A stretch of 64,000 nt of DNA from Nanobdellota archaeon (GTDB lineage Archaea > Nanobdellota > Nanobdellia > Pacearchaeales > GW2011-AR1). The stretch covers positions 23,699 to 87,698 of the forward strand of contig JAQICZ010000043.1 of NCBI GenBank assembly GCA_027858295.1. Direction: 5' to 3'. Every line of letters starts with the position of its first letter. Within the stretch, counting starts at the first letter, position 1. The position numbers and the translations under genes are program-made. Of the stretch, positions 1-64,000 are shown piece after piece. The notes beneath the pieces were generated by a model that saw only the letters and a list, made by a program, of their open reading frames with translations, had not been told where the DNA came from and ran no database searches.

Positions 1-293
1 CGTCTTGTTTTTCCTGAGCCTGAATATTCCCTAGTAAATACATTACATCTGCACCTCGAACAAGTGGAAACTCGTGGTAAATAATTAGAATCATATTTTG
101 TGGAACCAATATAATTTCCGCAATCTGCACAATACCATAATTGACGCTTATCCATACAGAATACCATCATCAGTATTCCAACCAAGGATAACAATGCACC
201 TATCTCAGAGCCGTCCATCATTATCACTATCCCAACTCCGAGCATAACTATACCCCCGAAGAATCTTCTTACATTAAAAACTTTTTCTACCAT
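1..293 (-). CDS. hypothetical small membrane protein with CxxC...CxxC zinc-ribbon-like tail (C-terminus off window)
   Basis: ATG at 293-291, open to position 1; hand translation MVEKVFNVRRFFGGIVMLGVGIVIMM...WYCADCGNYIGSTKYDSNYLPRVSTCSRCRC; absent from ORF track because there is no in-window stop. Confidence 0.4.
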   Translation of the reverse strand, partial: MVEKVFNVRRFFGGIVMLGVGIVIMMDGSEIGALLSLVGILMMVFCMDKRQLWYCADCGNYIGSTKYDSNYLPRVSTCSRCRCNVFTREYSGSGKTR

Positions 294-411
294 AATGAAT
301 TATTTTATTATTTTTATTAATCAAATAAAAAATATTCTCCTGACAATTTGGATCAAGAGGACATTTTGTTGAGAGCCTTCTTCTAAAGTCATTTGAAGTT
401 GTGTTTGATTA

Positions 412-846
412 TTATCTATAAATTTTATAATGGAATTCATCCCTTGCTAAACGATTCTCTAAATGAAAACCATTCTTCTGGCAAAAACTACAAGCTTTGC
501 TTGGGATACCTCTTCCACAAATAATCTTTATTGTCTTTTTTTCCCAAAGAGAAGCAATGCCAGCAACGCCTTCATTAATCCACCTGGTCTGCCTTATCAG
601 TTCAGGAAATTCATTTAGGACACTCACTCTTACACTAAAAGCCCCACTTACCTTAACTACACTAAGATCCTTTTGAGGAGACCCCTCATTATTTAGAGTT
701 ATCCCAATGTATGCTGTGCCGGGAGTATAGCCTTCAAGTACGATGACTCCATTTTCCTCCACCTCTATTGAAGTGATGCGCGACTGGGCTTCAGAAATTA
801 ATACGAAAGCCATTATTGATACGATAACGAAAATTAACTTTTTCAT
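412..846 (-). CDS. hypothetical secreted protein
   Basis: 144-aa ORF, ATG start, TAA stop; Sec-type signal peptide MKKLIFVIVSIMAFVLISEAQS; no family recognised. Confidence 0.6.
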   Translation of the reverse strand: MKKLIFVIVSIMAFVLISEAQSRITSIEVEENGVIVLEGYTPGTAYIGITLNNEGSPQKDLSVVKVSGAFSVRVSVLNEFPELIRQTRWINEGVAGIASLWEKKTIKIICGRGIPSKACSFCQKNGFHLENRLARDEFHYKIYR

Positions 847-866
847 AATTGTAAATTTTAAAATTA

Positions 867-1319
867 TTACTTGCCGCCATTTTTTGCACTTTCAATAGCA
901 GCTTTAAAACCTGAGCGAGGCAATTTGAATTTAAAACGTTCAAAAGAGCAATCAAACTCAGAATCTGAGATACCACTATGCAACATAGCAAATCTAAAAT
1001 TACCAGCACTATTAATTTTTATATAATACCCCCTCCCAATACAGCCCAAGTCAAATGACTTCTGTGGGTTATGAGCTTCAAAATCTATAGAACAAGGTTG
1101 CCTTCCAATCTTTAAACCTGGAAGAAGAATGCGAGCGTCCTCGGATACAGGATCGATTTCGAAAGTTATCTCCTGTCCCTTTTCAGATTTTACAGTTATA
1201 GTGGCACAATACCGATTGTCTTTAAAGACTGCTTTCCACTTGCCACTTCCAAGAGAGGAAGTGACTGTTAACGTTGCAAACAATGCAACTAAACTTAAGA
1301 CTAAAATTGATTTTTTCAT
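867..1319 (-). CDS. hypothetical secreted protein
   Basis: 150-aa ORF; signal peptide MKKSILVLSLVALFATLTVTSS, almost identical to that of 2658..3746. Confidence 0.6.
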   Translation of the reverse strand: MKKSILVLSLVALFATLTVTSSLGSGKWKAVFKDNRYCATITVKSEKGQEITFEIDPVSEDARILLPGLKIGRQPCSIDFEAHNPQKSFDLGCIGRGYYIKINSAGNFRFAMLHSGISDSEFDCSFERFKFKLPRSGFKAAIESAKNGGK

Positions 1320-1380
1320 AACGTTTTATTTTAAAACTAATAATTGTAATTTAATAATCCCGGATAATAACTAAAATGTA

Positions 1381-2595
1381 TTATTGTTTTCTATATATTT
1401 CAAACTTCTCACTTTTGGACAGAATATCTCTTTTTCCAGGATCTCTTAATATAACATTTATAGAATAGACTCCTGGCACTTTCTTTTCTGCAGGTAATCC
1501 GCCACTCAGGATATATTTACCGCTAGATGTTAACGGAAAATATTCGCTATGGACCTTCTTGCCTGTCATGTCATTTACTATATTTATAGCAACATGCAAC
1601 CTCTCTTTAGATGCTGCACGAATAACAGCCCCCCAGCAAATTTCTTCCTCTGCATAAAAACTTCTTTTAACGCCTGAAAAATCTGATAGAGTAGTTGCAT
1701 TGTTACCACGAACATTAAAAGAGAATATTAAAAAAATATTATCCTGCTCGGCATCTCTTGAGAAGACCAACTTAGTCCCTTTAGATACGGGCTTTCTATT
1801 ATTTTTAAAATCTGATTCTTTATTCTTACTAACGGACTTGCGCCAATAGCCATCTCCATAAGCTAAATATTCAAGAGAGTATTCTGAACCTATTTCTGAT
1901 AATACATCTCGAAAGTACATCCCAGCCCTAGGTGTAGAATATTTTTTCCTCTCCTCAGTTTTTTTCTCATTATAAAAATCACTTGAGGCTTTAGAATAAT
2001 CTAATTTTTGTAGGATAAAACCTTTGGACATGGCATCTAAAGCCTTCTTCTTCCCGACCTCTCGACCCGACCTTAATTCCTGCAGATAGTCTGATCCACC
2101 ATTACTCATGAATGATGAGAAACCTAAATTATCTGGATCAAAACCTTCCCTCCTAAACTCAAAAAAAGTATCCACCTGTTTTCTCTTCCAATCTAAAGAG
2201 TTTAAGAAAGCACTATTCCTAGAAATCAAAGATAAAATTTCACTCTTTTCCACAGCTACACTAATAGATATTCTGCCACCACATCTCCGACATCTACCGG
2301 AAGAACAAGATGGACAATCTACCCGAGTTTTTTTTATCTGTCTATTTATTAAACCAGTACCTTTACACCGACCACACTTTGGATATTCATCATACTTATT
2401 TTGCCTACCAGACCCCCTACAAAGTGGGCATGTTTGACCTACAAGTTGATCCTCCACTATAGTCCCAATACCATTACAATGCCCACAAATACCAGTATCG
2501 CAGAAATCGCAAGGAGCCATAGCAATGCCTTTCCCGTCCTGAGAATAAGCATTAATAGATAGAAAGACTACTATCGTTAAAATTAACTTTTTCAT
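1381..2595 (-). CDS. secreted protein with four DnaJ-type CxxCxGxG zinc-finger repeats
   Basis: 404 aa; signal peptide MKKLILTIVVFLSINAYSQ followed by CGHCNGIG, CPLCRGSG, CGRCKGTG, CRRCGG motifs; C-terminal half unassigned. Confidence 0.65.
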   Translation of the reverse strand: MKKLILTIVVFLSINAYSQDGKGIAMAPCDFCDTGICGHCNGIGTIVEDQLVGQTCPLCRGSGRQNKYDEYPKCGRCKGTGLINRQIKKTRVDCPSCSSGRCRRCGGRISISVAVEKSEILSLISRNSAFLNSLDWKRKQVDTFFEFRREGFDPDNLGFSSFMSNGGSDYLQELRSGREVGKKKALDAMSKGFILQKLDYSKASSDFYNEKKTEERKKYSTPRAGMYFRDVLSEIGSEYSLEYLAYGDGYWRKSVSKNKESDFKNNRKPVSKGTKLVFSRDAEQDNIFLIFSFNVRGNNATTLSDFSGVKRSFYAEEEICWGAVIRAASKERLHVAINIVNDMTGKKVHSEYFPLTSSGKYILSGGLPAEKKVPGVYSINVILRDPGKRDILSKSEKFEIYRKQ

Positions 2596-2657
2596 AACAC
2601 TTTATTTTTCAGATTAATTTAAAGAAGTAACTTAAAAATTAAGTTTTACTCTTGTTA

Positions 2658-3746
2658 TTAAAAACTTATAGTTAGTTGAGAAGACCTTACGTCCTGGTCT
2701 GCACCATTCCTATAATTAATATTTGTCCCTCTTACTCCCCTATAATTAGTTATAGAGTTCATTAAACCACGAATCCCCCCTTCTTCAATTTTAGCTTTAC
2801 AATTCAAGATTAGCTTGGTTTCTTCATAACCTATTTTACCACCTAAACAATCCTTTGTAACCATTGTGAACTCACCATTAAGCGATATCCTTTCTCCAGA
2901 CTTCCTCCCAGATAAAGATATATATGTACTTTCTTCTTTCTCATCACATAAATCGGTAAAAATAATTACGGGAATTTTTAAGGAAAAACTATTTCCTGAT
3001 TGGACTAACTTAACTTTCTTCCAAACATCCACCTCAATATAGTTGCCTAACTTTTTAGTACTTAATGAAAAACTATAATCTTCTCCGATATTGGAAAACC
3101 TATTTTGAGAGGAACTATTACTTTCACTTCTGACATTAGATGATGAGGACTGACTACTGGAATAACTACGCCTTCTAACTTCTGAGGGATGTCTATCGTA
3201 GTCTAAAGAAAATTTATAAACAAAAAGTCCAGGCCCGCCAGTTCCACCATAACCGCTGGACGAACTTTTTAAATATTCAAAATCACCATTGAGTATCTTT
3301 GGAAGAACTTCTCCGGGATCCATATTCTTAGGATTCATTAAATATCCTTGCCGTCTATACTCAGCATCGTCTGGTAACAAACCGAATTGATTTCTTTTTG
3401 ATTCTGAATAAAAGTCTGACTGACTTCCTAGTTGAGTATCCCACCCAGAGTAATTTTCTTTGTAAGCTTTAACGGTCATACCACTTTCGAAATATTTTAT
3501 TTCGTTAACAAGTATTACTGCTCTGCCATGATAATCTGTTTTGATTACTGCTACTTGGCTTCTTCCATCAAGCAACTCAATTATTACTCCTTCTAATGGA
3601 CGATTGTTATATTGATCCTCTACCTCGAAAACTAATGCCCAACTTGTTCCGTAATCAATTCTCCCCATAATACTATAATTACGTTGAGAGAATGCACTTG
3701 TTGCAAATAATGCAACCAAACTGAATAATACAATTGATTTTTTCAT
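2658..3746 (-). CDS. hypothetical secreted protein with Ser-rich linker
   Basis: 362 aa; signal peptide MKKSIVLFSLVALFATSAFSQ; low-complexity SYSSSQSSSSNVRSESNSSSQ segment. Confidence 0.6.
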   Translation of the reverse strand: MKKSIVLFSLVALFATSAFSQRNYSIMGRIDYGTSWALVFEVEDQYNNRPLEGVIIELLDGRSQVAVIKTDYHGRAVILVNEIKYFESGMTVKAYKENYSGWDTQLGSQSDFYSESKRNQFGLLPDDAEYRRQGYLMNPKNMDPGEVLPKILNGDFEYLKSSSSGYGGTGGPGLFVYKFSLDYDRHPSEVRRRSYSSSQSSSSNVRSESNSSSQNRFSNIGEDYSFSLSTKKLGNYIEVDVWKKVKLVQSGNSFSLKIPVIIFTDLCDEKEESTYISLSGRKSGERISLNGEFTMVTKDCLGGKIGYEETKLILNCKAKIEEGGIRGLMNSITNYRGVRGTNINYRNGADQDVRSSQLTISF

Positions 3747-3810
3747 AATGTTGAAATTTAAAGATTAAATTCAATCCTCTTTTTTATTTATTTTAAGTTC
3801 AATCACTATT

Positions 3811-4308
3811 CTACTTTTCGTTAAAGCATTTTCCATCATACACATAAACCTTCCTGGTTATACTAAAGTCATGTGGACTCATATATTTGACTATTAGCCT
3901 ACCCCCTTCTATTTTATAATTTGATCCAGGCCATAGAAATAATATATCCTCAACACCGTTCTCATTAACAAAGTCTATTGATTTGGTGCGCCATCTGCTT
4001 CCCACATCTAAAGCTACAATTTTAGATGGACCTGTATTGCCCAAACATATTGTCCACCAAGAGACCAGCACAAGTTTATCTCCGTCAACAGATAAATGAG
4101 TTAAATCGTATTCTATTGATGAAGACTTATCGAGCCCTCTCTCGCAATCATCCAGATGATTGGCATACATATACTTTGAGACTATTTTGGTTTCAATAGC
4201 CGATTTTTCACCCTCAGGTGCAAAATGGAATTTAAAACAATCCCATTTTAGGATTACAATTATCGCGATAGAGATTATCACGACTAATACTGTCATTAAC
4301 TTTTTCAT
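3811..4308 (-). CDS. hypothetical N-terminally anchored membrane protein
   Basis: 165 aa; single N-terminal TM helix LMTVLVVIISIAIIVIL; ATG start, TAG stop. Confidence 0.55.
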   Translation of the reverse strand: MKKLMTVLVVIISIAIIVILKWDCFKFHFAPEGEKSAIETKIVSKYMYANHLDDCERGLDKSSSIEYDLTHLSVDGDKLVLVSWWTICLGNTGPSKIVALDVGSRWRTKSIDFVNENGVEDILFLWPGSNYKIEGGRLIVKYMSPHDFSITRKVYVYDGKCFNEK

Positions 4309-4812
4309 AACTGTAAATTTAATTGATTAAAATTTGATAATTTGTTTTTATTATTGACAATATTGTTAACAATAAAAACTTAAAAAAATGTTCAGACTAA
4401 AATGGTAATATTGGAGAGCTATCTACATCTAATTTCTTTGTATCTGGATTAGAAATTAGCCCTGCTTTTCTAGATGTGTCTTTTCTAAAAAGTGATTTTA
4501 TATTAAAACCTCTGTTAAACAGTTTTCCAATGAGATATCCAAATGCTGCAATGAAAAGAATTGTGCCGAAGATGAATTTTATGGTTTCTATGTTGTATGA
4601 TTTTAGTGAAACATTATTGAATAATATAGAAATTATTATTTACAATGTTGTTAACAATGGATTTCTAAAAAAATGTAAGCTAAGCTAAGTTTACATAGAT
4701 TCGGATTCTCATATAAATCGCTAAAGTACGATTGTATCAGGGTATTTCACATTAAGTCTTAAGCGGCTTATTGTGATTTCAATTTTCTTCTTTTGCGAAA
4801 AAAATGAAGAAT

Positions 4813-4946
4813 AAAAAGGATTTGAGACAATCTTTTTTATTAATTAAGTTATTATAAAAATACCTTAGGCGAAATTGTTTTTTAATGTTGCCTTTATTTT
4901 TGAGAACTTTTAATCAATAAAACTAATAAATGCTCAAATCCTTTTT
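4813..4946. other. 14-bp perfect inverted repeat pair flanking 106 bp
   Basis: AAAAAGGATTTGAG at 4813-4826 and its exact reverse complement CTCAAATCCTTTTT at 4933-4946, inside the 786-bp gene-free spacer 4309-5094. Confidence 0.8.
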
Positions 4947-5094
4947 TTGTTTTAATTTAATGAAAGGGTTTTTATTTTTTACCCAATTACCTTCCCCTTG
5001 TTGGTGTCAAATTTCACTGACTAATTAGACTATTCAACATCATAATTTATGAATACATAATAAGCTACGTCTTCTAAAAAATAATAATTTCTCG

Positions 5095-5841
5095 TTAATA
5101 TAGCCCATAGTAAGCTGTAGAATTTGGCCAATATCCCCATCCATGATTCAGGGCTGATTCTTCTCTTGTTAGCCAACATTCGCCAGACTTATTCATTACA
5201 TAGATTTCTCCTGAGTCGGAAGTAATCATTAGCCCGGGAGATGTTTCTGCACGGAAGGTTATACATTGATTTTCTCCTGGCTTATAATGTTGTAAAAATT
5301 CCTCGTAATTGCTGATTAAATACCAACCGTCAAGGAAACAAGTTAATGGAAACTTCTTAATTACAGGAGCTAAATCGTCGGCACTCCATTCTAGTGGAAA
5401 AGGTTTGGCATGCAACTTTCTAATCTGATTGTTAAATAGAATGTCTGTTGTTTCAACGACTCCGTTCTTTGTATAAACTTGACCATGATTGTTTTTCAAA
5501 ACAGCACCTTCTTCTTTTGTTCTGCCGGAAAAAGTATTTCCGTCAACATTGTAACTAAGAACCGTCCCCTTAGGAATTTGTATCAATTCAAAATCACCAT
5601 CAACGGGACGGGTTTTGATGAGCTGATAGAAGGCCTCACAAAAGTCCGAAGAATACGGATAATAGTTCTTTTCAGAATCTGATTGTGCCAATTTTTCCAA
5701 AGCCTCGGCCTTTTCTTTGGCTGCCTCATCTTCGGCCAGACGGGCTTTCTTACTTTCAATTTGCCAAACCATTACTACTAATACTACTACGAGGGCGGCT
5801 GCAACTAACAACCACGTTCTCTTTTTTTGAATTGTCTTCAT
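5095..5841 (-). CDS. hypothetical N-terminally anchored protein
   Basis: Track ORF 5095..5928 extends through a hexamer repeat and a hairpin; internal ATG at 5841 gives MKTIQKKRTWLLVAAALVVVLVVMVW (TM anchor). Confidence 0.55.
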   Translation of the reverse strand: MKTIQKKRTWLLVAAALVVVLVVMVWQIESKKARLAEDEAAKEKAEALEKLAQSDSEKNYYPYSSDFCEAFYQLIKTRPVDGDFELIQIPKGTVLSYNVDGNTFSGRTKEEGAVLKNNHGQVYTKNGVVETTDILFNNQIRKLHAKPFPLEWSADDLAPVIKKFPLTCFLDGWYLISNYEEFLQHYKPGENQCITFRAETSPGLMITSDSGEIYVMNKSGECWLTREESALNHGWGYWPNSTAYYGLY

Positions 5842-5871
5842 AATTTTAATTTTAATTTTAACTTTAATCTT
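5842..5871. repeat. (AATTTT)-like hexamer tandem repeat, 5 units
   Basis: aatttt aatttt aatttt aacttt aatctt read directly, between the ATG at 5841 and the R1-a hairpin. Confidence 0.85.
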
Positions 5872-5874
5872 AAT

Positions 5875-5928
5875 TTGCCTCGCAGGGTCGGGACTATTTA
5901 TTAAATTATCCGTCGCGCTGCGAGGCAA
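5875..5928 (-). repeat. R1 junction element copy a (perfect 11-bp arms)
   Basis: TTGCCTCGCAG (5875-5885) and CTGCGAGGCAA (5918-5928) are exact reverse complements; AT-rich core ends in ATTATCCGTCGCG. Confidence 0.85.
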
Positions 5929-5948
5929 TTTTTAATTGAATATGATGG

Positions 5949-6764
5949 TTAAACTGCAATTGGACCCTTTATGTTCGGATGGGCAATATAATCTACCAAT
6001 TCAAAATCTTCAAATTTAAAGTCGAATATTGATTTGATAGATGGATTTATTTTCATCATTGGAAGTGGATATGGCTCTCTTGATAATTGCAAAGTCACTT
6101 GCTCGATATGATTTGAATAAATATGGGTATCACCTAAGGTGTGAACGAATTCACCTAATTCTAAATTACAAACTTGCGCCATCATCATTGTTAGTAGCGC
6201 ATATGAAGCAATATTGAATGGCACACCTAAAAAAGTATCGGCAGACCTCTGATAAAGCAGACATGAAAGTTTTCCATTTGCGACATAGAACTGGAAGAAT
6301 GCATGACAAGGTGGCAGATTCATATTCGGAATATCTGCAACATTCCAAGCACTTACAATTATTCTTCGCGAGTCGGGATTTACCTTAATTGTATTTACAG
6401 CCTCTTTTATTTGGTCTATACTCCCTCCTTGGTAATCTGGCCAGCTTCTCCACTGATAACCATAAATATGCCCAAGGTTTCCCTCTCTATCCGCCCATTC
6501 ATTCCAAATTCTTACTCCATTTTCTTGGAGATATTTAACATTTGTATCACCTGCCAAAAACCATAGCAGTTCATAGATTATTGATTTTAGGTGAAGCTTC
6601 TTTGTTGTTACCAATGGAAAACCTTCCCTTAGATCAAAGCGCATTTGGTAACCGAATACCGAAATTGTTCCGGTACCGGTTCTGTCTTCTTTTTGCACAC
6701 CGTTTTTTGAAACGTGCTTTAATAAATCTAGATATTGTCTCATTATGTTCGTTTTAATATTCAT
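5949..6764 (-). CDS. thyA: thymidylate synthase (ThyA type)
   Basis: Full-length ThyA motifs: [64 protein letters not shown]; real start may be the internal MRQYLDLL at 6743. Confidence 0.95.
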
Positions 6765-7052
6765 TTAATCTGTCTGCTCTATTTGATTAGGTTCTTTAAC
6801 CAATACAGCCTGCTCCTTTAATACCAAGCTATTTGCAAATGATTCCTGCTGTAGCGATAGGGTCCTGTTAGTAATCTCCTCAGAGTATTTTCGCAATTCA
6901 ATAAGGGATTTGTGAAGCTTCTTTTGTGCTTCGACTAAACTATTTTGGTTTTCCACTGTTGGATTCCGTTTGAACTGAGTGGTATAAACACTTGCTTCTA
7001 CTGCAAATTTTACAGTGGCTGATAGATGATTTGAATTATACAAGTTTTCCAT
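6765..7052 (-). CDS. hypothetical protein
   Basis: 95-aa ORF; its TAA stop (6765-6767) abuts the thyA ATG (6762-6764), suggesting co-transcription. Confidence 0.5.
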   Translation of the reverse strand: MENLYNSNHLSATVKFAVEASVYTTQFKRNPTVENQNSLVEAQKKLHKSLIELRKYSEEITNRTLSLQQESFANSLVLKEQAVLVKEPNQIEQTD

Positions 7053-7286
7053 TTTTCTTTTATTTCGTTTTTTGTGATTTTATTTTCAGGTGCCCCTTTA
7101 TTATTTCAAGGTCACAGGTTTCGTACACTGACTCTAAATAGTCGTAATCATTACAAGTGTCTATGGCTAAAAATATTTGCCACTCAACTTCCTCCTCTTC
7201 TGCTTTTTCGACTGCAGAATTATAATCTTCTATTAATTTATTAATTTATGAGGAAGGGTCGTGTTCCATTCCTTAAGTGCAGAAAA

Positions 7287-7607
7287 TCAGACATCAGGCA
7301 AACCACTTCTATTAGCTTTTAGGGGAACAAGAATGATTCTTCTCATATAAGTTTTAAGTTCTTGTTTTAGGTGTAATTCAAGCTTCTCAATCCCAAGGCC
7401 AGAAGATAAAGCAAACAAAGTGTATTTATCTTTTACCAGCATAAATTCGATAAGCCCCGTTAGGAATGAAAGAGCCAATTCTTTAGTTTGAATTATTGAC
7501 ATAGCATCTCCTATAAATCCTGGATATAATAAGCCAGAATTAACAATTGATTCTTTTGCCCCGTATAAACAAGTTTCGAAAGTCATTTGATTCTTCTTTG
7601 TCATCAT
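7287..7607 (-). CDS. hypothetical protein
   Basis: Track start 7610 is TTG; first ATG at 7607; TGA stop. Confidence 0.5.
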   Translation of the reverse strand: MMTKKNQMTFETCLYGAKESIVNSGLLYPGFIGDAMSIIQTKELALSFLTGLIEFMLVKDKYTLFALSSGLGIEKLELHLKQELKTYMRRIILVPLKANRSGLPDV

Positions 7608-7610
7608 CAA

Positions 7611-8210
7611 TTAACTTTTAGAATTTCTCATTTTGCTAATCCGGGAATCAAGCACTTTATTTAAGTGCCGAGTCACCAGAAAGTTGTTGTTTGCCAGGTA
7701 CCTCGCTTTCAATAAAGAAAGGGTATCTGCAGAATCTGCTGAAATAGTTATAATGCCGTATAAGGTTTCGTCTGAAATCTTCGACCAACTAATTCTCTTG
7801 TCAGTTAATACTAATGTAGCCATCTTGACATACCATCCGTCTCTTATGGCATCCTGATATATATCTCCTTCATTTGAGCCGTAGATACATTCGTATCCAA
7901 AGGTTAAATAATAAATGAATACCATGTTTCTCAAAATAGCATCGTCTTCTTGGAAGTTGAAAATTACCCTATGCACTGAATTTTCAGTTGACTCCAAGAG
8001 AACAAAATCTAAAAGATTTTCTCCTGCCAATTCAAAATTTGGTTTAACTTGGAAATCCAATAGTTTTCTTTGGAATTTCTCAACTATTTGCCGCAATCCA
8101 AAATTCGAAGGGAGTTCTACTTTTGAATTCATTTCATAAAATAGCAATCTCACTTCGTCATCTGTTGGAAATGGCATGAAGATATCTTTTTCTAATATTA
8201 ATATTTTCAT
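7611..8210 (-). CDS. hypothetical protein
   Basis: Track start 8219 is GTG; ATG at 8210 gives MKILILEKDIF; stop abuts the next gene. Confidence 0.5.
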   Translation of the reverse strand: MKILILEKDIFMPFPTDDEVRLLFYEMNSKVELPSNFGLRQIVEKFQRKLLDFQVKPNFELAGENLLDFVLLESTENSVHRVIFNFQEDDAILRNMVFIYYLTFGYECIYGSNEGDIYQDAIRDGWYVKMATLVLTDKRISWSKISDETLYGIITISADSADTLSLLKARYLANNNFLVTRHLNKVLDSRISKMRNSKS

Positions 8211-8366
8211 TTTTATCACTTTTAGGTTAAAATGTCTGTAGATTGGATGCCGAATTAGTTATGATAATAGAACCAGCCTTCGTAAACAAAGCTCTAAATA
8301 CCAGAGAATGTGATAGCTAAGAGCTTCATTTTACGAAGTCCAATCTAACGTGCGTATTAAATAATT

Positions 8367-8699
8367 CTACGTCAAAATTTTACAACCAGAAGTAGGATAT
8401 GTTTGATATGAATAGCCTGAGTCCTCGGCTATCAATTCACTAACAACTAACCCAATTTCCAACTGATACAAAGTTTGCGATGGAGCGGCAAGCTGCCCAG
8501 ATCCTTCTACTGGAATCCAAATCTCACAGTCTTTATACTTATCCCTTTGCTTTTCCGGCCAGTGTTCCAAAGCTAGTTCCATATTAAGGATTTTCATTAC
8601 TTTAGATTCTGGAGAAAGCTCATCTTTGAATTTTTCTGCAACGGCTTTAAGAAGAGAGCATATATTATACCCATTTTCTTTTGATGAATTTTTGTTCAT
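8367..8699 (-). CDS. hypothetical protein
   Basis: 110-aa ORF, ATG start, TAG stop. Confidence 0.5.
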   Translation of the reverse strand: MNKNSSKENGYNICSLLKAVAEKFKDELSPESKVMKILNMELALEHWPEKQRDKYKDCEIWIPVEGSGQLAAPSQTLYQLEIGLVVSELIAEDSGYSYQTYPTSGCKILT

Positions 8700-8737
8700 A
8701 ATCTTACTGGTTTTAATTTAAATAAATTACTTTTAAG

Positions 8738-8959
8738 TTAGAAAGGTAAATCATCCTTTTTATTTGAGAAAGATTCTTCTTTCTTTTTTGTAGTAGGAAA
8801 ATTTACTATTAGATCTGAATAATCGGTATCTATTTCCACTTCTGGGAGGTGGAATTCGGGATCGAAAAACTCTTGCTCTTGATTTTCGTTATCAAGGGCT
8901 ATTTGTCCTAAACCCAACAAAGGTTTCAGGTAATCCAGCTCATGATTGTTTAAATACAT
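8738..8959 (-). CDS. hypothetical small acidic protein
   Basis: 73-aa ORF, ATG start, TAA stop. Confidence 0.45.
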   Translation of the reverse strand: MYLNNHELDYLKPLLGLGQIALDNENQEQEFFDPEFHLPEVEIDTDYSDLIVNFPTTKKKEESFSNKKDDLPF

Positions 8960-8961
8960 AA

Positions 8962-9132
8962 TTAATCTTCAATTACTTCTGGATTATCTATTCTGTTGTC
9001 TGGGTGAAATTCATCCAAAACATCATTAAGACCTTCATCTACGGGACCATTGCCTACTGGAAAGCCACCGGGCACCCCAGATTCTAGTTCTTGAGCCTTA
9101 AACTCGGCGAAATTAAATTTTTCTTCTACCAT
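8962..9132 (-). CDS. hypothetical small acidic protein
   Basis: Hand-translated 56-aa ORF below the track size cutoff: MVEEKFNFAEFKAQELESGVPGGFPVGNGPVDEGLNDVLDEFHPDNRIDNPEVIED; stop 2 nt from the next ATG. Confidence 0.35.
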   Translation of the reverse strand: MVEEKFNFAEFKAQELESGVPGGFPVGNGPVDEGLNDVLDEFHPDNRIDNPEVIED

Positions 9133-9163
9133 TTGATTTTAAGTTTAATTTATTTTTAATTTG

Positions 9164-10306
9164 TTAAATTGGGGTGTCATTGTCATCCCAATAAGAATGC
9201 CTCCTCTTCTCAAAGGGATTCTCTGGTCGGATATCTTCGTCAATAAATTCTGGCACCGGCTCATCCTCAAGCAGATCCCTTTCTTCAAGAAGAGTATGAC
9301 AATTTTCATCATCAGTTATGAACTCGTCGTAAGGATTGAAACTTGCACCCCATTCTTCAACCGGAAGTTCTTCGGCCTGTTCTGCAGTAGACAATTCCAT
9401 TGATTTTTTTCGAGATATATCCAAGACTTCATTTCCTATTCCTTGATTTGAAAATCCATGAACTCTTTCAAAATAATTATCTGAAAAAGTGATTTGATCT
9501 TCTCCATATATAATAGAGATTATCTCATCACCGGCAAAGTCTCTATAGTTGACTTCTTGACCAATGGAGAAGGTTTTTTCGCAGTCTGTACAAAGGTTGC
9601 CTTTTTTGTCAGCTTGATGATAGCCTCTTTTATTGCAAGCAACACGATTGTCAAGACTCCTCTTGAATCTCATCATACTTTCATCAGTATAAATCCCAAT
9701 TGTTCCATCCGCGTTATAGCCTTTGCCGTCTCCAAAATATTTGAACACTGGCTGTAAAAGCGAGACATTAAAACCTTCCTTACCAGGATAATGATAAGGT
9801 CGACCTAAGGCGTAGAAATATCTGATTCCTATATCTGGAAAATCGATGCCGGCATAATCAGAGAAACCTTCTTTTTCCTCATCAATGTTAAACATCTTTT
9901 CAGAGACAAAAAACCATCCACTCAAAAAATTATCCACACTTAACAAGACCTCATAACCAGAAAACTCTAAAGTCTTCTTGACGTTAAAGCAAACATTCCT
10001 ATCTTCAGCTATAACCGCAATTATGCGGAAGTTATTAACAGATGATAGATAGATTGCTGTTCTAACATACATCCCGGCCCTTGTCGAATAATGAACCAAT
10101 GACTCAACTATGGAAGAGTCTTTTTCTGAAATAAATTCGCCTTTTTTATCTATCCATATTTCCGACAAGGAATTCTCGATATTATTAAGAATTGGTCTGG
10201 GATAATTATCTTCACACAATTTAGTTAATACTACTAACATAGCTTTTATTTTAGGTGTAACACCAACATTTATGGGAATTGTTAAAAAATAATTTAACAA
10301 ATCCAA
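9164..10306 (-). CDS. hypothetical protein with acidic C-terminal tail
   Basis: 380-aa ORF; track start is TTG 8 nt after the previous stop, first ATG at 10240; no family recognised. Confidence 0.55.
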   Translation of the reverse strand: MDLLNYFLTIPINVGVTPKIKAMLVVLTKLCEDNYPRPILNNIENSLSEIWIDKKGEFISEKDSSIVESLVHYSTRAGMYVRTAIYLSSVNNFRIIAVIAEDRNVCFNVKKTLEFSGYEVLLSVDNFLSGWFFVSEKMFNIDEEKEGFSDYAGIDFPDIGIRYFYALGRPYHYPGKEGFNVSLLQPVFKYFGDGKGYNADGTIGIYTDESMMRFKRSLDNRVACNKRGYHQADKKGNLCTDCEKTFSIGQEVNYRDFAGDEIISIIYGEDQITFSDNYFERVHGFSNQGIGNEVLDISRKKSMELSTAEQAEELPVEEWGASFNPYDEFITDDENCHTLLEERDLLEDEPVPEFIDEDIRPENPFEKRRHSYWDDNDTPI

Positions 10307-10314
10307 TTTGTATT

Positions 10315-10838
10315 TTATTGTTTTATTAAAAATTCTACCCGCCTAATACGGTTTGTTATGTCAACAATCTGGAAATCTGGTACATTGACTCCTGCTGCCA
10401 ACATCAAAGCCATAACTTCTTTCAATGACTTTTTCGTATGAATGAAGTATTCAATATTTGCACTAGAGAATATAACATTGAAACCCCATTTATTTGGAAG
10501 TATTCTATCTTGGAATAAAAGATCCAGGATCTCGCGATTAACTTTGGCGCTTTTTTCCAAAAAATTTCGTTGAATTCCAAGAGTGCGACTATGCATTTCG
10601 AACTCACTTCGGAGTTGACATTCGCAATAAAAATCCCAAGATTTTCATCACTTTTCAATTCAGAGGCTTTAATCAGATTGTCTGAATCTATTGCCCAAAA
10701 TTCATATAATTCATTATTATTAATAAATCAATAAACACCTTCTCTTTCTGAAAAACTGAAAAAGATTGTATCTGAACATAGTTCATTAAATAACTGAAGA
10801 AACTCTTGTTTGCTTGTTATAACATATTTATTTTCCAT
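10315..10838 (-). pseudogene. disrupted hypothetical gene (in-frame TGA plus frameshift)
   Basis: ATG at 10838 (MENKYVITSKQEFLQLFNELCSDTIFFSFSEREGVY), TGA at 10728-10730, same frame continues FINNNELYEFWAIDSDNLIK...; the protein-like C-terminal part (10315..10596) is in another frame. Confidence 0.5.
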
Positions 10839-10989
10839 GGGTTTTAATTTTTATTTGACTTTTTTAATTTAATTAATGACTCAGGAGAGGGGGGTTGCAG
10901 AATACTAGATCTGCACCCCACTCAAAAGGAACCTTCTCAGGAAGTCTGTTATTAATTCCAAACTTTTTGTTAGACTATTCCCTTTCTAA

Positions 10990-11412
10990 TTAAGATGGTG
11001 CTTTCTCAATAAAATAAATCTCGGCACCCTTCAGGTGTATTACAGAACTACCCCAATCCTCAAAATCAATTTTCATAATTAAGTCGGGACCTATTAACAA
11101 AGAAAATTTTAAAGATGAGAAAATTATTGGACGGGGGAAGGCTAGCAACTTGACCGTTACTTTCCCATCAATGTCTGTAAACATTGCAACATTTGCCGAC
11201 TCCAAAGCAATTTGACTGCCTCTAAAATCAGCTAAAATCAAACCTAAATTTTTTATGAAAATTGCAGTTGTGCAATCCTCATGAAGAATTCTGGAAATGT
11301 CCCTTATTCCAAGTTTATCATCTATAAATATTGATCCTAAATCTATTCCTTCTCCGAACTCATTTTTCTCGGAGGTCTTTTCTAAGAATTCTTTTAATAT
11401 TTCTTGTGACAT
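10990..11412 (-). CDS. hypothetical protein
   Basis: 140-aa ORF, ATG start, TAA stop. Confidence 0.5.
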   Translation of the reverse strand: MSQEILKEFLEKTSEKNEFGEGIDLGSIFIDDKLGIRDISRILHEDCTTAIFIKNLGLILADFRGSQIALESANVAMFTDIDGKVTVKLLAFPRPIIFSSLKFSLLIGPDLIMKIDFEDWGSSVIHLKGAEIYFIEKAPS

Positions 11413-11463
11413 GTCATTTCTCCTTTATACGATTTCACTTTTATTTATTTGGAAATTCCTCGG

Positions 11464-11715
11464 TTATAGATTTTTTCTACCCGATACTGTTAATGTATAA
11501 TATTGGGGGTCTTCAATGTGAACTTTTTTTTCTTTTCTAAAAACACCCTTTGACATAAGGCCTTTTACTTCTTCGAATCGGCCTAACTTCTTTATTTGCT
11601 GGGCACTCATCCTTTTTTCTTTGCCCATCTTTTTCAATAAGGCTACTTCTTTAACTGTTAAATATACTGTAAATCTACTCTCACTACTACTTCTTCTTGA
11701 TGCTTTTTTTGTCAT
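11464..11715 (-). CDS. hypothetical small basic protein
   Basis: 83 aa, K/R-rich; nucleic-acid binding is only a guess. Confidence 0.5.
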   Translation of the reverse strand: MTKKASRRSSSESRFTVYLTVKEVALLKKMGKEKRMSAQQIKKLGRFEEVKGLMSKGVFRKEKKVHIEDPQYYTLTVSGRKNL

Positions 11716-11761
11716 CTTTTTTAGTTTTATTAATTTGACTTAATTATTTATTTTAAAAAAG

Positions 11762-11800
11762 ACCACCCCCAGTCGATTAGTCGATTTTCTTGGGGGTGGT
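11762..11800 (-). terminator. intrinsic-terminator-like hairpin
   Basis: ACCACCCCC (11762-11770) and GGGGGTGGT (11792-11800) form a perfect 9-bp GC-rich stem; on the minus strand it is followed by CTTTTTT and lies 14 nt after the stop of 11814..12464; the loop holds a direct repeat agtcgatt agtcgatt. Confidence 0.55.
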
Positions 11801-11813
11801 GACTATTAATAGA

Positions 11814-12464
11814 TTATGAAGCTTCTGACTGCCTTAAAGCATAGAACTTGGGAAACCAATGACTTGGAAGCTCTGTTTTTGCAATGGAGATGGCAGATTC
11901 TAAATCTACAAGCTCAACAACATAACGCCAACCATTAGAACTTGCGGAAATAATACTTATCTCCTTAGTCCGAATGTATTTAATTGCCGTATATTTTTCC
12001 TTGAGTTCAATTATAGATTGAACCCAGGCATACATTGAGGCTTTTTGATTTTCTTTATTTGAACTAAATATGCAAATATAGCCGGTACTGTTTCGAATCT
12101 TTTTTATATCTGCATTTATTATTTTCAAGCCCTTCAGTGCCCTTGAAGATTTAAAATTATCACTCAAAGAAACTGGACTCTCGTTACCAATGTAAATCTC
12201 CTTTTTTTCAATATATTCTACAAGTTGTTCTCCGAGGGGGCACCTTACTTTCAATACTTTGTATAACACTGAGCCTTTTACATCTTCCGTCTCAAAAAGA
12301 TAGATTGTTTTTTGTTTTGAACTTTTTGCAATATTTATAATTAATCTTTTGGAAGTAATTTTCTTATAATTACTTCTTTCTTTTCTTTTGGAACCTTTTG
12401 GGGCTCTCGAATTCTTTGAATTTCTTTGGTTTCTTTTCATAAGTTTGTCTCTTTTGTAATTCAT
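11814..12464 (-). CDS. hypothetical protein with basic N-terminal tail
   Basis: 216 aa; N-terminus KRNQRNSKNSRAPKGSKRKERSNYKK; alternative ATG at 12440. Confidence 0.55.
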   Translation of the reverse strand: MNYKRDKLMKRNQRNSKNSRAPKGSKRKERSNYKKITSKRLIINIAKSSKQKTIYLFETEDVKGSVLYKVLKVRCPLGEQLVEYIEKKEIYIGNESPVSLSDNFKSSRALKGLKIINADIKKIRNSTGYICIFSSNKENQKASMYAWVQSIIELKEKYTAIKYIRTKEISIISASSNGWRYVVELVDLESAISIAKTELPSHWFPKFYALRQSEAS

Positions 12465-12637
12465 TTTTTAATTAATATAATATAATATTCCCCCAATGTT
12501 GACTAACTAAAAAGTTCAATTCATCAATGTTCATTCTATTCTTCATAAATGATTTTATTTTGAAACTAATAAAATCCAATGCAAGCAATAAACCTTATTA
12601 GTTTCTGATTGACTACTACTAATATCCGTTAATCAAA

Positions 12638-13455
12638 TTAAACCTTAACGAGAACCTCTGATTTGCTTAATCTAAACCTTAAAATCTGTGAGTATTGCGG
12701 TATTGAAAAAAACTCCTTACTAGTGGAAGAAGTTTCAAGGCAGAACCCACCAAAAAGGGATGATTCAACAAATGACACCAACAAACCCGTTCCATCAACT
12801 AATGGTTCACCACTTGATGTTATTGAATAGGTTTCACCCTTACCCTCTTTAATTAAAATGTTTTTTATTATTTCCCCCGAAGGCTTTTTTAAGGAACCTA
12901 TAAAAAATAGAACGTTTGAACGCCTTAAGCCCAATTCCTGAAAAATCGCCAATATAGGGGCCCTTCTATTCTCTACTCTTTTTACATTTCTTATTTTTGA
13001 AATGTTTATACTTTCAGAGGCCAAAACCTCGATAACTTCTTCTGAAACAATATTCTCTTTGATCATTCTTTTGTTTTTTAATGATTATACACTTGTCCTT
13101 TTTAATCTCATTCAAGACAGTTGCTAGAAACTGGTTATCTTCAATATCCTTATCATAGCCTTCCATCTCCTTAGGCAGTTTATCGTCTATAGAGACCTTC
13201 AACTTGCCAAGATGTTCTCCTCGAGTTGTCCAGGTCTTTGGATTGCTTTCTCCAAAGATTGCATTAACAAATCGGATTGCGTCTCTTGCGTGCTTGTTTG
13301 GGGTCTCTTGACCATCTTTGAATTTATCAAGTTCTTCAAATATTACTTGTGGTAATATTATGTCGTTTCCTTCAAAACCGTAAAGCGACATAGGGTCATG
13401 TAATAGAACATTTGTATCTAATACGAATGTCTTCTTCTTACTTTCTAGGGTTCAT
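12638..13455 (-). pseudogene. PhoH-type PIN-domain nuclease gene, frameshifted
   Basis: ATG 13455 gives MNPRK then TAA. One frame over reads KKKTFVLDTNVLLHDPMSLYGFEGNDIILPQVIFEELDKFK...ARDAIRF...DNQFLATVL (PIN signature). A single extra T (A at 13440 on the + strand) accounts for the shift. A second frame change lies near 13014-13066. Confidence 0.6.
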
Positions 13456-13484
13456 TTCTATTGGGCTTTAACTGTTAAAATATC

Positions 13485-13564
13485 TACTTTTATTCGCTAG
13501 ATAACTCCGTTACACTAAGGAGATTTGTTTTTTACTTTCATAATTTTTGGTTTTATGTTAATAA
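13485..13564 (-). repeat. R2 junction element copy a (micro-ORF MKVKNKSP)
   Basis: About 75 nt shared with 15107-15190. On the coding strand: stop codon, TTATTAACATAAAACCAAAAATT, then ATGAAAGTAAAAAACAAATCTCCTTAG. Confidence 0.75.
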
Positions 13565-14104
13565 TTAATTTGGAAATTTGTATAGAGAATCCATTCGTCT
13601 TTCCATTACTCCTTTGTAAGCAGAATTTATCCACTCTTCTATTTTTTTAATTTCAGATTTAGGTAATCCCTCAAAGATATAGATGCAATCCTTTTTTGAG
13701 AATGTTAATTCTAAATAATCGGAAGTTCCTAATTCTGAAACTTTTATTATAAAAAAATCTTCATCTTCATATATCTTTGATAGGTCTGCAGGATGTTGGA
13801 CTTTTCGTATTCCATTGAATTTTAACTCAACAAAGCCATTGTTCATTGTTATTAGAACATCTTCTTCGTTCTCTTTTGATAAGATTCCGTCTTGTGTTTT
13901 TTGTTTCCACTTTTTTAAGTTTCTAACAAACACAAAAACTGGCTCCTCCGTTATTGGCTTCACCATCTTTTTGAATGTCTCGAGCAACTCTTTCTTTTTA
14001 GGGTTGTCAAATTTTACAATTAAGTGATACCAAAGTAAATGTGCTCTTGCGATTGCCTCACGAATGTCTTTTGTAAAGACATTTCTAATAACTATTCTTT
14101 TCAT
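13565..14104 (-). CDS. hypothetical protein
   Basis: 179-aa ORF, ATG start, TAA stop. Confidence 0.55.
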   Translation of the reverse strand: MKRIVIRNVFTKDIREAIARAHLLWYHLIVKFDNPKKKELLETFKKMVKPITEEPVFVFVRNLKKWKQKTQDGILSKENEEDVLITMNNGFVELKFNGIRKVQHPADLSKIYEDEDFFIIKVSELGTSDYLELTFSKKDCIYIFEGLPKSEIKKIEEWINSAYKGVMERRMDSLYKFPN

Positions 14105-14157
14105 CTTTAGTCTTTTTAGTTTACTAATCTCCTATTATATGCAATGTACTCTTTTGG

Positions 14158-14208
14158 GTTTACGGTGATTTATTTTTCTCTTTCATTTTTTTGATTTTAT
14201 GTTAATAA
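14158..14208 (-). repeat. R2 junction element copy b (micro-ORF MKEKNKSP)
   Basis: Shares gattttatgttaataattaa and the ATGAAAGAGAAAAATAAATCACCGTAA micro-ORF with copy a; begins right after the stop at 14209-14211. Confidence 0.65.
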
Positions 14209-14673
14209 TTAAGGCTTATCTAATCCCAATATTGGAATAATACCTGGGCTCAAGCATTCAAAGCCTTGGAAGTCTAAATTAACCCAAAGGCTTTCAATTA
14301 TATGAATTGCATTTACTCCCATTTGCATTTTTGTTAACTCTCCGATGAATTCGAAAACATATTTTTCAACAGGGCCTATTACAAGGTCTTCGTCCTCTGG
14401 GTAACTTTTTACCCCAAGACACAGACTCGGGTTATGCCAATCTTTTACTCTTATACCCTCATAGATATCGGAATATTTGTATGCACCAAAACCGGAGATT
14501 AGTATAAAGTCAACGTTGAATTTTTCAGGGTTTCCCTTTGCTATAGATAGCTTGAATAAGTTAGGATTTAATTCCTCGGGGTCCTTGTAAGAGTCATCTC
14601 TTTTCTCAAGATTCTCTTTTGCGGATTTCTTCTTTACAAAGACTAATTGGATTTCGTTTTTACGCTATGCCAT
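14209..14673 (-). pseudogene. hypothetical gene with in-frame TAG at codon 3
   Basis: ATG GCA TAG CGT AAA AAC... (TAG at 14665-14667), then 151 open codons to TAA at 14209-14211 (...YPEDEDLVIGPVEKYVFEFIGEL...GLDKP); no in-frame ATG/GTG/TTG shortly after the TAG. Confidence 0.5.
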
Positions 14674-14715
14674 AAATTTATTGTATTAAAATTATTGGTT
14701 TTGAAACTTTGTTTA

Positions 14716-15081
14716 TTAGACCGTTATCAATAAATGAACTGTCATGATTATTAATAGAGTCATTGAAACAATCAGATGGATGAAGGACTTTGTGGAAAAA
14801 TGATGACTTCCTTCATAATCTTTTGACAGAATATCTTTTGCTATGCCTCCTTCACGATACCTTTGGAGATGACGTCTTAAGACTGGGACCAGCAGAAGAA
14901 TGAAATAAGCAATCATCCAATTTATTATCTTGACCAGATTAGCTTCAAATAGAAGATAACAGAACAATATTAAGATAATCAAATAGAACGTAACTACCCC
15001 ACTGAATGCATGAATTGATAGGACAAAATAGTTTTTGCTTCCCACTTTTGCTTTAGTTATAAACTTTTTACTTTTATTCAT
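14716..15081 (-). CDS. hypothetical multi-pass membrane protein
   Basis: 121 aa with 3 hydrophobic helices. Confidence 0.55.
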   Translation of the reverse strand: MNKSKKFITKAKVGSKNYFVLSIHAFSGVVTFYLIILILFCYLLFEANLVKIINWMIAYFILLLVPVLRRHLQRYREGGIAKDILSKDYEGSHHFSTKSFIHLIVSMTLLIIMTVHLLITV

Positions 15082-15106
15082 TTTGTTTTTGTTTTATGGT
15101 TAAATT

Positions 15107-15190
15107 AACTCCTTTTATTCGCTAAATAACTCAGTTACACTAAGGGGGTTTGTTTTTCACTTTCATTTTTTTTGGTTTTGGTTTTAATTT
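15107..15190 (-). repeat. R2 junction element copy c
   Basis: cttttattcgctaaataactcagttacactaagggggtttgtttttcactttcat matches 13485-13540 apart from a few substitutions and one indel; micro-ORF here reads MKVKNKPLSVTELFSE. Confidence 0.75.
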
Positions 15191-15208
15191 TAATATTTTT
15201 TTTAGAAA

Positions 15209-15263
15209 TTACCTCGCAAGCTCAGTATTGATAAGTTGAATTATCCACTGCGTTGGCGGGCAA
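15209..15263 (-). repeat. R1 junction element copy b
   Basis: TTACCTCGCAAGC ... TTGATAAGTTGAATTATCC ... GCGTTGGCGGGCAA; arms are imperfect inverted repeats. Confidence 0.7.
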
Positions 15264-15639
15264 ATATTAGTGGAGAGATCTGGAGCGTCAGGGCATTTAT
15301 CAAATATGTAAAAAATGTATTTTGCCGTCAGAAATATCACAAAGTCTCAACTATTAATTTATTGATTTTATATAGTCTTTTTCCCTTGCTCCTTGTGAGT
15401 CTTTACTTTTACGCCCTAATATCGGGTTTTTCAAGTTTTGATTAGTTTATGTAAATCCATAAGCCCTAAGTGTCAGAATTTATTTTGTAGGTCTTATTCG
15501 ATGTGCAAAATGTTTATTTTTCTGAGTTTTGTCTAAATGTGTATAGAAAAAATGCTCAGACATTATAAACATTATTGTCCTCAATTGGGATTTTTGTCGA
15601 CCTATAGGGCAATTTGGTGTTAATAATTACTGGGAGTGG

Positions 15640-15858
15640 CTCAGTTCTCCAGATAAAATTGAGTTAATCGTTCTGTATAGCCATTCGCCTTGGAATATGG
15701 CTAAGAACCATTTGCCTTGGCTTATGGGAAAACAAAGTAAACTTTGTTTAGCCGAAAATTTCAGACAGGTTAAATCGATCGGTAAACGATTTAACCTGTC
15801 TGAAATTTTGTATCTGGGTTGCATAAACTGTTCCTTTTTGAACAGAGTGGGAGAGGGT
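15640..15858. repeat. M-element copy 1 (about 220 bp, structured)
   Basis: Near-identical to 16659-16871. Contains two CCATTYGCCTTGGNNTATGG motifs (15681-15700, 15708-15727), a 23-bp perfect palindrome (15755-15809) and the hairpin CTGTTC-ctttTT-GAACAG. Confidence 0.85.
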
Positions 15859-15916
15859 ATGGTGGGGTTGGTTAACTTAGAGCTCAATCTTTTATTGAAG
15901 ACTTTAGGGACTGGAG

Positions 15917-16570
15917 CTACTTTTTTTGGCCGTGAGCAAAGGTTACTTTTACCCGAAGCGAGCCATCACTACTGACTGGAACACTAATACCAACCCAAAC
16001 CGAGTCATTACTATACAAATAAAGCCGAGCGAAATAAAAGTTATCTGTGCTAGCTGGTAAATTAAAACGCCATAAATAAAATGGTTTTTTTGTTAACCAT
16101 TTCATTAAATCATCTGGTTGTTTTTTCCCAGTTGAGGCGATTACAAACTGCTCCTTATTGATGTTTTTAACAAAACCATCTGGGCCAACTACTGAACAGG
16201 GTTTTTTCTGTTCCAAGGGCAGTCCATAATCGTGGACAACTTCCCCTTCTACTTTTCCTGCAAAGTAATTAGTTCCGGTATTGAATCTTATGAATTCCTT
16301 TTCGAAAAGATTTCTTAAATGGTTTGCAATTTTAATTGAAACTGGGTCTTTTTCATTTGCCATTAAGGCTTCGATTAAGCAGAATAATTCGATCAGATTC
16401 ATTGTTTTTTGGCCTGATTTTTCTAGCTCTTTTGAATGCTTGATAAAGTCTTTGTCATTCATTGCGGGCTCGGGATCTTTGAAAAGTTTTAAGTTGGCAA
16501 CTTTTTCGGATATTAGCAAATTGTTTATTTGCCAATATTCTTCTTTTGATTCGAAAGTTATTTTTTGCAT
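15917..16570 (-). CDS. hypothetical protein
   Basis: 217-aa ORF, ATG start, TAG stop; flanked on both sides by M-element copies. Confidence 0.55.
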   Translation of the reverse strand: MQKITFESKEEYWQINNLLISEKVANLKLFKDPEPAMNDKDFIKHSKELEKSGQKTMNLIELFCLIEALMANEKDPVSIKIANHLRNLFEKEFIRFNTGTNYFAGKVEGEVVHDYGLPLEQKKPCSVVGPDGFVKNINKEQFVIASTGKKQPDDLMKWLTKKPFYLWRFNLPASTDNFYFARLYLYSNDSVWVGISVPVSSDGSLRVKVTFAHGQKK

Positions 16571-16658
16571 TGGTTATTATTTTTTTGTTCTTTAGTTAAT
16601 ACTTGTTTGAAATTGATGAGTATCAATTCCCTCTAGGATGACCTCATTGAGATGACAC

Positions 16659-16871
16659 CTCAGTTCTCCAGACAAAATTGAGTTAGTCCTTCTGTATAGC
16701 CATTCGCCTTGGAATATGGCTAAGAACCATTTGCCTTGGCTTATGGGAAAGCAAAGTAAACTTTGTTTAGCCGAAAATTTCAGACAGGTTAAATCTACTG
16801 GTAAACGATTTAACGAAATTTTGTATCTGGGTTGCATAAACTGTTCCTTTTTGAACAGAGTGGGAGAGGGT
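16659..16871. repeat. M-element copy 2
   Basis: Same orientation as copy 1; differs by fewer than 10 substitutions and a 6-nt deletion (ctgtct) that breaks the long palindrome. Confidence 0.85.
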
Positions 16872-16878
16872 GTGTTTG

Positions 16879-17556
16879 TTATAGAAAAATTTGTCTGAGC
16901 TCTACGGGAAGCATGCCTGCGACGCCTATGCCAAGAAATCCTGTCCTTCCGTTTGTGCACCACTTGCCTGGACACCTGAAGATATAATCCATTCTAAACG
17001 GCCAGGGCCATCCACCTCTTTCTACTGAATCAACATCTTGAGTGGCGTTGAATTCTGTAAAACCTAGGTAGTCCGGCTTTTCTCCTGTTTGTGTTCTGTA
17101 ACGAAAATACATAATAAAGTATTCAATAGGCAACATAGTTCGGAGGCCTTCTCTAGAAGCAAATCCTTCTCTGTAAATACAAGTTCTACTGTTTATCTCA
17201 TATTTCCTCCATATTATGGGCTGTGGGTCTTGGCCCCCTGAGTGGCGAAATACATAATCCTTGTCTGGTCTTTTTTCGAAATATATGGTTTTCTTTTGAG
17301 CAATTTCTTTCCACCTTGGAAGAAATTCTCCGCTGTTAAAAGTTCTTGCATATGTCTCGAGAATTGATAGTAAGGTTACTCCTTTTGGAATGTACTCTAG
17401 AACATTTACATTTTCGTTGCTTTCTGGAATTCGCATATTGAGCCACCTTATTGTGATGCCGAAATACTTCTCCCAAAATTGCGAAATCATCACTTTTTGT
17501 TCTTCTAAGCCTGCTGTTCTGTAAGCAGTTACTTTTTTTGATTCTTCTTTTTCCAT
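16879..17556 (-). CDS. hypothetical protein
   Basis: 225-aa ORF, ATG start, TAA stop 8 nt from M-element copy 2. Confidence 0.55.
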   Translation of the reverse strand: MEKEESKKVTAYRTAGLEEQKVMISQFWEKYFGITIRWLNMRIPESNENVNVLEYIPKGVTLLSILETYARTFNSGEFLPRWKEIAQKKTIYFEKRPDKDYVFRHSGGQDPQPIIWRKYEINSRTCIYREGFASREGLRTMLPIEYFIMYFRYRTQTGEKPDYLGFTEFNATQDVDSVERGGWPWPFRMDYIFRCPGKWCTNGRTGFLGIGVAGMLPVELRQIFL

Positions 17557-17597
17557 CTTATTTTAATTATTTGTTTTTGATTAATACTTTGTTTTTA

Positions 17598-17654
17598 TTG
17601 CTTGCCGCGAACCGTTGACGGTTGACTGTCTACAGCTTACGGTTGACGGTTGGC
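17598..17654 (-). repeat. R3 junction element copy a (TTGACGG heptamers)
   Basis: attgcttgccgcgaaccgttgacggttgactgtctacagcttacggttgacggttggc, about 42 nt upstream of the ATG at 17556; contains the palindrome AACCGT-TG-ACGGTT. Confidence 0.85.
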
Positions 17655-17745
17655 GGGAAAGTGTTGGGTGCTGCTTTTGGGGCTAACATAAATGTGCCTA
17701 CCAGTAGTTTAGAACTAACTGGCAGGACTTAGAGATTGTGGGGAG

Positions 17746-19098
17746 TTAGTTTTCCAATACTTCTCTTCCTTCTTCTGCGGCAACCACTTGGAGTTGTTTC
17801 AAGATTGCTTTCTCGGCTTCCGGGAAGTCTCCTTTTTTGTTCTGATAATACATATACATCAGATTATCATAAGTTAATCTTCCGATCTTAATTATTTGTA
17901 GCTGGAAGGTTTCTATTTTTGTTTTGAAATACAATTCGAACAACTCATTATTGGGTACAGCATGTTCTAAAGTTGGATCTTCTGAAAGATATTTATTCCA
18001 AATATATCTATGGTCAAACTGCTTAGCAATAGCAAAGCGATCCTCCATTTCATTTGTGTGGTGATTAAAAACTTTTATTTTTAAATCAACAAGACAATAT
18101 GTATCAAGATTCTCCATTTTCGCTCTGATGTCGCGAAGTTCCGAATGGGAAAGAGAGTCTAGATATACAGAAATAACAGTTTCCCCCGTATACCCCGAAG
18201 AGAAGAAGTGGTTATAGACTTCATTATTCTTTGATGCAATTACAAAATCCAACCTCTGAGATGGTGGCATAAATGATAAATGTGAGTATAAATCATCTTC
18301 CACATTCTGCCACAAGCTACCTTCATTGATGAGAACTAATTCCATCATTTGCTCCGGGGATAAACTGTAATTTTTAACAAGGAAGCCTCCAAGCCCATAA
18401 TGATTTTTCCTTTTACATAAACTGTAAATTTCTCTTAGTGGAATTCGTCTTCTTTTAATTAATTCATTTAGAACTATATAATCACCGTCCTTTTTGAAAT
18501 CAAGGCCGTTTTTAATTATCCTTAACTGTTTCAAGTTAAGGGTACCATGTTTCACAAGAAGGCCATTGCGGGCTACAGACTCTTTTTCCTTCAGGTATTT
18601 TTCAATCTCCTTGAAGGATAATGAAGATATGTGCCCTGCAACTTTTGATTCGAGTGTAGACCATAACCAGCTCGACTCTAGGCAAAGATTAAACGCATCC
18701 TTTGAATCCTTAATTTCAAGATAAGGTAAAATAAAGGGTGTGAGCATTTGAGACTTTTTCAAAATAAACCTAAGTACTTCCTGAGTGATTCCCACTTCGT
18801 GATTTTTGATTATCCATTCACCCAAAACCTTTGTCATCTCAGAACTTGTGTCTTCACACCACAACGCTAAATGGGATATATTAATACCCAATTCTTTTGC
18901 AGCGAACAACTTATACTCTATTAAATCAGAAGCCTCAACACATTCCATTGAGAATATGTAGTCTTCTGTTTTTAGGGCCTCCTTTACGAAAGGAAATATC
19001 TCTTCAAAGAAATCTTTTTCCTTCAATTCCATTGCTAAAATTAAAAGCTCCTTTGGAGTTTTATTTCCAGCTGCTAAAATTACTGATAATTCTTCCAT
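17746..19098 (-). CDS. hypothetical protein
   Basis: 450-aa ORF, ATG start, TAA stop; no family recognised. Confidence 0.6.
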   Translation of the reverse strand: MEELSVILAAGNKTPKELLILAMELKEKDFFEEIFPFVKEALKTEDYIFSMECVEASDLIEYKLFAAKELGINISHLALWCEDTSSEMTKVLGEWIIKNHEVGITQEVLRFILKKSQMLTPFILPYLEIKDSKDAFNLCLESSWLWSTLESKVAGHISSLSFKEIEKYLKEKESVARNGLLVKHGTLNLKQLRIIKNGLDFKKDGDYIVLNELIKRRRIPLREIYSLCKRKNHYGLGGFLVKNYSLSPEQMMELVLINEGSLWQNVEDDLYSHLSFMPPSQRLDFVIASKNNEVYNHFFSSGYTGETVISVYLDSLSHSELRDIRAKMENLDTYCLVDLKIKVFNHHTNEMEDRFAIAKQFDHRYIWNKYLSEDPTLEHAVPNNELFELYFKTKIETFQLQIIKIGRLTYDNLMYMYYQNKKGDFPEAEKAILKQLQVVAAEEGREVLEN

Positions 19099-19143
19099 TT
19101 GTTTATTCTTTAAATTAATAATTGTGTTTTATTTTTATTTTGA

Positions 19144-19201
19144 ATTGCTTGCCGCGAACCGTTGACGGTTGGCTGTCTACAGCTTACGGTTGACGGTTGG
19201 C
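19144..19201 (-). repeat. R3 junction element copy b
   Basis: All but one position identical to copy a; about 46 nt upstream of the ATG at 19098. Confidence 0.85.
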
Positions 19202-19417
19202 TGTCGGTCTCTTGTGAAAAGCTGAATTTCCCTTAAAACTCTCCGACTCCAGGACAGATGAGTTTTATCCATGACGATTCTTTTTTTATGGTTTTTTACT
19301 TGAGCGAAGACGGGAAATATTGTCTCGCCTTTCGCTCGATTACTTGTTTTGATTCATTATCTCTAGCTGTGCTGGTAGATAATGATTGAAACTTCGGATA
19401 CAAATATCAGCTAATTG

Positions 19418-20155
19418 CTATTTACTCACAGAATCTTTTAGTTCAAGAAGTAAGATTCCTGAATGCTCATCAATCTCGATAGTAATCTTTCCCATTGGTT
19501 GAACCATGAGTACAATTACCATAATATTCGTTGAGCATACAATTATTTCCAAAAATTCCAGGGTAAGTTCTTCCCCTTTTTCAAAAAGTAAGGTAGAATA
19601 ACCATCTGAGCTCTTTAGTACGAGGGATGATTTTTTTGTATATTTAACCCCTCCGAGAACATAATCTACCTTTACTGGGTCAAAGATTCCCAACAATTTA
19701 TTTTTTGATTCTGGGAATTTTAACAATTCGAAATCAATCCCGTGGTCAATTACCAGACTCCTTAAGTCTTTCATCCATGAGATATCTTCCTTTACCATTC
19801 GGTGGCCGTCTGGTAGAAGATTGTTGGTAATGGCAATCATGCCTCCAAATGATGCATCTTCTGGACATATCCATAATGATTTCATTAAATACTGAACTAT
19901 AACGAACAAAGCATCCAGTGTCAGGTTCATTCTTTTTAAGCCCGTTTTAGTTGGTGTTACATCAATCACAGAGCTTTCATTTGTTGTTATTATTATAACA
20001 AATGATTCCGCTACTTCATCTTTCTTTTTGAAATAGATTCTGGACTCCATTCTCCCCACATTGTATTCGTAGGATGGAATGTTTAAGCTCACTTCTGTTT
20101 CCACATTATTAATGATTGTAATAACTTTTGGAAATATTGATTTTACATTTTTCAT
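19418..20155 (-). CDS. hypothetical protein
   Basis: 245-aa ORF, ATG start, TAG stop. Confidence 0.55.
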   Translation of the reverse strand: MKNVKSIFPKVITIINNVETEVSLNIPSYEYNVGRMESRIYFKKKDEVAESFVIIITTNESSVIDVTPTKTGLKRMNLTLDALFVIVQYLMKSLWICPEDASFGGMIAITNNLLPDGHRMVKEDISWMKDLRSLVIDHGIDFELLKFPESKNKLLGIFDPVKVDYVLGGVKYTKKSSLVLKSSDGYSTLLFEKGEELTLEFLEIIVCSTNIMVIVLMVQPMGKITIEIDEHSGILLLELKDSVSK

Positions 20156-20201
20156 AATAGAATCTCCTTTTAATTTTAATTTATGTTTGTTGTATTTTAC
20201 C

Positions 20202-20251
20202 CAGCTGCCAGCTAGCGGATTGCTAAGTATATTATCCGCTGCGCTGGCGAG
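20202..20251 (-). repeat. R1 junction element copy c
   Basis: CAGCTGCCAGC ... TATATTATCCGCTGCG ... GCTGGCGAG, about 47 nt upstream of the ATG at 20155. Confidence 0.65.
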
Positions 20252-20309
20252 ACATGTAAAGTGCTTCTTTTTACAGAGAAGTTTATAGTATTATTGTTTA
20301 TTAGAAAAA

Positions 20310-20792
20310 CTATTCTTCTTTTTCAGGGAAGAGTATTTCTATTACTTTTTCTTTCTCTTCCTCTTCCATATTAGAGGTAGCAGAAGTTAGGAGTTTGAAA
20401 GATTTTCTTTCCGATAATATCTCAAAGAAATCTCCCTTATCAACCTTTTCGACCACGGGTTCAAATGATAATGTTTCTTCTTTGAAAATAATTGGCGCGG
20501 TGATTTTTTTACCATCCGTTATAACTGAAATTTTCAAATTATCACTCATCCCGGCATGTTCTGTTCCAGAACGATACCAACCGAAGAAGTTATCGTCTTT
20601 TATTCTCTTTTCAAGAATATCCAATATTCGCCCGTAAACTAAATTATATGGTGAGCTTTCAGCGATACTACCAGTACTTCTTCCACCTACGCGATAATAC
20701 TTGGCCTCTTTGTCTAATAAGCCACTAAACTCTTCTGCGTTTGCAAGTAAATATATTACTGCAATTTTTAATGATTCTTTTTTATTTGCCAT
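20310..20792 (-). CDS. hypothetical protein
   Basis: 160-aa ORF, ATG start, TAG stop, acidic C-terminus. Confidence 0.55.
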   Translation of the reverse strand: MANKKESLKIAVIYLLANAEEFSGLLDKEAKYYRVGGRSTGSIAESSPYNLVYGRILDILEKRIKDDNFFGWYRSGTEHAGMSDNLKISVITDGKKITAPIIFKEETLSFEPVVEKVDKGDFFEILSERKSFKLLTSATSNMEEEEKEKVIEILFPEKEE

Positions 20793-20839
20793 TGTTTTAA
20801 AATTTAAGTATTGTTTATTTAAATTATTTTTTTGTTAAC

Positions 20840-20895
20840 TTCCCTCGCAAACTCGTGGATTTGATAAATTTTATTATTCGCTGCGCTGCGGGCAA
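20840..20895 (-). repeat. R1 junction element copy d
   Basis: TTCCCTCGCAA ... TTGATAAATTTTATTATTCGCTGCG ... CTGCGGGCAA, then AGCTACT; about 48 nt upstream of the ATG at 20792. Confidence 0.7.
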
Positions 20896-21024
20896 AGATT
20901 ATAGCTACTTTTTATGGGAGTCCTGAGATTCTCTTTGTGGACACTGTGATTACTACTGTCTTAGGATCTCTTTTGTAAAGGTTTGACAGTTCATCTGATT
21001 TTAAATAAAATATAATAGTTCCTC

Positions 21025-21732
21025 CTATAATTCATTTAATTTTTCTATTATTATTTGATACATTTCCTCCTCTAACTCTTCTCGTTTTTCAATTGGGAGA
21101 GAAGACTCCAGGTTTGATAGGATACTTTTAAACTTTTTGTTATATTTTAACATAGATAAAAGGAAACTACCTTTTTGTGTATACAAGGTTATATGCCCGT
21201 CATAATAAGAGTCTATTGTAAAATATAATATTCCTAAACTTTCCAGGACTTCTAGAGAATCTTCTTCTTTTGAAAAGAAACAACCTTTAGACCTATTCTT
21301 CATAAAATCATCTATCAATCTTGCAAGCGACTTCTTTATTTCGAATTCAGAATACCTTGCTTTCTTAATCTGAATAGAGTATATTATTCTGAAGATTGAA
21401 AAAGTGCTTATTGAACAAACTATTAATATTATCGGCATTTCTTCCCAGATGTCAAAAATGCATAATAAAATTAATTGCGAGAACATGGTTGCGCTTAAAA
21501 ATACCAGGAATGATAGTCTAGCCTTTTCCTTATTATAAGCCGCATCTATTTTTTCCGGGTCAAACTCCATCGTGTAAACAAAAAATCCCATGAGCAAAAG
21601 CAAATAGGATATTTTATCTACCAATTCTAACAAATTTCCAATCAATATTAATTCAGAGTAAGAGATTGTAAATAATGACAATAACGATATTATTATTCCA
21701 GTTATTCTTGTTTTTTTTGAATTGTTTTTCAT
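21025..21732 (-). CDS. hypothetical multi-pass membrane protein with soluble C-terminal domain
   Basis: 235 aa; 4-5 hydrophobic helices in the first 130 aa. Confidence 0.55.
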   Translation of the reverse strand: MKNNSKKTRITGIIISLLSLFTISYSELILIGNLLELVDKISYLLLLMGFFVYTMEFDPEKIDAAYNKEKARLSFLVFLSATMFSQLILLCIFDIWEEMPIILIVCSISTFSIFRIIYSIQIKKARYSEFEIKKSLARLIDDFMKNRSKGCFFSKEEDSLEVLESLGILYFTIDSYYDGHITLYTQKGSFLLSMLKYNKKFKSILSNLESSLPIEKREELEEEMYQIIIEKLNEL

Positions 21733-21825
21733 TTTGTTTAGTTTTAAAATTAGTTATTTGACTTTTTCTTTTACTTTCCCTCGCATGGCTTAGCCGTTCA
21801 TATTTTCATAACAAGGCTCATTAAT

Positions 21826-22131
21826 CTAATCAAAGATTGCCCTCGAAGGAATAGGAGCGGATTCAAGTCCTAAAGATTGAAGATCTGTTATTTCTCCTGG
21901 AGCACACCAAAGATGGCCAGGAGTAAAGACATCGGATTCGCCCTTATATCTAAAAAAGGCATGCAGATATCTTGGATAGGCAGCTATTCGCCCGGCACCA
22001 ACAAGGATTATTATTCTCCCGTTGTAAATGAGTGCATCTCTAGGCCTTGCTGAAAACATTGAGCAAGCTTCGACTGAAGTATCAATTTCAATCGAGGCAT
22101 TGCCTCCTTTTCTTATGAAATTTTTCTTCAT
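21826..22131 (-). CDS. hypothetical protein
   Basis: 101-aa ORF, ATG start, TAG stop. Confidence 0.5.
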   Translation of the reverse strand: MKKNFIRKGGNASIEIDTSVEACSMFSARPRDALIYNGRIIILVGAGRIAAYPRYLHAFFRYKGESDVFTPGHLWCAPGEITDLQSLGLESAPIPSRAIFD

Positions 22132-22159
22132 GATATTTAATTTTTAGTTATTGACAAAT

Positions 22160-22972
22160 TCAATCTGAGGGATCTAACCAATAGGTGTCACCTATCAACC
22201 ACTCATTTAAAATAAGCTTTTGATAAACCGTAAAATTATTCACAGTCTCCTCACCAACCCTTGAGGCCATTGCTTCGATAAGACTATCCCTCATTGCCCT
22301 TACTGCGAGTCTTTTCTCGTTGGTCCAGTTAATAGAAATAACCTTTTTCAACTGAAAAATTAATTGTTTCCATTCCTTAGCCGTAAAACCGTTGTCTCTC
22401 TCTCTGTGGACTATCTCCTCGACCATCTTACCTTGAGGATAGGTTGCCTTCTCTGGAGCCAGGGCTTCCACTAATTGAAAAAAGTCAGCTCTTTTTAGAT
22501 AATCTTCAACATTGCTATTAAGATTCTCCATTTCATAATCTGCTAAATTATTAGGAATAAACATTTCAGAAAAATCAATCACTTCGCAATCTCCAGATAA
22601 CTTATTATTTAGACCCCCCAAGAAGATAGAACGCTCTTTTTGGGAGGTACACCAGACTGCAGAACATAGGGATTTTGGGGACATACTCTCCTTATCAAAA
22701 TCTAGAGCATCACCCCTTTTTCTAATAGTAGACTTCCTCCAGGGAAACTTTTTCATCAGGGATCCAAGTTGCTGATGATTTTTAGCCTTCATTATTATTG
22801 ACTTTGTCTCATAGTTATCTATCACAATTAAAACTATTGCAGGAGTTACGAACACTCTGTAAACACCTGCATTCTCAGCTATCAATGATATACCTAGAAA
22901 TGATACAATAAGAGCTAAAAAAACTATTAATACTTTTAGTTTAAATCTTTTTATTTCCTTAACTAAATTCAT
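22160..22972 (-). CDS. hypothetical membrane-anchored protein
   Basis: Track start 23050 is TTG and overlaps the upstream gene; ATG at 22972 gives MNLVKEIKRFKLKVLIVFLALIVSFLGISLI (TM). Confidence 0.5.
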   Translation of the reverse strand: MNLVKEIKRFKLKVLIVFLALIVSFLGISLIAENAGVYRVFVTPAIVLIVIDNYETKSIIMKAKNHQQLGSLMKKFPWRKSTIRKRGDALDFDKESMSPKSLCSAVWCTSQKERSIFLGGLNNKLSGDCEVIDFSEMFIPNNLADYEMENLNSNVEDYLKRADFFQLVEALAPEKATYPQGKMVEEIVHRERDNGFTAKEWKQLIFQLKKVISINWTNEKRLAVRAMRDSLIEAMASRVGEETVNNFTVYQKLILNEWLIGDTYWLDPSD

Positions 22973-23042
22973 AACCTTATTTTTATTTTTGTTTATTTCT
23001 ACTGTGAGTAACTGGTTTAATGCCGCTCTGTCTCTTTTTCCG

Positions 23043-23204
23043 TTATACAAGGAGGCTGTTAATTGTGCCCAAATCTTCTTTGCAATCTTTATTTGTAGAA
23101 CAAGCCCTTAGCTCTGAACTGCTCATTTTCCGGTAATTTCTACGATGATTTTGATTTGAACCTTCGCCACCAGACTTTTTGTTGTTATTGTTTCTTTTTG
23201 ACAT
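23043..23204 (-). CDS. hypothetical small polar/basic protein
   Basis: Track start is TTG; ATG at 23204 gives MSKRNNNNKKSGGEGSNQNHRRNY..., similar in composition to the QGGNG N-terminal family. Confidence 0.4.
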   Translation of the reverse strand: MSKRNNNNKKSGGEGSNQNHRRNYRKMSSSELRACSTNKDCKEDLGTINSLLV

Positions 23205-23231
23205 CTTACTCGGTATTTGTTTATTTTGCTT

Positions 23232-23589
23232 TTCTCCCAATTTTGACCAAAAATACAATTATTTCTAAATCTCAACATAACTTACATAACCTGAAAAAAT
23301 TGTTCGCTCCGCTCATATAAATTTTGAATTATCGCCGGTGGCAGATGCAAATAGTGTAAATTATTTTTTCAAAATTGATGCTATTTTCTGTTTGAAATAT
23401 AATATTTGCCTCTATACAAAAATGCCGCAGATTTTTTGGCACGACATATACCCAGAGCGAATGTCATAAGGAGTCGATAATTAAAGTGTCTTTATTCTGA
23501 GCTGTAGCGAAGGTCTTTTTTATCTTTAATGAGCTAATGTTGCTAAATATCAATGAATTAAACTTTTGAGTTAGTCAAAATTGGGAGAA
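23232..23589. other. segment flanked by 16-bp perfect inverted repeats (candidate invertible switch or MITE)
   Basis: TTCTCCCAATTTTGAC at 23232-23247 and its exact reverse complement GTCAAAATTGGGAGAA at 23574-23589 (19 of 20 if extended); the enclosed 326 bp contains R1 copy f. Confidence 0.8.
23303..23349 (-). repeat. R1 junction element copy f
   Basis: TTCGCTCCGCTCA ... TTTTGAATTATCGCC ... GGTGGCAGATGCA; same orientation as the other island copies. Confidence 0.65.
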
Positions 23590-23767
23590 GAGCCTTTATT
23601 TTATTTTTAGATAAAAGTATGAAAATGTGAATTATTTTATACTAAAATGCAAACCTACTTTGAATATGTTCTTTACTATCTCAAGGATTTTTGCTGTCTT
23701 GGGATAACCTTTTAACATATTTCATCCCTCTGATAAAAGAGTGGTGGATATTGCGAATATGACAATT

Positions 23768-24604
23768 TTAGTCTTCAAGTATTAATTCTCCTACTCTTTT
23801 AGACAAGGCATCTTTTGTCAATGAATCTGGACAAAATTTAAAACTTGTTTTGAGCGTATCCATGTCTGAAATAAAAGATGTAACATTAGTAATGACCTCA
23901 CTTAAAAATTCATCAAAAGCATCAAAGCTTTTCTTTTTTGGATGTAAGGAATCTAAATGCCTTATTGCTTTCATCATAATATCTTCTGATTTGATTATTC
24001 TAACCTCAAGAGTTTTAGCGGCAAAATCTGAATCTAAATAATAGTAGGTAAAAAGCATAGGGTAACTTCCGTTCAATATTCTTTTTTCTGCTCTTAATTG
24101 TGAAGAGCCTGAAAGGATTTCATAGATAACAACTAGGGTTGTCAAATCTAATTCCAAAATATCATTATTTATTTCGTCTTCGAGACTAGAAGCTTCTCGA
24201 CTGAGCGGTTTTGATAAATTTAATGCAAAGACTTTTTCCCTTATTGTTTCAGGAGCCCTTTCCCCTTCTACTACCTCTTCAAAATTTACTCTCCAGTTTT
24301 TAACATACTTAAGATGTCTACTATTAAAAGAACTGTAAAGTGTTTTGAAAGCAAATAATCTTTCACGGGAGCCCTTTGCCTCTTTGAGTCTTTTGTAAAG
24401 AAGTGCCCGAGCTATTCTTGCAGAATTTACTCTTGATATTGTGAAAAGCAATAATATTTCAACCACTAATGCAAGTATGAAATAAAAAATCGTTCCTTGT
24501 TCTAATACATTAAAAAGACCCCAAATGCTACAGGTAACCAACGCCGAGACTGCAATCCACAAAAGGATTGACCACAACCAGGTGGATTTTGGTATTTTTT
24601 TCAT
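23768..24604 (-). CDS. hypothetical membrane protein (two N-terminal TM helices)
   Basis: 278-aa ORF, ATG start, TAA stop. Confidence 0.55.
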   Translation of the reverse strand: MKKIPKSTWLWSILLWIAVSALVTCSIWGLFNVLEQGTIFYFILALVVEILLLFTISRVNSARIARALLYKRLKEAKGSRERLFAFKTLYSSFNSRHLKYVKNWRVNFEEVVEGERAPETIREKVFALNLSKPLSREASSLEDEINNDILELDLTTLVVIYEILSGSSQLRAEKRILNGSYPMLFTYYYLDSDFAAKTLEVRIIKSEDIMMKAIRHLDSLHPKKKSFDAFDEFLSEVITNVTSFISDMDTLKTSFKFCPDSLTKDALSKRVGELILED

Positions 24605-24606
24605 AT

Positions 24607-24855
24607 TTATTGTTTTATTAATTTTAGAAATGATTCTATCATTTCCTTACTTTCATTAATATATGTATCACTTGGCTTCTTGGTGGGCCAATACAATGGA
24701 TAGCCGCCAACATTATAGCCGAAGTTTTTATCCTCCTCTAAGAAAGGAGTTGAATAAAGAGCTTCCACAGGATGAAAATTCCATTCCATCTCGCTCAACC
24801 TTGTCAGATTTTCTAAGAAAATACAGGCGTCGATTGCCTTTATTTCTTTTAACAT
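24607..24855 (-). CDS. hypothetical protein (possibly 5'-truncated)
   Basis: 82-aa ORF; the frame stays open for about 47 protein-like codons upstream of the first ATG with no start codon. Confidence 0.45.
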   Translation of the reverse strand: MLKEIKAIDACIFLENLTRLSEMEWNFHPVEALYSTPFLEEDKNFGYNVGGYPLYWPTKKPSDTYINESKEMIESFLKLIKQ

Positions 24856-25154
24856 TTTACAATAAGAATCTGCTGATTTATCTCCAAATGATTGCTTTAT
24901 TCCGCGATAAACTGCCTCTAAAATTTCAGAATTAATGTCATAATAAAGTACATTTCTTCTTCTTGAATAATCAAAAGCATTTGTTGATAAGCCAGTATTT
25001 CTTATTATTTATAATAAGCTTTTTTTGTTTTTTATTATTCGATTTTTTTGTTTTTAGAATTTTAAAATCAAGAGCCACAAATTTGTAAGGCATATTTGGG
25101 CTCCTGATTTTGTTAATTAAGTACTATATTTCGTTACTCGCTGAAAAGATGCTT

Positions 25155-25973
25155 TTATCTCGGCAAGTGTTTGAATAGTGCTATGCTCGTACGCCAATCT
25201 TTTTTATTGCCTCGATAGAAATAATCTGCTGTATTCCCTCCATGCCCACAGTCGTAATTTTTGATGTCCATCAAAAAGGAGATATCCGAATGATTAACCA
25301 CTACACGGAAGGAGTTTTCATCTATTGAAAAATAAGAATCTCCGCTTTCATTATTCTTGGCGATGACCATAATTGAAGGAGAATTGTCATTTAAACTGAG
25401 ATTTAATAAAAGATTTGAATCTCCTAAAAATTCACCTTCTTTTAGGCGTAATATCGTCAACCCCATCTCTTTATTTATTGTTAAGATGTTTGAAGAGCCG
25501 TCAGACAGGGAAGCATCAATTGAAATATCCAAATCAAATAACAGCTTTTCATAGCTAGTGTTTACCATATTTCCGTAAAAATACATTAACTTAAGCCCCT
25601 TTTTCTTTCCTGCTTTTGTGAGCTTTCGTATTCTTTTTTTCGAGCTTACCACAAGGGAGTCCCCTGGTGCAACTTTTAGTTCATCATTCAAATTCCAAAT
25701 GACTTCCTGATTCACAACCTCTGTGAAATAGAATTTTTTAAATCCGGAAACAAAGTCATAGTTTTCCATCACATAGTCTGAACCCGAAGACTTAAGATTT
25801 AATCCAAAACCTCTTTGAACTTTCATCGTGAATTGCTCAGATCTTCTGAATCCGGTTTCTATAATCTCCACTCTCAAAGTGTCTGAATAACAGAATACTA
25901 ACCTGTTATCTTGAGCATTCGCTTTTACAACTAAAAGCATTGCTATTGATAATACTAATAATATCTTTTTCAT
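25155..25973 (-). CDS. hypothetical secreted protein, tandem paralog 1
   Basis: ATG at 25973 gives signal peptide MKKILLVLSIAMLLVVKANAQ; mature N-terminus aligns with 26057..26905 (LVFCYSDTLRVEII vs ATLCLKDTIRMTVL). Confidence 0.6.
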   Translation of the reverse strand: MKKILLVLSIAMLLVVKANAQDNRLVFCYSDTLRVEIIETGFRRSEQFTMKVQRGFGLNLKSSGSDYVMENYDFVSGFKKFYFTEVVNQEVIWNLNDELKVAPGDSLVVSSKKRIRKLTKAGKKKGLKLMYFYGNMVNTSYEKLLFDLDISIDASLSDGSSNILTINKEMGLTILRLKEGEFLGDSNLLLNLSLNDNSPSIMVIAKNNESGDSYFSIDENSFRVVVNHSDISFLMDIKNYDCGHGGNTADYFYRGNKKDWRTSIALFKHLPR

Positions 25974-26008
25974 TTTTCTATGTATTATTTGTTTTAACAT
26001 TAATTTAC

Positions 26009-26045
26009 AAGGTAGCATATTCTCAAACTGGAAATATGCTACCTT
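26009..26045. promoter_or_regulatory. 12-bp perfect palindrome between tandem paralogs
   Basis: AAGGTAGCATAT (26009-26020) and ATATGCTACCTT (26034-26045) separated by 13 nt; ATATGCTAC recurs at 26052-26060 across the upstream stop codon. Confidence 0.6.
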
Positions 26046-26056
26046 AGAACAATATG

Positions 26057-26905
26057 CTACTTGAGCTTTAATTCTTCAGTAACTGATTTTAATTGGCAGT
26101 TCTCAAAACTCACAATTGCCTGGGACTGGTACTTTGTGCTTAGACTCTGAAACTTTTTAAGAGAAACTCTACCTAACCAACCATGAGAGGAATTTTTTAT
26201 AAATATATTGAAACCATTTCCTTCAATTCTCATAAAATGGAATGTCTTTTCTTTTAGTTGAAAATATGATTTCTTTTGATCAATCATGTCTCCTCCATTA
26301 AAAAAGAAACTACCTTCTTCTAGCCAAAAATTTAGATTTAGTGGCCCGCTGTTAAAAGACTTATTTTCAAGAGAAAAGCCAACTAGGACATTTTTATGTT
26401 CATTTGGATGATAATCCTTTTGGTGCTCCTCATCGGTTAAAGCTGATTGGATGTCGGCATCTAAGTTTACAAATACCTCCTCATAACTTTCCTTAAACAT
26501 TCCTATTTTTTCTTCATAGAAGCCTATTAATTTGGCTTCTGAATTGGAATCCATATTTACTTTTGTTATTGACTCAAGAGCACATCCTTTTGGCAACCAG
26601 GCACTTAACTCACTCAAGCTTTCCCTGGACAATACAAAAACCTCACCACTGGTACTGATTTTTATCAGCGACAATTTATCCTTCTTATTCAGAATAGTAA
26701 AAACTTCTGAAACCTTTCCATTTGAATTGATATCAAGTCCGGTTCCAACTTCAATTGTAAAATTTTCCAAAAGATCCCCCCTTACATCAGAGTGTAATAC
26801 TGTCATTCGGATTGTGTCTTTCAGGCATAAGGTTGCTTTATTATTATTCTGTGCAGCTGCTGATAAACCAATCAACATTACTGCGATTAAAAATAAGTTT
26901 TTCAT
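26057..26905 (-). CDS. hypothetical secreted protein, tandem paralog 2
   Basis: 282 aa; signal peptide MKNLFLIAVMLIGLSAAAQ. Confidence 0.6.
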   Translation of the reverse strand: MKNLFLIAVMLIGLSAAAQNNNKATLCLKDTIRMTVLHSDVRGDLLENFTIEVGTGLDINSNGKVSEVFTILNKKDKLSLIKISTSGEVFVLSRESLSELSAWLPKGCALESITKVNMDSNSEAKLIGFYEEKIGMFKESYEEVFVNLDADIQSALTDEEHQKDYHPNEHKNVLVGFSLENKSFNSGPLNLNFWLEEGSFFFNGGDMIDQKKSYFQLKEKTFHFMRIEGNGFNIFIKNSSHGWLGRVSLKKFQSLSTKYQSQAIVSFENCQLKSVTEELKLK

Positions 26906-27069
26906 CTTTTCTTTTTTTAATTATTATTATTATTTTAGAAATTTTATTTTGTCAACCGCAAACGACCAAGTAATAAAATATTTTGGTCGCTTTTGGTTGA
27001 CAATTAATTATTAATTTATTCCTACCCATCTTTTAGAATCTGTACAAAGGGGTTCCTTTTTCGATGGAT

Positions 27070-27516
27070 TTAAGCTGGTGAAAAGAAAAACTCCCCGTTC
27101 TGCAGGATATGCTCGAAAGACACCCCGTCTTTCATCTCTACCACCAACATCTCATGTAAATCCTCTTGCAAAAATGTCCCTAAAACTTTTGTATCGGCAA
27201 GAAACAAGCCAGAAACACAAGCCCTACCATTCCACCCTTGTTCTATGGATTCTATTTTTTTATGAAAAGCTCCTGACGATGGAAGTACTTGACCCACAGA
27301 ATCTAAAAAGCGCTTCAGGTCTTTTGTGGCAATAATTGACACAGGAACCTCTTCTCCAAGCAGGTCTTCAATAGAATCATAACCTGCGCCGAACAGTTCT
27401 AAAAAATCTACGGAGACTATTCCATCACTGTCTGGCACGATATAGAATTTCATTCCTTTTGTTACTCGGTGAATATGGTTATAACCTAAATTTACTAAAT
27501 GATTTTTACTTCTCAT
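27070..27516 (-). CDS. hypothetical protein
   Basis: 148 aa; C-terminal VSGLFLADTKVLGTF...LVVEM resembles VSGYFIGTGKIFGTY...LLVKM of 28357..28800. Confidence 0.5.
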   Translation of the reverse strand: MRSKNHLVNLGYNHIHRVTKGMKFYIVPDSDGIVSVDFLELFGAGYDSIEDLLGEEVPVSIIATKDLKRFLDSVGQVLPSSGAFHKKIESIEQGWNGRACVSGLFLADTKVLGTFLQEDLHEMLVVEMKDGVSFEHILQNGEFFFSPA

Positions 27517-27586
27517 AATGATTTGTTTTAAAAAGATTATTTTATCAATAATAAACTACTAACTGCTATGACGGGTTTACAACTTT

Positions 27587-28204
27587 TTATTGATGCTTGT
27601 TGTTGCTTCCAACCCTTTTTGTTTTTTCACCATCAATTAAAGGCTCTTCAACTGTGCAGGCACAGATGTGGCTAAGGCCTGGCTTTAATTCTGGCGAATC
27701 GGTATTGTATTCACAGCATTGGTCAAAAATAGACTGCTCAAAATTATCAAGAGGCTCACCTTCCAAAACAGCTTCTATAATTACGGCATCCATCAATAAA
27801 TCTGTGGCAGTTATTGCTGGTTCTTCTGGAAGCGGTGAGTTTTCCACCATTCCTTTCAGATACATTACCAATGAACAGAACCTATCCTTACAAGAACAGT
27901 TGTCGTAGTGAACTAAAAAACGTTGAGCATAAGCTTCTGAAATAACTTGCTCTAACTTTTCATCTTCTTTTTTTAATTCACTTTTTTTAGCCCTTTTCAT
28001 TTTTGCCAAATCGTAATCAGCATCTTCTCCAAAAATTACTCCAATGAAACCTTTACTTAAAAGGTCAATGCCTTCTCGATATGACTTCCAGGCCTGTTTT
28101 GCTTCTTCTTCTTTTACTAGGTTACCTACTTCTTTTGGCCACTCTGAAAATCCAACGATTTCAACTCCTTCGAGAACTGAATAATCAACTTTTGATTTTT
28201 TCAT
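27587..28204 (-). CDS. hypothetical Cys-containing protein
   Basis: 205-aa ORF, ATG start, TAA stop. Confidence 0.5.
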   Translation of the reverse strand: MKKSKVDYSVLEGVEIVGFSEWPKEVGNLVKEEEAKQAWKSYREGIDLLSKGFIGVIFGEDADYDLAKMKRAKKSELKKEDEKLEQVISEAYAQRFLVHYDNCSCKDRFCSLVMYLKGMVENSPLPEEPAITATDLLMDAVIIEAVLEGEPLDNFEQSIFDQCCEYNTDSPELKPGLSHICACTVEEPLIDGEKTKRVGSNNKHQ

Positions 28205-28356
28205 TTTGTTAAAATTTAAGTAAATTACAATTAATTTTATTTAAACTACCTCAATCACTTAAAGACCCATATACGTAATTCTCACCCGTAAATCTGATTA
28301 CGTGTTTTGGCTTTGAGCTATTTTTATTATTCATTATAAAACTCCTTCTTTAATAA

Positions 28357-28800
28357 TTAAATTATTTCTTTTACATAAACGTGACCTTTTTTGTCGACAA
28401 ATTCAAAGAAAATAATCCTCCCCATTTTTACAAGCAAGTATTCATTTCCTTTTGTTTTGTAGGTCCCGAATATTTTTCCTGTGCCAATAAAGTATCCTGA
28501 GACCATGTAACGCTTCTCTACATTTGCCTCTAGATTTGTAACAATATTGGGAGTACAATCTCTTCTGGTCAAAGTGCCTTCTATTGAAGAATCAAAATTT
28601 TCCCTTGTTGCTGCATTGAAAAATGAGATTGGAGTTGGGATTTCCATGATTAGGCGATCAAAAGAATACCTTTTTAACTCGAACATTTTTTCCAAGACTT
28701 CCTCTGACATCATTTCAAATTCTGGAACAATACGGAGAGTTGGCCTTTCCAACTTTGAGGTCATTGAATTTTTTGAGATTTTTTTAAAATTGTGTTTCAT
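28357..28800 (-). CDS. hypothetical protein (distant paralog of 27070..27516)
   Basis: 147-aa ORF, ATG start, TAA stop. Confidence 0.5.
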   Translation of the reverse strand: MKHNFKKISKNSMTSKLERPTLRIVPEFEMMSEEVLEKMFELKRYSFDRLIMEIPTPISFFNAATRENFDSSIEGTLTRRDCTPNIVTNLEANVEKRYMVSGYFIGTGKIFGTYKTKGNEYLLVKMGRIIFFEFVDKKGHVYVKEII

Positions 28801-28872
28801 AAACGATTTTTAATAACATTGTAAAAAGCCTTGCTTGAAGAATCTCCAAACAAGACTTTGATTAATTACTGC

Positions 28873-29421
28873 CTAGGGATTGACAATTGCAGGTCTGCAG
28901 AACACGATGAGCTGATTTGTAGGGGTAAAGATTCTGCCTAAGCGCAGCCTTCCCGAAATCCTTGCAGAACCACGAACACTTGTAAAGTACCCTGCGAATT
29001 CTAGGTTTCTCAAAATTATTGAGATCTTTAATATTTCCTCTGGACTAAGATAGCCTATGATTAAATGATCTTGATGGATACTTGGCCAAGATGTGCCAAG
29101 AGACCTTGAATAGCTAACATAAGCCTGCAAAATTCTTAAATTGATATCATCACCGATAGGCATCCTATTGGGATCAATCTTAGAGGGTGGCTGCTGATTT
29201 TTGGTTAACCTTGCAACTATTCGTGCCTCTTCTAGTCTTTGATTCTTTCTCGATTTTACTATCAAATTAATACCTACTTCTATTGAGAATAATCCCAATA
29301 TAATAAGTACAAAGAAAACCGCGGATACACTTGAAGCGTTCACGCCAGATGCGATTAGCAGGATTCCCACTAAAAAGAGTCCTATACTCTTAAACCATAA
29401 AACAAAATTACTTCTATCCAT
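28873..29421 (-). CDS. hypothetical membrane protein
   Basis: 182 aa; two N-terminal TM helices. Confidence 0.5.
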   Translation of the reverse strand: MDRSNFVLWFKSIGLFLVGILLIASGVNASSVSAVFFVLIILGLFSIEVGINLIVKSRKNQRLEEARIVARLTKNQQPPSKIDPNRMPIGDDINLRILQAYVSYSRSLGTSWPSIHQDHLIIGYLSPEEILKISIILRNLEFAGYFTSVRGSARISGRLRLGRIFTPTNQLIVFCRPAIVNP

Positions 29422-29459
29422 TTTTTCTATTTTTAGAGTTTTGAAAATTATTTTTTGAA

Positions 29460-29795
29460 TTAAAAATTCTTAGATATCCAACTGGATGTCTTTGGAAAGT
29501 TTTCTTTAAAGTTCTGCTTTCGAGACAGACGCTTCAGGTATATGATGATTTTAATAGATACAGGAATCACCATTAACCAAAGAATAGAAAGGATTAGGGC
29601 TGATACACTTTCCGTATTTATTATGTTCCCCTTGAACATATTTCTTGGCTCAGGTAAATTCCCCGTCTGCCAAAAAATTATCACAATAATTCCCCTCTGA
29701 GCTGCCGCTATAATAGAGAAAGCCCCATAGTAAAGGAATATCTTTATCAAAAACCTTCCAATCTTTTTTAGAAATTCTTTGAGTTTTTCTATCAT
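29460..29795 (-). CDS. hypothetical membrane protein
   Basis: 111 aa; 2-3 TM helices. Confidence 0.5.
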   Translation of the reverse strand: MIEKLKEFLKKIGRFLIKIFLYYGAFSIIAAAQRGIIVIIFWQTGNLPEPRNMFKGNIINTESVSALILSILWLMVIPVSIKIIIYLKRLSRKQNFKENFPKTSSWISKNF

Positions 29796-29881
29796 ACACT
29801 TTACTGTTTTTATTTTTTAGAATAAATATAATGCAAGGCCTCTTGCTTGACTTTATTTTTACTCTCCTACGAGCTGATTAT

Positions 29882-30670
29882 CTAATCAAAAGGAACTAAT
29901 GTCTCTGCTGTTTTTTTGAAAATAGAAATTGCTTTATCCAGCAAAGCTTCCTGCACTACTGTCCTTTTTTTAACAAAGATTGCTTCGTTTAGAAGGAGTC
30001 GGATTTCGGTATTATCATTCTCACCAACAAAGGCCTCTCCAAATTCATAACCAGCTCTAGATAGGGACATCGTTACCATATCTGTTTCTGGTGCATCAAT
30101 AAATTGAAGCAGGCCCAACTCTTTCAAAAAGATTGCGGTGGGATATTGAGATTCTGTCTTTTTCATTATTTTCATATAGGGATAACCAGTCATTATCAAA
30201 GAGTTTTTATAATCTTTGTAGATTTCAATAAGAATCAAAAGGTGCCTGGAAAGGTGTTCTCTTTCTTCTTTTGAATCAAAGGTATCTGCAAATTTTTTGG
30301 CATCTTCATCTAAGGGTTGATTCCATTCGTCTGCCCTTCCTGGATTGTTTATACACCACATACTTTTTGCTAGAGTATCTAGTTCATTCAAATGCTCTCC
30401 CTTTTCTGTAAAAGTAATTTTCTGCTGTAACACTTTAAAATAAAGGTCAAGTGGTGAGCTGTTCAAAAGAATACTCTCGGATATCGGGATTGCTTTTTCA
30501 AGAACCTTAAATTTTTTATATGAACCAAGGATCTTAATGTACCCATTTTTTTTCAGAGACTTAAAATTTAAAGCATTCAACTTACCCTCTGCTTCTGTAA
30601 AGGTATTCACACCTTCTGCCTCCTTTATAATCAAATTAAAGAGACACACTATTGCCTCAGCAGCTTCCAA
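29882..30670 (-). CDS. hypothetical protein
   Basis: 262-aa ORF; track start is TTG and there is no nearby ATG, so the start is uncertain. Confidence 0.45.
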   Translation of the reverse strand: MEAAEAIVCLFNLIIKEAEGVNTFTEAEGKLNALNFKSLKKNGYIKILGSYKKFKVLEKAIPISESILLNSSPLDLYFKVLQQKITFTEKGEHLNELDTLAKSMWCINNPGRADEWNQPLDEDAKKFADTFDSKEEREHLSRHLLILIEIYKDYKNSLIMTGYPYMKIMKKTESQYPTAIFLKELGLLQFIDAPETDMVTMSLSRAGYEFGEAFVGENDNTEIRLLLNEAIFVKKRTVVQEALLDKAISIFKKTAETLVPFD

Positions 30671-30774
30671 TTTTTATGAATTTTTTGGAATTTTTTTTAG
30701 AAAGTTATTACTACAATTGTCAAAACATCAAGGAGAAACTTCCTGATGCTTTGACTCTAAAATATTAGAATATA

Positions 30775-31407
30775 CTATGAAGCTACTCTTTTTAGTCCTG
30801 GAAATTCTATTCTTCTTTTTACATAACATTCTATTGGGTCTGTTTTGGACAAAAGGGAATCTTTGAAATCCTCTTGAAGCATTCTAACTCCCACATAGCA
30901 TAGTGATTTTATACCAAGAGCATTCATTTTTGGATTTATTGCAACATCTACCAGCATTTCTTTTTTTGGAGATATTACTCTTTTATGTACGACATAGAAG
31001 AGTGATTTAATCAATGCATTGTCAACGACTGCATAACCTTGATATATATTCACCCACTTATGGTCGGCCATATATGATTCTAAAAATTTATACGCCCTTT
31101 CTTCTGAAATAATTATTTCCCTTTCAAGTTTAGAAACAACATCCTTCTTTGGCCATAGAGACTTGTTATGCAATGGCACAAAAACAGATCCTTCATGCTG
31201 GATAAAGAAATGAGCATCTAAAGAATAATGGGTTCTATCTATCCATCTATTTGCTGCTTCAATTTTATCCCACTCTTCATCCATTAAAGATTCCATTGTT
31301 TTTATAAAAAGCTCGCCCTTTGATCCTTGGATGTATTGATCAAGAGTTGCCTCTTTTTCCACTCGACCCTCGACCGTATCGGGTTTTAGTATTATAGAAT
31401 TTTCCAT
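30775..31407 (-). CDS. hypothetical protein
   Basis: 210-aa ORF, ATG start. Confidence 0.5.
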   Translation of the reverse strand: MENSIILKPDTVEGRVEKEATLDQYIQGSKGELFIKTMESLMDEEWDKIEAANRWIDRTHYSLDAHFFIQHEGSVFVPLHNKSLWPKKDVVSKLEREIIISEERAYKFLESYMADHKWVNIYQGYAVVDNALIKSLFYVVHKRVISPKKEMLVDVAINPKMNALGIKSLCYVGVRMLQEDFKDSLLSKTDPIECYVKRRIEFPGLKRVAS

Positions 31408-31420
31408 CTTTACTATTATT

Positions 31421-31825
31421 TTAATTATTCAACTTTAACCAACCTGACTGTTCAATCATTGGCATCCACACCTTTTCTTCTCTCTGTTTTGGTGTGAATT
31501 CCTGGTATGCGGTTGCAACATGGTCATGGCTCTCGAAGAACCTGACTTGGATGTATGGATTGTTTCTCTCCAAGTTTATGCCGTAATCTACTTGACAACC
31601 GGTATTGTGAAATTCGGTTGTTGCAAAATCAAATTTAATATTTGATAGGCTAAACTCTGCGGTATCGTTGATGGCGGCCATTTCAACATAACCTAAATTA
31701 CCACCTTTCATCTCGCGGATATCTTTAAACTTATCGCTGCCAATAGTCAGGCCAACTAAGAAAGATATCACTCCTGTGATTAATACTGTGATTAATACTG
31801 TGATTAATATTTGATTTGTTTTCAT
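31421..31825 (-). CDS. hypothetical N-terminally anchored protein (TM helix encoded by a 12-nt tandem repeat)
   Basis: 134 aa; ILITVLITVLITGV encoded by three tgtgattaatac units at 31775-31810. Confidence 0.55.
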   Translation of the reverse strand: MKTNQILITVLITVLITGVISFLVGLTIGSDKFKDIREMKGGNLGYVEMAAINDTAEFSLSNIKFDFATTEFHNTGCQVDYGINLERNNPYIQVRFFESHDHVATAYQEFTPKQREEKVWMPMIEQSGWLKLNN

Positions 31826-31847
31826 CTTTTGTTTTTTTGTCCATTAT

Positions 31848-32459
31848 TTACTTTTTATTCTGCTCTTTTTCAAGGAGAGCTACGAATTCTAAGTATTCTG
31901 AATCTTTTTCAAGATTAGTAAAATCTGCTTCAAAGGTAGCACCCTCATAGTTGCAAGAGAAGGTAGCCCAATCATCACCAGTTGCAGCATCGATGTTCGT
32001 TTTTCCTTCTTTTGTTAAATACGACTGAATCAAAATCTTTGCTGCTATAGTAGAATTATTTGCTTCACTCTGGGCGGCAGAGATTGCTCTTGTGTCTTCC
32101 TCTGTTAAAGGGCCAACAATTTTACATTTTCTTATTGAATCTTTGCTTTTGAACTTGTACCTTTCGGTTGTAAGTAGAGTAAATTCATCTGACGCCTTAT
32201 TGTAGTCTGTTGAATATACTAAAACACCTTCATAATACAGGGACCATTGTTGCCTATTCAGTGAAGTTGTTTCAATAACTTCTGCCGGGTACTCTTCATA
32301 AGCTATGTAGACAATATCTACAAAGTCATCACAATAATGATACTCTGTTTTTACCTCTGAGTTAACAACTTTTTTTTGGATTTTTTTCGCTGAATCCTGA
32401 GCGCTAACTGTTAGTGCTGAAAGGATTGCTACTGTTACTAATAAAATAAGATTTTTCAT
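31848..32459 (-). CDS. hypothetical secreted protein
   Basis: 203 aa; signal peptide MKNLILLVTVAILSALTVSAQ. Confidence 0.6.
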   Translation of the reverse strand: MKNLILLVTVAILSALTVSAQDSAKKIQKKVVNSEVKTEYHYCDDFVDIVYIAYEEYPAEVIETTSLNRQQWSLYYEGVLVYSTDYNKASDEFTLLTTERYKFKSKDSIRKCKIVGPLTEEDTRAISAAQSEANNSTIAAKILIQSYLTKEGKTNIDAATGDDWATFSCNYEGATFEADFTNLEKDSEYLEFVALLEKEQNKK

Positions 32460-32565
32460 AATGTTTTTTTTAGAAAAATCAGCAGATGAGCAATTAATTT
32501 AGTTAACCTAAGACAGTTGCTTGTCTGCTGACTTTTTTATTATTAATATTGATTTGTTTATTTAA

Positions 32566-32946
32566 CTAAGCTGCGAAAGATGGCAATTTCCACATTTTGT
32601 ACTCTTTAATTGGCTCTCCATGAATCGATGCCAAAATCCCTCCTAGCAAAAATGCCTTTTGAAACTCAAATTCTCCGTTGGGTGCTTTGAACCAGCATTC
32701 TTCTTCAATCTTGAAAATCATTTTTTTTCCAGCTATTGACTTTAATACTAAACCGGATGGGTATACTGTGCAACCAGCAAATTCGGTGCTTTCATTTGGA
32801 TCGGTTAGCTCTAAACCGTTTAATTGAACTTTCAGATTACCACCTTTGTTTGTGTAAATTTTCAAACCCACTTCTTTGTCTTCGAAACGAACTTTTCTTC
32901 CTTTTACTTCTATCTCAGTTACCATGTTTACATTTAAATTTTTCAT
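32566..32946 (-). CDS. hypothetical protein
   Basis: 126-aa ORF, ATG start. Confidence 0.5.
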   Translation of the reverse strand: MKNLNVNMVTEIEVKGRKVRFEDKEVGLKIYTNKGGNLKVQLNGLELTDPNESTEFAGCTVYPSGLVLKSIAGKKMIFKIEEECWFKAPNGEFEFQKAFLLGGILASIHGEPIKEYKMWKLPSFAA

Positions 32947-33000
32947 CTTGTTTTGTTTTAGAAATTTAATTAATTTGATTATACAAAATACTTCTTTTGT

Positions 33001-33516
33001 TTATTTTTTATTTGCTCCGATAAACCCTTCGGAAACATGATAAGTTATTCCATTACAAACAACCTTTGAGTCAAACCCAGAACCTATACTCAGAACTTCG
33101 TAACCCTTTGCCCTGAATGAGACACAAGCGGAGTCCAAGTTTTCTTTAGATATTTTTCTTGCGTTGTCGTATTTTGATATAGATAAGGCTCCTCTGTGAT
33201 CGAAGACGGTTTTTGCGTTTGCTGAATCTGACCTTACAATCTCAACCATATAAGATAGGGTTATATATCCGGCTGGGGAACATTCTAGATTAACCTCTGG
33301 CCAGCTATACTCTGCTGGATAAAGACGTTTTAATTCGTCACCAACTTTTGCCGAGAAAACGTTTGCAACTTTATGCAAATTATCTCCATTATTGTTTTTG
33401 GCTGTTCTTGATACACTTACCGTTGTTAGCACTTGGGCATCTTCTGTAAATACTTGGGCACTTACAGTGAAGATTAAAGCCAAGATTATAACTGATGTTA
33501 ATATTAATTTTTTCAT
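33001..33516 (-). CDS. hypothetical secreted protein
   Basis: 171 aa; signal peptide MKKLILTSVIILALIFTVSAQ. Confidence 0.6.
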   Translation of the reverse strand: MKKLILTSVIILALIFTVSAQVFTEDAQVLTTVSVSRTAKNNNGDNLHKVANVFSAKVGDELKRLYPAEYSWPEVNLECSPAGYITLSYMVEIVRSDSANAKTVFDHRGALSISKYDNARKISKENLDSACVSFRAKGYEVLSIGSGFDSKVVCNGITYHVSEGFIGANKK

Positions 33517-33544
33517 AATCTGTTTTTATTATTATTAATTTTTG

Positions 33545-33626
33545 TTCGCCGTCCGCTCAAGGATTGATAGGTTTAGTTATCGCTCCGGGCGGGGGTGAAT
33601 ATTGTGCTACTGTTTAAAATAGATTG
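33545..33626 (-). repeat. R1 junction element copy g (with TATA-like box)
   Basis: TTCGCCGTCCGCTCAAGGATTGATAGGTTTAGTTATCGCTCCGGGCGGGGGTGAA, then GTGCTACTGTTTAAAATAGATTG; 29 nt from the ATG at 33516. Confidence 0.85.
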
Positions 33627-33722
33627 AAGATTATTATTTATTAATATTAAATTTTTTATGATTTATTTTTTTAGAAATTTACCACTTGTTTTAACTCCTA
33701 GTGGGAAGGAGTTAATAGATAT

Positions 33723-34370
33723 TCAAAAATTAAACACATGCTTTTCGTTTAGTTCTGATATTAATTCATCAATAGCCAAATCTATCCTCAAAGATAGCTC
33801 AAAATATGCATTTTTCTTTTCTGTTTTTATACCTTCGAATACTGATTTAAAGGAAGTCATCATATACAATCTCTGTGTTGTCAATTTGACTCCTCCAGAA
33901 ATGGCTTCTTCAAAACCCTCAAGGTGTTTATTTATTTTACCTTGATACTTTGGCATTCCGAGGGCGGCATACCCAACCTCTTTCCGAATATTCGTCAAAT
34001 ACGCCTCGAAATTATTCGTGAGGGTTTTTTTAATCCAATATCTTGAGGACATTTTAAAATTAAGGTTTTGATTAATTACTAACCCCCAACTACTTGTGGA
34101 GCAGGTTGCAGAGTTCTTACCCCACTTCTTTACGACCCTGCAGTTCCCTGAGGAGACATACACTCCTGGGACAGATAACTGTCTTGAATGTTCTTCTGGA
34201 AAGACCACTAAGCCCTGAGTGCTATCGGCAGGAATAATCTGGTGCCACTTGTTTATTTTGAAGATTGGACCCTTTTCTTTAACTCGTATATAAATCCTAC
34301 CTATTGATTCCTGTATGTCATCTGCAAAATGCAGTATGTTATTTTTTGACTCAATTGTTGTTGCATTCAT
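33723..34370 (-). CDS. hypothetical protein
   Basis: 215-aa ORF, ATG start. Confidence 0.55.
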   Translation of the reverse strand: MNATTIESKNNILHFADDIQESIGRIYIRVKEKGPIFKINKWHQIIPADSTQGLVVFPEEHSRQLSVPGVYVSSGNCRVVKKWGKNSATCSTSSWGLVINQNLNFKMSSRYWIKKTLTNNFEAYLTNIRKEVGYAALGMPKYQGKINKHLEGFEEAISGGVKLTTQRLYMMTSFKSVFEGIKTEKKNAYFELSLRIDLAIDELISELNEKHVFNF

Positions 34371-34424
34371 AATATTAATTTTTTAATTTGTTTTAGAAAT
34401 TATTGTTGTTATCTATAAAATTAC

Positions 34425-34506
34425 TTCTCCCCCCGCTTGAGAATAATAACGTAATGTTATCCCTCAAAGTGCGGGAAAATATTGAGCTACTGTTTTATAA
34501 AGATTG
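34425..34506 (-). repeat. R1 junction element copy h
   Basis: TTCTCCCCCCGCTTGAG...GTTATCCCTCAAAGTGCGGGAAAATATTGAGCTACTGTTTTATAAAGATTG; ends 1 nt before the upstream stop codon (34508-34510). Confidence 0.75.
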
Positions 34507-34507
34507 A

Positions 34508-34873
34508 TTAATGTTTAACTCCACTCTGCCATGCCTTGTATTCTTGATTTCTCTGGTTTTCTTCAGCGCCCCTTTGAAATTGCGCTGTTTGTTCTATAAC
34601 CCACTCTGCATCTTCATATAATTCACTTGGGTATTTTGGACGGTCGGTGAAATATATAGATAATTCATCTTGGGTCATTTCAGCTAAGAATTCTTCGAAT
34701 TCTTGAACTTCCGTCTCGTATTCCTCTTGTAAATTTAGAAAATATTCTGATTGTTTATCTATTGGTTTCTTTCTTAACTCGAAGTCTAGATCAATGTGAC
34801 CTATTATTACTACTCCATTTGCTGAACCGTTTCCACCTTGTGTACTTTGGTTTGAATTATTTGAAATCTTCAT
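34508..34873 (-). CDS. QGGNG-N-terminus family protein 1
   Basis: 121 aa; MKISNNSNQSTQGGNGSANGVVIIGHIDLDFE...; N-terminal module shared with 36462, 38746 and 39128. Confidence 0.6.
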   Translation of the reverse strand: MKISNNSNQSTQGGNGSANGVVIIGHIDLDFELRKKPIDKQSEYFLNLQEEYETEVQEFEEFLAEMTQDELSIYFTDRPKYPSELYEDAEWVIEQTAQFQRGAEENQRNQEYKAWQSGVKH

Positions 34874-35042
34874 AACGTTTATTTTTACTTATGTTAAAAA
34901 ACCAACCCTCCTCAAAAATTAATAAGTTAGGCTGATGAATAGATCTTATTATTAGTTCATATAAATGCCGAAATAAAAATTTATTCCTTTTTTCATAACA
35001 TTTAAACTTTAGTTGATTTTTGAACTTTCTTTACTTAATTAC

Positions 35043-35112
35043 TTCGCCGTCCGCTCAAGAATTGACAGGTTTAGTTATCGCTCCGGTGCGTGCAGGTTTT
35101 GATTACTTCACC
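35043..35112 (-). repeat. R1 junction element copy i
   Basis: TTCGCCGTCCGCTCAAGAATTGACAGGTTTAGTTATCGCTCCGGTGCGTGCAGGTTTTGATTACT. Confidence 0.85.
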
Positions 35113-35187
35113 TAATTTATTGCTTGCGCAGCCTCTTGAGTAATTTAAAGAACGCTGAGGATTTGAGTTATTTTATGTTATTTCTAA

Positions 35188-35577
35188 TTAAAGATATTGG
35201 AGTTGTTTAAAGAGTTCCTCAACTTCCATTATTTCATCATCTTCAAACATTAGGGGCCATTCTTTACGAAGGTTATCGCCGGTTTTTAATTTGCCGTCTT
35301 TTCCTGTGAATTCCCAGGTGTGCCTTACAATAAAAAGGGCGTCCTTAATCATGACCTTTGCCATTAGGTGTCCTTTATTCTTAAACAATCCTTTTTCCTG
35401 TAATTCTTTAACAAAGAATAAGAAATCGACTTCTGCTAGAACAAATTGAGAAACATCGCGGTTTTTGAACATATTATTCAATCCTTCAATGTAGTTTTCA
35501 GCAATTGTTACCAGCTCTTTCATTTTGTCAGTACCACTTCTTTGTACTAATTCTTTAAGTTGTTGAATTTTGTTCAT
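35188..35577 (-). CDS. hypothetical protein
   Basis: 129-aa ORF, ATG start. Confidence 0.5.
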   Translation of the reverse strand: MNKIQQLKELVQRSGTDKMKELVTIAENYIEGLNNMFKNRDVSQFVLAEVDFLFFVKELQEKGLFKNKGHLMAKVMIKDALFIVRHTWEFTGKDGKLKTGDNLRKEWPLMFEDDEIMEVEELFKQLQYL

Positions 35578-35610
35578 GCTGTCCTTTTTTTATAATTAAT
35601 ACTTATTAGC

Positions 35611-35687
35611 TTCTAAGAGAAATTGATAGCTTTAGTTATCGCTTCTGGGCGGGGGGTGAAGATTGTGCTACTATTTTAAATAGATTG
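35611..35687 (-). repeat. R1 junction element copy j (left arm degenerate)
   Basis: AATTGATAGCTTTAGTTATCGCTTCTGGGCGGGGGGTGAAGATTGTGCTACTATTTTAAATAGATTG. Confidence 0.8.
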
Positions 35688-35707
35688 AATACTATTATTT
35701 ATTAATT

Positions 35708-36322
35708 CTAATAATAGTCTAATAATACTTCCTCAATTCTCATTGACAACTTTTTTGCTTCTTCGGACATATAAATCCTTTTGTTTTTTGATAGCAATAA
35801 TTTACTTATTAAATCTATTCCCTTTCTGGTTCCGAGTACCCCTTCTTCATGTGATTGGTATGAACTATACTCCCCTTCTGGTGTTCTATTAAAAAATGTG
35901 CCTTCTCTATTTAGATACACCCTCACACTACTTTCAGAACGACCTGAAGCCTTAATAACTTTATTCTCCGAATAAAGAATGTCTACCGATTGGTCATCTT
36001 TGTATAAATACAACTCCTGCAGAATTAATTCATCTTTAATTTGTCTCCTGAAGACCAGGTGATCTTTATCATTGATATAAACCTCCCAGTATTCTTCGGG
36101 TCTATTAAGATTATTCAGCTGCTGTTCAAAAAAATTGTTTTCTTTTTTGAGACTACTAATTGTCTCTTTGGTTCTCGAATTAATTGAAGTATTTTCCAAC
36201 TCCAATCTTTTCACTGTTGTTTTATATTCACTTACCTGCTTTTCTAATGAAGCAAGTTTTTCTTTATTGCAACTGGTGAGAGTTACTAATAAGATTGCTA
36301 TGGTTACTAATATTGTTTTCAT
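35708..36322 (-). CDS. putative lipoprotein with coiled-coil region
   Basis: 204 aa; MKTILVTIAILLVTLTSC (lipobox-like LTSC). Confidence 0.55.
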   Translation of the reverse strand: MKTILVTIAILLVTLTSCNKEKLASLEKQVSEYKTTVKRLELENTSINSRTKETISSLKKENNFFEQQLNNLNRPEEYWEVYINDKDHLVFRRQIKDELILQELYLYKDDQSVDILYSENKVIKASGRSESSVRVYLNREGTFFNRTPEGEYSSYQSHEEGVLGTRKGIDLISKLLLSKNKRIYMSEEAKKLSMRIEEVLLDYY

Positions 36323-36371
36323 CTTTTTTAATTTTGTGCATTATAATTATTTAGTTAACTTTAAAACATTG

Positions 36372-36450
36372 TTAGCCGTCCGCTCAAAAATTGATAGGTT
36401 TAGTTATCGCTCCGGGCGGGGGTGAAGATTGGATTGCTGCTTGTAAATAT
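36372..36450 (-). repeat. R1 junction element copy k
   Basis: TTAGCCGTCCGCTCAAAAATTGATAGGTTTAGTTATCGCTCCGGGCGGGGGTGAAGATTGG. Confidence 0.85.
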
Positions 36451-36461
36451 TTAAGTGTTGG

Positions 36462-36776
36462 TTAAAATATTAGGTGAAATAATCCAAAATTCATTAGTAC
36501 TGAATAGAGTAAATAAATTAGGATTTGTATTAAATTTATTTTTTTACATTGCAGACAGATGAACAATCCGACTAGAAGGATATTGAAGATTACTCCTATT
36601 AACGGGACCACCCAAGATTCCCAACCATAATCCATTTGACTAACTGATTCTGCTCCCATTGCAAGTACAGAGATTAACATCATTGCCGCAAAAGCTTCCC
36701 AACTTATTTTATGGGCCTTGCTTTTAGAACCATTTCCACCTTGTGGGTTTTGGTTTGTTGTTGAATTTTTGTTCAT
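36462..36776 (-). CDS. QGGNG-N-terminus family protein 2 (membrane)
   Basis: 104 aa; MNKNSTTNQNPQGGNGSKSK followed by hydrophobic helices. Confidence 0.55.
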   Translation of the reverse strand: MNKNSTTNQNPQGGNGSKSKAHKISWEAFAAMMLISVLAMGAESVSQMDYGWESWVVPLIGVIFNILLVGLFICLQCKKINLIQILIYLLYSVLMNFGLFHLIF

Positions 36777-36806
36777 TTTGTTTTATTTTATTATTATCAA
36801 TTTTTC

Positions 36807-36872
36807 TTCGCCGTCCGTTCATAATTGATAGGTTTAGTTATCGCTCGCTGTGCGTGCAGGTTTTGATTACTG
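36807..36872 (-). repeat. R1 junction element copy l
   Basis: TTCGCCGTCCGTTCATAATTGATAGGTTTAGTTATCGCTCGCTGTGCGTGCAGGTTTTGATTACT; 31 nt from the ATG at 36776. Confidence 0.85.
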
Positions 36873-37220
36873 GTTTACAGGTAAAGACTCTTTTCTCTTA
36901 TCTTCTTTGTTCCATTCTATCCAGTTTTTGATATTGATTCCGAAAATTAGAATTGAGAACATTATTATAACATATGATTCCATCATATATCCCATACCTA
37001 GATTGGCGATTATGCCGATACCATAAAAAACAAATGCTACTTTCTTCTTTTTTTTCAAAAGTATTTGTGTGGATAAAATAAAGAATATACTTACAAAGTC
37101 TAGAAAGTGGAATTGGGAAATTTTTTCTTTATGAATCCCTGGAAGAATTTCGAGATAAGCTAAAATGAGTGCAAATGCTACAAAGAGCGTACTTAAGATT
37201 ATTGCTTTTTTCATAATCAT
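36867..37220 (-). CDS. hypothetical multi-pass membrane protein
   Basis: 117 aa; 3-4 TM helices. Confidence 0.55.
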   Translation of the reverse strand: MIMKKAIILSTLFVAFALILAYLEILPGIHKEKISQFHFLDFVSIFFILSTQILLKKKKKVAFVFYGIGIIANLGMGYMMESYVIIMFSILIFGINIKNWIEWNKEDKRKESLPVNQ

Positions 37221-37262
37221 AAATTTTAGAAATTGTTATTATATTATTAACTGTAAAAATAC

Positions 37263-38672
37263 TTATTTATTTATTACATAGGGGCTATTAAGAGCTGTTA
37301 ATTCCCACTGAACTGCATATGGTGTCCATCTTCCAAGGTGAGGATTTTCTGGATGAACTATGCCTGGAGTTTCAGTAACCCTCATTAATTGAGGAATCAC
37401 TTCTTTTGAAATCATCATTGTATTGATTGAAGTATAGAATTTGTAAACTCCATCCTGAGGACCGAAATCCAATACACTTTCAATTTGATGAAGGTTAGGA
37501 TGCGTTTCTTCCACTTTTGGGAAGATCTGTTCATCCTCTGAAAAAAGCACATGAATAAACGCTTCATCTTCTGTGTGTACAAACTCGGTTTGACGTTCTT
37601 TCAGGGTGCTATTTTCTATTTGCGTTTTTAATTCACGTTCTGGTATAACGTGGTAAACAGCACCATCACTTGAATAGATACAGAGAACTTTTGGAATTGC
37701 ATTTTCCCCTAATAATACATTCTCTGCATCAACATCATCTTCGAAGGAGTCCATACTAGAATCATTCAAACAATTGAGGATTATTGGATAAGACTTTACT
37801 GGCATACTTTTCTTATAATACCAATCTTCGTCTCTACTGACATCCTTATCCTTTCTTTTTCCTTTCTTGTTTGATTTAATACTGGCCTCTTTTGATTTTA
37901 ACTCCCTTATCCTCTTTTTGATTACAGGAATTTCTCTCTCCATATATTTATTATGGTAGTGGATGAAATCACCTGCGCGTTCTATGCAATAGAGTAAACG
38001 TTCTATTTCTTTACCGACTTCTTCATCATTAAGAAATTCACTAGATAATTCTTTCAACTTTGATAAATCATTAAGCCTCCAGTTAAATTCTATTAGACTA
38101 GACCTTTCTCTTTTTGCAACCTTTTGCATTCCAAGAATTCTTGTTTCCAATTCCAGAAGTTCCTCCTTAACCCTTGTTTGTTCGGGAGATACAATTCCCT
38201 CTGATTTCAAAACAAATCGGCCCCACCTTTGTTGCGGATTACGAAAGAAGTGATTATACCTTTCTCTATTCTTTCTCATTGAACCTCTTTTATTTAACCG
38301 AGAGATTGCTTCTGCTGAGGGGTTGCCTAAATTAATATTTGTTTCGGTTAATACTCCATCTATTCGTCTCCTGTCGCCTACTTGATATCCATAGGAGAAT
38401 TTTGAATCGGAAACGTTAGCATGTCCTAACATCAATTGTTCCAAAAAATCGTCTTCTTTAAACATTACTTCAGATATATACTCTTCGACTTCATCTTTTA
38501 TCTCTAACCACAATTCATTTAATTGTTTTTTCTTCTCAATTTGTGCAACTTTCTTTTTGACTTCTTCATCTGTGCAATCTGGTCCGAATTCTAATTCCTC
38601 GTATGACTGACGGATATCGTCACTGAATGGAGCTGTGAATTGATTCTTTAGTTGATTCATTATATTATTCAT
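37263..38672 (-). CDS. hypothetical protein
   Basis: 469-aa ORF, ATG start; charged coiled-coil-like middle; no family recognised. Confidence 0.6.
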   Translation of the reverse strand: MNNIMNQLKNQFTAPFSDDIRQSYEELEFGPDCTDEEVKKKVAQIEKKKQLNELWLEIKDEVEEYISEVMFKEDDFLEQLMLGHANVSDSKFSYGYQVGDRRRIDGVLTETNINLGNPSAEAISRLNKRGSMRKNRERYNHFFRNPQQRWGRFVLKSEGIVSPEQTRVKEELLELETRILGMQKVAKRERSSLIEFNWRLNDLSKLKELSSEFLNDEEVGKEIERLLYCIERAGDFIHYHNKYMEREIPVIKKRIRELKSKEASIKSNKKGKRKDKDVSRDEDWYYKKSMPVKSYPIILNCLNDSSMDSFEDDVDAENVLLGENAIPKVLCIYSSDGAVYHVIPERELKTQIENSTLKERQTEFVHTEDEAFIHVLFSEDEQIFPKVEETHPNLHQIESVLDFGPQDGVYKFYTSINTMMISKEVIPQLMRVTETPGIVHPENPHLGRWTPYAVQWELTALNSPYVINK

Positions 38673-38745
38673 TTTTTGTTTTTTAGAAATTTACTTTTGC
38701 TTACTGATTTTCCTATTTTGCTTTTATTAAATAAAAGCACAGGAA

Positions 38746-39003
38746 TTAATTTAAATAACCTTTTGGGACACCAAAATAATAAGTGCTAATTTCGTCTTGG
38801 TCCATTTCAAAGAAGAGCTCGTCAAAGGCTTCCTATTGCTCTTTATATTCTTCCTGGAAACTAATTATTCCCTTTATTGTTTTGTCAATTTCCTTAATTG
38901 GTTGTTTTATTAATTCTAAATCAATAAACCCGATTACTTTTACTGGGGGCAACAAACCATTTCCACCTTGTGTACTTTGGTCTTGATTTGAATTTTTGTT
39001 CAT
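38746..39003 (-). pseudogene. QGGNG-N-terminus family member with in-frame TAG
   Basis: MNKNSNQDQSTQGGNGLLPPVKVIGFIDLELIKQ...SFQEEYKEQ, TAG at 38833-38835, then EAFDELFFEMDQDEISTYYFGVPKGYLN. Aligns with QEEYETEVQEFEEFLAEMTQDELSIYF of 34508..34873, with the TAG opposite Gln. Confidence 0.6.
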
Positions 39004-39040
39004 GTTGTTTATGTTATTGTTAATTTATTTAGAATTTTCC

Positions 39041-39107
39041 TTCGCCGTCCGCTCAGGACTGATAAGTTATGTTATCCCTCGCGGTGCGTGCAGAAATTGA
39101 GCTACTT
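39041..39107 (-). repeat. R1 junction element copy m
   Basis: TTCGCCGTCCGCTCAGGACTGATAAGTTATGTTATCCCTCGCGGTGCGTGCAGAAATTGAGCTACT; 38 nt from the ATG at 39003. Confidence 0.85.
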
Positions 39108-39127
39108 AGTTATTGACAACCTTTTTG

Positions 39128-39634
39128 CTATAATTCCCAAGATTCAAGGCCGGTCGCTTCCTCCATGGTATTATAATAATTGGTGTCTACTTCTGCCTTC
39201 TTCCAGTCAAGCAAAAAAGATTCCATATCTGTTTTCTTTTCTTGCAAGAAGAGTTTCAGTGCTTCAATTGGCAAATCTTCCAGATTATTTTTCCAAATCC
39301 AGCCGTGTCTTAAAAATTTACTTTTACCCTTTGCACCATTTATTGTAAAATAGCTGTCCTTTATCCTGCCGAGCCAATGAGTTGAGATGTATATCTTTTC
39401 GTCATCTTCTGAGATGGTCATAACTTTGTCTTTGAATACTTCGGTATATTTGGAATGATCAATTGGCTGCCTGTTATTATAGAAGTCGGCGGTCTTTTCT
39501 TTTAGGATTGGGTGAAGTTCTTCTGACTTTTTGCTTGTTGAATCTAGGTCGATTTTGCCTATTACTTTTACTTTTTTGACTCCATTTTGATTCGCTCTAT
39601 TAATAGAGGTTGAATTTTGATTTGATTTTTTCAT
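39128..39634 (-). CDS. QGGNG-N-terminus family protein 3
   Basis: 168 aa; MKKSNQNSTSINRANQNGVKKVKVIGKIDLDSTSKK... Confidence 0.55.
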   Translation of the reverse strand: MKKSNQNSTSINRANQNGVKKVKVIGKIDLDSTSKKSEELHPILKEKTADFYNNRQPIDHSKYTEVFKDKVMTISEDDEKIYISTHWLGRIKDSYFTINGAKGKSKFLRHGWIWKNNLEDLPIEALKLFLQEKKTDMESFLLDWKKAEVDTNYYNTMEEATGLESWEL

Positions 39635-40202
39635 CCCTTATTGATTTTTTAGAAATTATTACTTATTGTATGTTATTTCAATTATTTCTCATAGATAAAA
39701 CAGAATAAGATAGTTGCAACTAAGTTGTTTTTTGATGAAATACCTTGTGTTTCGTTTTTTTCTTTGGTTATTTCGGGTATTTCAGTGTTGTTTTACTGAA
39801 ATGTCCTTAACCGAAGTTGGAAACTGGGGGTATTTTATCTAAAAATCTTGGTCGATTTTTGGATGTTCAGATGTCTTTAGGTTATTTTTGTCAATAAAGT
39901 AAAGGTTGTTTTATCTGAGGTGTATATTTATGAGTGTGAATGGGATATGCAAACCGTAAACCGTTAACGGCTGACCGGAAGTAAGGGCCAATTGTAGCAA
40001 AAAAATGATTTGTTTTCTTTGCCTGGAATATTTTTAGTTTTTGTGACTATTTAAATTTTGTTGTTTGTTGTACTTTTTTAGTGACACTTTTTGGGTTTAT
40101 TTTTGCGTGTTGGGATCATTAATGAATTAGTTGTTGGTTGTTGGTTGTTAGTTTGGGTTAAGGAACCTAAAAACTAAAGACTAACTACTAAGGACTGACT
40201 AG

Positions 40203-42734
40203 CTACGCTAATCGTATGTACTTCTTCCAGCCCTTGTCTGACTTTACTTCTTCAACTTTGATCAAATTCTTCTCTAGTAGCTTGTTTTTTATCACGTTTC
40301 CTTTTCTGGCTGATAATCCCACAATATCGTATAATGCTACTGTTGCATTTTTATGAGCGGGGTTTTCTTTTAGGAATTTTAATAGTTTCAATTCTTCTTC
40401 TGAAATTTTTAGGGGACTGTTGACGGTTGACGGTTGACAGTTGACCGACAAGGCCGGGCTTGTTTTTGAAACTGACGTTTGATTTTTCATTTCTGGGTTA
40501 CTTGCCACAGGTTCTTCTCTTTTTTCCTCAACAATAGGTCTTTCAGGTATTTCGGACTGTTGACTGTTGATGGTAGGGGTAGATTCTAAATTTGGTGAAA
40601 GAGTCGATAGCTCCCCCAGATTAGTTGGGGCAATCAGTTGATCAGTATTAACAGGAGTTGGTATTTTTATTTCATTGACAGTTGAAGTCTGGGGTTTGAG
40701 AGTTGGGGTAATAATCTTTTCAACACTAGCAGATACTGATTCCTTTATTTTCTTACTTGATTTAAATTGTTGCTCAAAGGCGTGGTTTATTGCTTTCATT
40801 ATATCTGTCGTTGTATAATATTCTTCGTGTAGTCCTTCTTCTAATAACGACTCTATTTGATTTAGCTTCATTCCTTCATTCATCTTTTCGCAGGCAAAGT
40901 AGTATAACACTTCTTGAGCTGGAGTCAAAGAGGGAGTCTCACTAACTACTGGGAAAGAGGGTAGCATTTCTGATGTCGGACTTTTGACATCAGAGCTTGA
41001 GGCCTGAAGCTGGAGGTCTGAAGCTTTGGGTAAGGGATGTTCTGATTGTTCGATACTGCTAATTTCGGGGTTTTCCGGGTCTGTCTCTGTGGATAGCGAT
41101 TCTTCGATTTGTCGATTGTTCGATTGTTCAGAGAAGGGAAGTGTGTAGGTAAAGGACTCTGCCGATTCGATTGGCGGCTGTTCGATTGTCCGATTGTCCG
41201 ATGAGTTTACAGGATTAACTACGTCTTCTACTGATGAGACTACTTCTGAAATTGGGTGGTGATCTTTATCACCTGTTAAGGCGACCATTGGCCTATCCTC
41301 TGGTTCTCTAGTAAATTTTATTTCTTCAATAAATTCTGGGTCTTCCTTTTCCCCTCTGAAACCTTCAACTAAACATTGAGCTCTTACTCTAATATCGTCA
41401 TCTGTAATTTTGCCTTCCCTTAAATCTGTATAAGGAACGCTTACTAAGAAGGGTGTTGTATGCCTTTCTGATAGTTTTATTATTGCCTTCCCTATTGGGA
41501 GTTGTGAAAAACTTTCTTTTGTTTCTCTCATTTGCATTAATGACGAAATTGCTTCAATATCTTGAGGTAACTGCTGCTGGAAGGCTATATGACATGCAGA
41601 GTTTCCAACTACTGTATCTGAAAGTTTTGAGATATGCTGATCTAAACAAATTAATCCTGTTCCATATTCTCTCATCTCTCTATAAATCATATCTGTTACT
41701 GATTCTGCCATAAAGTTTGTAGTTTTTTTCAAGAAAACATTATGAGCCTCGTCTACTAGAATTGCGTGATTGAATCCTGCATCAATTGCATTTGGATTTG
41801 CTTTTTTTAATCTATAAATGTAAGTTAGAACATATTCACAGAAGAATTTCTTTTCAATTGTTGATAGGGAATTTAATTCCAAAACCACTCTCTTATCGAA
41901 GAGGTCTTCAATTGACATTCCTCTTTTTCCATCATAGTTTACAAATTGACCAAAGCTACCGAAGGTTAAGACTGAGGCGATTCTTAATGCTGATTCATAC
42001 CAACCAGTCTCTCTACCTTTTGCTTCTCTACCTTTTGCTTCAAGCATTCTTTTTACGTGTTGCCAATTTGGATAGTGAGTTGCACCTTTGTAAATTCCCC
42101 AAGCCTCGTAAATTTCGTCTAGCGTTTCTAAAAGAATTTTATGAACACCGAAGGACGCTGAGAAACTTTCAGTTAATAAATCACATAATGTATTAATCCA
42201 TTCTTTTGGGTTTACACCTTTTGGTGGTCTGTTAATATTTACTTTGAATAAATTTGAAACCTTGTCATTTCCGACTGTGAAGGTCATTAAGTTTTTGTCG
42301 AGTGAAGTTAATGGTCTAAAACTTGATTTCCAATCGAAGACCAGAAATGGTTTATCTTTTTTTATGAATTCTTTTAGAATATTGATTGCGAATGTTGTTT
42401 TACCTGAACCACTCATACCACTAACACAAACATGTCTTGGCCAATCTTTTTCTCTTAAACCAAAACCATACAAATCCTTGTCTGCGTAGCTTACTTTCGC
42501 TAAAGGGTATTCACCGTCTACAGTTCCTTCTTTAGGTGGCGCCAAAAGAACTTGTTTGTCTAATAATTTGTTCAAATGTTTTTGGTATAAACTAGAAAGG
42601 ATTTGGTGAATCTCATTTTTTTCTTCTAAAGTTGAAGCCACAGAATATCTGAAATATAATTCATCAATTTTTTTACCAAATAATGGTTTTAGCCCAGCCG
42701 CTAATTCTTCTACACTTGTTGCTCTGTACATCAT
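40203..42734 (-). CDS. HerA/FtsK-superfamily (DUF87-like) ATPase with long disordered linker and C-terminal wHTH-like domain
   Basis: 843 aa. Walker A GMSGSGKT (aa 106-113, nt 42396-42419), Walker B AILVDEAH, LICLDQ motif. About 300 aa of S/T/P/E/Q-rich low complexity. C-terminus LKFLKENPAHKNATVALYDIVGLSARKGNVIKNKLLEKNLIKV. ATG overlaps the upstream TGA (ATGA). Confidence 0.75.
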   Translation of the reverse strand: MMYRATSVEELAAGLKPLFGKKIDELYFRYSVASTLEEKNEIHQILSSLYQKHLNKLLDKQVLLAPPKEGTVDGEYPLAKVSYADKDLYGFGLREKDWPRHVCVSGMSGSGKTTFAINILKEFIKKDKPFLVFDWKSSFRPLTSLDKNLMTFTVGNDKVSNLFKVNINRPPKGVNPKEWINTLCDLLTESFSASFGVHKILLETLDEIYEAWGIYKGATHYPNWQHVKRMLEAKGREAKGRETGWYESALRIASVLTFGSFGQFVNYDGKRGMSIEDLFDKRVVLELNSLSTIEKKFFCEYVLTYIYRLKKANPNAIDAGFNHAILVDEAHNVFLKKTTNFMAESVTDMIYREMREYGTGLICLDQHISKLSDTVVGNSACHIAFQQQLPQDIEAISSLMQMRETKESFSQLPIGKAIIKLSERHTTPFLVSVPYTDLREGKITDDDIRVRAQCLVEGFRGEKEDPEFIEEIKFTREPEDRPMVALTGDKDHHPISEVVSSVEDVVNPVNSSDNRTIEQPPIESAESFTYTLPFSEQSNNRQIEESLSTETDPENPEISSIEQSEHPLPKASDLQLQASSSDVKSPTSEMLPSFPVVSETPSLTPAQEVLYYFACEKMNEGMKLNQIESLLEEGLHEEYYTTTDIMKAINHAFEQQFKSSKKIKESVSASVEKIITPTLKPQTSTVNEIKIPTPVNTDQLIAPTNLGELSTLSPNLESTPTINSQQSEIPERPIVEEKREEPVASNPEMKNQTSVSKTSPALSVNCQPSTVNSPLKISEEELKLLKFLKENPAHKNATVALYDIVGLSARKGNVIKNKLLEKNLIKVEEVKSDKGWKKYIRLA
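40419..40449. repeat. four tandem TTGACGG-type heptamers inside the ATPase gene
   Basis: TTGACGG TTGACGG TTGACAG TTGACCG read directly; the same heptamer builds the R3 elements. Confidence 0.8.
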
Positions 42735-43207
42735 TTTAATTGTTGTGCCTCCGATTCTAGAATTTTTTGAAGTTTAGAGGGAATAAAGTATTTCACTTCA
42801 CCTTTAAATCCGGAATAATTATCATAGGTATTATGCAATTCATCGATATCAATATCTGCCTCGATAACTTTATTCCCACCATTTCTACTTATTGCTTTAG
42901 TACAATTTTCATCTGCTATAATTGCAGAATGGTAGGGGGTTCCATCAGAATAAGCCCATACAACGATATACCCCCTTGAAGGTGCGCATACTTCAACTAA
43001 GCTATTTAAGATCTTTGCGGCATCCCAGGGATGAAGATTTGTATCTTTGGATATCTCCCCTACTCCATTAAAAGTACCACCAAGGCAATTACAACCTAAA
43101 TTCTCTTTTGCAAGTTCTATTTTTCCCTCTATAAAATCATAAAATCTTTCTTTCTCTTGTAACTCTTTCAAGGCTGAGAAATAATGGATGGACTTTTCTA
43201 CATTCAT
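42731..43207 (-). CDS. hypothetical protein (possible papain-like/NlpC-P60-like fold, speculative)
   Basis: Track start is GTG; ATG at 43207 lies 1 nt after the upstream stop; Cys (GCNCLGG) and a later His (GTPYHSAII) are spaced as in Cys-His hydrolases, but this rests on motif resemblance only. Confidence 0.5.
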   Translation of the reverse strand: MNVEKSIHYFSALKELQEKERFYDFIEGKIELAKENLGCNCLGGTFNGVGEISKDTNLHPWDAAKILNSLVEVCAPSRGYIVVWAYSDGTPYHSAIIADENCTKAISRNGGNKVIEADIDIDELHNTYDNYSGFKGEVKYFIPSKLQKILESEAQQLK

Positions 43208-43208
43208 T

Positions 43209-43664
43209 TTAATTTTCCTCCAAGAAGCCACCTAGAATATTCATTCTTGATTCTTTTTCTTGAAGTTCTCTTTCGTAAATTCTTCTTTCCTTCTTCAAGT
43301 TTGCAATATCTTTCCAACAGTCGATTCTTTCTTTTAGTTGTGATTCTACGATAGTTACCTTCTTTCCTCGAAGATCATTCTTCTCTCTCATAATTTCTCT
43401 TTGATCTGCTAAGGGAATTCTATCATTTTCTAGAATAAACTTATTTATCTCCGATTTTAACAACTCTCCGTCTTCGAAAAATTGCTTGCTCATTTGCTCT
43501 CTACTAATAATTAAAGTATTAATTTCTGAAATTGACATCTTAAGTGACTCAATCTTCTCTTGTCCAATTTCTGAGATTGCGTCAAGAGAGGGAGTTTCAC
43601 CTATTTCTAGCTTTTCCGGAGCTAATATATCTTTTTTCATTTGCGAAAAATCATTGAATTCCAT
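43209..43664 (-). CDS. hypothetical coiled-coil protein
   Basis: 151 aa, highly charged heptad-like sequence; first gene of the three-gene ATPase module. Confidence 0.55.
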   Translation of the reverse strand: MEFNDFSQMKKDILAPEKLEIGETPSLDAISEIGQEKIESLKMSISEINTLIISREQMSKQFFEDGELLKSEINKFILENDRIPLADQREIMREKNDLRGKKVTIVESQLKERIDCWKDIANLKKERRIYERELQEKESRMNILGGFLEEN

Positions 43665-43834
43665 ATATTTATCACTTGTTAGTAGTTTATAAAACTTTCT
43701 GCCGTGTTGTCACTGGGAAGTGTATTATTTTGAGGATTACTGAGATGAAATAGGGGGAAAGAAGAAAGAAAGAGCAACGCACCCGCTGCGTTTTGGACAC
43801 GCAAGCGCAGTCCAAACTTGCTCTGCTAAGGCAT

Positions 43835-44052
43835 CTAAATTAGAGCATCATCGCTTCGCGATTTGAGTTTGGTTCATAGTAACAGAGTTAGAGATAATAA
43901 ACGGGACAATTGGGATTTATTTTACAAGCTAGGTACGCAGCGGATAATATTATGCTTTCTTATGGGTGGGATTTTCTATCAGCTTCAGCCTCCAAATAAA
44001 AAGCTGAGAGGAATTGCCCTGGGTGGGGATCACTGACCGAAGGGAAGGTCTG
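43835..44052. repeat. tRNA-proximal tandem repeat unit A1
   Basis: Shares with A2: ATCGCTTCGCGATTT, ACAATTGGG, CGCAGCGGATAATATTATG, TTATGGGTGGG, ATCAGC, GGAATTGCC(C/T)TGGGTGGG(G/A)ATCACTGACCGAA(G/A)GGAAGGT. Confidence 0.8.
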
Positions 44053-44116
44053 TTTTGGATGGACAAGGGTAGGGGAAATAAAAAAATAGAAAAACCAATA
44101 CAAAGGCCGAAGGCAG

Positions 44117-44414
44117 CTAAATTAATGTGTAATCGCTTCGCGATTTTGGGTCGGGTTCGTGAAAGCAGATATTGGGAATTACAACAGAACAATTGGGGTT
44201 CATTCAACAATCTAGGCTCGCAGCGCAGCGGATAATATTATGTGTTTATGGGTGGGCTTTTCAATCAGCGTCAGAAAAAGAAGTGAGCTAGACCATTTGC
44301 CTGTAAATATGGGTGCCAAAATTTCAGACAAGTTAAAACCCTTGGTAAAGTTTTAACGAAATTTTGTCTGTGGAATTGCCTTGGGTGGGAATCACTGACC
44401 GAAAGGAAGGTATG
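44117..44414. repeat. tRNA-proximal tandem repeat unit A2 (carries an M-type insertion)
   Basis: Same blocks as A1 plus an insert of about 90 nt (44285-44372) holding a CCATTTGCCTGTAAATATGG motif and the hairpin GTTAAAAC/GTTTTAAC. Confidence 0.8.
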
Positions 44415-44456
44415 TTTGAAGAGATAAAACTGCAAAAATGGGGTTGTAAGAAAATA

Positions 44457-44539
44457 TGCAGGTGACAGGGTTTGAACCTGCGTAGACATAAGTCAATGGA
44501 TTTTGAGTCCATCCCGTTTGACCACTCCGGCACACCTGC
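44457..44539 (-). tRNA. tRNA-Leu (anticodon CAA)
   Basis: Hand-folded cloverleaf: acceptor GCAGGTG/CACCTGC plus discriminator A; anticodon stem ATGGA/TCCAT with loop CTCAAAA; long variable arm; T arm GCAGG-TTCAAAC-CCTGT; no encoded CCA. Confidence 0.9.
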
Positions 44540-44634
44540 ATATATTATTACTACAACATATTTCGTTTTTAATAATTTCCATTAGGTCCAATTGTTACCT
44601 TAATTATTATAGAGTTTCTTTAGCTATGATTACT

Positions 44635-44761
44635 GTCAAATTTTTGCTAAGATTCTGCTCTACCACACCCTGGTGGAATTCCATTCGCTTTGGAATATGG
44701 GAAAGCAAAAATTCTTGGGATTTTTTACTTAAAGGGATGTGGCTTCAATTTGAAGACATGT
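44635..44761. repeat. B-element copy 1
   Basis: gtcaaatttttgctaagattctgctctaccacaccctggtggaattCCATTCGCTTTGGAATATGGgaaagcaaaaattcttggga...gaagacatgt; 189 nt upstream of the L18e ATG. Confidence 0.85.
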
Positions 44762-44949
44762 AAGAATAGCCAAAAAACTCTCAAAGCCACTATTTGAGAT
44801 GTATTCCCGAATTTGTAATAATTGGGAGAATGACGCCCAACCAAAAAAATGTCTACCCAAACTTTTATAAACTAAAAAAAATTCAAGTTGATATCCGCAA
44901 GTCACAGGCGTTAGCGGGAAGTTATACTTCTCGTTAGGAAAATACAAAA

Positions 44950-45315
44950 ATGATTAAATCAAAAACAAAAATTGAATTACAATTAGAAAAGAAGACTAAT
45001 CCAGTTTTGGTTCAGACTGTAGTTTCTGCAAAAAAGAACCCAGCTTGGATTGAAGTTGCTGCTTTATTGACTTCCCCAGGAAGCCAAAGAAAAGGTGTGA
45101 ACTTGTCTGATATTGAAAGGACGGAAGGAGAAGTTATTGTTGTTTGCGGTAAGGTTTTAAGCCAAGGCGAAATTACTAAGAAAGTAAGAGTTGTTGCATT
45201 AAGATTTTCTGAGAACGCAAAGAAGAAACTTAAAGAAGCTGGATGTGAAATGATAACTATTATGGAAGAGATTAAGAATAACAAAGATGCAAAAGGAGTA
45301 GTAATATTAAAATGA
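44950..45315 (+). CDS. rpl18e: 50S ribosomal protein L18e
   Basis: KTNP.L, W..VA..L..P, VNLS.IER, VVV.GKVL..GE, V.AL.FS..AKKK...AG match archaeal L18e. Confidence 0.9.
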   Translation: MIKSKTKIELQLEKKTNPVLVQTVVSAKKNPAWIEVAALLTSPGSQRKGVNLSDIERTEGEVIVVCGKVLSQGEITKKVRVVALRFSENAKKKLKEAGCEMITIMEEIKNNKDAKGVVILK

Positions 45316-45710
45316 TTTTTATTGATGGAAAAGGTGTTGTACTAGGAAGACTTGCAAATTTTGTTGCAAAGCAAGCACTTAAAGGAGAAGAAGTTAAAAT
45401 ATTAAATGCAGATAAAGTTATCATCACTGGGAATCCAAAAACTACTGAAAGAGAATTTTTAGAAAAAAGATCAAGATTTGGGCATTCACAGAAAGGTCCA
45501 AAACATCACGCTACAAGTGAAAAGATTGTAAAAAGGTCGATTCGAGGAATGCTTCCAGATCATCGTGAAAGTAGAGGAAGAGAAGCTTTCAAGAGAATTA
45601 TGTGTTACAGCGGTATCCCGACTGAATTTCAAGAAGTTGAAATGATTGTTATGCCAACACCAAAAAAAATTAAATATTCAGAAGTTAAAAACTTCACAAA
45701 ATTAAAGTAA
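45312..45710 (+). CDS. rpl13: 50S ribosomal protein L13
   Basis: IDGKGVVLGRLA..VAKQAL.GE.V...NA....ITG, archaeal-length L13; ATGA overlap with L18e. Confidence 0.9.
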   Translation: MIFIDGKGVVLGRLANFVAKQALKGEEVKILNADKVIITGNPKTTEREFLEKRSRFGHSQKGPKHHATSEKIVKRSIRGMLPDHRESRGREAFKRIMCYSGIPTEFQEVEMIVMPTPKKIKYSEVKNFTKLK

Positions 45711-45711
45711 A

Positions 45712-46134
45712 ATGGTAGGAATTGAAACTAGATATAAAAAAGTGTATGCTTCTGGTAAAAGGAAGTCAGCTATCGCTAGAGCGGTTGTGCAAAATGGCAA
45801 TGGAAATGTTACATTCAACCAAAGAGCAATATTAACATTACCGATGTTTGAAAAGTTAAAACTTGAAGAGCCTATAAGAATTGCAGAAGTTGTTTTAGGA
45901 AAAATTGATTTTGATGCTACTGTTACTGTAAAAGGTGGCGGAACTCAATGCCAAATTGATGCAGGAAGATTAGCTATTGCTAAGGCACTGATTACTTATA
46001 CTCAATCTGATGAATTAAGAGAAGCCTTCTTGACTTACGACAGAAATTTACTTGTTGCTGACGACAGAAGGAAAGAGGCTTATAAACCAGGTGATTCTAA
46101 GGCGAGAGCTTCCAGACAAACATCATACCGTTAA
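45712..46134 (+). CDS. rps9: 30S ribosomal protein S9
   Basis: SGKRKSAIARA, GGG..GQ.DA.RLAIA.AL, C-terminal RQTSYR; starts 2 nt after the L13 stop. Confidence 0.9.
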   Translation: MVGIETRYKKVYASGKRKSAIARAVVQNGNGNVTFNQRAILTLPMFEKLKLEEPIRIAEVVLGKIDFDATVTVKGGGTQCQIDAGRLAIAKALITYTQSDELREAFLTYDRNLLVADDRRKEAYKPGDSKARASRQTSYR

Positions 46135-46335
46135 TTTTGGATTTTGTTTCTTTTTGGTTTATACTTCGTTAAATGAATTCTTATGTACAGGAAGTACACG
46201 GCGAATTTATTTGCCTCGTCTAAACGCAAAAATAAATCAAAATTGTTTTAGATTGAGGAAATAATTTTATTAGAAATATTATTGATTTGATTAAACTATA
46301 GAGTTAATGCTAAGAATTGTACAGGATGGATATTA

Positions 46336-46902
46336 TTAATTTTTATTGTTATGTGCCTTTGGATTGATTTTTCTTCGTCTTAGCATTTTTTCTAGTTTAT
46401 CTTGAACGTGGTTGAATAATGTTGAAGAGACTAGGTGATTATGCTTGCCCTCATGGACTTCACCATCAAATTTTATTTTCCCAATATATGTGAAATTCAT
46501 TAAAATCTTCTTTAATCCATTGAGTGAAATCCCGTATTTTTTTGAAAGTTGGTTAAGGCTTGTCTCTGTGGCTAAAAAATCTTCATAGATTGTTTCTACC
46601 ATTTCTGAATTTTGAGCTGGAAATAACTTACCCTTTCTTATTTCATAACCAAATGGGGCTCTTGACATAACCTTTCCTTCTTTTGCCTTTTCTACCATAC
46701 CTCTCTTTTGCTTTACCCCTCCGAGATTCCCTTGTTTTCTATAAGTTTGAAGATCTCTCCAGTTAGTTTTTTCTTCTACATATATATTAAATAATTCTTT
46801 TTTGTCTGGCGCAAAATAAGAACAAAATTCACAGAGTCTTCTTTCGTGAAAAATTTTGTTTTTTGCGGATTTGTATTCACATTTATAGCATTCTGACATC
46901 AT
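46336..46902 (-). CDS. Recombinase-domain (PF07508-like) protein with N-terminal zinc ribbon, lacking a resolvase catalytic domain
   Basis: CYKCEY...CEFCSYF, then APFGYEIRKGKL.P...E...V..IYEDF....SL.QL.KKYGIS..GLKKIL.N..YIG; ATG at 46902 is 1 nt after the xer stop (the track start 46923 overlaps xer). Confidence 0.55.
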   Translation of the reverse strand: MMSECYKCEYKSAKNKIFHERRLCEFCSYFAPDKKELFNIYVEEKTNWRDLQTYRKQGNLGGVKQKRGMVEKAKEGKVMSRAPFGYEIRKGKLFPAQNSEMVETIYEDFLATETSLNQLSKKYGISLNGLKKILMNFTYIGKIKFDGEVHEGKHNHLVSSTLFNHVQDKLEKMLRRRKINPKAHNNKN

Positions 46903-46903
46903 A

Positions 46904-47743
46904 CTACCTACCCATTGCGACATCTAATGGCGACTTTATTTTTTTTAATTCTTCTGGAGAAACATGTGTGTAAATTTGTGTTGTTGACAAGTCTGCATGT
47001 CCGAGCAGCTCCTGAATTTTTCTTATATCAACTTCATTCTCTAGCAAGTGAGTCGCGAAAGAATGCCTTAGGGTATGTGTGTGAACTTCCTTTTTTATGC
47101 CTGCCTTGACACCTGCATTCTTTACAACCTTCTGAACATTTCTGTCAGACATTTGTTTTCCATTCCTACCAGAAAACATATAAGTTTCTCCAAACTCTTT
47201 TTGAATCTCTGAATATCTTTTCAATTTTGAAATTAAAAATAATGGAATATTGAAAATTCTATCCTTCTTACCCTTTCCTTGCCTTACATGCCCTATTTTA
47301 TCATCAAAATCTAACTCATTAATTTTTAAATTTGTTATTTCTGATACCCTCATCCCAGTTGCATAGACTAAAGATATCATCATTCTTGATTTTTTATTAT
47401 TTAGAGCCTCTAGCAACGCGAAGATCTCGGCCTTCGTCAAAACAACGGGCAATCTTTTTTCTCTTTTCGGTCTTCTAATATGTGCTGTTGGATCCACTTT
47501 AGTAATACTTGTGTAAGCATATTTTACTGCAGATAAAAACATAATAATTGAGATTGCAGAACGTTCACTCAAATTATCTGCTATGTATAATTTAACATCG
47601 TCCTCGGTAATCTGTTCTGGTTCTTTATTTATATAATCAAGAAGCTGAGAGTTTAATCTTATGTAATTCTTTAAAGTGTGAGCTGAGTTCTTCGCAATTT
47701 TTAGTTCGATTTCAAGTTTTTTTAAGAATTCCTGTTTGTTCAT
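46904..47743 (-). CDS. xerA: XerA/XerC/XerD-family tyrosine recombinase
   Basis: 279 aa; ATGMRVSE (Arg), HTLRHSFATHLL (HxxR), LGHADLSTTQIYTHV (His/Tyr); length typical of archaeal XerA. Confidence 0.85.
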   Translation of the reverse strand: MNKQEFLKKLEIELKIAKNSAHTLKNYIRLNSQLLDYINKEPEQITEDDVKLYIADNLSERSAISIIMFLSAVKYAYTSITKVDPTAHIRRPKREKRLPVVLTKAEIFALLEALNNKKSRMMISLVYATGMRVSEITNLKINELDFDDKIGHVRQGKGKKDRIFNIPLFLISKLKRYSEIQKEFGETYMFSGRNGKQMSDRNVQKVVKNAGVKAGIKKEVHTHTLRHSFATHLLENEVDIRKIQELLGHADLSTTQIYTHVSPEELKKIKSPLDVAMGR

Positions 47744-48402
47744 TTAACATGAATTCCGTAATGCGCGAGTTGCTCCTTTATTTTTCTATTATCAGTAAAC
47801 AGTATTGTTTTCATACCCAACTTGTGCGCAGGTATTATATTCCATTCTTGATTGTCTATAAACAATGCCTCGTGTGGTTTTACACCCATTTTTTCCAAAA
47901 TCATTTTGTAAATTCTGATATCTGGTTTTCTCATACCAACATCACAAGATATAATCTTGTTTTCAAATATTTTGAAATCTTTTTCTGTAATTAAAGCTTC
48001 TTTTGAGATATGCCACTGATCTGAAAGGATTCCTATGTCATAACCTTGTTTTTTTAATTGACTTGCAACATTAAACAACCATTTATTTTTAGTATAAATT
48101 TTTCTATAGCTATCAATATATAATTTTTTTAATTTTTCTTTTGGATAATTTAGATTTAAGGAAAGTATACCCAGGAGTGTTTGTTCTGAGAGTTGCCCTT
48201 CGATAGACTTCGCATAAGCTGTATCAATTGAATCTAAATATTGGTCTAAAGATATTTTTAATTTATCTGCAATTCTTTGATGAACCCCTGAGGTATGGAT
48301 GGTTCTTGGATTTATTCTTTGCCGACCACCTAGTTGAAGGACTCCTCCGATATCAAAAATTACTGCCTTAATTGCTCCCTCAGGAACATCACTCTTTTTC
48401 AT
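47740..48402 (-). CDS. HAD-superfamily hydrolase (subfamily IA-like)
   Basis: AVIFDIGGVL motif I; ILSDQ and C-terminal FIDN motifs; ATG at 48402 preferred over the extended track start; TGA overlaps the xer ATG. Confidence 0.75.
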   Translation of the reverse strand: MKKSDVPEGAIKAVIFDIGGVLQLGGRQRINPRTIHTSGVHQRIADKLKISLDQYLDSIDTAYAKSIEGQLSEQTLLGILSLNLNYPKEKLKKLYIDSYRKIYTKNKWLFNVASQLKKQGYDIGILSDQWHISKEALITEKDFKIFENKIISCDVGMRKPDIRIYKMILEKMGVKPHEALFIDNQEWNIIPAHKLGMKTILFTDNRKIKEQLAHYGIHVK

Positions 48403-48655
48403 ATATCTGATTATGCGAACTTCTTTAAATAAGTTTCTTATTGTATATACCTCCAAAAAACAGCCACACAGCCAAGAACACAAAACCTAAGAAATAAAGA
48501 TTATAATTGCAATGTATTGGACGATTTTTGGGAATATTCTTCAGGAGAGACCAAAAGGCTGAATAAATTTGATTATTCAAAAACTAGCAGTCATTTTCGT
48601 GAAAAATCTTATAAACCGATAATTCGATAATATATTATTCCCTTTTTTTAGTTAG

Positions 48656-48662
48656 AAGGAGG
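48656..48662 (+). promoter_or_regulatory. Shine-Dalgarno-like AAGGAGG
   Basis: 10 nt upstream of the ATG at 48673. Confidence 0.5.
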
Positions 48663-48672
48663 TTTGAAGAAT

Positions 48673-48927
48673 ATGAGTAAAAAATTGTTTGTTGGAAATT
48701 TACCTTTTAGTATGAGAGGAAAAGAATTAAGAGATTTATTTTCGGAATTCGGTGAAATTGAAGATGCTACTGTCATTTTAGACAAAATGAATAGAAACAG
48801 ATCTAAAGGTTTTGGATTTATTGAGTTTGTTAATGATGAAGATGGAGATAAAGCTATCGCGGCTATGAATGAGAAAGAGATTGAGGGGAGACCCTTAACT
48901 GTTAACGAAGCTAAGCCAAGAGAATAG
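48673..48927 (+). CDS. RRM-type RNA-binding protein
   Basis: RNP-2 LFVGNL and RNP-1 KGFGFIEF; 84 aa; ATG preferred over the TTG at 48664. Confidence 0.85.
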   Translation: MSKKLFVGNLPFSMRGKELRDLFSEFGEIEDATVILDKMNRNRSKGFGFIEFVNDEDGDKAIAAMNEKEIEGRPLTVNEAKPRE

Positions 48928-49042
48928 GAGAGTTTTTAATCGTTAGTTTTTAGTTATGAGAAAAACTGAGACTAAGACAAAAACTTTTCAAATTTTTATT
49001 TTTTTTAATTAGATTAATATACTATACCTTCTCTTTAATACT

Positions 49043-49873
49043 ATGTTAAAGAGGGTTACAGTCGAAAGACTTAAACGTGAGGGATTTTCACTTGTTCTTT
49101 CTGGAGGGGCTGCACTAGGTGTCTCACATATTGGCGTCCTTGAATGGATTAATAAAAACAACCTTATCCCAGATGAAATTGTTGGCACTTCGATAGGTGC
49201 ATTTGTTGGTGCACTTAGAGCCATTGGAAAATCGCCTGAAAATATCCTTGAAATTTTTGAAGAACTGGAGGGTGTTGATCTGTTTAAAATGAAATATATT
49301 CATGGACATCTAGAATTTCAAAAAGTTAGCGACCTTCTTATAAAAATATTCAAAAAGAAAAAAATGAAAGATGTTCTGGTAGACCTTAAGATTGTTGCAA
49401 CTAGTGTTAAAACAGGCGAAGCCAAACTTTTCACGGGAGAGGATAATGCTCTTATTGCCGATGTTGTTAGGGCTTCTATCTCTATCCCTGGGGTTCTTCG
49501 GTTTAAAAAAATCAAAGGAGAAGAATATATGGATGGGGGCATTGCTTCTAACCTTCCAGTTGAATTTGCCAACCCCAGAAATGTGAAAATCGCATCAAAC
49601 GCGGTTAACCACTCTATGATAATAAAATACAAAAAACACGATGGATTTTTTTCTTCGTTTAAAGATAGATTTTCAGCGATTGAAGGAGCCATGCATTACC
49701 TACTTCGAAATCAAACATATTCGAAGACGCCTTACATTAAAAAACTCGTACTGATAGAACCCAATCTTCATAAATTTAAAATTTATAACTTAGAGAATTA
49801 TCATGAAATGCTTGACGTAGGATACGAAACCGCTAAAAAAAAGATATACTCTTTTAAAAAGTTCAAAGAGTAA
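49043..49873 (+). CDS. patatin-like phospholipase
   Basis: LSGGAALG oxyanion motif, GTSIGA (GxSxG nucleophile), DGG (catalytic Asp). Confidence 0.85.
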   Translation: MLKRVTVERLKREGFSLVLSGGAALGVSHIGVLEWINKNNLIPDEIVGTSIGAFVGALRAIGKSPENILEIFEELEGVDLFKMKYIHGHLEFQKVSDLLIKIFKKKKMKDVLVDLKIVATSVKTGEAKLFTGEDNALIADVVRASISIPGVLRFKKIKGEEYMDGGIASNLPVEFANPRNVKIASNAVNHSMIIKYKKHDGFFSSFKDRFSAIEGAMHYLLRNQTYSKTPYIKKLVLIEPNLHKFKIYNLENYHEMLDVGYETAKKKIYSFKKFKE

Positions 49874-49881
49874 ATGATTAT

Positions 49882-50019
49882 TTATTTATTTATTTTCAGT
49901 TCCCTTTGATTAAGATAAATCAGGACGACAGCCCCAATTATGAATAGCCAATCTACGAGGTAAGTTAGTGCCAAAAATCCTAAGGCAAGTAATGAATAAA
50001 TAACTACTTTTAGTTTCAT
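49882..50019 (-). CDS. hypothetical small membrane protein
   Basis: Hand-translated 45 aa: MKLKVVIYSLLALGFLALTYLVDWLFIIGAVVLIYLNQRELKINK; below the track cutoff. Confidence 0.35.
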   Translation of the reverse strand: MKLKVVIYSLLALGFLALTYLVDWLFIIGAVVLIYLNQRELKINK

Positions 50020-50121
50020 AAAAATAACAAACAACTATTGTTTTTATGCTTATTGACTCCCCTCGATAAACACGTATTCTTGATGTCACAAGCCCTTAAA
50101 AACCAAAAATTGTTTTTTTGC

Positions 50122-50463
50122 ATGGGCAGAGAGGAAAAAATCCAATTGATTGCAGGATTTCTTTTTATTATATTGATCTTGCTTGGGATTGTTTTAGCCC
50201 TTCAGATAAAAACTACAAAAACAACTCAAATTGACATTTCTAAAAATTTGAATTTTGCGTCTGCAAATGTAATAGAAGATTATATGGACAAAGAATTTGC
50301 GTCTAACAATATTAAAGAAGATAGTTATGTTAAAAACAAAATCATTCCTAAAGAGTATTCCTCCTGGGGAAAACATACAAAGTCCATAACATTAGGGCTT
50401 TATTCTGACAACTATGAAGTTAATGTCAAATTTTTGCTAAGATTCTGCTCTGCCACACCCTAG
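50122..50463 (+). CDS. hypothetical N-terminally anchored protein
   Basis: ATG at 50122 gives MGREEKIQLIAGFLFIILILLGIVLALQ; the last 13 codons run into B-element copy 2, so the 3' end is doubtful. Confidence 0.4.
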   Translation: MGREEKIQLIAGFLFIILILLGIVLALQIKTTKTTQIDISKNLNFASANVIEDYMDKEFASNNIKEDSYVKNKIIPKEYSSWGKHTKSITLGLYSDNYEVNVKFLLRFCSATP

Positions 50464-50756
50464 TGGAATTCCATTCGCTTTGGAATATGGGAAAACGAAA
50501 TTCTCAGGCAGATAAAATAATTGGAAAATATTTTATTGGAGAATTTGTTTAAAGGGTGTGGCCTGACGAGCGGAATCTTCGAGACGCAAAAATCATCCAC
50601 TCCCTCTATTTGCGGAAATGGTCGCCCTTCGGGTGCCATAAAACCGAAGGAAGGTATCCACACCCTAGTGGTTTTCCATTCGCTTTGGTGTATGGGAAAG
50701 CAAAAATTCTTGGGAATTTTTACTTAAAGGGATGTGGCTTCGATTTGAAGACATGT
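50425..50756. repeat. B-element copy 2 (with internal duplication/insert)
   Basis: 50425-50497 matches 44635-44707 and 50659-50756 matches 44664-44761; about 160 nt of related modules lie between; two CCATTCGCTTTGG(AA/TG)TATGG motifs (50471-50490, 50676-50695). Confidence 0.85.
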
Positions 50757-50946
50757 GAAAAATCTAGAAGGAGGAAGATATTATATCGTGGAGTATACCT
50801 TTTATGATTATTTTGGAAACAAAAGAGTCTATGAAATTAAAAAATATGTTTTTGGATATGAAGAAGAAATGTTTAAATTTAGAGACATTTCTAAAGGCAT
50901 GACATATTACGATACTTGGAAATATAAAATCCTTCCACAAAAATGA
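50755..50946 (+). CDS. hypothetical small protein
   Basis: GTG starts at 50755 or 50788 (AAGGAGG at 50768-50774); TGA overlaps the ATG of the LysE-type gene; start uncertain. Confidence 0.35.
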   Translation: MKNLEGGRYYIVEYTFYDYFGNKRVYEIKKYVFGYEEEMFKFRDISKGMTYYDTWKYKILPQK

Positions 50947-51566
50947 TAGATTTATTATTGAAGGGATTCATCATTGGACTTATTGTTGCAGCTCCTATTG
51001 GTGTGCCCGCGGTTCTTTGCATTAGAAGAAGCCTATTAAGAAAGGACTTGTCTGGATTGATGACTGGATTTGGTGCTGCATCTACCGACTTTTCTTATGC
51101 TATTATTGCTGGATTTGGAATAAGTATAATCTCTGACTCTATTTTAACAAATGAATTTTATTTCCAGTTATTCGGGGGGATTCTCCTGACATTCTTAGGA
51201 ATTCGGGGCTGGACATTAAAAAAAGGCTTTCATATAAAGAAAGAAAGAAAAAATTTGCCCTACTGGAAAGATTTTGCATCTGGATTTGTGGTCACAATAA
51301 TAAATCCAATTACTCTATTGGCTTTCTTTATTGGATATTCATTTATCGAAACCAGTGAAATTATTGGTAACCCTCATGCTTCAATTGTATTGGTTCTTGG
51401 ATCTTTAATAGGATCCATAGTTGTGTGGAGTGGTTTAAATTTTGCTATTAAATCTCATCAAAAAAAATTGAAGAAAAGTTTTATGTCAAAAATAAACAAA
51501 ATATCTGGAACCGCGATTATTCTTTTTGGTATGTTTTTATTATTGGAAGCTATTGCTCTTTTCTGA
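50943..51566 (+). CDS. LysE/RhtB-type amino-acid exporter
   Basis: 207 aa, about 6 TM helices, N-terminal GFIIGLIVAAPIGVPAVLCI typical of the family. Confidence 0.65.
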   Translation: MIDLLLKGFIIGLIVAAPIGVPAVLCIRRSLLRKDLSGLMTGFGAASTDFSYAIIAGFGISIISDSILTNEFYFQLFGGILLTFLGIRGWTLKKGFHIKKERKNLPYWKDFASGFVVTIINPITLLAFFIGYSFIETSEIIGNPHASIVLVLGSLIGSIVVWSGLNFAIKSHQKKLKKSFMSKINKISGTAIILFGMFLLLEAIALF

Positions 51567-51642
51567 ATTTAATTGCACCCGTGATTGTTTACATTTAATA
51601 TATATAGTGAAATTATAAAAAGAATTTAAGATTCAATTGTAT

Positions 51643-51903
51643 ATGAAACTTGGAAAAGTATTGCAATATGAGACATATATTATACTTGGATTACTGATGG
51701 TAGCTGGAACTATTGGTAAACTTATTTTTAATTTGCCTATCGACTCTGATTGGTTTTGGTTTATTGCTGGTACTGGGCTGGTACTTGAGGGGTTTATTGA
51801 TTTAATAAAACAAAGGCAATTTAGTAAGAAATACAAGGTTGTTTCTAAGAAAGAATTTGAATCTATGTGGAATGATCTAAAAGCTGCCGATAAAAAGAAG
51901 TAA
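51643..51903 (+). CDS. hypothetical small membrane protein
   Basis: ATG at 51643 (track start is TTG); two TM helices. Confidence 0.45.
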   Translation: MKLGKVLQYETYIILGLLMVAGTIGKLIFNLPIDSDWFWFIAGTGLVLEGFIDLIKQRQFSKKYKVVSKKEFESMWNDLKAADKKK

Positions 51904-51930
51904 TATAAATAAGATATTATTTATATTTAT

Positions 51931-52692
51931 ATGAAAAAGGTTGTATTGTTTTTAATCTTATTTTGTATTCCTTTGGTATTCGCTGGTAGCTTTGAGTATC
52001 AAATCATAGATAACAAGGTGCTTACATATATTATAATTGAAGGTACGGGGGCTATGGTGATAGATTTACCAACTGATTTCACTGCGCTAGATGTCTCAAC
52101 TAACTATTTCATGGAAAATAGATTCCTGGGAATTGTTTCAAAAGATGAAATTGAAATAAAATATATAACAAAGTCTCTAATTGAAAAAACAGGAAATGAG
52201 TTCTTTTTTATCTCAAAGAATGATTTGCATGTCGGGCAATCTGCCAAAGTTCTTCTTCCAGAGGGGGCCGTTTTAATGGATAAATATATAACATTCCCTA
52301 AAGACTATAACATTGAAACAAATGGTAAAAATATTATTTTGAGCTGGGAGGAATTGACTGAAAAAGAGATTCTTGTTGCATATAAAATCCCAACTCAGGT
52401 TAATTGGATTTTATACATAGTAACATTCATTTTCCTTTGTGCTTCCGCCTATTTTTATTATTCAAAGATTCAGTCTATTAAAAAATCAAAAACTAAAAAT
52501 TTATATGGAGAGGAAAAAGATATAATGAAATTTTTGATTGAAAAAAAAGAATGCTGGACAAAAGAAATAGTAAAAGAGTTGGGTATTTCTAAAGTCAAAT
52601 TGAGTAGAAGACTCCGAGATTTAGAAGAAAAGGGACTCATAACTAGAGAACCACATGGGAATGAGAACCGGATCAAACTAAAAATAGTATAA
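51931..52692 (+). CDS. membrane-associated protein with C-terminal wHTH (MarR/ArsR-like)
   Basis: Signal/TM at the N-terminus, a second TM (WILYIVTFIFLCASAYFYY), then EKDIMKFLIEKKECWTKEIVKELGISKVKLSRRLRDLEEKGLITRE. Confidence 0.6.
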   Translation: MKKVVLFLILFCIPLVFAGSFEYQIIDNKVLTYIIIEGTGAMVIDLPTDFTALDVSTNYFMENRFLGIVSKDEIEIKYITKSLIEKTGNEFFFISKNDLHVGQSAKVLLPEGAVLMDKYITFPKDYNIETNGKNIILSWEELTEKEILVAYKIPTQVNWILYIVTFIFLCASAYFYYSKIQSIKKSKTKNLYGEEKDIMKFLIEKKECWTKEIVKELGISKVKLSRRLRDLEEKGLITREPHGNENRIKLKIV

Positions 52693-52896
52693 TTTGGTTG
52701 TTTCATCTTGTTTCAGGAATTAACTATAAAGAATTAATGACTTGGTCTTTCATGGAAAGTAAATGGATTGAAACTAAGATTAGCAAGATGATGCCAATAA
52801 TAGCTATTGGACTACATCTAGTTCTGGTTTTACATTTACTTATTTGATAAGATGAAAAATACAAATCGAATATTATTAAAAAGGGGGAATATAAAA

Positions 52897-53910
52897 ATGA
52901 AAAAAATAGGAACATTATTTATAATGGCATTTTTAATGCTAAGCATGGTTTCTTTTGTTGTTGCTGAAGACAACGAAACAACAGTTCAACCTACTGAATT
53001 TGAGGATGCAGGAATTACTCCTGGAAACATTTTCTATGGATTTGATAAAGCAATGGATAATATTAGAGTAAGCTTTACTTTTAACAAAGAAAGAAAAGCT
53101 GAAAGGTCACTTGCTATTGCTGAAGAAAGATTAGCTGAAGCTGAGAAACTTACAGAAAGAGGCCAGCTTGAAAGAGCTGACAGATCAAGAGCTCAATATG
53201 AGAAATTTTTGAGTAGAGCTGAAAAATCTATCGAAGAAATGGAAACTAACGGAAATTTGAATAAATCTGAACAGAGTATTAGATCTATCGCAAGAATCCA
53301 AGACAAGTTTGAAGATCATCAATCAAAGATTTCTGAAAGAAAAACAAACTTCTTAGAAAATCATGCAGAAAACATGACTGAAGAAGAGTTGATTAAGCTT
53401 GATGAGTTATTTGAGAAGTTTGAAGTAAAGTCTGAAGAACTTATAGATAAGACTTTAAAAAAAAGAGACAATATTGAGACTAAGTACAAGGTTCAAGCTG
53501 AATTATCTGACGACGAACTTGAAAATCTTTTAGAAGAAATTGATTCTGAAGAAGGACTTAAAGAAGCGCGTGAGATGAGAAAAGCTAAAGATGAACAGAG
53601 ATTTGTAAGAGAAGTTGAAGTTCGTGAAAGAAACCTTGAAAGAATGAAAGTTCGTCTTAATGCTGAAAACTTAACTGAAGATGAAAAAACTTTGATTGAA
53701 GCACGAATTTTAAAAGAAGAGGAAAGATTTGAAGATTTCGAAATCCAAAAATCTGAACTCCAACTTAAAATGGATGAAAAAGTTAAAGAAATTCAAGAAA
53801 GCTCTGAGGAAGATGCTGAAAAACTAATAGCAGAACTTGGAGAAATCCAAGGAGAGATTAGAGAAGAAGCGGGAGAACGAAGAGGAGAAGTTGAGGCAAG
53901 AAGAGAATAA
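52897..53910 (+). CDS. secreted coiled-coil protein (N-terminal region DUF5667-like, low confidence)
   Basis: ATG at 52897 gives MKKIGTLFIMAFLMLSMVSFVVAED; GITPGNIFYGFDKAMDNI followed by long E/K/R-rich coiled coil. Confidence 0.6.
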   Translation: MKKIGTLFIMAFLMLSMVSFVVAEDNETTVQPTEFEDAGITPGNIFYGFDKAMDNIRVSFTFNKERKAERSLAIAEERLAEAEKLTERGQLERADRSRAQYEKFLSRAEKSIEEMETNGNLNKSEQSIRSIARIQDKFEDHQSKISERKTNFLENHAENMTEEELIKLDELFEKFEVKSEELIDKTLKKRDNIETKYKVQAELSDDELENLLEEIDSEEGLKEAREMRKAKDEQRFVREVEVRERNLERMKVRLNAENLTEDEKTLIEARILKEEERFEDFEIQKSELQLKMDEKVKEIQESSEEDAEKLIAELGEIQGEIREEAGERRGEVEARRE

Positions 53911-54047
53911 TTCAGAAAAAAGCTTAAAGAAGAAAATGTAGATTTAAAAGATGATAATGGCAATAGAACTGAAAAGAATTTAGCATAATTTGTCTAAAAG
54001 AAGCAAGGAGGGATTTTTTTATTTTACTTTCCCTTATCTTTTTTATT

Positions 54048-54235
54048 GTCAAATTTTTGCTGAAATTTGTACTCCCTTGGGAAATCGTACAAATTTATTA
54101 ACGCAAAAGTCATCCACTCGCACAATATATATTCACAGAATAGGGTTAGCCCTGTTGAATGCCATTCGCTATAGAATATGGAAGAACAAATTCTTTTTTG
54201 AGAATTTGTCCAGGGAAGCAAAAATTCATAGACAA
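54048..54235. repeat. B-element copy 3 (divergent)
   Basis: gtcaaatttttgctgaaatt..., gcaaaagtcatccactcgc (compare 50588-50606), CCATTCGCTATAGAATATGG at 54162-54181; ends 50 nt before the pentapeptide gene. Confidence 0.7.
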
Positions 54236-54284
54236 ATGATAAGGATTTGACAATGAACTTTCATTTTGAAATATTTATAATAGG

Positions 54285-54869
54285 ATGAGTGTTAGTTATT
54301 ATATGTTTGAAGAAACAAACAATGAAAAGACCTATGAAAAATTAGTTAAGGCCGACTTGTCAAATAAGGAGTTTGATAAATGTATTTTTGAGAAATGTGA
54401 CTTCACTGGATCAAATTTTGTCAATGCTAAATTTGATGACTGTCTATTCAAAGAATGTAACTTCTCATTAGCAAAAATTAACAATACTAAGTTTATGGAT
54501 GTAAAATTTGAAGGATGTAAAATTGTAGGGCTTAATTTCTCAAATGCTAATCAGTTTTTGATTGAATTTGAATTTGAGGCATGCAACATAAAACATTGTG
54601 ATTTCGGGGAAATTAACATTCAAAAGACTAAATTTACAAATTGTTTGATTGAAAGTTGTGATTTTATACATACCAACCTAAAGAATACTAGCTTTAGAAA
54701 GAGTGAGTTTGTTGATGTGAATTTCCAAGAATGTAACTTAACAGAGGCCAATTTCAAGGGTGCTGAAGGATACATACTGAATCCTGCAGGAAATACTGTT
54801 CTTGGTGCCAAGTTTGACTACCCTGGGGTTTTGGGGCTTGTTAGGTACTTTGGTGTAAAGGTAGAGTAG
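54285..54869 (+). CDS. pentapeptide-repeat protein
   Basis: Continuous A(D/N)LXX-type repeats: CDFTGSNFVNAKFDDCLFKECNFSLAKINNTKFMDVKFEGCKIVGLNFSNAN... Confidence 0.8.
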   Translation: MSVSYYMFEETNNEKTYEKLVKADLSNKEFDKCIFEKCDFTGSNFVNAKFDDCLFKECNFSLAKINNTKFMDVKFEGCKIVGLNFSNANQFLIEFEFEACNIKHCDFGEINIQKTKFTNCLIESCDFIHTNLKNTSFRKSEFVDVNFQECNLTEANFKGAEGYILNPAGNTVLGAKFDYPGVLGLVRYFGVKVE

Positions 54870-54974
54870 AATTGTGCCAACTGCAAACCGCATTTTACTT
54901 GAAAAACTGTTACGAATTAATTTATAAGGCGTGATTTCTTTAAATTTGCAAGTAAATATTCAGGAGGAAAAAGA

Positions 54975-55328
54975 ATGAGTAAAAAATTGTTTATAGGAAA
55001 TTTGGATTTTAAGACAGCTGATAAGGATTTAGAAGATATGTTTTCAGGATATGGAGATATTAATGATTGTGTTATAATTAAGGATCGAGAAACTGGCAGA
55101 TCAAAGGGCTTTGGATTTGTAACTTTTGATGATGATGAAGCGGCTGAGAAAGCGGTTGAGGGATTGAACGAGAAGGAAGTTAGAGGTCGTAAACTTACTG
55201 TTAATATTGCTAAGGAGAGAGAAGAATCGACTCCCAGATTTAATAATAATCCAAGGTTTGAGAGAAGAGAATCTGAACCAGAAGATGAGTATTCGAAATA
55301 TTTTACTACTACGCTTATGAGAGATTAG
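54975..55328 (+). CDS. RRM-type RNA-binding protein with acidic/basic tail
   Basis: LFIGNL (RNP-2), KGFGFVTF (RNP-1); AGGAGG at 54962-54967; the first 8 residues are nearly identical to the 48673 paralog. Confidence 0.85.
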   Translation: MSKKLFIGNLDFKTADKDLEDMFSGYGDINDCVIIKDRETGRSKGFGFVTFDDDEAAEKAVEGLNEKEVRGRKLTVNIAKEREESTPRFNNNPRFERRESEPEDEYSKYFTTTLMRD

Positions 55329-55771
55329 GGGGAATGCCGACTGCTAACAGCAAACGGCTGACCGCTTTATTATTTTTATTTTTTTATTAATATTTTTTTG
55401 TTTGGGCCAATTGGGCTTGTTGAAGAATTTGAGGAGGCCGGGAGGCTTTTTTGGACTGGTGAGAATGCGTTGAATTTTATGTTTCTTGATGGCTGTTTGG
55501 CTTTTCGGGGTGATGATTTGGTGAGTTTTTGATAGTCTAGTTTTTGGGGCAAGGGTTTGGTGAAGTTGCTTACGCACCCGCTGCACTTCGCCCGCCTTCG
55601 GGCAGGGCGAGTTTGCTCTGCTTGGACAGTTAAGGTACAAATACGGGGGCAGAGGTCGTTTGTTGGAGGTTGGTGGTGGGGTTGCTTGTGATTGTTTTTG
55701 TAGAATGCGTTAACTTTGGTTTGTTTTGTAGTAAAGAATTATTAGCTATAATTACTCTGTTTAATCGAGCA

Positions 55772-55829
55772 ATTTATGCACGCACTGCGAGGGATAATTT
55801 AATTTGTTTTAATCTCTGAGCTTGCGAAG
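55772..55829 (+). repeat. R1 element copy n (inverted orientation, outside the island)
   Basis: The reverse complement reads CTTCGCAAGCTCAGAGATTAAAACAAATTAAATTATCCCTCGCAGTGCGTGCATAAAT and aligns with copy m. Confidence 0.75.
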
Positions 55830-55918
55830 AGTTTGTTCTCAACAATCTTAAGGACATGGAAAAGTAGTTATTGAGAATTCTAAAAATCAGGTTCATTAAA
55901 TGAATATTTATTTTGTTT

Positions 55919-57859
55919 TTATTCTAATCTTGCCTGCAACTTTTTCACCTTATTCCTTAGCATTATTGCTGTTTCGAAGTCTAGTTTATCTGCAGCATCT
56001 TCCATTTCTTTTTGAGCTTCGATTATTAAGTTTGGTATGTCAGACTTTGGTATGTGTTTTGTGTCTATAAGTTCTACTACTTTTTCTTTGATTGGTTTTA
56101 CAATTGTTTTTGGTTTTATATTATGGGCCTTATTGTAAGCCATTTGTATTTTTCTTCTTCTTTTGGTTTCATTGATCGCTCTTTTTATTGAGTCGGTCAT
56201 GACATCTGCATACATTATTACTCTGGCGTCTTTGTTTCTGGCTGCTCTTCCGATTGTTTGGATTAGGGACTTATCGTTTCTTAAAAAGCCTTCTTTGTCT
56301 GCATCTAATATTCCAACTAATCCAACTTCTGGGATGTCGATTCCTTCTCTTAATAGGTTAATCCCTACTAGGACATCAAATGTTCCGAGACGGAGTTCGC
56401 GAATGATTTCTGTTCGTTCTAATGTTTCGACTTCTGAATGTAGGTATCTTGTTTTTATTTTTTGTTCGCCTAGGTATTCAGTAAGTTCTTCTGCTAATTT
56501 TTTTGTTAGAGTTGTTAGCAAGACTCTTTGCCCCTTTTTCACTGCTTTTTCTATTTCTTTTTTTATGTCAATCACTTGTGTTCCTAGTGGTCGAACTTCT
56601 ACCTCTGGATCTATTAAACCTGTTGGACGAATTATTTGTTCGACTATTTGTTTTGACTCTCTCTTCTCGTAGTCCCCAGGGGTTGCTGATACAAATATTG
56701 TATTTTGTCTTTTTAGATATTCTTCAAATTCTTCAAATTTTAATGGCCTATTATCATAAGCTGAATCTAGCCTGAAACCATATTCTATTAGATTTGCTTT
56801 TCTTGCCCTGTCACCTTTATACATTCCATGAACTTGTGGTATTGTTTGATGACTTTCATCTATTACCATTAAGAAATCTTTTGGAAAATAATCTAGAAGA
56901 CAATATGGTTTTTCTCCAGCTTTTCTTTTGTCGAAATGTCTCGAGTAGTTTTCTATTCCTTTACAATAGCCAGTTTCTTTAATCATCTCTAAATCATGCA
57001 ATGTTCTTTGTTTTAATCTATGAGCTTCAAACATTTCGTGTTGTGGCAAATCATTCTCTAGCTGATATTCTATTGAATTCAGAGCTTCCTCTATTTCTTC
57101 TTCTGGAACCATGAAGTGCTTTGCAGGATATACTGTAAAATGTTCCCAGTCCTGGATTTTTTCTCCTGTGATTTTGTCAATCTCTATTATTCGTTCTATC
57201 TCATCGCCAAACATTTCAATTCGAATTATATTATTTATATCTGACGGGATAAGATCCACTATGTCCCCCTTTACTCTAAATCTTCCTGGCTGCAATTCTA
57301 TATCATTTCTTTCATACCTGGAACCTATTAATCTTGAGATAATTTCGTTTCTCTTTATTTTTTGTCCAGCATCTAATCCAAATCTAAACCCCATATAATT
57401 TTCTGGGTTTCCTAAACCATAGATGCAAGAAACTGAAGCTACTATGATTGTATCTCTTCTTGACAATACTGCGGCGGTTGCTGCCAAACGCATTTGGTCT
57501 AGTTTTGGGTTTACAGCTGAATCCTTTTCGATATATTGGTCTGTTGTTGGTATATAAGATTCTGGCTGATAATAATCATAATAAGAAACAAAATATTCCA
57601 CTTTGTTTTCTGGGAAGAGTTCCTTTAATTCTTCATAAAGCTGGGCTGCTAATGTTTTATTGTGAGCCATTACCAAAGTTGGTCGCTGAGTCCTCTCTAT
57701 AACATTTGCTATAGTAAAAGTTTTACCCGATCCAGTTACACCCAAGAGTGTTTGCATTTTTTTATTATTGTTAATTCCATCTACTAACTTATTGATTGCC
57801 TCTGGCTGATCTCCAAATGGTTTGAATTTAGATTTTAGTTCGAATTTTTTGGTTCCCAT
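55919..57859 (-). CDS. uvrB: excinuclease ABC subunit B
   Basis: 646 aa; GVTGSGKTFT Walker A, DESH box, helicase motifs, C-terminal UVR domain (LDFETAIMLRNKVKKL). Confidence 0.95.
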   Translation of the reverse strand: MGTKKFELKSKFKPFGDQPEAINKLVDGINNNKKMQTLLGVTGSGKTFTIANVIERTQRPTLVMAHNKTLAAQLYEELKELFPENKVEYFVSYYDYYQPESYIPTTDQYIEKDSAVNPKLDQMRLAATAAVLSRRDTIIVASVSCIYGLGNPENYMGFRFGLDAGQKIKRNEIISRLIGSRYERNDIELQPGRFRVKGDIVDLIPSDINNIIRIEMFGDEIERIIEIDKITGEKIQDWEHFTVYPAKHFMVPEEEIEEALNSIEYQLENDLPQHEMFEAHRLKQRTLHDLEMIKETGYCKGIENYSRHFDKRKAGEKPYCLLDYFPKDFLMVIDESHQTIPQVHGMYKGDRARKANLIEYGFRLDSAYDNRPLKFEEFEEYLKRQNTIFVSATPGDYEKRESKQIVEQIIRPTGLIDPEVEVRPLGTQVIDIKKEIEKAVKKGQRVLLTTLTKKLAEELTEYLGEQKIKTRYLHSEVETLERTEIIRELRLGTFDVLVGINLLREGIDIPEVGLVGILDADKEGFLRNDKSLIQTIGRAARNKDARVIMYADVMTDSIKRAINETKRRRKIQMAYNKAHNIKPKTIVKPIKEKVVELIDTKHIPKSDIPNLIIEAQKEMEDAADKLDFETAIMLRNKVKKLQARLE

Positions 57860-57932
57860 AAATTGGGGAAGAGAATCAGGATTATAAGATTTTTGGGTGA
57901 AGCACTAATGATATAAAGTACTGCTTGTAATT

Positions 57933-58379
57933 ATGAGTATGAAATTGAAAAAAGGACAAACAATTGAGATTGAAAGGGAGAACTTTACTATTACTGAGAT
58001 AGCTAAACATTATCACGAGGAAGGAGAAACGATAAAGACATATTATAGTTATTCTCTATCTTCTGAAAATCCTGATGTAACGCACGCGGAAATAGATGAC
58101 TACCATTCTGGAAATTTTATTTTTCATATTACAAAGAAAGTTAAATCTAATATTGAGAATCTAGACATTCATATTGGGAATAACAAATATTTAATTGCTA
58201 AGGAAAAAGACGAGATATTCATTGACCCACTAAACGGAGATTTGCAAGATGCTAAATGCTATGAAGTTGTTGGTTGCAAAACTGGAATGGTTCCTTCTGA
58301 ACTTCATATATTGCCTGATGGAACTGAAATATTTTATCTTACTATGAAATTAAAAAAAGAGGATCTCAAATGGAATTAG
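57933..58379 (+). CDS. hypothetical protein
   Basis: 148-aa ORF; overlaps the next gene by 10 nt. Confidence 0.5.
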   Translation: MSMKLKKGQTIEIERENFTITEIAKHYHEEGETIKTYYSYSLSSENPDVTHAEIDDYHSGNFIFHITKKVKSNIENLDIHIGNNKYLIAKEKDEIFIDPLNGDLQDAKCYEVVGCKTGMVPSELHILPDGTEIFYLTMKLKKEDLKWN

Positions 58380-58849
58380 AAGAAGGAGGTAAAATTGAAC
58401 TTTTTGGAGATTATTTTATTGTTGGAGAAGTTGGCGAGGGGTTAATTGATTTGCGAACTAGAGACCCGACTATTTTTGAGGCATATATTGAACTTCGGAA
58501 TAAAGGACCTATATTAAAAACGGTTCGAGAAATTGATTGTGTAATTAAACATCGTGGGCTCAGATATAATGATAAGATTTACCAAGTGATTCGAAATTAT
58601 TACACGGAAGCTTATAGAGATGGGAGATGGGAAAGGTTTAGGGTTTATGAAATCCATCGAATTGAGGAAGGGCAATTCAATCCAAAGAACCCTCGGAAAG
58701 TTATTCACGGTAGAGATAAAAAATTTATTTTATTTGACCATCAAAAACTTAAAGATGAGGATGTCATTATGAATCCTGTCGAGACCTTTGATGAAAAAGT
58801 TAATCCTATTTCAAAGAGATTCCATCTCAAATTTAAAGAGCAGCCCTGA
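58370..58849 (+). CDS. hypothetical protein
   Basis: 159-aa ORF; N-terminus (EEGGKIELFGDYFIVGEV) resembles that of 57933 (KKGQTIEIERENFTITEI). Confidence 0.5.
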   Translation: MELEEGGKIELFGDYFIVGEVGEGLIDLRTRDPTIFEAYIELRNKGPILKTVREIDCVIKHRGLRYNDKIYQVIRNYYTEAYRDGRWERFRVYEIHRIEEGQFNPKNPRKVIHGRDKKFILFDHQKLKDEDVIMNPVETFDEKVNPISKRFHLKFKEQP

Positions 58850-58956
58850 GCCGAGTTATTGGTAAAGAATCTAATTTAAAAAAAGTAAAGGGGATAAATC
58901 CCCTTGTTTATTATAAAAAAATAAAAATAATTTTTGCTTAAGATCTAAATACTAAA

Positions 58957-59214
58957 TTAGTATTTAGGGTTCTTTGAAGCTTTAAACTGGAATACAGTCT
59001 TAGCAGGAATCTTAATCTTTTCACCAGTTGATGGGTTTACACCCTTTCTAGCTTTTCGCTTTATGTACTTAAAAGTACCGAATCCTACTAGTTGTACTGG
59101 TTCTTTCTTAGATTTTGAAGCAGCTTTCATAAAAGCTTCGAGAGCTTTACCTGCTTGAATCTTTGAAAGATCAGCTTCCTTTGCTATTGCTTCAATAAGT
59201 TGAGCTTTGTTCAT
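58957..59214 (-). CDS. HU/IHF-family DNA-binding protein
   Basis: MNKAQLIEAIA...GFGTF...RKARKGVNPSTGEKIKIPAK.V..FK is the classic bacterial HU signature. Confidence 0.9.
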   Translation of the reverse strand: MNKAQLIEAIAKEADLSKIQAGKALEAFMKAASKSKKEPVQLVGFGTFKYIKRKARKGVNPSTGEKIKIPAKTVFQFKASKNPKY

Positions 59215-59346
59215 TTTTTTATCACCCCTCCTTTTTACCGATCCTATCGTAGCATCAAAAAGTTCTCGGACTTTAAAAGCATTTGTTTTTTGTTTGATTT
59301 AATGGGCCTTCAGAAGATTTATTAATGCTATTTGGCTATTGATTCC

Positions 59347-59520
59347 ATGGCAAAGGCGGGGGAAATAATTGGATTGATATTGATTATAATTGCTGGAATT
59401 TTTATATTTCCAGACCAAGTTCTGACGATAGTGAAAAATAAGTTTTTTATGATGATTGGTGCCATTATTTTACTTGCTATTATTTTTCTTATTTGGTTAA
59501 GGCTTAGAACTAAATATTAA
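59347..59520 (+). CDS. hypothetical small membrane protein
   Basis: ATG at 59347 (track start is TTG); two TM helices. Confidence 0.4.
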   Translation: MAKAGEIIGLILIIIAGIFIFPDQVLTIVKNKFFMMIGAIILLAIIFLIWLRLRTKY

Positions 59521-59621
59521 TTGAAAGCCTCAGTCAACAATCAGGTGAAAGAGTCGATAACTCCCCAGATTATAAGAATTTATACAATAAACCATAAAAA
59601 GGCTTTTGCCTTACCCCAAGT

Positions 59622-60422
59622 ATGAAAGAGCTTGTCGTTCCCATAAAAATAAAAAAAACTATCAATAGAAAAGTAGAGAGAGTTGAAAGTATCAGCAAAA
59701 TACAAACAATCATTAAGTGGACATTTATAACATCCTTGATTTCTATTATATTACTTATGACATTACACGCTCAAAAAAGCATATTTGTAAGCATAGATAC
59801 CGTTATCATTATTTTATCTTTTATTGGACTAGCAATAGTCACGACACTTATGTTAAAAGAATCACTATCACTAAAAGAAACAATTATTATGCGCCTTGAC
59901 AACCTAAGAAAAATAACAAAACACAAAAGTACAATTGAGATAAAAAAGGAATTAATAAATACCGCCAAGATTATTCAATCATCATATAAAATCTCTGAAA
60001 TTAAGAATGGGGGATTTATTCAAATCTGCAACATCCAAGCATTCACAACCGAGCTAATAAAAAGCCTTAAGATCTATTCTAAAAAGGAACTTTTGGAAGA
60101 GAAGAACAAACTATTAATATTTCTAAACAGATCATTAGCAACAGTTACCAATGAGGATTTTGGAAGAAAAGAAAAACCAAAAAAGGCAAAGAATAACCTA
60201 AATAAAATAATCTCTATAATAGACTCGAAAAAAGGACATCTTTCTTTAATTTTTATAATATCTATTATGATTACCATACTTGCATATAATATAGAGTTGC
60301 TTGAAAAGAATCAAACTTTCCTTGGATTTTTAGGATGTGCCACCCTATTATATACTACTTATGCCATAGCTTCAAATCCTGATAAAATTAGACTCTTTCT
60401 TAAAAAGAATCAATCAAAATAA
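59622..60422 (+). CDS. hypothetical membrane protein
   Basis: 266 aa; TM helices at both ends; 13-nt convergent overlap with uvrC. Confidence 0.5.
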   Translation: MKELVVPIKIKKTINRKVERVESISKIQTIIKWTFITSLISIILLMTLHAQKSIFVSIDTVIIILSFIGLAIVTTLMLKESLSLKETIIMRLDNLRKITKHKSTIEIKKELINTAKIIQSSYKISEIKNGGFIQICNIQAFTTELIKSLKIYSKKELLEEKNKLLIFLNRSLATVTNEDFGRKEKPKKAKNNLNKIISIIDSKKGHLSLIFIISIMITILAYNIELLEKNQTFLGFLGCATLLYTTYAIASNPDKIRLFLKKNQSK

Positions 60423-61984
60423 GACTTACTTCTTCTTTCTCTTTGAAACTTTACCGCGAATCTATGGGCTTCATCTCTTATTGCTTGCAATAGCAATCTC
60501 GCTTTATTCTTTGGAGGCATCCTTAGTGGGATTTCTGCGCCGGGAATATAGACTTCTTCGAACTTCTTTGCTAGAGATATTATTGGAATTTTCACATTAA
60601 TTTCTTTTAATGATTTTATTGAGGAATTTAGTTGCCCAAGTCCACCATCAATCACAATTAAATCGGGAAATAGCTCGTTATCTTTTTTCAACCTAGCATA
60701 TCTTCTTTGAACTACTTCATTCATTGCTCTAAAATCGTCGTTCCCTTGAAATGATTTTATCTTGAACTTCCTGTAATTTGATTTGTCTGGTTTTCCGTTT
60801 CTGAACTGAACCATAGATGCAACCACTTCAGTCCCGCCTAAATGGGAAATATCAAAACACTCTATCACCCTTGGTAGAGTCGGAATATTTATTTGTTTTT
60901 GTAATTCTTTTATTTTTTCGAAATTACCAAAAAAACTAAGTTCAATATTTTTAGCTACAAGGATTAACAAATCTTTTAGTTCCCCCTTTTGAGGAATTGT
61001 TATTTTCACTTTCGCATTTTTCTTGTGTTCTAAATACTCTTTTACTGAATCATCTACTTTCCCTGGAAGAATCAAATCTTTTGGTATATCATTCTCTGAA
61101 TAAAACTGAATTAAAAACTCCTCTAAAAAATTCCCCTTATAATCGAAAGTAAACTCTTGTTTATTTAGTAGCGTTCCTTTGTAGATATTAAAAACTATCA
61201 AATAAACCACTTCGTCTTTTATTTTGTAATTTATAATATCTTCATCATGTTTTTTTTGCCTTTCTACATTTTGTTTTTCTCGTAGGTATTCGACTGCTTT
61301 CGACTGCTCCCTTAAAGAGAGGGCCTTTTCGTAATCCATTTCTTTGGATGATGCCTTCATCTTTTCTTTAAGTTCTTTCAATAATTCTTTGTCCCTACCC
61401 TCCAGCACTTGGCTTACCTTTTCAATATCTACCATATAATCCTTCCTTGATATTGCTTTAACACAAGGGCCAGAACAAATGCCTATCTCATATCTCAGAC
61501 ACTTCTTTTTTGGAAGAGTTTTACATGTTCTTAGTTTAAATGTTTTATTTATAATCTGAATTACCTGAGTCCTGGATTCTCCAGAGATAAATGGACCAAA
61601 CAGTTTTCCAACATTTTGTTTATTTTTTATTATATCACTTCTTGCAGTAATTAGTCTAGGATAGGTTTCATTCGTCAACTCAATAAAAGCATATGACTTA
61701 GAATCCTTAAGATCAATATTATATTTTGGCTTGTGTTTTTTTATCAATGAGTCCTCCAAGAGAAGAGCCTCTACTTCTGAATTAGTAATAATAAAATCAA
61801 AATCGGCTATATGGGAAACTAAGGCCTTTGTCTTTTCACTATCGTGGTTTTTTGAGAAATAGGAAGTTACTCTTTTCTTTAGATTTTTTGCCTTACCAAT
61901 ATAAATTATCTTCCCAACTGAGTTTTTGTATATATAACAGCCCGGGGACTCTGGTATCTCCTTAAGATTTAATGGATATTTCAT
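60410..61984 (-). CDS. uvrC: excinuclease ABC subunit C (short form lacking the C-terminal HhH2)
   Basis: GIY-YIG N-terminus (PGCYIYKN...IYIGKAKNLKKRV..YF), UVR-like region, C-terminal RDEAHRFA motif; the protein ends 18 aa after it. Confidence 0.9.
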   Translation of the reverse strand: MKYPLNLKEIPESPGCYIYKNSVGKIIYIGKAKNLKKRVTSYFSKNHDSEKTKALVSHIADFDFIITNSEVEALLLEDSLIKKHKPKYNIDLKDSKSYAFIELTNETYPRLITARSDIIKNKQNVGKLFGPFISGESRTQVIQIINKTFKLRTCKTLPKKKCLRYEIGICSGPCVKAISRKDYMVDIEKVSQVLEGRDKELLKELKEKMKASSKEMDYEKALSLREQSKAVEYLREKQNVERQKKHDEDIINYKIKDEVVYLIVFNIYKGTLLNKQEFTFDYKGNFLEEFLIQFYSENDIPKDLILPGKVDDSVKEYLEHKKNAKVKITIPQKGELKDLLILVAKNIELSFFGNFEKIKELQKQINIPTLPRVIECFDISHLGGTEVVASMVQFRNGKPDKSNYRKFKIKSFQGNDDFRAMNEVVQRRYARLKKDNELFPDLIVIDGGLGQLNSSIKSLKEINVKIPIISLAKKFEEVYIPGAEIPLRMPPKNKARLLLQAIRDEAHRFAVKFQRERRSKSYFD

Positions 61985-62108
61985 TTTTTATAACATATGC
62001 AATCACTTATTACTTATTACATAAAATATAGAACGATTCACATATTATAATAATTGCCTCTTTGGGATAGTGATACCTTTTTTTAAAGGACTGCTTCCTA
62101 AATAAAAA

Positions 62109-62414
62109 ATGAATAAAATATATATTGAAAGTGGTCCAGAAATAGCAGAAAAGGATATTCCTGGAGAAGGCAAATATTTTGAGATTATATGGAAATTAAA
62201 TGAGACTCCACAAGAAACTTGGAACCAAGAATTTGACAAGCTAATTAAAAACCACTTAGAAATAGAAAATGATTTGTTTGGACCATATAAACCAAAGATT
62301 ATGTTTACTGATTTAGTATTAACAGTTACAGATAAATCTTTGATAGAATACCAAAAAAATTATTTTTTAGAGGAATTTATTGATAATATTAATAATAAAT
62401 TTAAATTATTATAA
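62109..62414 (+). CDS. hypothetical protein
   Basis: 101-aa ORF, ATG start. Confidence 0.45.
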   Translation: MNKIYIESGPEIAEKDIPGEGKYFEIIWKLNETPQETWNQEFDKLIKNHLEIENDLFGPYKPKIMFTDLVLTVTDKSLIEYQKNYFLEEFIDNINNKFKLL

Positions 62415-63296
62415 TGTTGCCTTTAATGACCTAATAGCAACTTCTAGTTGCTTAGAATCTGGTTCTTTTGTTGTCAATCTCTGCATCCACATTCCAGGAG
62501 CAGTTATTGCTTTGAAGAAAATATTATTTTCATTTTTACCTGATAATCTAAGAACTTCATAAGAAACCCCCATAACTAAAGGTAGTAATAAAATTCTTAG
62601 GCCAAGGTTCTGCCAGAATGTTGTACTATTGAAAGGAATTACTGTATAGATTAAAATACTAATCATGAGAGCTCCAAAAATAAAGGCAGTCCCACATCTT
62701 GGATGATACCTTGAAAATTTTCTTGCATTTTTTACTGTCAATTTTTCTTTTGCTTCGTTACACCTAACAACTTTATGTTCTGCACCATGGTATTCGAAAA
62801 CTCTTTTTGTGTCTTTTGCTAGAGAAATTAAATAAATATACAAGATCATAATTAAAATTTTAATAACCCCGTCTACTACGTTTGGCCAAATGTTTGAGTT
62901 TGATAGAAAGTCTATTTTTGATACAAAAAACTTTGTAATTAATAATGGCAAGAATTTAAACAAAAGTAGAGCGAAAGCCACTGACAAAAACATAAACCCA
63001 ACCATACCCCATCCTTCTATTTTTTCCTCTTCTTCTTCAATAGCTATACTTGTAGAATATGTCATGGCCCGAATTCCAATTATCATCATATACATTAACT
63101 TGAAAAATCCTCTAATTAATGGTGTTTTGAAAATTACAGACTTCGGTGACCGAATTGTTCCCTTTTTTACCACAATTTTTCCTTTTGGGTTTCTAACTGC
63201 GATTGCTTGCTTATTTCCATTAAGCATCATTACTCCCTCCATAACTGCTTGTCCACCGATTATTTCCTCTGTGGGCAATGCTTTTTCCTTCTTCAT
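62409..63296 (-). CDS. DUF1385-family membrane protein
   Basis: IGGQAVMEGVMM and EYHGAEHK motifs plus 4-5 TM helices. Confidence 0.8.
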   Translation of the reverse strand: MKKEKALPTEEIIGGQAVMEGVMMLNGNKQAIAVRNPKGKIVVKKGTIRSPKSVIFKTPLIRGFFKLMYMMIIGIRAMTYSTSIAIEEEEEKIEGWGMVGFMFLSVAFALLLFKFLPLLITKFFVSKIDFLSNSNIWPNVVDGVIKILIMILYIYLISLAKDTKRVFEYHGAEHKVVRCNEAKEKLTVKNARKFSRYHPRCGTAFIFGALMISILIYTVIPFNSTTFWQNLGLRILLLPLVMGVSYEVLRLSGKNENNIFFKAITAPGMWMQRLTTKEPDSKQLEVAIRSLKATL

Positions 63297-63392
63297 TTAA
63301 CTCTTAGTGAATTTCAGTTTAAAAAAGTAGAGAATTGCTATTTCCTGACGATTGTTACAACATTATATAAATAACAATTTATTCTATTTGAT

Positions 63393-63827
63393 ATGAAAAA
63401 GATCTTTGGAATATTATTTATTTTTGTTTTGGGAATTAGTTTTATTAGTGCAATTGATTTTGATACAAACTCTGTTAGCTGTTCTGTACTAGAACTAGGA
63501 AAATCTCAAGTTATAGGTTATGAGATTCCATCTCAAGTCCCCTACAAAAATGAAATATTCAATCTTTATATCTCAGAAGAAATCTTTGGGAGTATTATCA
63601 TTAAAAAAGGTATTTTAACTGATTTTTCTTGTGAAATTAATAATAACCAAACGTATGATGTTTATATAAAAAACTATGAAGTTTTTGCCCGGTTTACAGG
63701 AGAAGGTGATATTGTTGAAATCCTAAATACTGCTATTGCGAATAAAGATATTGAAATCAAAGGCAAGGGGATGGGTAAAAAATTGAAATGGTTTTTTAGT
63801 AGAATTGGATTAAAGTGGTTTGGATAG
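63393..63827 (+). CDS. hypothetical secreted protein
   Basis: 144 aa; signal peptide MKKIFGILFIFVLGISFISA. Confidence 0.55.
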   Translation: MKKIFGILFIFVLGISFISAIDFDTNSVSCSVLELGKSQVIGYEIPSQVPYKNEIFNLYISEEIFGSIIIKKGILTDFSCEINNNQTYDVYIKNYEVFARFTGEGDIVEILNTAIANKDIEIKGKGMGKKLKWFFSRIGLKWFG

Positions 63828-64000
63828 TTATTCAAAACAATCACTAAATAAGTTATTAATTAATTCTTCCTTATTCTCTTCAAAGATTCTATGTCCAAAA
63901 ACTCTCAACAGAACGTCTTTAATATCCTTAGTTTCTAATTGGCCTCGCTTTTCGAATAAGGCATTTGCCTTTGCTGCAAGTATTAAATGAACTGATGTCC
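63828..64000 (-). CDS. C-terminal fragment of an unidentified protein (N-terminus off window)
   Basis: Hand translation ...TSVHLILAAKANALFEKRGQLETKDIKDVLLRVFGHRIFEENKEELINNLFSDCFE, TAA at 63828-63830; resembles an AAA+ lid/helical tail, but that is a guess. Confidence 0.4.
   Translation of the reverse strand, partial: TSVHLILAAKANALFEKRGQLETKDIKDVLLRVFGHRIFEENKEELINNLFSDCFE

Follow-up and report, generated by a model that had tools for sequence, protein, structure and literature searches.

A shared N-terminal module on four small genes in an orphan-gene island of a DPANN archaeon

Why should four neighbouring small genes open with the same peptide when the proteins behind it are for the most part unrelated? 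The locus that raises this question lies in an orphan-gene island of ~47 kb on the chromosome of a Woesearchaeota-like DPANN archaeon, within a window (the whole stretch of DNA analysed) of 64,000 nt, and secreted and membrane proteins are abundant among the island genes. Across the locus, four independent assemblies agree at 99.97-100% identity, all recovered contigs representing one strain. The locus begins 570 nt downstream of a gene for a DNA-translocase-like ATPase (40203-42734; HerA/VirB4/CedD-like, HerA/DUF87), and no secretion component other than this generic P-loop ATPase was recognised. The four co-oriented genes listed with their N-termini in an earlier note were all found as ORFs, all on the minus strand and within 5.1 kb:

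34508..34873, minus strand: gene A, 121 aa; parts 1 and 2 of the module, then an acidic body predicted to be helical
38746..39003, minus strand: gene B, paralogous to A, its reading frame broken by an in-frame TAG; intact ORF 38833-39003
39128..39634, minus strand: gene C, 168 aa; part 1 degenerate, part 2 clear, then domain X and a C-terminal helix
36462..36776, minus strand: gene D, 104 aa; 16 residues of part 1 and no part 2, then what reads as a three-helix membrane protein

That these genes open with a common module is borne out well above chance. When the first 35 residues of 89 ORFs were compared all against all (3,916 pairs, mean score 17, sd 5.2), five pairs from this set were among the top nine: A-B (75), B-D (55), A-D (47), A-C (45) and B-C (43). 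The module consists of two parts with different distributions. Part 1 is a polar stretch, M(N/K)K..NQ..Q(S/N)(T/P)QGGNG, spanning codons 1-16 in A, B and D. Part 2, V-x-V/I-I-G-x-I-D-L-D/E, is carried by A, B and C; among 598 ORFs, the motif IG.I[DE]L occurs within the first 60 residues of these last three only.

34823..34873, minus strand: part 1 in A, codons 1-17; repeat family D12, matches the 16-mer discussed below
38953..39003, minus strand: part 1 in B, codons 1-17; matches the 16-mer, with 86% identity to the copy in D
36726..36776, minus strand: part 1 in D, codons 1-17; matches the 16-mer
34784..34813, minus strand: part 2 in A, VVIIGHIDLD, codons 21-30
38914..38943, minus strand: part 2 in B, VKVIGFIDLE, codons 21-30
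39542..39571, minus strand: part 2 in C, VKVIGKIDLD, codons 22-31

The DNA-level identity claimed between 34830-34850 and 38960-38980 is confirmed and extends over 22 nt (repeat family D12). One copy each in A, B and D makes three occurrences of the 16-mer CAAGGTGGAAAYGGTT in all, against 0.08 expected by chance, and none of 100 shuffles reaches three. A fifth candidate, ORF 23043-23204, is indeed similar in composition, but the R1 repeat that had been placed before it falls under the nhmmer reporting limit. Its DNA alignments to A and D are within the shuffle range (105 and 189 of 500 shuffles reach the score), those to B and C are marginal (13 and 10 of 500), and they rest on A-rich runs of 10-12 nt such as TCAAATCAAAAT.

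R1 is a unit of ~80 nt that contains an imperfect palindrome and occupies seven consecutive intergenic spacers, its seven strong copies sharing a single orientation and clustering within 5.6 kb. Three of the four module genes (A, B and D) do have a copy upstream and C has none, as had been reported, but the repeat is not specific to the family, since four copies precede genes that have no module. Subtype a of the repeat ("CTGCACGCAC") is found before A, B and D (3/3) and in 0/4 of the other copies, an arrangement with a chance of 1 in 35.

39037..39116, minus strand: R1 subtype a (CTGCACGCAC...), starting 11 nt past the C stop and ending 33 nt before the B ATG (nhmmer E = 2e-20)
36803..36882, minus strand: R1 subtype a, covering the last 16 nt of a 117-aa gene and ending 26 nt before the D ATG (nhmmer E = 3e-18)
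35039..35119, minus strand: R1 subtype a, ending 165 nt before the A ATG (nhmmer E = 1e-19)
33541-33624, 34421-34504, 35618-35685 (truncated) and 36369-36448, minus strand: the four other R1 copies, before module-less genes in the span 33541..36448 (nhmmer E 1.7e-23 to 7e-12)

One further weak copy was observed at 55769-55821, in the host part of the window. Hairpins more stable than those of shuffled sequences are seen in two copies, or three at most (z = -4.1, -2.2 and -1.65), the consensus fold has only 4 pairs with no covariation seen, and no Rfam family matches R1 at the gathering threshold, the tRNA-Leu gene being the only Rfam match in the window.

Between B and D the similarity forms one contiguous block of ~165 nt that runs from R1 through the spacer and the ATG to codon 16-17, with 127 of 166 positions matching. 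Its coding part is 86% identical and is followed by abrupt divergence; the flanks on both sides match at 57%, about the level of unrelated AT-rich sequence. Elsewhere in the island, 867-1319 and 2658-3746 form a second gene pair with only a 5' block in common.

The two parts of the module also differ in how they have changed, although all estimates rest on 8-16 codons each and have wide error. Part 1 has a dS of 0.19-0.36 and a dN that is about equal (0.19/0.19 for B-D, 0.33/0.36 for A-B), a synonymous divergence far lower than that of the rest of A and B, which is saturated. Seven of the eight codons of QSTQGGNG are identical, compared with about half at conserved residues elsewhere. Low dS in part 1 need not mean youth, as it could alternatively stem from a function at the nucleotide level. 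For part 2 in A, B and C, dN is 0.15-0.30 and dS is 1.0-1.3 or saturated, hence at least 1, and this difference, as read from the sequences, shows purifying selection on the peptide across unrelated bodies. Such a pattern is what a docking motif would show.

Behind the module the bodies are unrelated apart from those of A and B, as the earlier note had it. Aligned over 83 aa, A and B are 46% identical (E = 7e-20); they are paralogs in which the motifs QEEY and EM.QDE.S.Y persist. A and C match through the module alone (E = 1e-4), and with the module removed the match disappears (E = 14); similarity between B and D is limited to residues 1-16 (11/16 identical, E = 5e-6). The N-terminus reported for B stands, but 38746-39003 is not an uninterrupted ORF: the intact reading frame is 56 aa long because of the in-frame TAG at 38833-38835, which is present in the independent assemblies L001 and L002, and the 28 codons past it can still be aligned with A. 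TAG acts as a regular stop codon here and terminates 16 of the 59 island genes. None of A, C and D matches a Pfam, NCBIfam, PHROGs or PADLOC model above threshold, with only sub-threshold Pfam matches for D, whose transmembrane segments, read from the sequence, all follow the module. AlphaFold2 models of two bodies are unlike each other, as divergent bodies would suggest, but of low confidence: A is helical (mean pLDDT 57.6; helices 40-65, 68-76 and 83-118) and C is beta-rich at about residues 55-112 (mean pLDDT 56, about 68-86 across residues 51-90). In both, the module is left unstructured with pLDDT below 50 (residues 1-38 in A), a prediction that speaks neither for nor against a docking strand.

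Confinement of the module to this locus, which the earlier note had reckoned, if joined with neutral evolution, as counting against its proposal, is what we found in the collections searched. Neither the window nor about 20 kb of flanking sequence holds a further copy. The protein databases yielded none, the exhaustive HMMER run having used a full-length profile with which short relatives of the module alone would fall below threshold, and for A, searches of 5.8 billion proteins and of 1.84 billion representatives gave no homologs besides the proteins of the window itself. An alignment of the module alone was compared with solved PDB structures and with contigs from metagenomes and viruses, and neither set of contigs contained the module. 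The metagenome search also missed the genes of the window itself; the source samples are therefore apparently missing from that collection, and the absence of the module there is weak evidence. Searches for R1 in 185,579 species genomes and in IMG/VR gave no copy.

Based on these observations, we consider the locus to be, somewhat more probably than not, a lineage-restricted set of small genes produced by local duplication and 5'-end mosaicism in a repeat-punctuated array, together with one short peptide motif. A first layer would be a DNA block of ~165 nt, copied or converted between gene heads, that joins R1 subtype a to an A/T-rich spacer, the ATG start and codons 1-16 (M-N-K-N-S..NQ..QGGNG); we infer both the direction and the mechanism of these 5' transfers. 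From this block A, B and the membrane protein D would take their upstream control region, their start codon and a polar tail predicted to be disordered, and it appears to behave as young DNA close to neutral evolution. R1 itself may act as a regulatory or intercistronic element. The second layer, V-x-V/I-I-G-x-I-D-L-D/E, would be older and kept by peptide selection in A, B and C, including C, whose body comes from a different domain family. It may be a short beta-strand motif that lets different bodies attach to a shared partner or to one another. The earlier proposal of a recombination-spread expression module finds limited, local support in the B-D block, R1 subtype a, the low part 1 dS and the second gene pair, but no likeness to a variable surface-protein system emerges.

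It is unlikely that the module serves at the N-terminus as a tag for sorting or assembly, sending helical soluble, beta-domain and membrane cargo to one island-encoded machine, candidates for which would be the ATPase at 40203-42734 and a filament or particle assembled through strand addition. Selection on the part 2 peptide in front of unrelated bodies is in accord with a tag, as are the nearby translocase-like ATPase and the abundance of secreted and membrane proteins in the island. The alternating hydrophobics around a central glycine (V-x-V-x-G-x-I-x-L) also follow a pattern that we take to be typical of donor or edge strands. However, D carries only part 1, the neutral-looking portion; there are just three or four carriers, all within 5 kb and none found elsewhere; the ATPase is the sole recognised component; a partner of the module did not come to light; and the models lend no structural support. 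Bolder still, and highly improbable, is that the ~31-residue module, and V-x-V-I-G-x-I-D-L-D/E above all, is a new kind of DPANN N-terminal recognition tag, through which an island machine recruits diverse small proteins for export, transfer to a host cell or co-assembly, with R1 and the part 1 block serving as a portable expression head. If true, this would offer a candidate machine built around the CedD/VirB4/HerA-like ATPase and a head that lets new genes join the system.

Conservation at the nucleic-acid level is also an unlikely explanation. Here the first ~50 nt of possibly leaderless mRNAs, including the shared 16-mer, would regulate as RNA or DNA, whether by enhancing initiation, as a target of antisense RNA or by extending an operator that works with R1, and the peptide would be incidental. 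Part 1 is kept as DNA, synonymous sites included, with the 16-mer in 3/3 copies and in physical linkage to R1 subtype a, and its AAGGTGG is, in our own reading, Shine-Dalgarno-like. A fixed geometry between R1 and the coding sequence is nevertheless not kept, because 165 nt separate the repeat from the block in A; by eye, the R1 and spacer sequences hold no conserved pairing partner; the weak, non-covarying R1 fold and the lack of an Rfam match count against it as well; and part 2, where synonymous sites vary, is left unexplained.

Quite unlikely is a purely historical origin, in which the module is the leftover of a recent tandem duplication, peptide and DNA being functionless and some ORFs perhaps decaying as B does. 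Restriction to one locus with no relatives found, the nonsense codon in B and the near equality of dN and dS in part 1 would all fit. Against this, synonymous sites in A-B and A-C are near or at saturation and yet part 2 and the A-B body motifs persist, so the duplicates are old and constrained, and the C body comes from a family conserved in other organisms.

That R1 acts as attC in an integron-like array of archaeal cassettes, the shared heads being by-products of cassette recombination, is extremely improbable: the co-oriented small orphan ORFs, the imperfect palindromes beginning 3-22 nt past each stop codon, a tyrosine recombinase (46904-47743) 8 kb away and the integrons and attC clusters reported in archaeal MAGs, DPANN included (PMC9668308), invite the idea, but the R1 arms (GATAAC / GTTATC-like) lie 5-8 nt apart at the hairpin tip, the shared block reaches 50 nt into the downstream coding sequence, which attC recombination would not give, and the recombinase sits beyond the tRNA-Leu gene in the same orientation as the array.

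Set beside known systems, the locus has several partial likenesses. Integron cassettes resemble the array in their small co-oriented ORFs of unassigned function, each followed by an imperfect palindromic repeat, but R1 has no attC core-site architecture, and here shared sequence enters coding regions. In an attC site, an imperfect hairpin of 57-141 nt carries at its base the core sites R'' (RYYYAAC) and R' (GTTRRRY); by eye, no such pair is visible at the stem base of R1, which is CCGC/GCGG, and the only inverted pair of AAC/GTT type in the alignment is that of the arms at the hairpin tip. The recombinase scores 228 bits against archaeal XerA (NF040815, cut-off 220) and falls below the integron integrase cut-offs (TIGR02249, 198 against 265; NF011946, 137 against 435); because it is a XerA, an integron integrase is absent, and none with the IntI-specific additional domain adjoins the array.

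The vsp/vlp loci of Mycoplasma are clusters of variable lipoprotein genes with a conserved 5' expression and N-terminal cassette and variable bodies. The present cluster is similarly co-oriented, with the upstream region, start and first codons forming one DNA block and the rest differing. In vsp/vlp the N-termini are lipoprotein signal peptides, the bodies repeat-rich surface antigens, and switching proceeds by invertases or homopolymer tracts, whereas A, B and C have polar N-termini with no hydrophobic stretch, signal peptide or lipobox. Reading the sequence revealed no inverted repeats or homopolymer tracts in the module, nor are there silent cassettes, an invertase or a slippage tract in it, and the four assemblies are invariant.

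Polymorphic toxins and effectors (Rhs/CDI, LXG and MIX-type) likewise place a constant N-terminal trafficking domain before variable C-termini, comparable to the constant N-terminus on unrelated bodies at this one locus. Those domains are folded, at least ~100 aa long, widespread, detectable with Pfam, and encoded beside a secretion system and immunity genes. The present module is, by comparison, ~31 aa, predicted to be disordered and unique to the locus in the collections searched, with no such trafficking domain, adjacent secretion apparatus or immunity gene, the only machinery-like gene being that of the ATPase. REP-like intergenic palindromes and the repeated operator sites of viral and plasmid gene arrays recall R1 in its size, imperfect palindromy and recurrence in consecutive spacers; R1 differs in the single orientation and tight clustering of its strong copies and in its weak hairpins.

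The body of C matches seven relatives, all without the module (P0004-P0007 and ORFs in L108-L110). Domain X, at C residues ~55-112, carries the motif (Y/F)KDKxMTIS..D..(I/L)Y(I/M)S(S/T)xWxGxIK(D/N)SFFT(I/L).G.KG...HG at 28-43% identity, with library-wide E values of 5e-5 to 1e-4 for C against P0004, P0005 and P0006 (the last from a candidate division SR1 MAG) and matches to four metagenome loci at 38-43% identity. Elsewhere it is a rare domain fused to a dsRNA-binding domain (PF00035); C itself has no Pfam match, and profile matches from the PDB involve dsRBD columns only, which are missing in C. The relatives have other N-termini and a C-terminal PF00035, whereas C has the module in front and a helix at the back; C has one domain in common with this family and lacks the full architecture.

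The four genes sharing an N-terminal module lie within 5.1 kb, inside a run of orphan genes that we call the island.

Genes carrying the shared N-terminal module
34508-34873, minus strand: gene A, 121 aa
38833-39003, minus strand: gene B, 56 aa
39128-39634, minus strand: gene C, 168 aa
36462-36776, minus strand: gene D, 104 aa

All four open reading frames exist on the minus strand with the N-termini quoted in the earlier note, and its picture of a constant head on divergent bodies is borne out, with A and B having one body type. The span previously assigned to B (38746-39003) gave the correct N-terminus but read through an in-frame TAG at 38833-38835, which is also found in independent assemblies. 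Since TAG is an ordinary stop in this region, terminating 16 of 59 island genes (a count on which TAG recoding was rejected), B is a recently truncated paralog of A; the two align with 46% identity over 83 aa (E = 7e-20). Over the first 35 residues, pair scores were 75 (A-B), 55 (B-D), 47 (A-D), 45 (A-C), and 43 (B-C), against a background with a mean of 17 and sd of 5.2 (3,916 pairs, 89 ORFs). Only A, B, and C have IG.I[DE]L near the N-terminus, CAAGGTGGAAAYGGTT is confined to A, B, and D (expectation 0.08), and the reported identical DNA stretch of A and B was confirmed, with a length of 22 nt. The shared N-terminus is a real and statistically solid feature. ORF 23043-23204, proposed as a fifth member, was rejected.

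The module has two parts, differing in gene distribution and in evolutionary behavior. Part 1 (codons 1-16, M(N/K)K..NQ..Q(S/N)(T/P)QGGNG) can be recognized clearly in A, B, and D and in degenerate form in C; part 2 (V-x-V/I-I-G-x-I-D-L-D/E) occurs in A, B, and C, and D lacks it. In B and D, part 1 forms the 3' end of a contiguous homologous block that comprises a copy of R1, an intergenic repeat of ~80 nt, followed by an A/T-rich spacer, the ATG, and 16 codons. Over its 166 positions the block has 127 matches, the coding part being 86% identical and both flanks at background (57%), and B-D protein similarity is limited to the 16 residues. Without the module, A and C show no relationship (E = 14); the module by itself gives E = 1e-4.

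Substitution estimates for the module and body (all samples small)
Part 1, QSTQGGNG, A-B: dN 0, dS 0.22
Part 1, codons 1-16, A-B: dN 0.33, dS 0.36
Part 1, codons 1-16, B-D: dN 0.19, dS 0.19
Part 2, A-B, A-C, and B-C: dN 0.15-0.30, dS 1.0-1.3 or saturated
Body, A-B: dN 0.46, dS saturated

In part 1, dN and dS are low and nearly equal over codons 1-16, and A and B use the same codon at seven of the eight QSTQGGNG positions. This pattern suggests a relatively young DNA block that arose by copying or gene conversion and is evolving almost neutrally. Part 2 has the appearance of a peptide motif that is old and kept by purifying selection.

The best account, and a somewhat probable one, is local duplication together with mosaicism of gene 5' ends. 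A head made up of R1a (the R1 subtype found before A, B, and D), spacer, ATG, and 16 codons would have spread among neighboring genes, a block of ~165 nt copied from the head of one gene providing an orphan gene with a promoter, start codon, and N-terminal tail. The older 10-residue motif of part 2 would be overlaid on this and kept for a role at the peptide level, most plausibly as a docking strand. The suggestion of a recombination-spread expression module is thereby supported at the local scale; no support was obtained for the comparison with variable surface-protein systems, and so far the evidence goes no further than ordinary duplication and recombination. Another minus-strand gene pair in the island, 867-1319 (150 aa) and 2658-3746 (362 aa), has unrelated bodies and only a 5' block in common (~1273-1335 and ~3700-3762; about 65 nt, 84% DNA identity), consisting of ~17 nt of upstream sequence and 16 codons that specify a signal peptide, MKKSI..SLVALFAT. 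Mosaic gene heads therefore recur in the island. A genuine sorting or assembly tag is unlikely.

The bodies differ in kind. Those of A and B are acidic and predicted to be helical, with no relatives among 5.8 billion proteins or 1.84 billion representatives outside the locus's own proteins, and D reads from its sequence as a small membrane protein with three helices. C contains a beta-rich domain at approximately residues 55-112, here domain X, whose relatives (proteins P0004-P0007 and three metagenome loci) all have a C-terminal dsRNA-binding domain; none carries the module.

Domain X ORFs in metagenome contigs
1964-2551 of contig L108
5869-6471 of contig L109
4306-4899 of contig L110

One of these relatives is encoded in a MAG of candidate division SR1, where its chromosomal surroundings are ordinary. 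The domain spans ~60 residues (..YKDKxMTIS..D..IYISSxWWGxIKNSFFTLxGxKG..HG), and ORFs next to it in the contigs resemble, by eye, those for a primase-helicase or NYN-domain proteins. Domain X was covered by no Pfam or PDB match and is apparently undescribed; in SR1/CPR and other contigs it is joined to dsRNA-binding domains. Sequence profiles against PDB returned nothing, or only the dsRBD of C's relatives. The AlphaFold2 models of A and C are both of low confidence, and Foldseek against PDB returned nothing at E <= 0.001.

With the R1 profile, seven consecutive intergenic spacers (33.5-39.1 kb) each yielded one strong copy on the minus strand; weak copies lie at 15220-15268, 20854-20913, and 55769-55821 (plus strand, host region). 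Five of the seven start no more than about 20 nt from the stop codon before them, one overlapping it by 16 nt; the late starters are 35039-35119 (68 nt past the stop) and 33541-33624 (98 nt). Six end 24-50 nt ahead of the next ATG, the exception being the copy upstream of A, which is of the same subtype as those of B and D and ends 165 nt before the ATG. That spacer holds a 14-codon ORF, MKKGINFYFGIYMN (34952-34996, minus strand), followed by a U-rich stretch; the ORF could encode a leader peptide or act as an attenuator, or it could simply be inserted sequence. R1 had been described as the leader of the family, and since four of the seven copies precede genes lacking the module, R1 as such does not have that place. 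The copies fall into two subtypes, of which 'CTGCACGCAC' is found before A, D, and B and before no other gene (chance 1 in 35). The weak subtype-a copy at 55769-55821 (nhmmer E = 3e-6) lies where a plus-strand gene and uvrB converge, and no gene follows it, so R1 need not be a 5' leader. The repeat contains an imperfect palindrome, and only some copies out-fold shuffles; it matches no Rfam family, and a structured RNA was rejected on a consensus fold of 4 pairs with no covariation. For us R1 is a putative operator-like or intercistronic element. That the shared heads reflect an element acting at the nucleic acid level also seems unlikely.

Neither the window nor its flanks (about 20 kb) contain a further module or strong R1. 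Relatives of either were absent from protein databases (full-length profile), viral contigs, and metagenome contigs, a collection apparently without the source samples. R1 had no match in 185,579 species genomes, and 20 single matches in IMG/VR were unsupported by the R1 profile (best E 0.003). A-D form an orphan family confined to this locus, and the archaeal lineage that carries them is poorly known. A functionless residue of duplication is improbable.

The island, whose genes share one orientation, extends from about -3.5 kb to 43.7 kb (~47 kb; left extension, positions 10436-14330 of flanking contig L112). It is bordered on one side by an operon of archaeal RNA polymerase and ribosomal-protein genes and on the other by tRNA-Leu (44456-44540). 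Two of 33 scanned proteins were recognized (Pfam, PHROGs, NCBIfam, PADLOC).

Recognized island genes
5949-6764: thymidylate synthase
40203-42734: HerA/DUF87 ATPase, 843 aa, with partial CedD/CedB/VirB4 similarity

Judging by its sequence, the C-terminal tail of the ATPase resembles a winged helix. A relationship of the locus to phages or plasmids was rejected: the ATPase has only generic DUF87 matches (about 24-28%) and no relatives in IMG/VR, and the locus has no nucleotide match to phage or plasmid. Defense-system models gave HerA-like similarity and nothing further. No tRNA 3' repeat was found at the island's other end, and no att repeat; the island may be an integrated element. A Bacteroidetes conjugative transposon or leading-region ssDNA promoters, an idea prompted by low GC and SD-less starts, was rejected because UvrB (72-74% identity to Woesearchaeota and Nanoarchaeota MAGs) and the genes past the window's left edge (archaeal RpoD, S11, S4, S13, L21e, and RpoN) indicate an archaeal chromosome. 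Code 25/4, considered owing to the SR1 relative and rare TGA stops, was likewise rejected: TGA readthrough adds 2-20 codons per TGA-terminated ORF, merges no adjacent genes, and moves the coding fraction from 0.773 to 0.786. TGA stops are rare but genuine.

Other repeats and paralogs were seen. A 156-nt direct repeat (15640-15795 and 16659-16814; 96% identity) bears duplicated small ORFs starting MQPRYKIS (15627-15824, 16592-16837). Another intergenic family, rich in CCGTTGACGG / AACCGTTAACGG palindromes, occurs in both island and host region (17562-17654, 19109-19201, 39928-39977, 55315-55364) and sits upstream of C, where R1 is missing. A dispersed repeat (44630-44766, 50420-50500, 50658-50761, and 16513-16600 of flanking contig L114; 91-97% identity) adjoins tRNA-Leu, recurs 6 kb away, and then further along the chromosome; XerA, a HAD hydrolase, and a patatin-like gene lie between its two window copies. 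Small paralogous proteins at 48673-48927 and 54975-55328 have a common N-terminus (score 100), the latter carrying an RRM_1 domain; RRM proteins are uncommon in archaea. The assembly from a second sample, L002, fails to align over about 25 nt (37167-37191) within membrane-protein gene 36867-37220, called there at 99 aa versus 117 aa, the sole structural difference seen between populations.

If duplication with 5'-end mosaicism is right, the locus is a small, clear case of orphan genes in DPANN islands gaining gene heads, with one 10-residue motif held by selection across unrelated bodies. It would help in annotating such islands and counsel caution over shared N-termini, opening no major question. 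The importance would be much greater were the motif a targeting signal; we know of nothing on the way in which proteins of DPANN episymbionts are directed to their hosts. By-products that may be worth recording are the domain X-dsRBD fusion and the ~47-kb orphan-gene island between the polymerase/ribosomal operon and tRNA-Leu.

An integron-like array, suggested by repeats between successive small genes, is very improbable: R1 was rejected as attC for want of attC architecture, and, taking the integron integrase as defined in PMC9668308, the nearby tyrosine recombinase differs from it in being an archaeal XerA.
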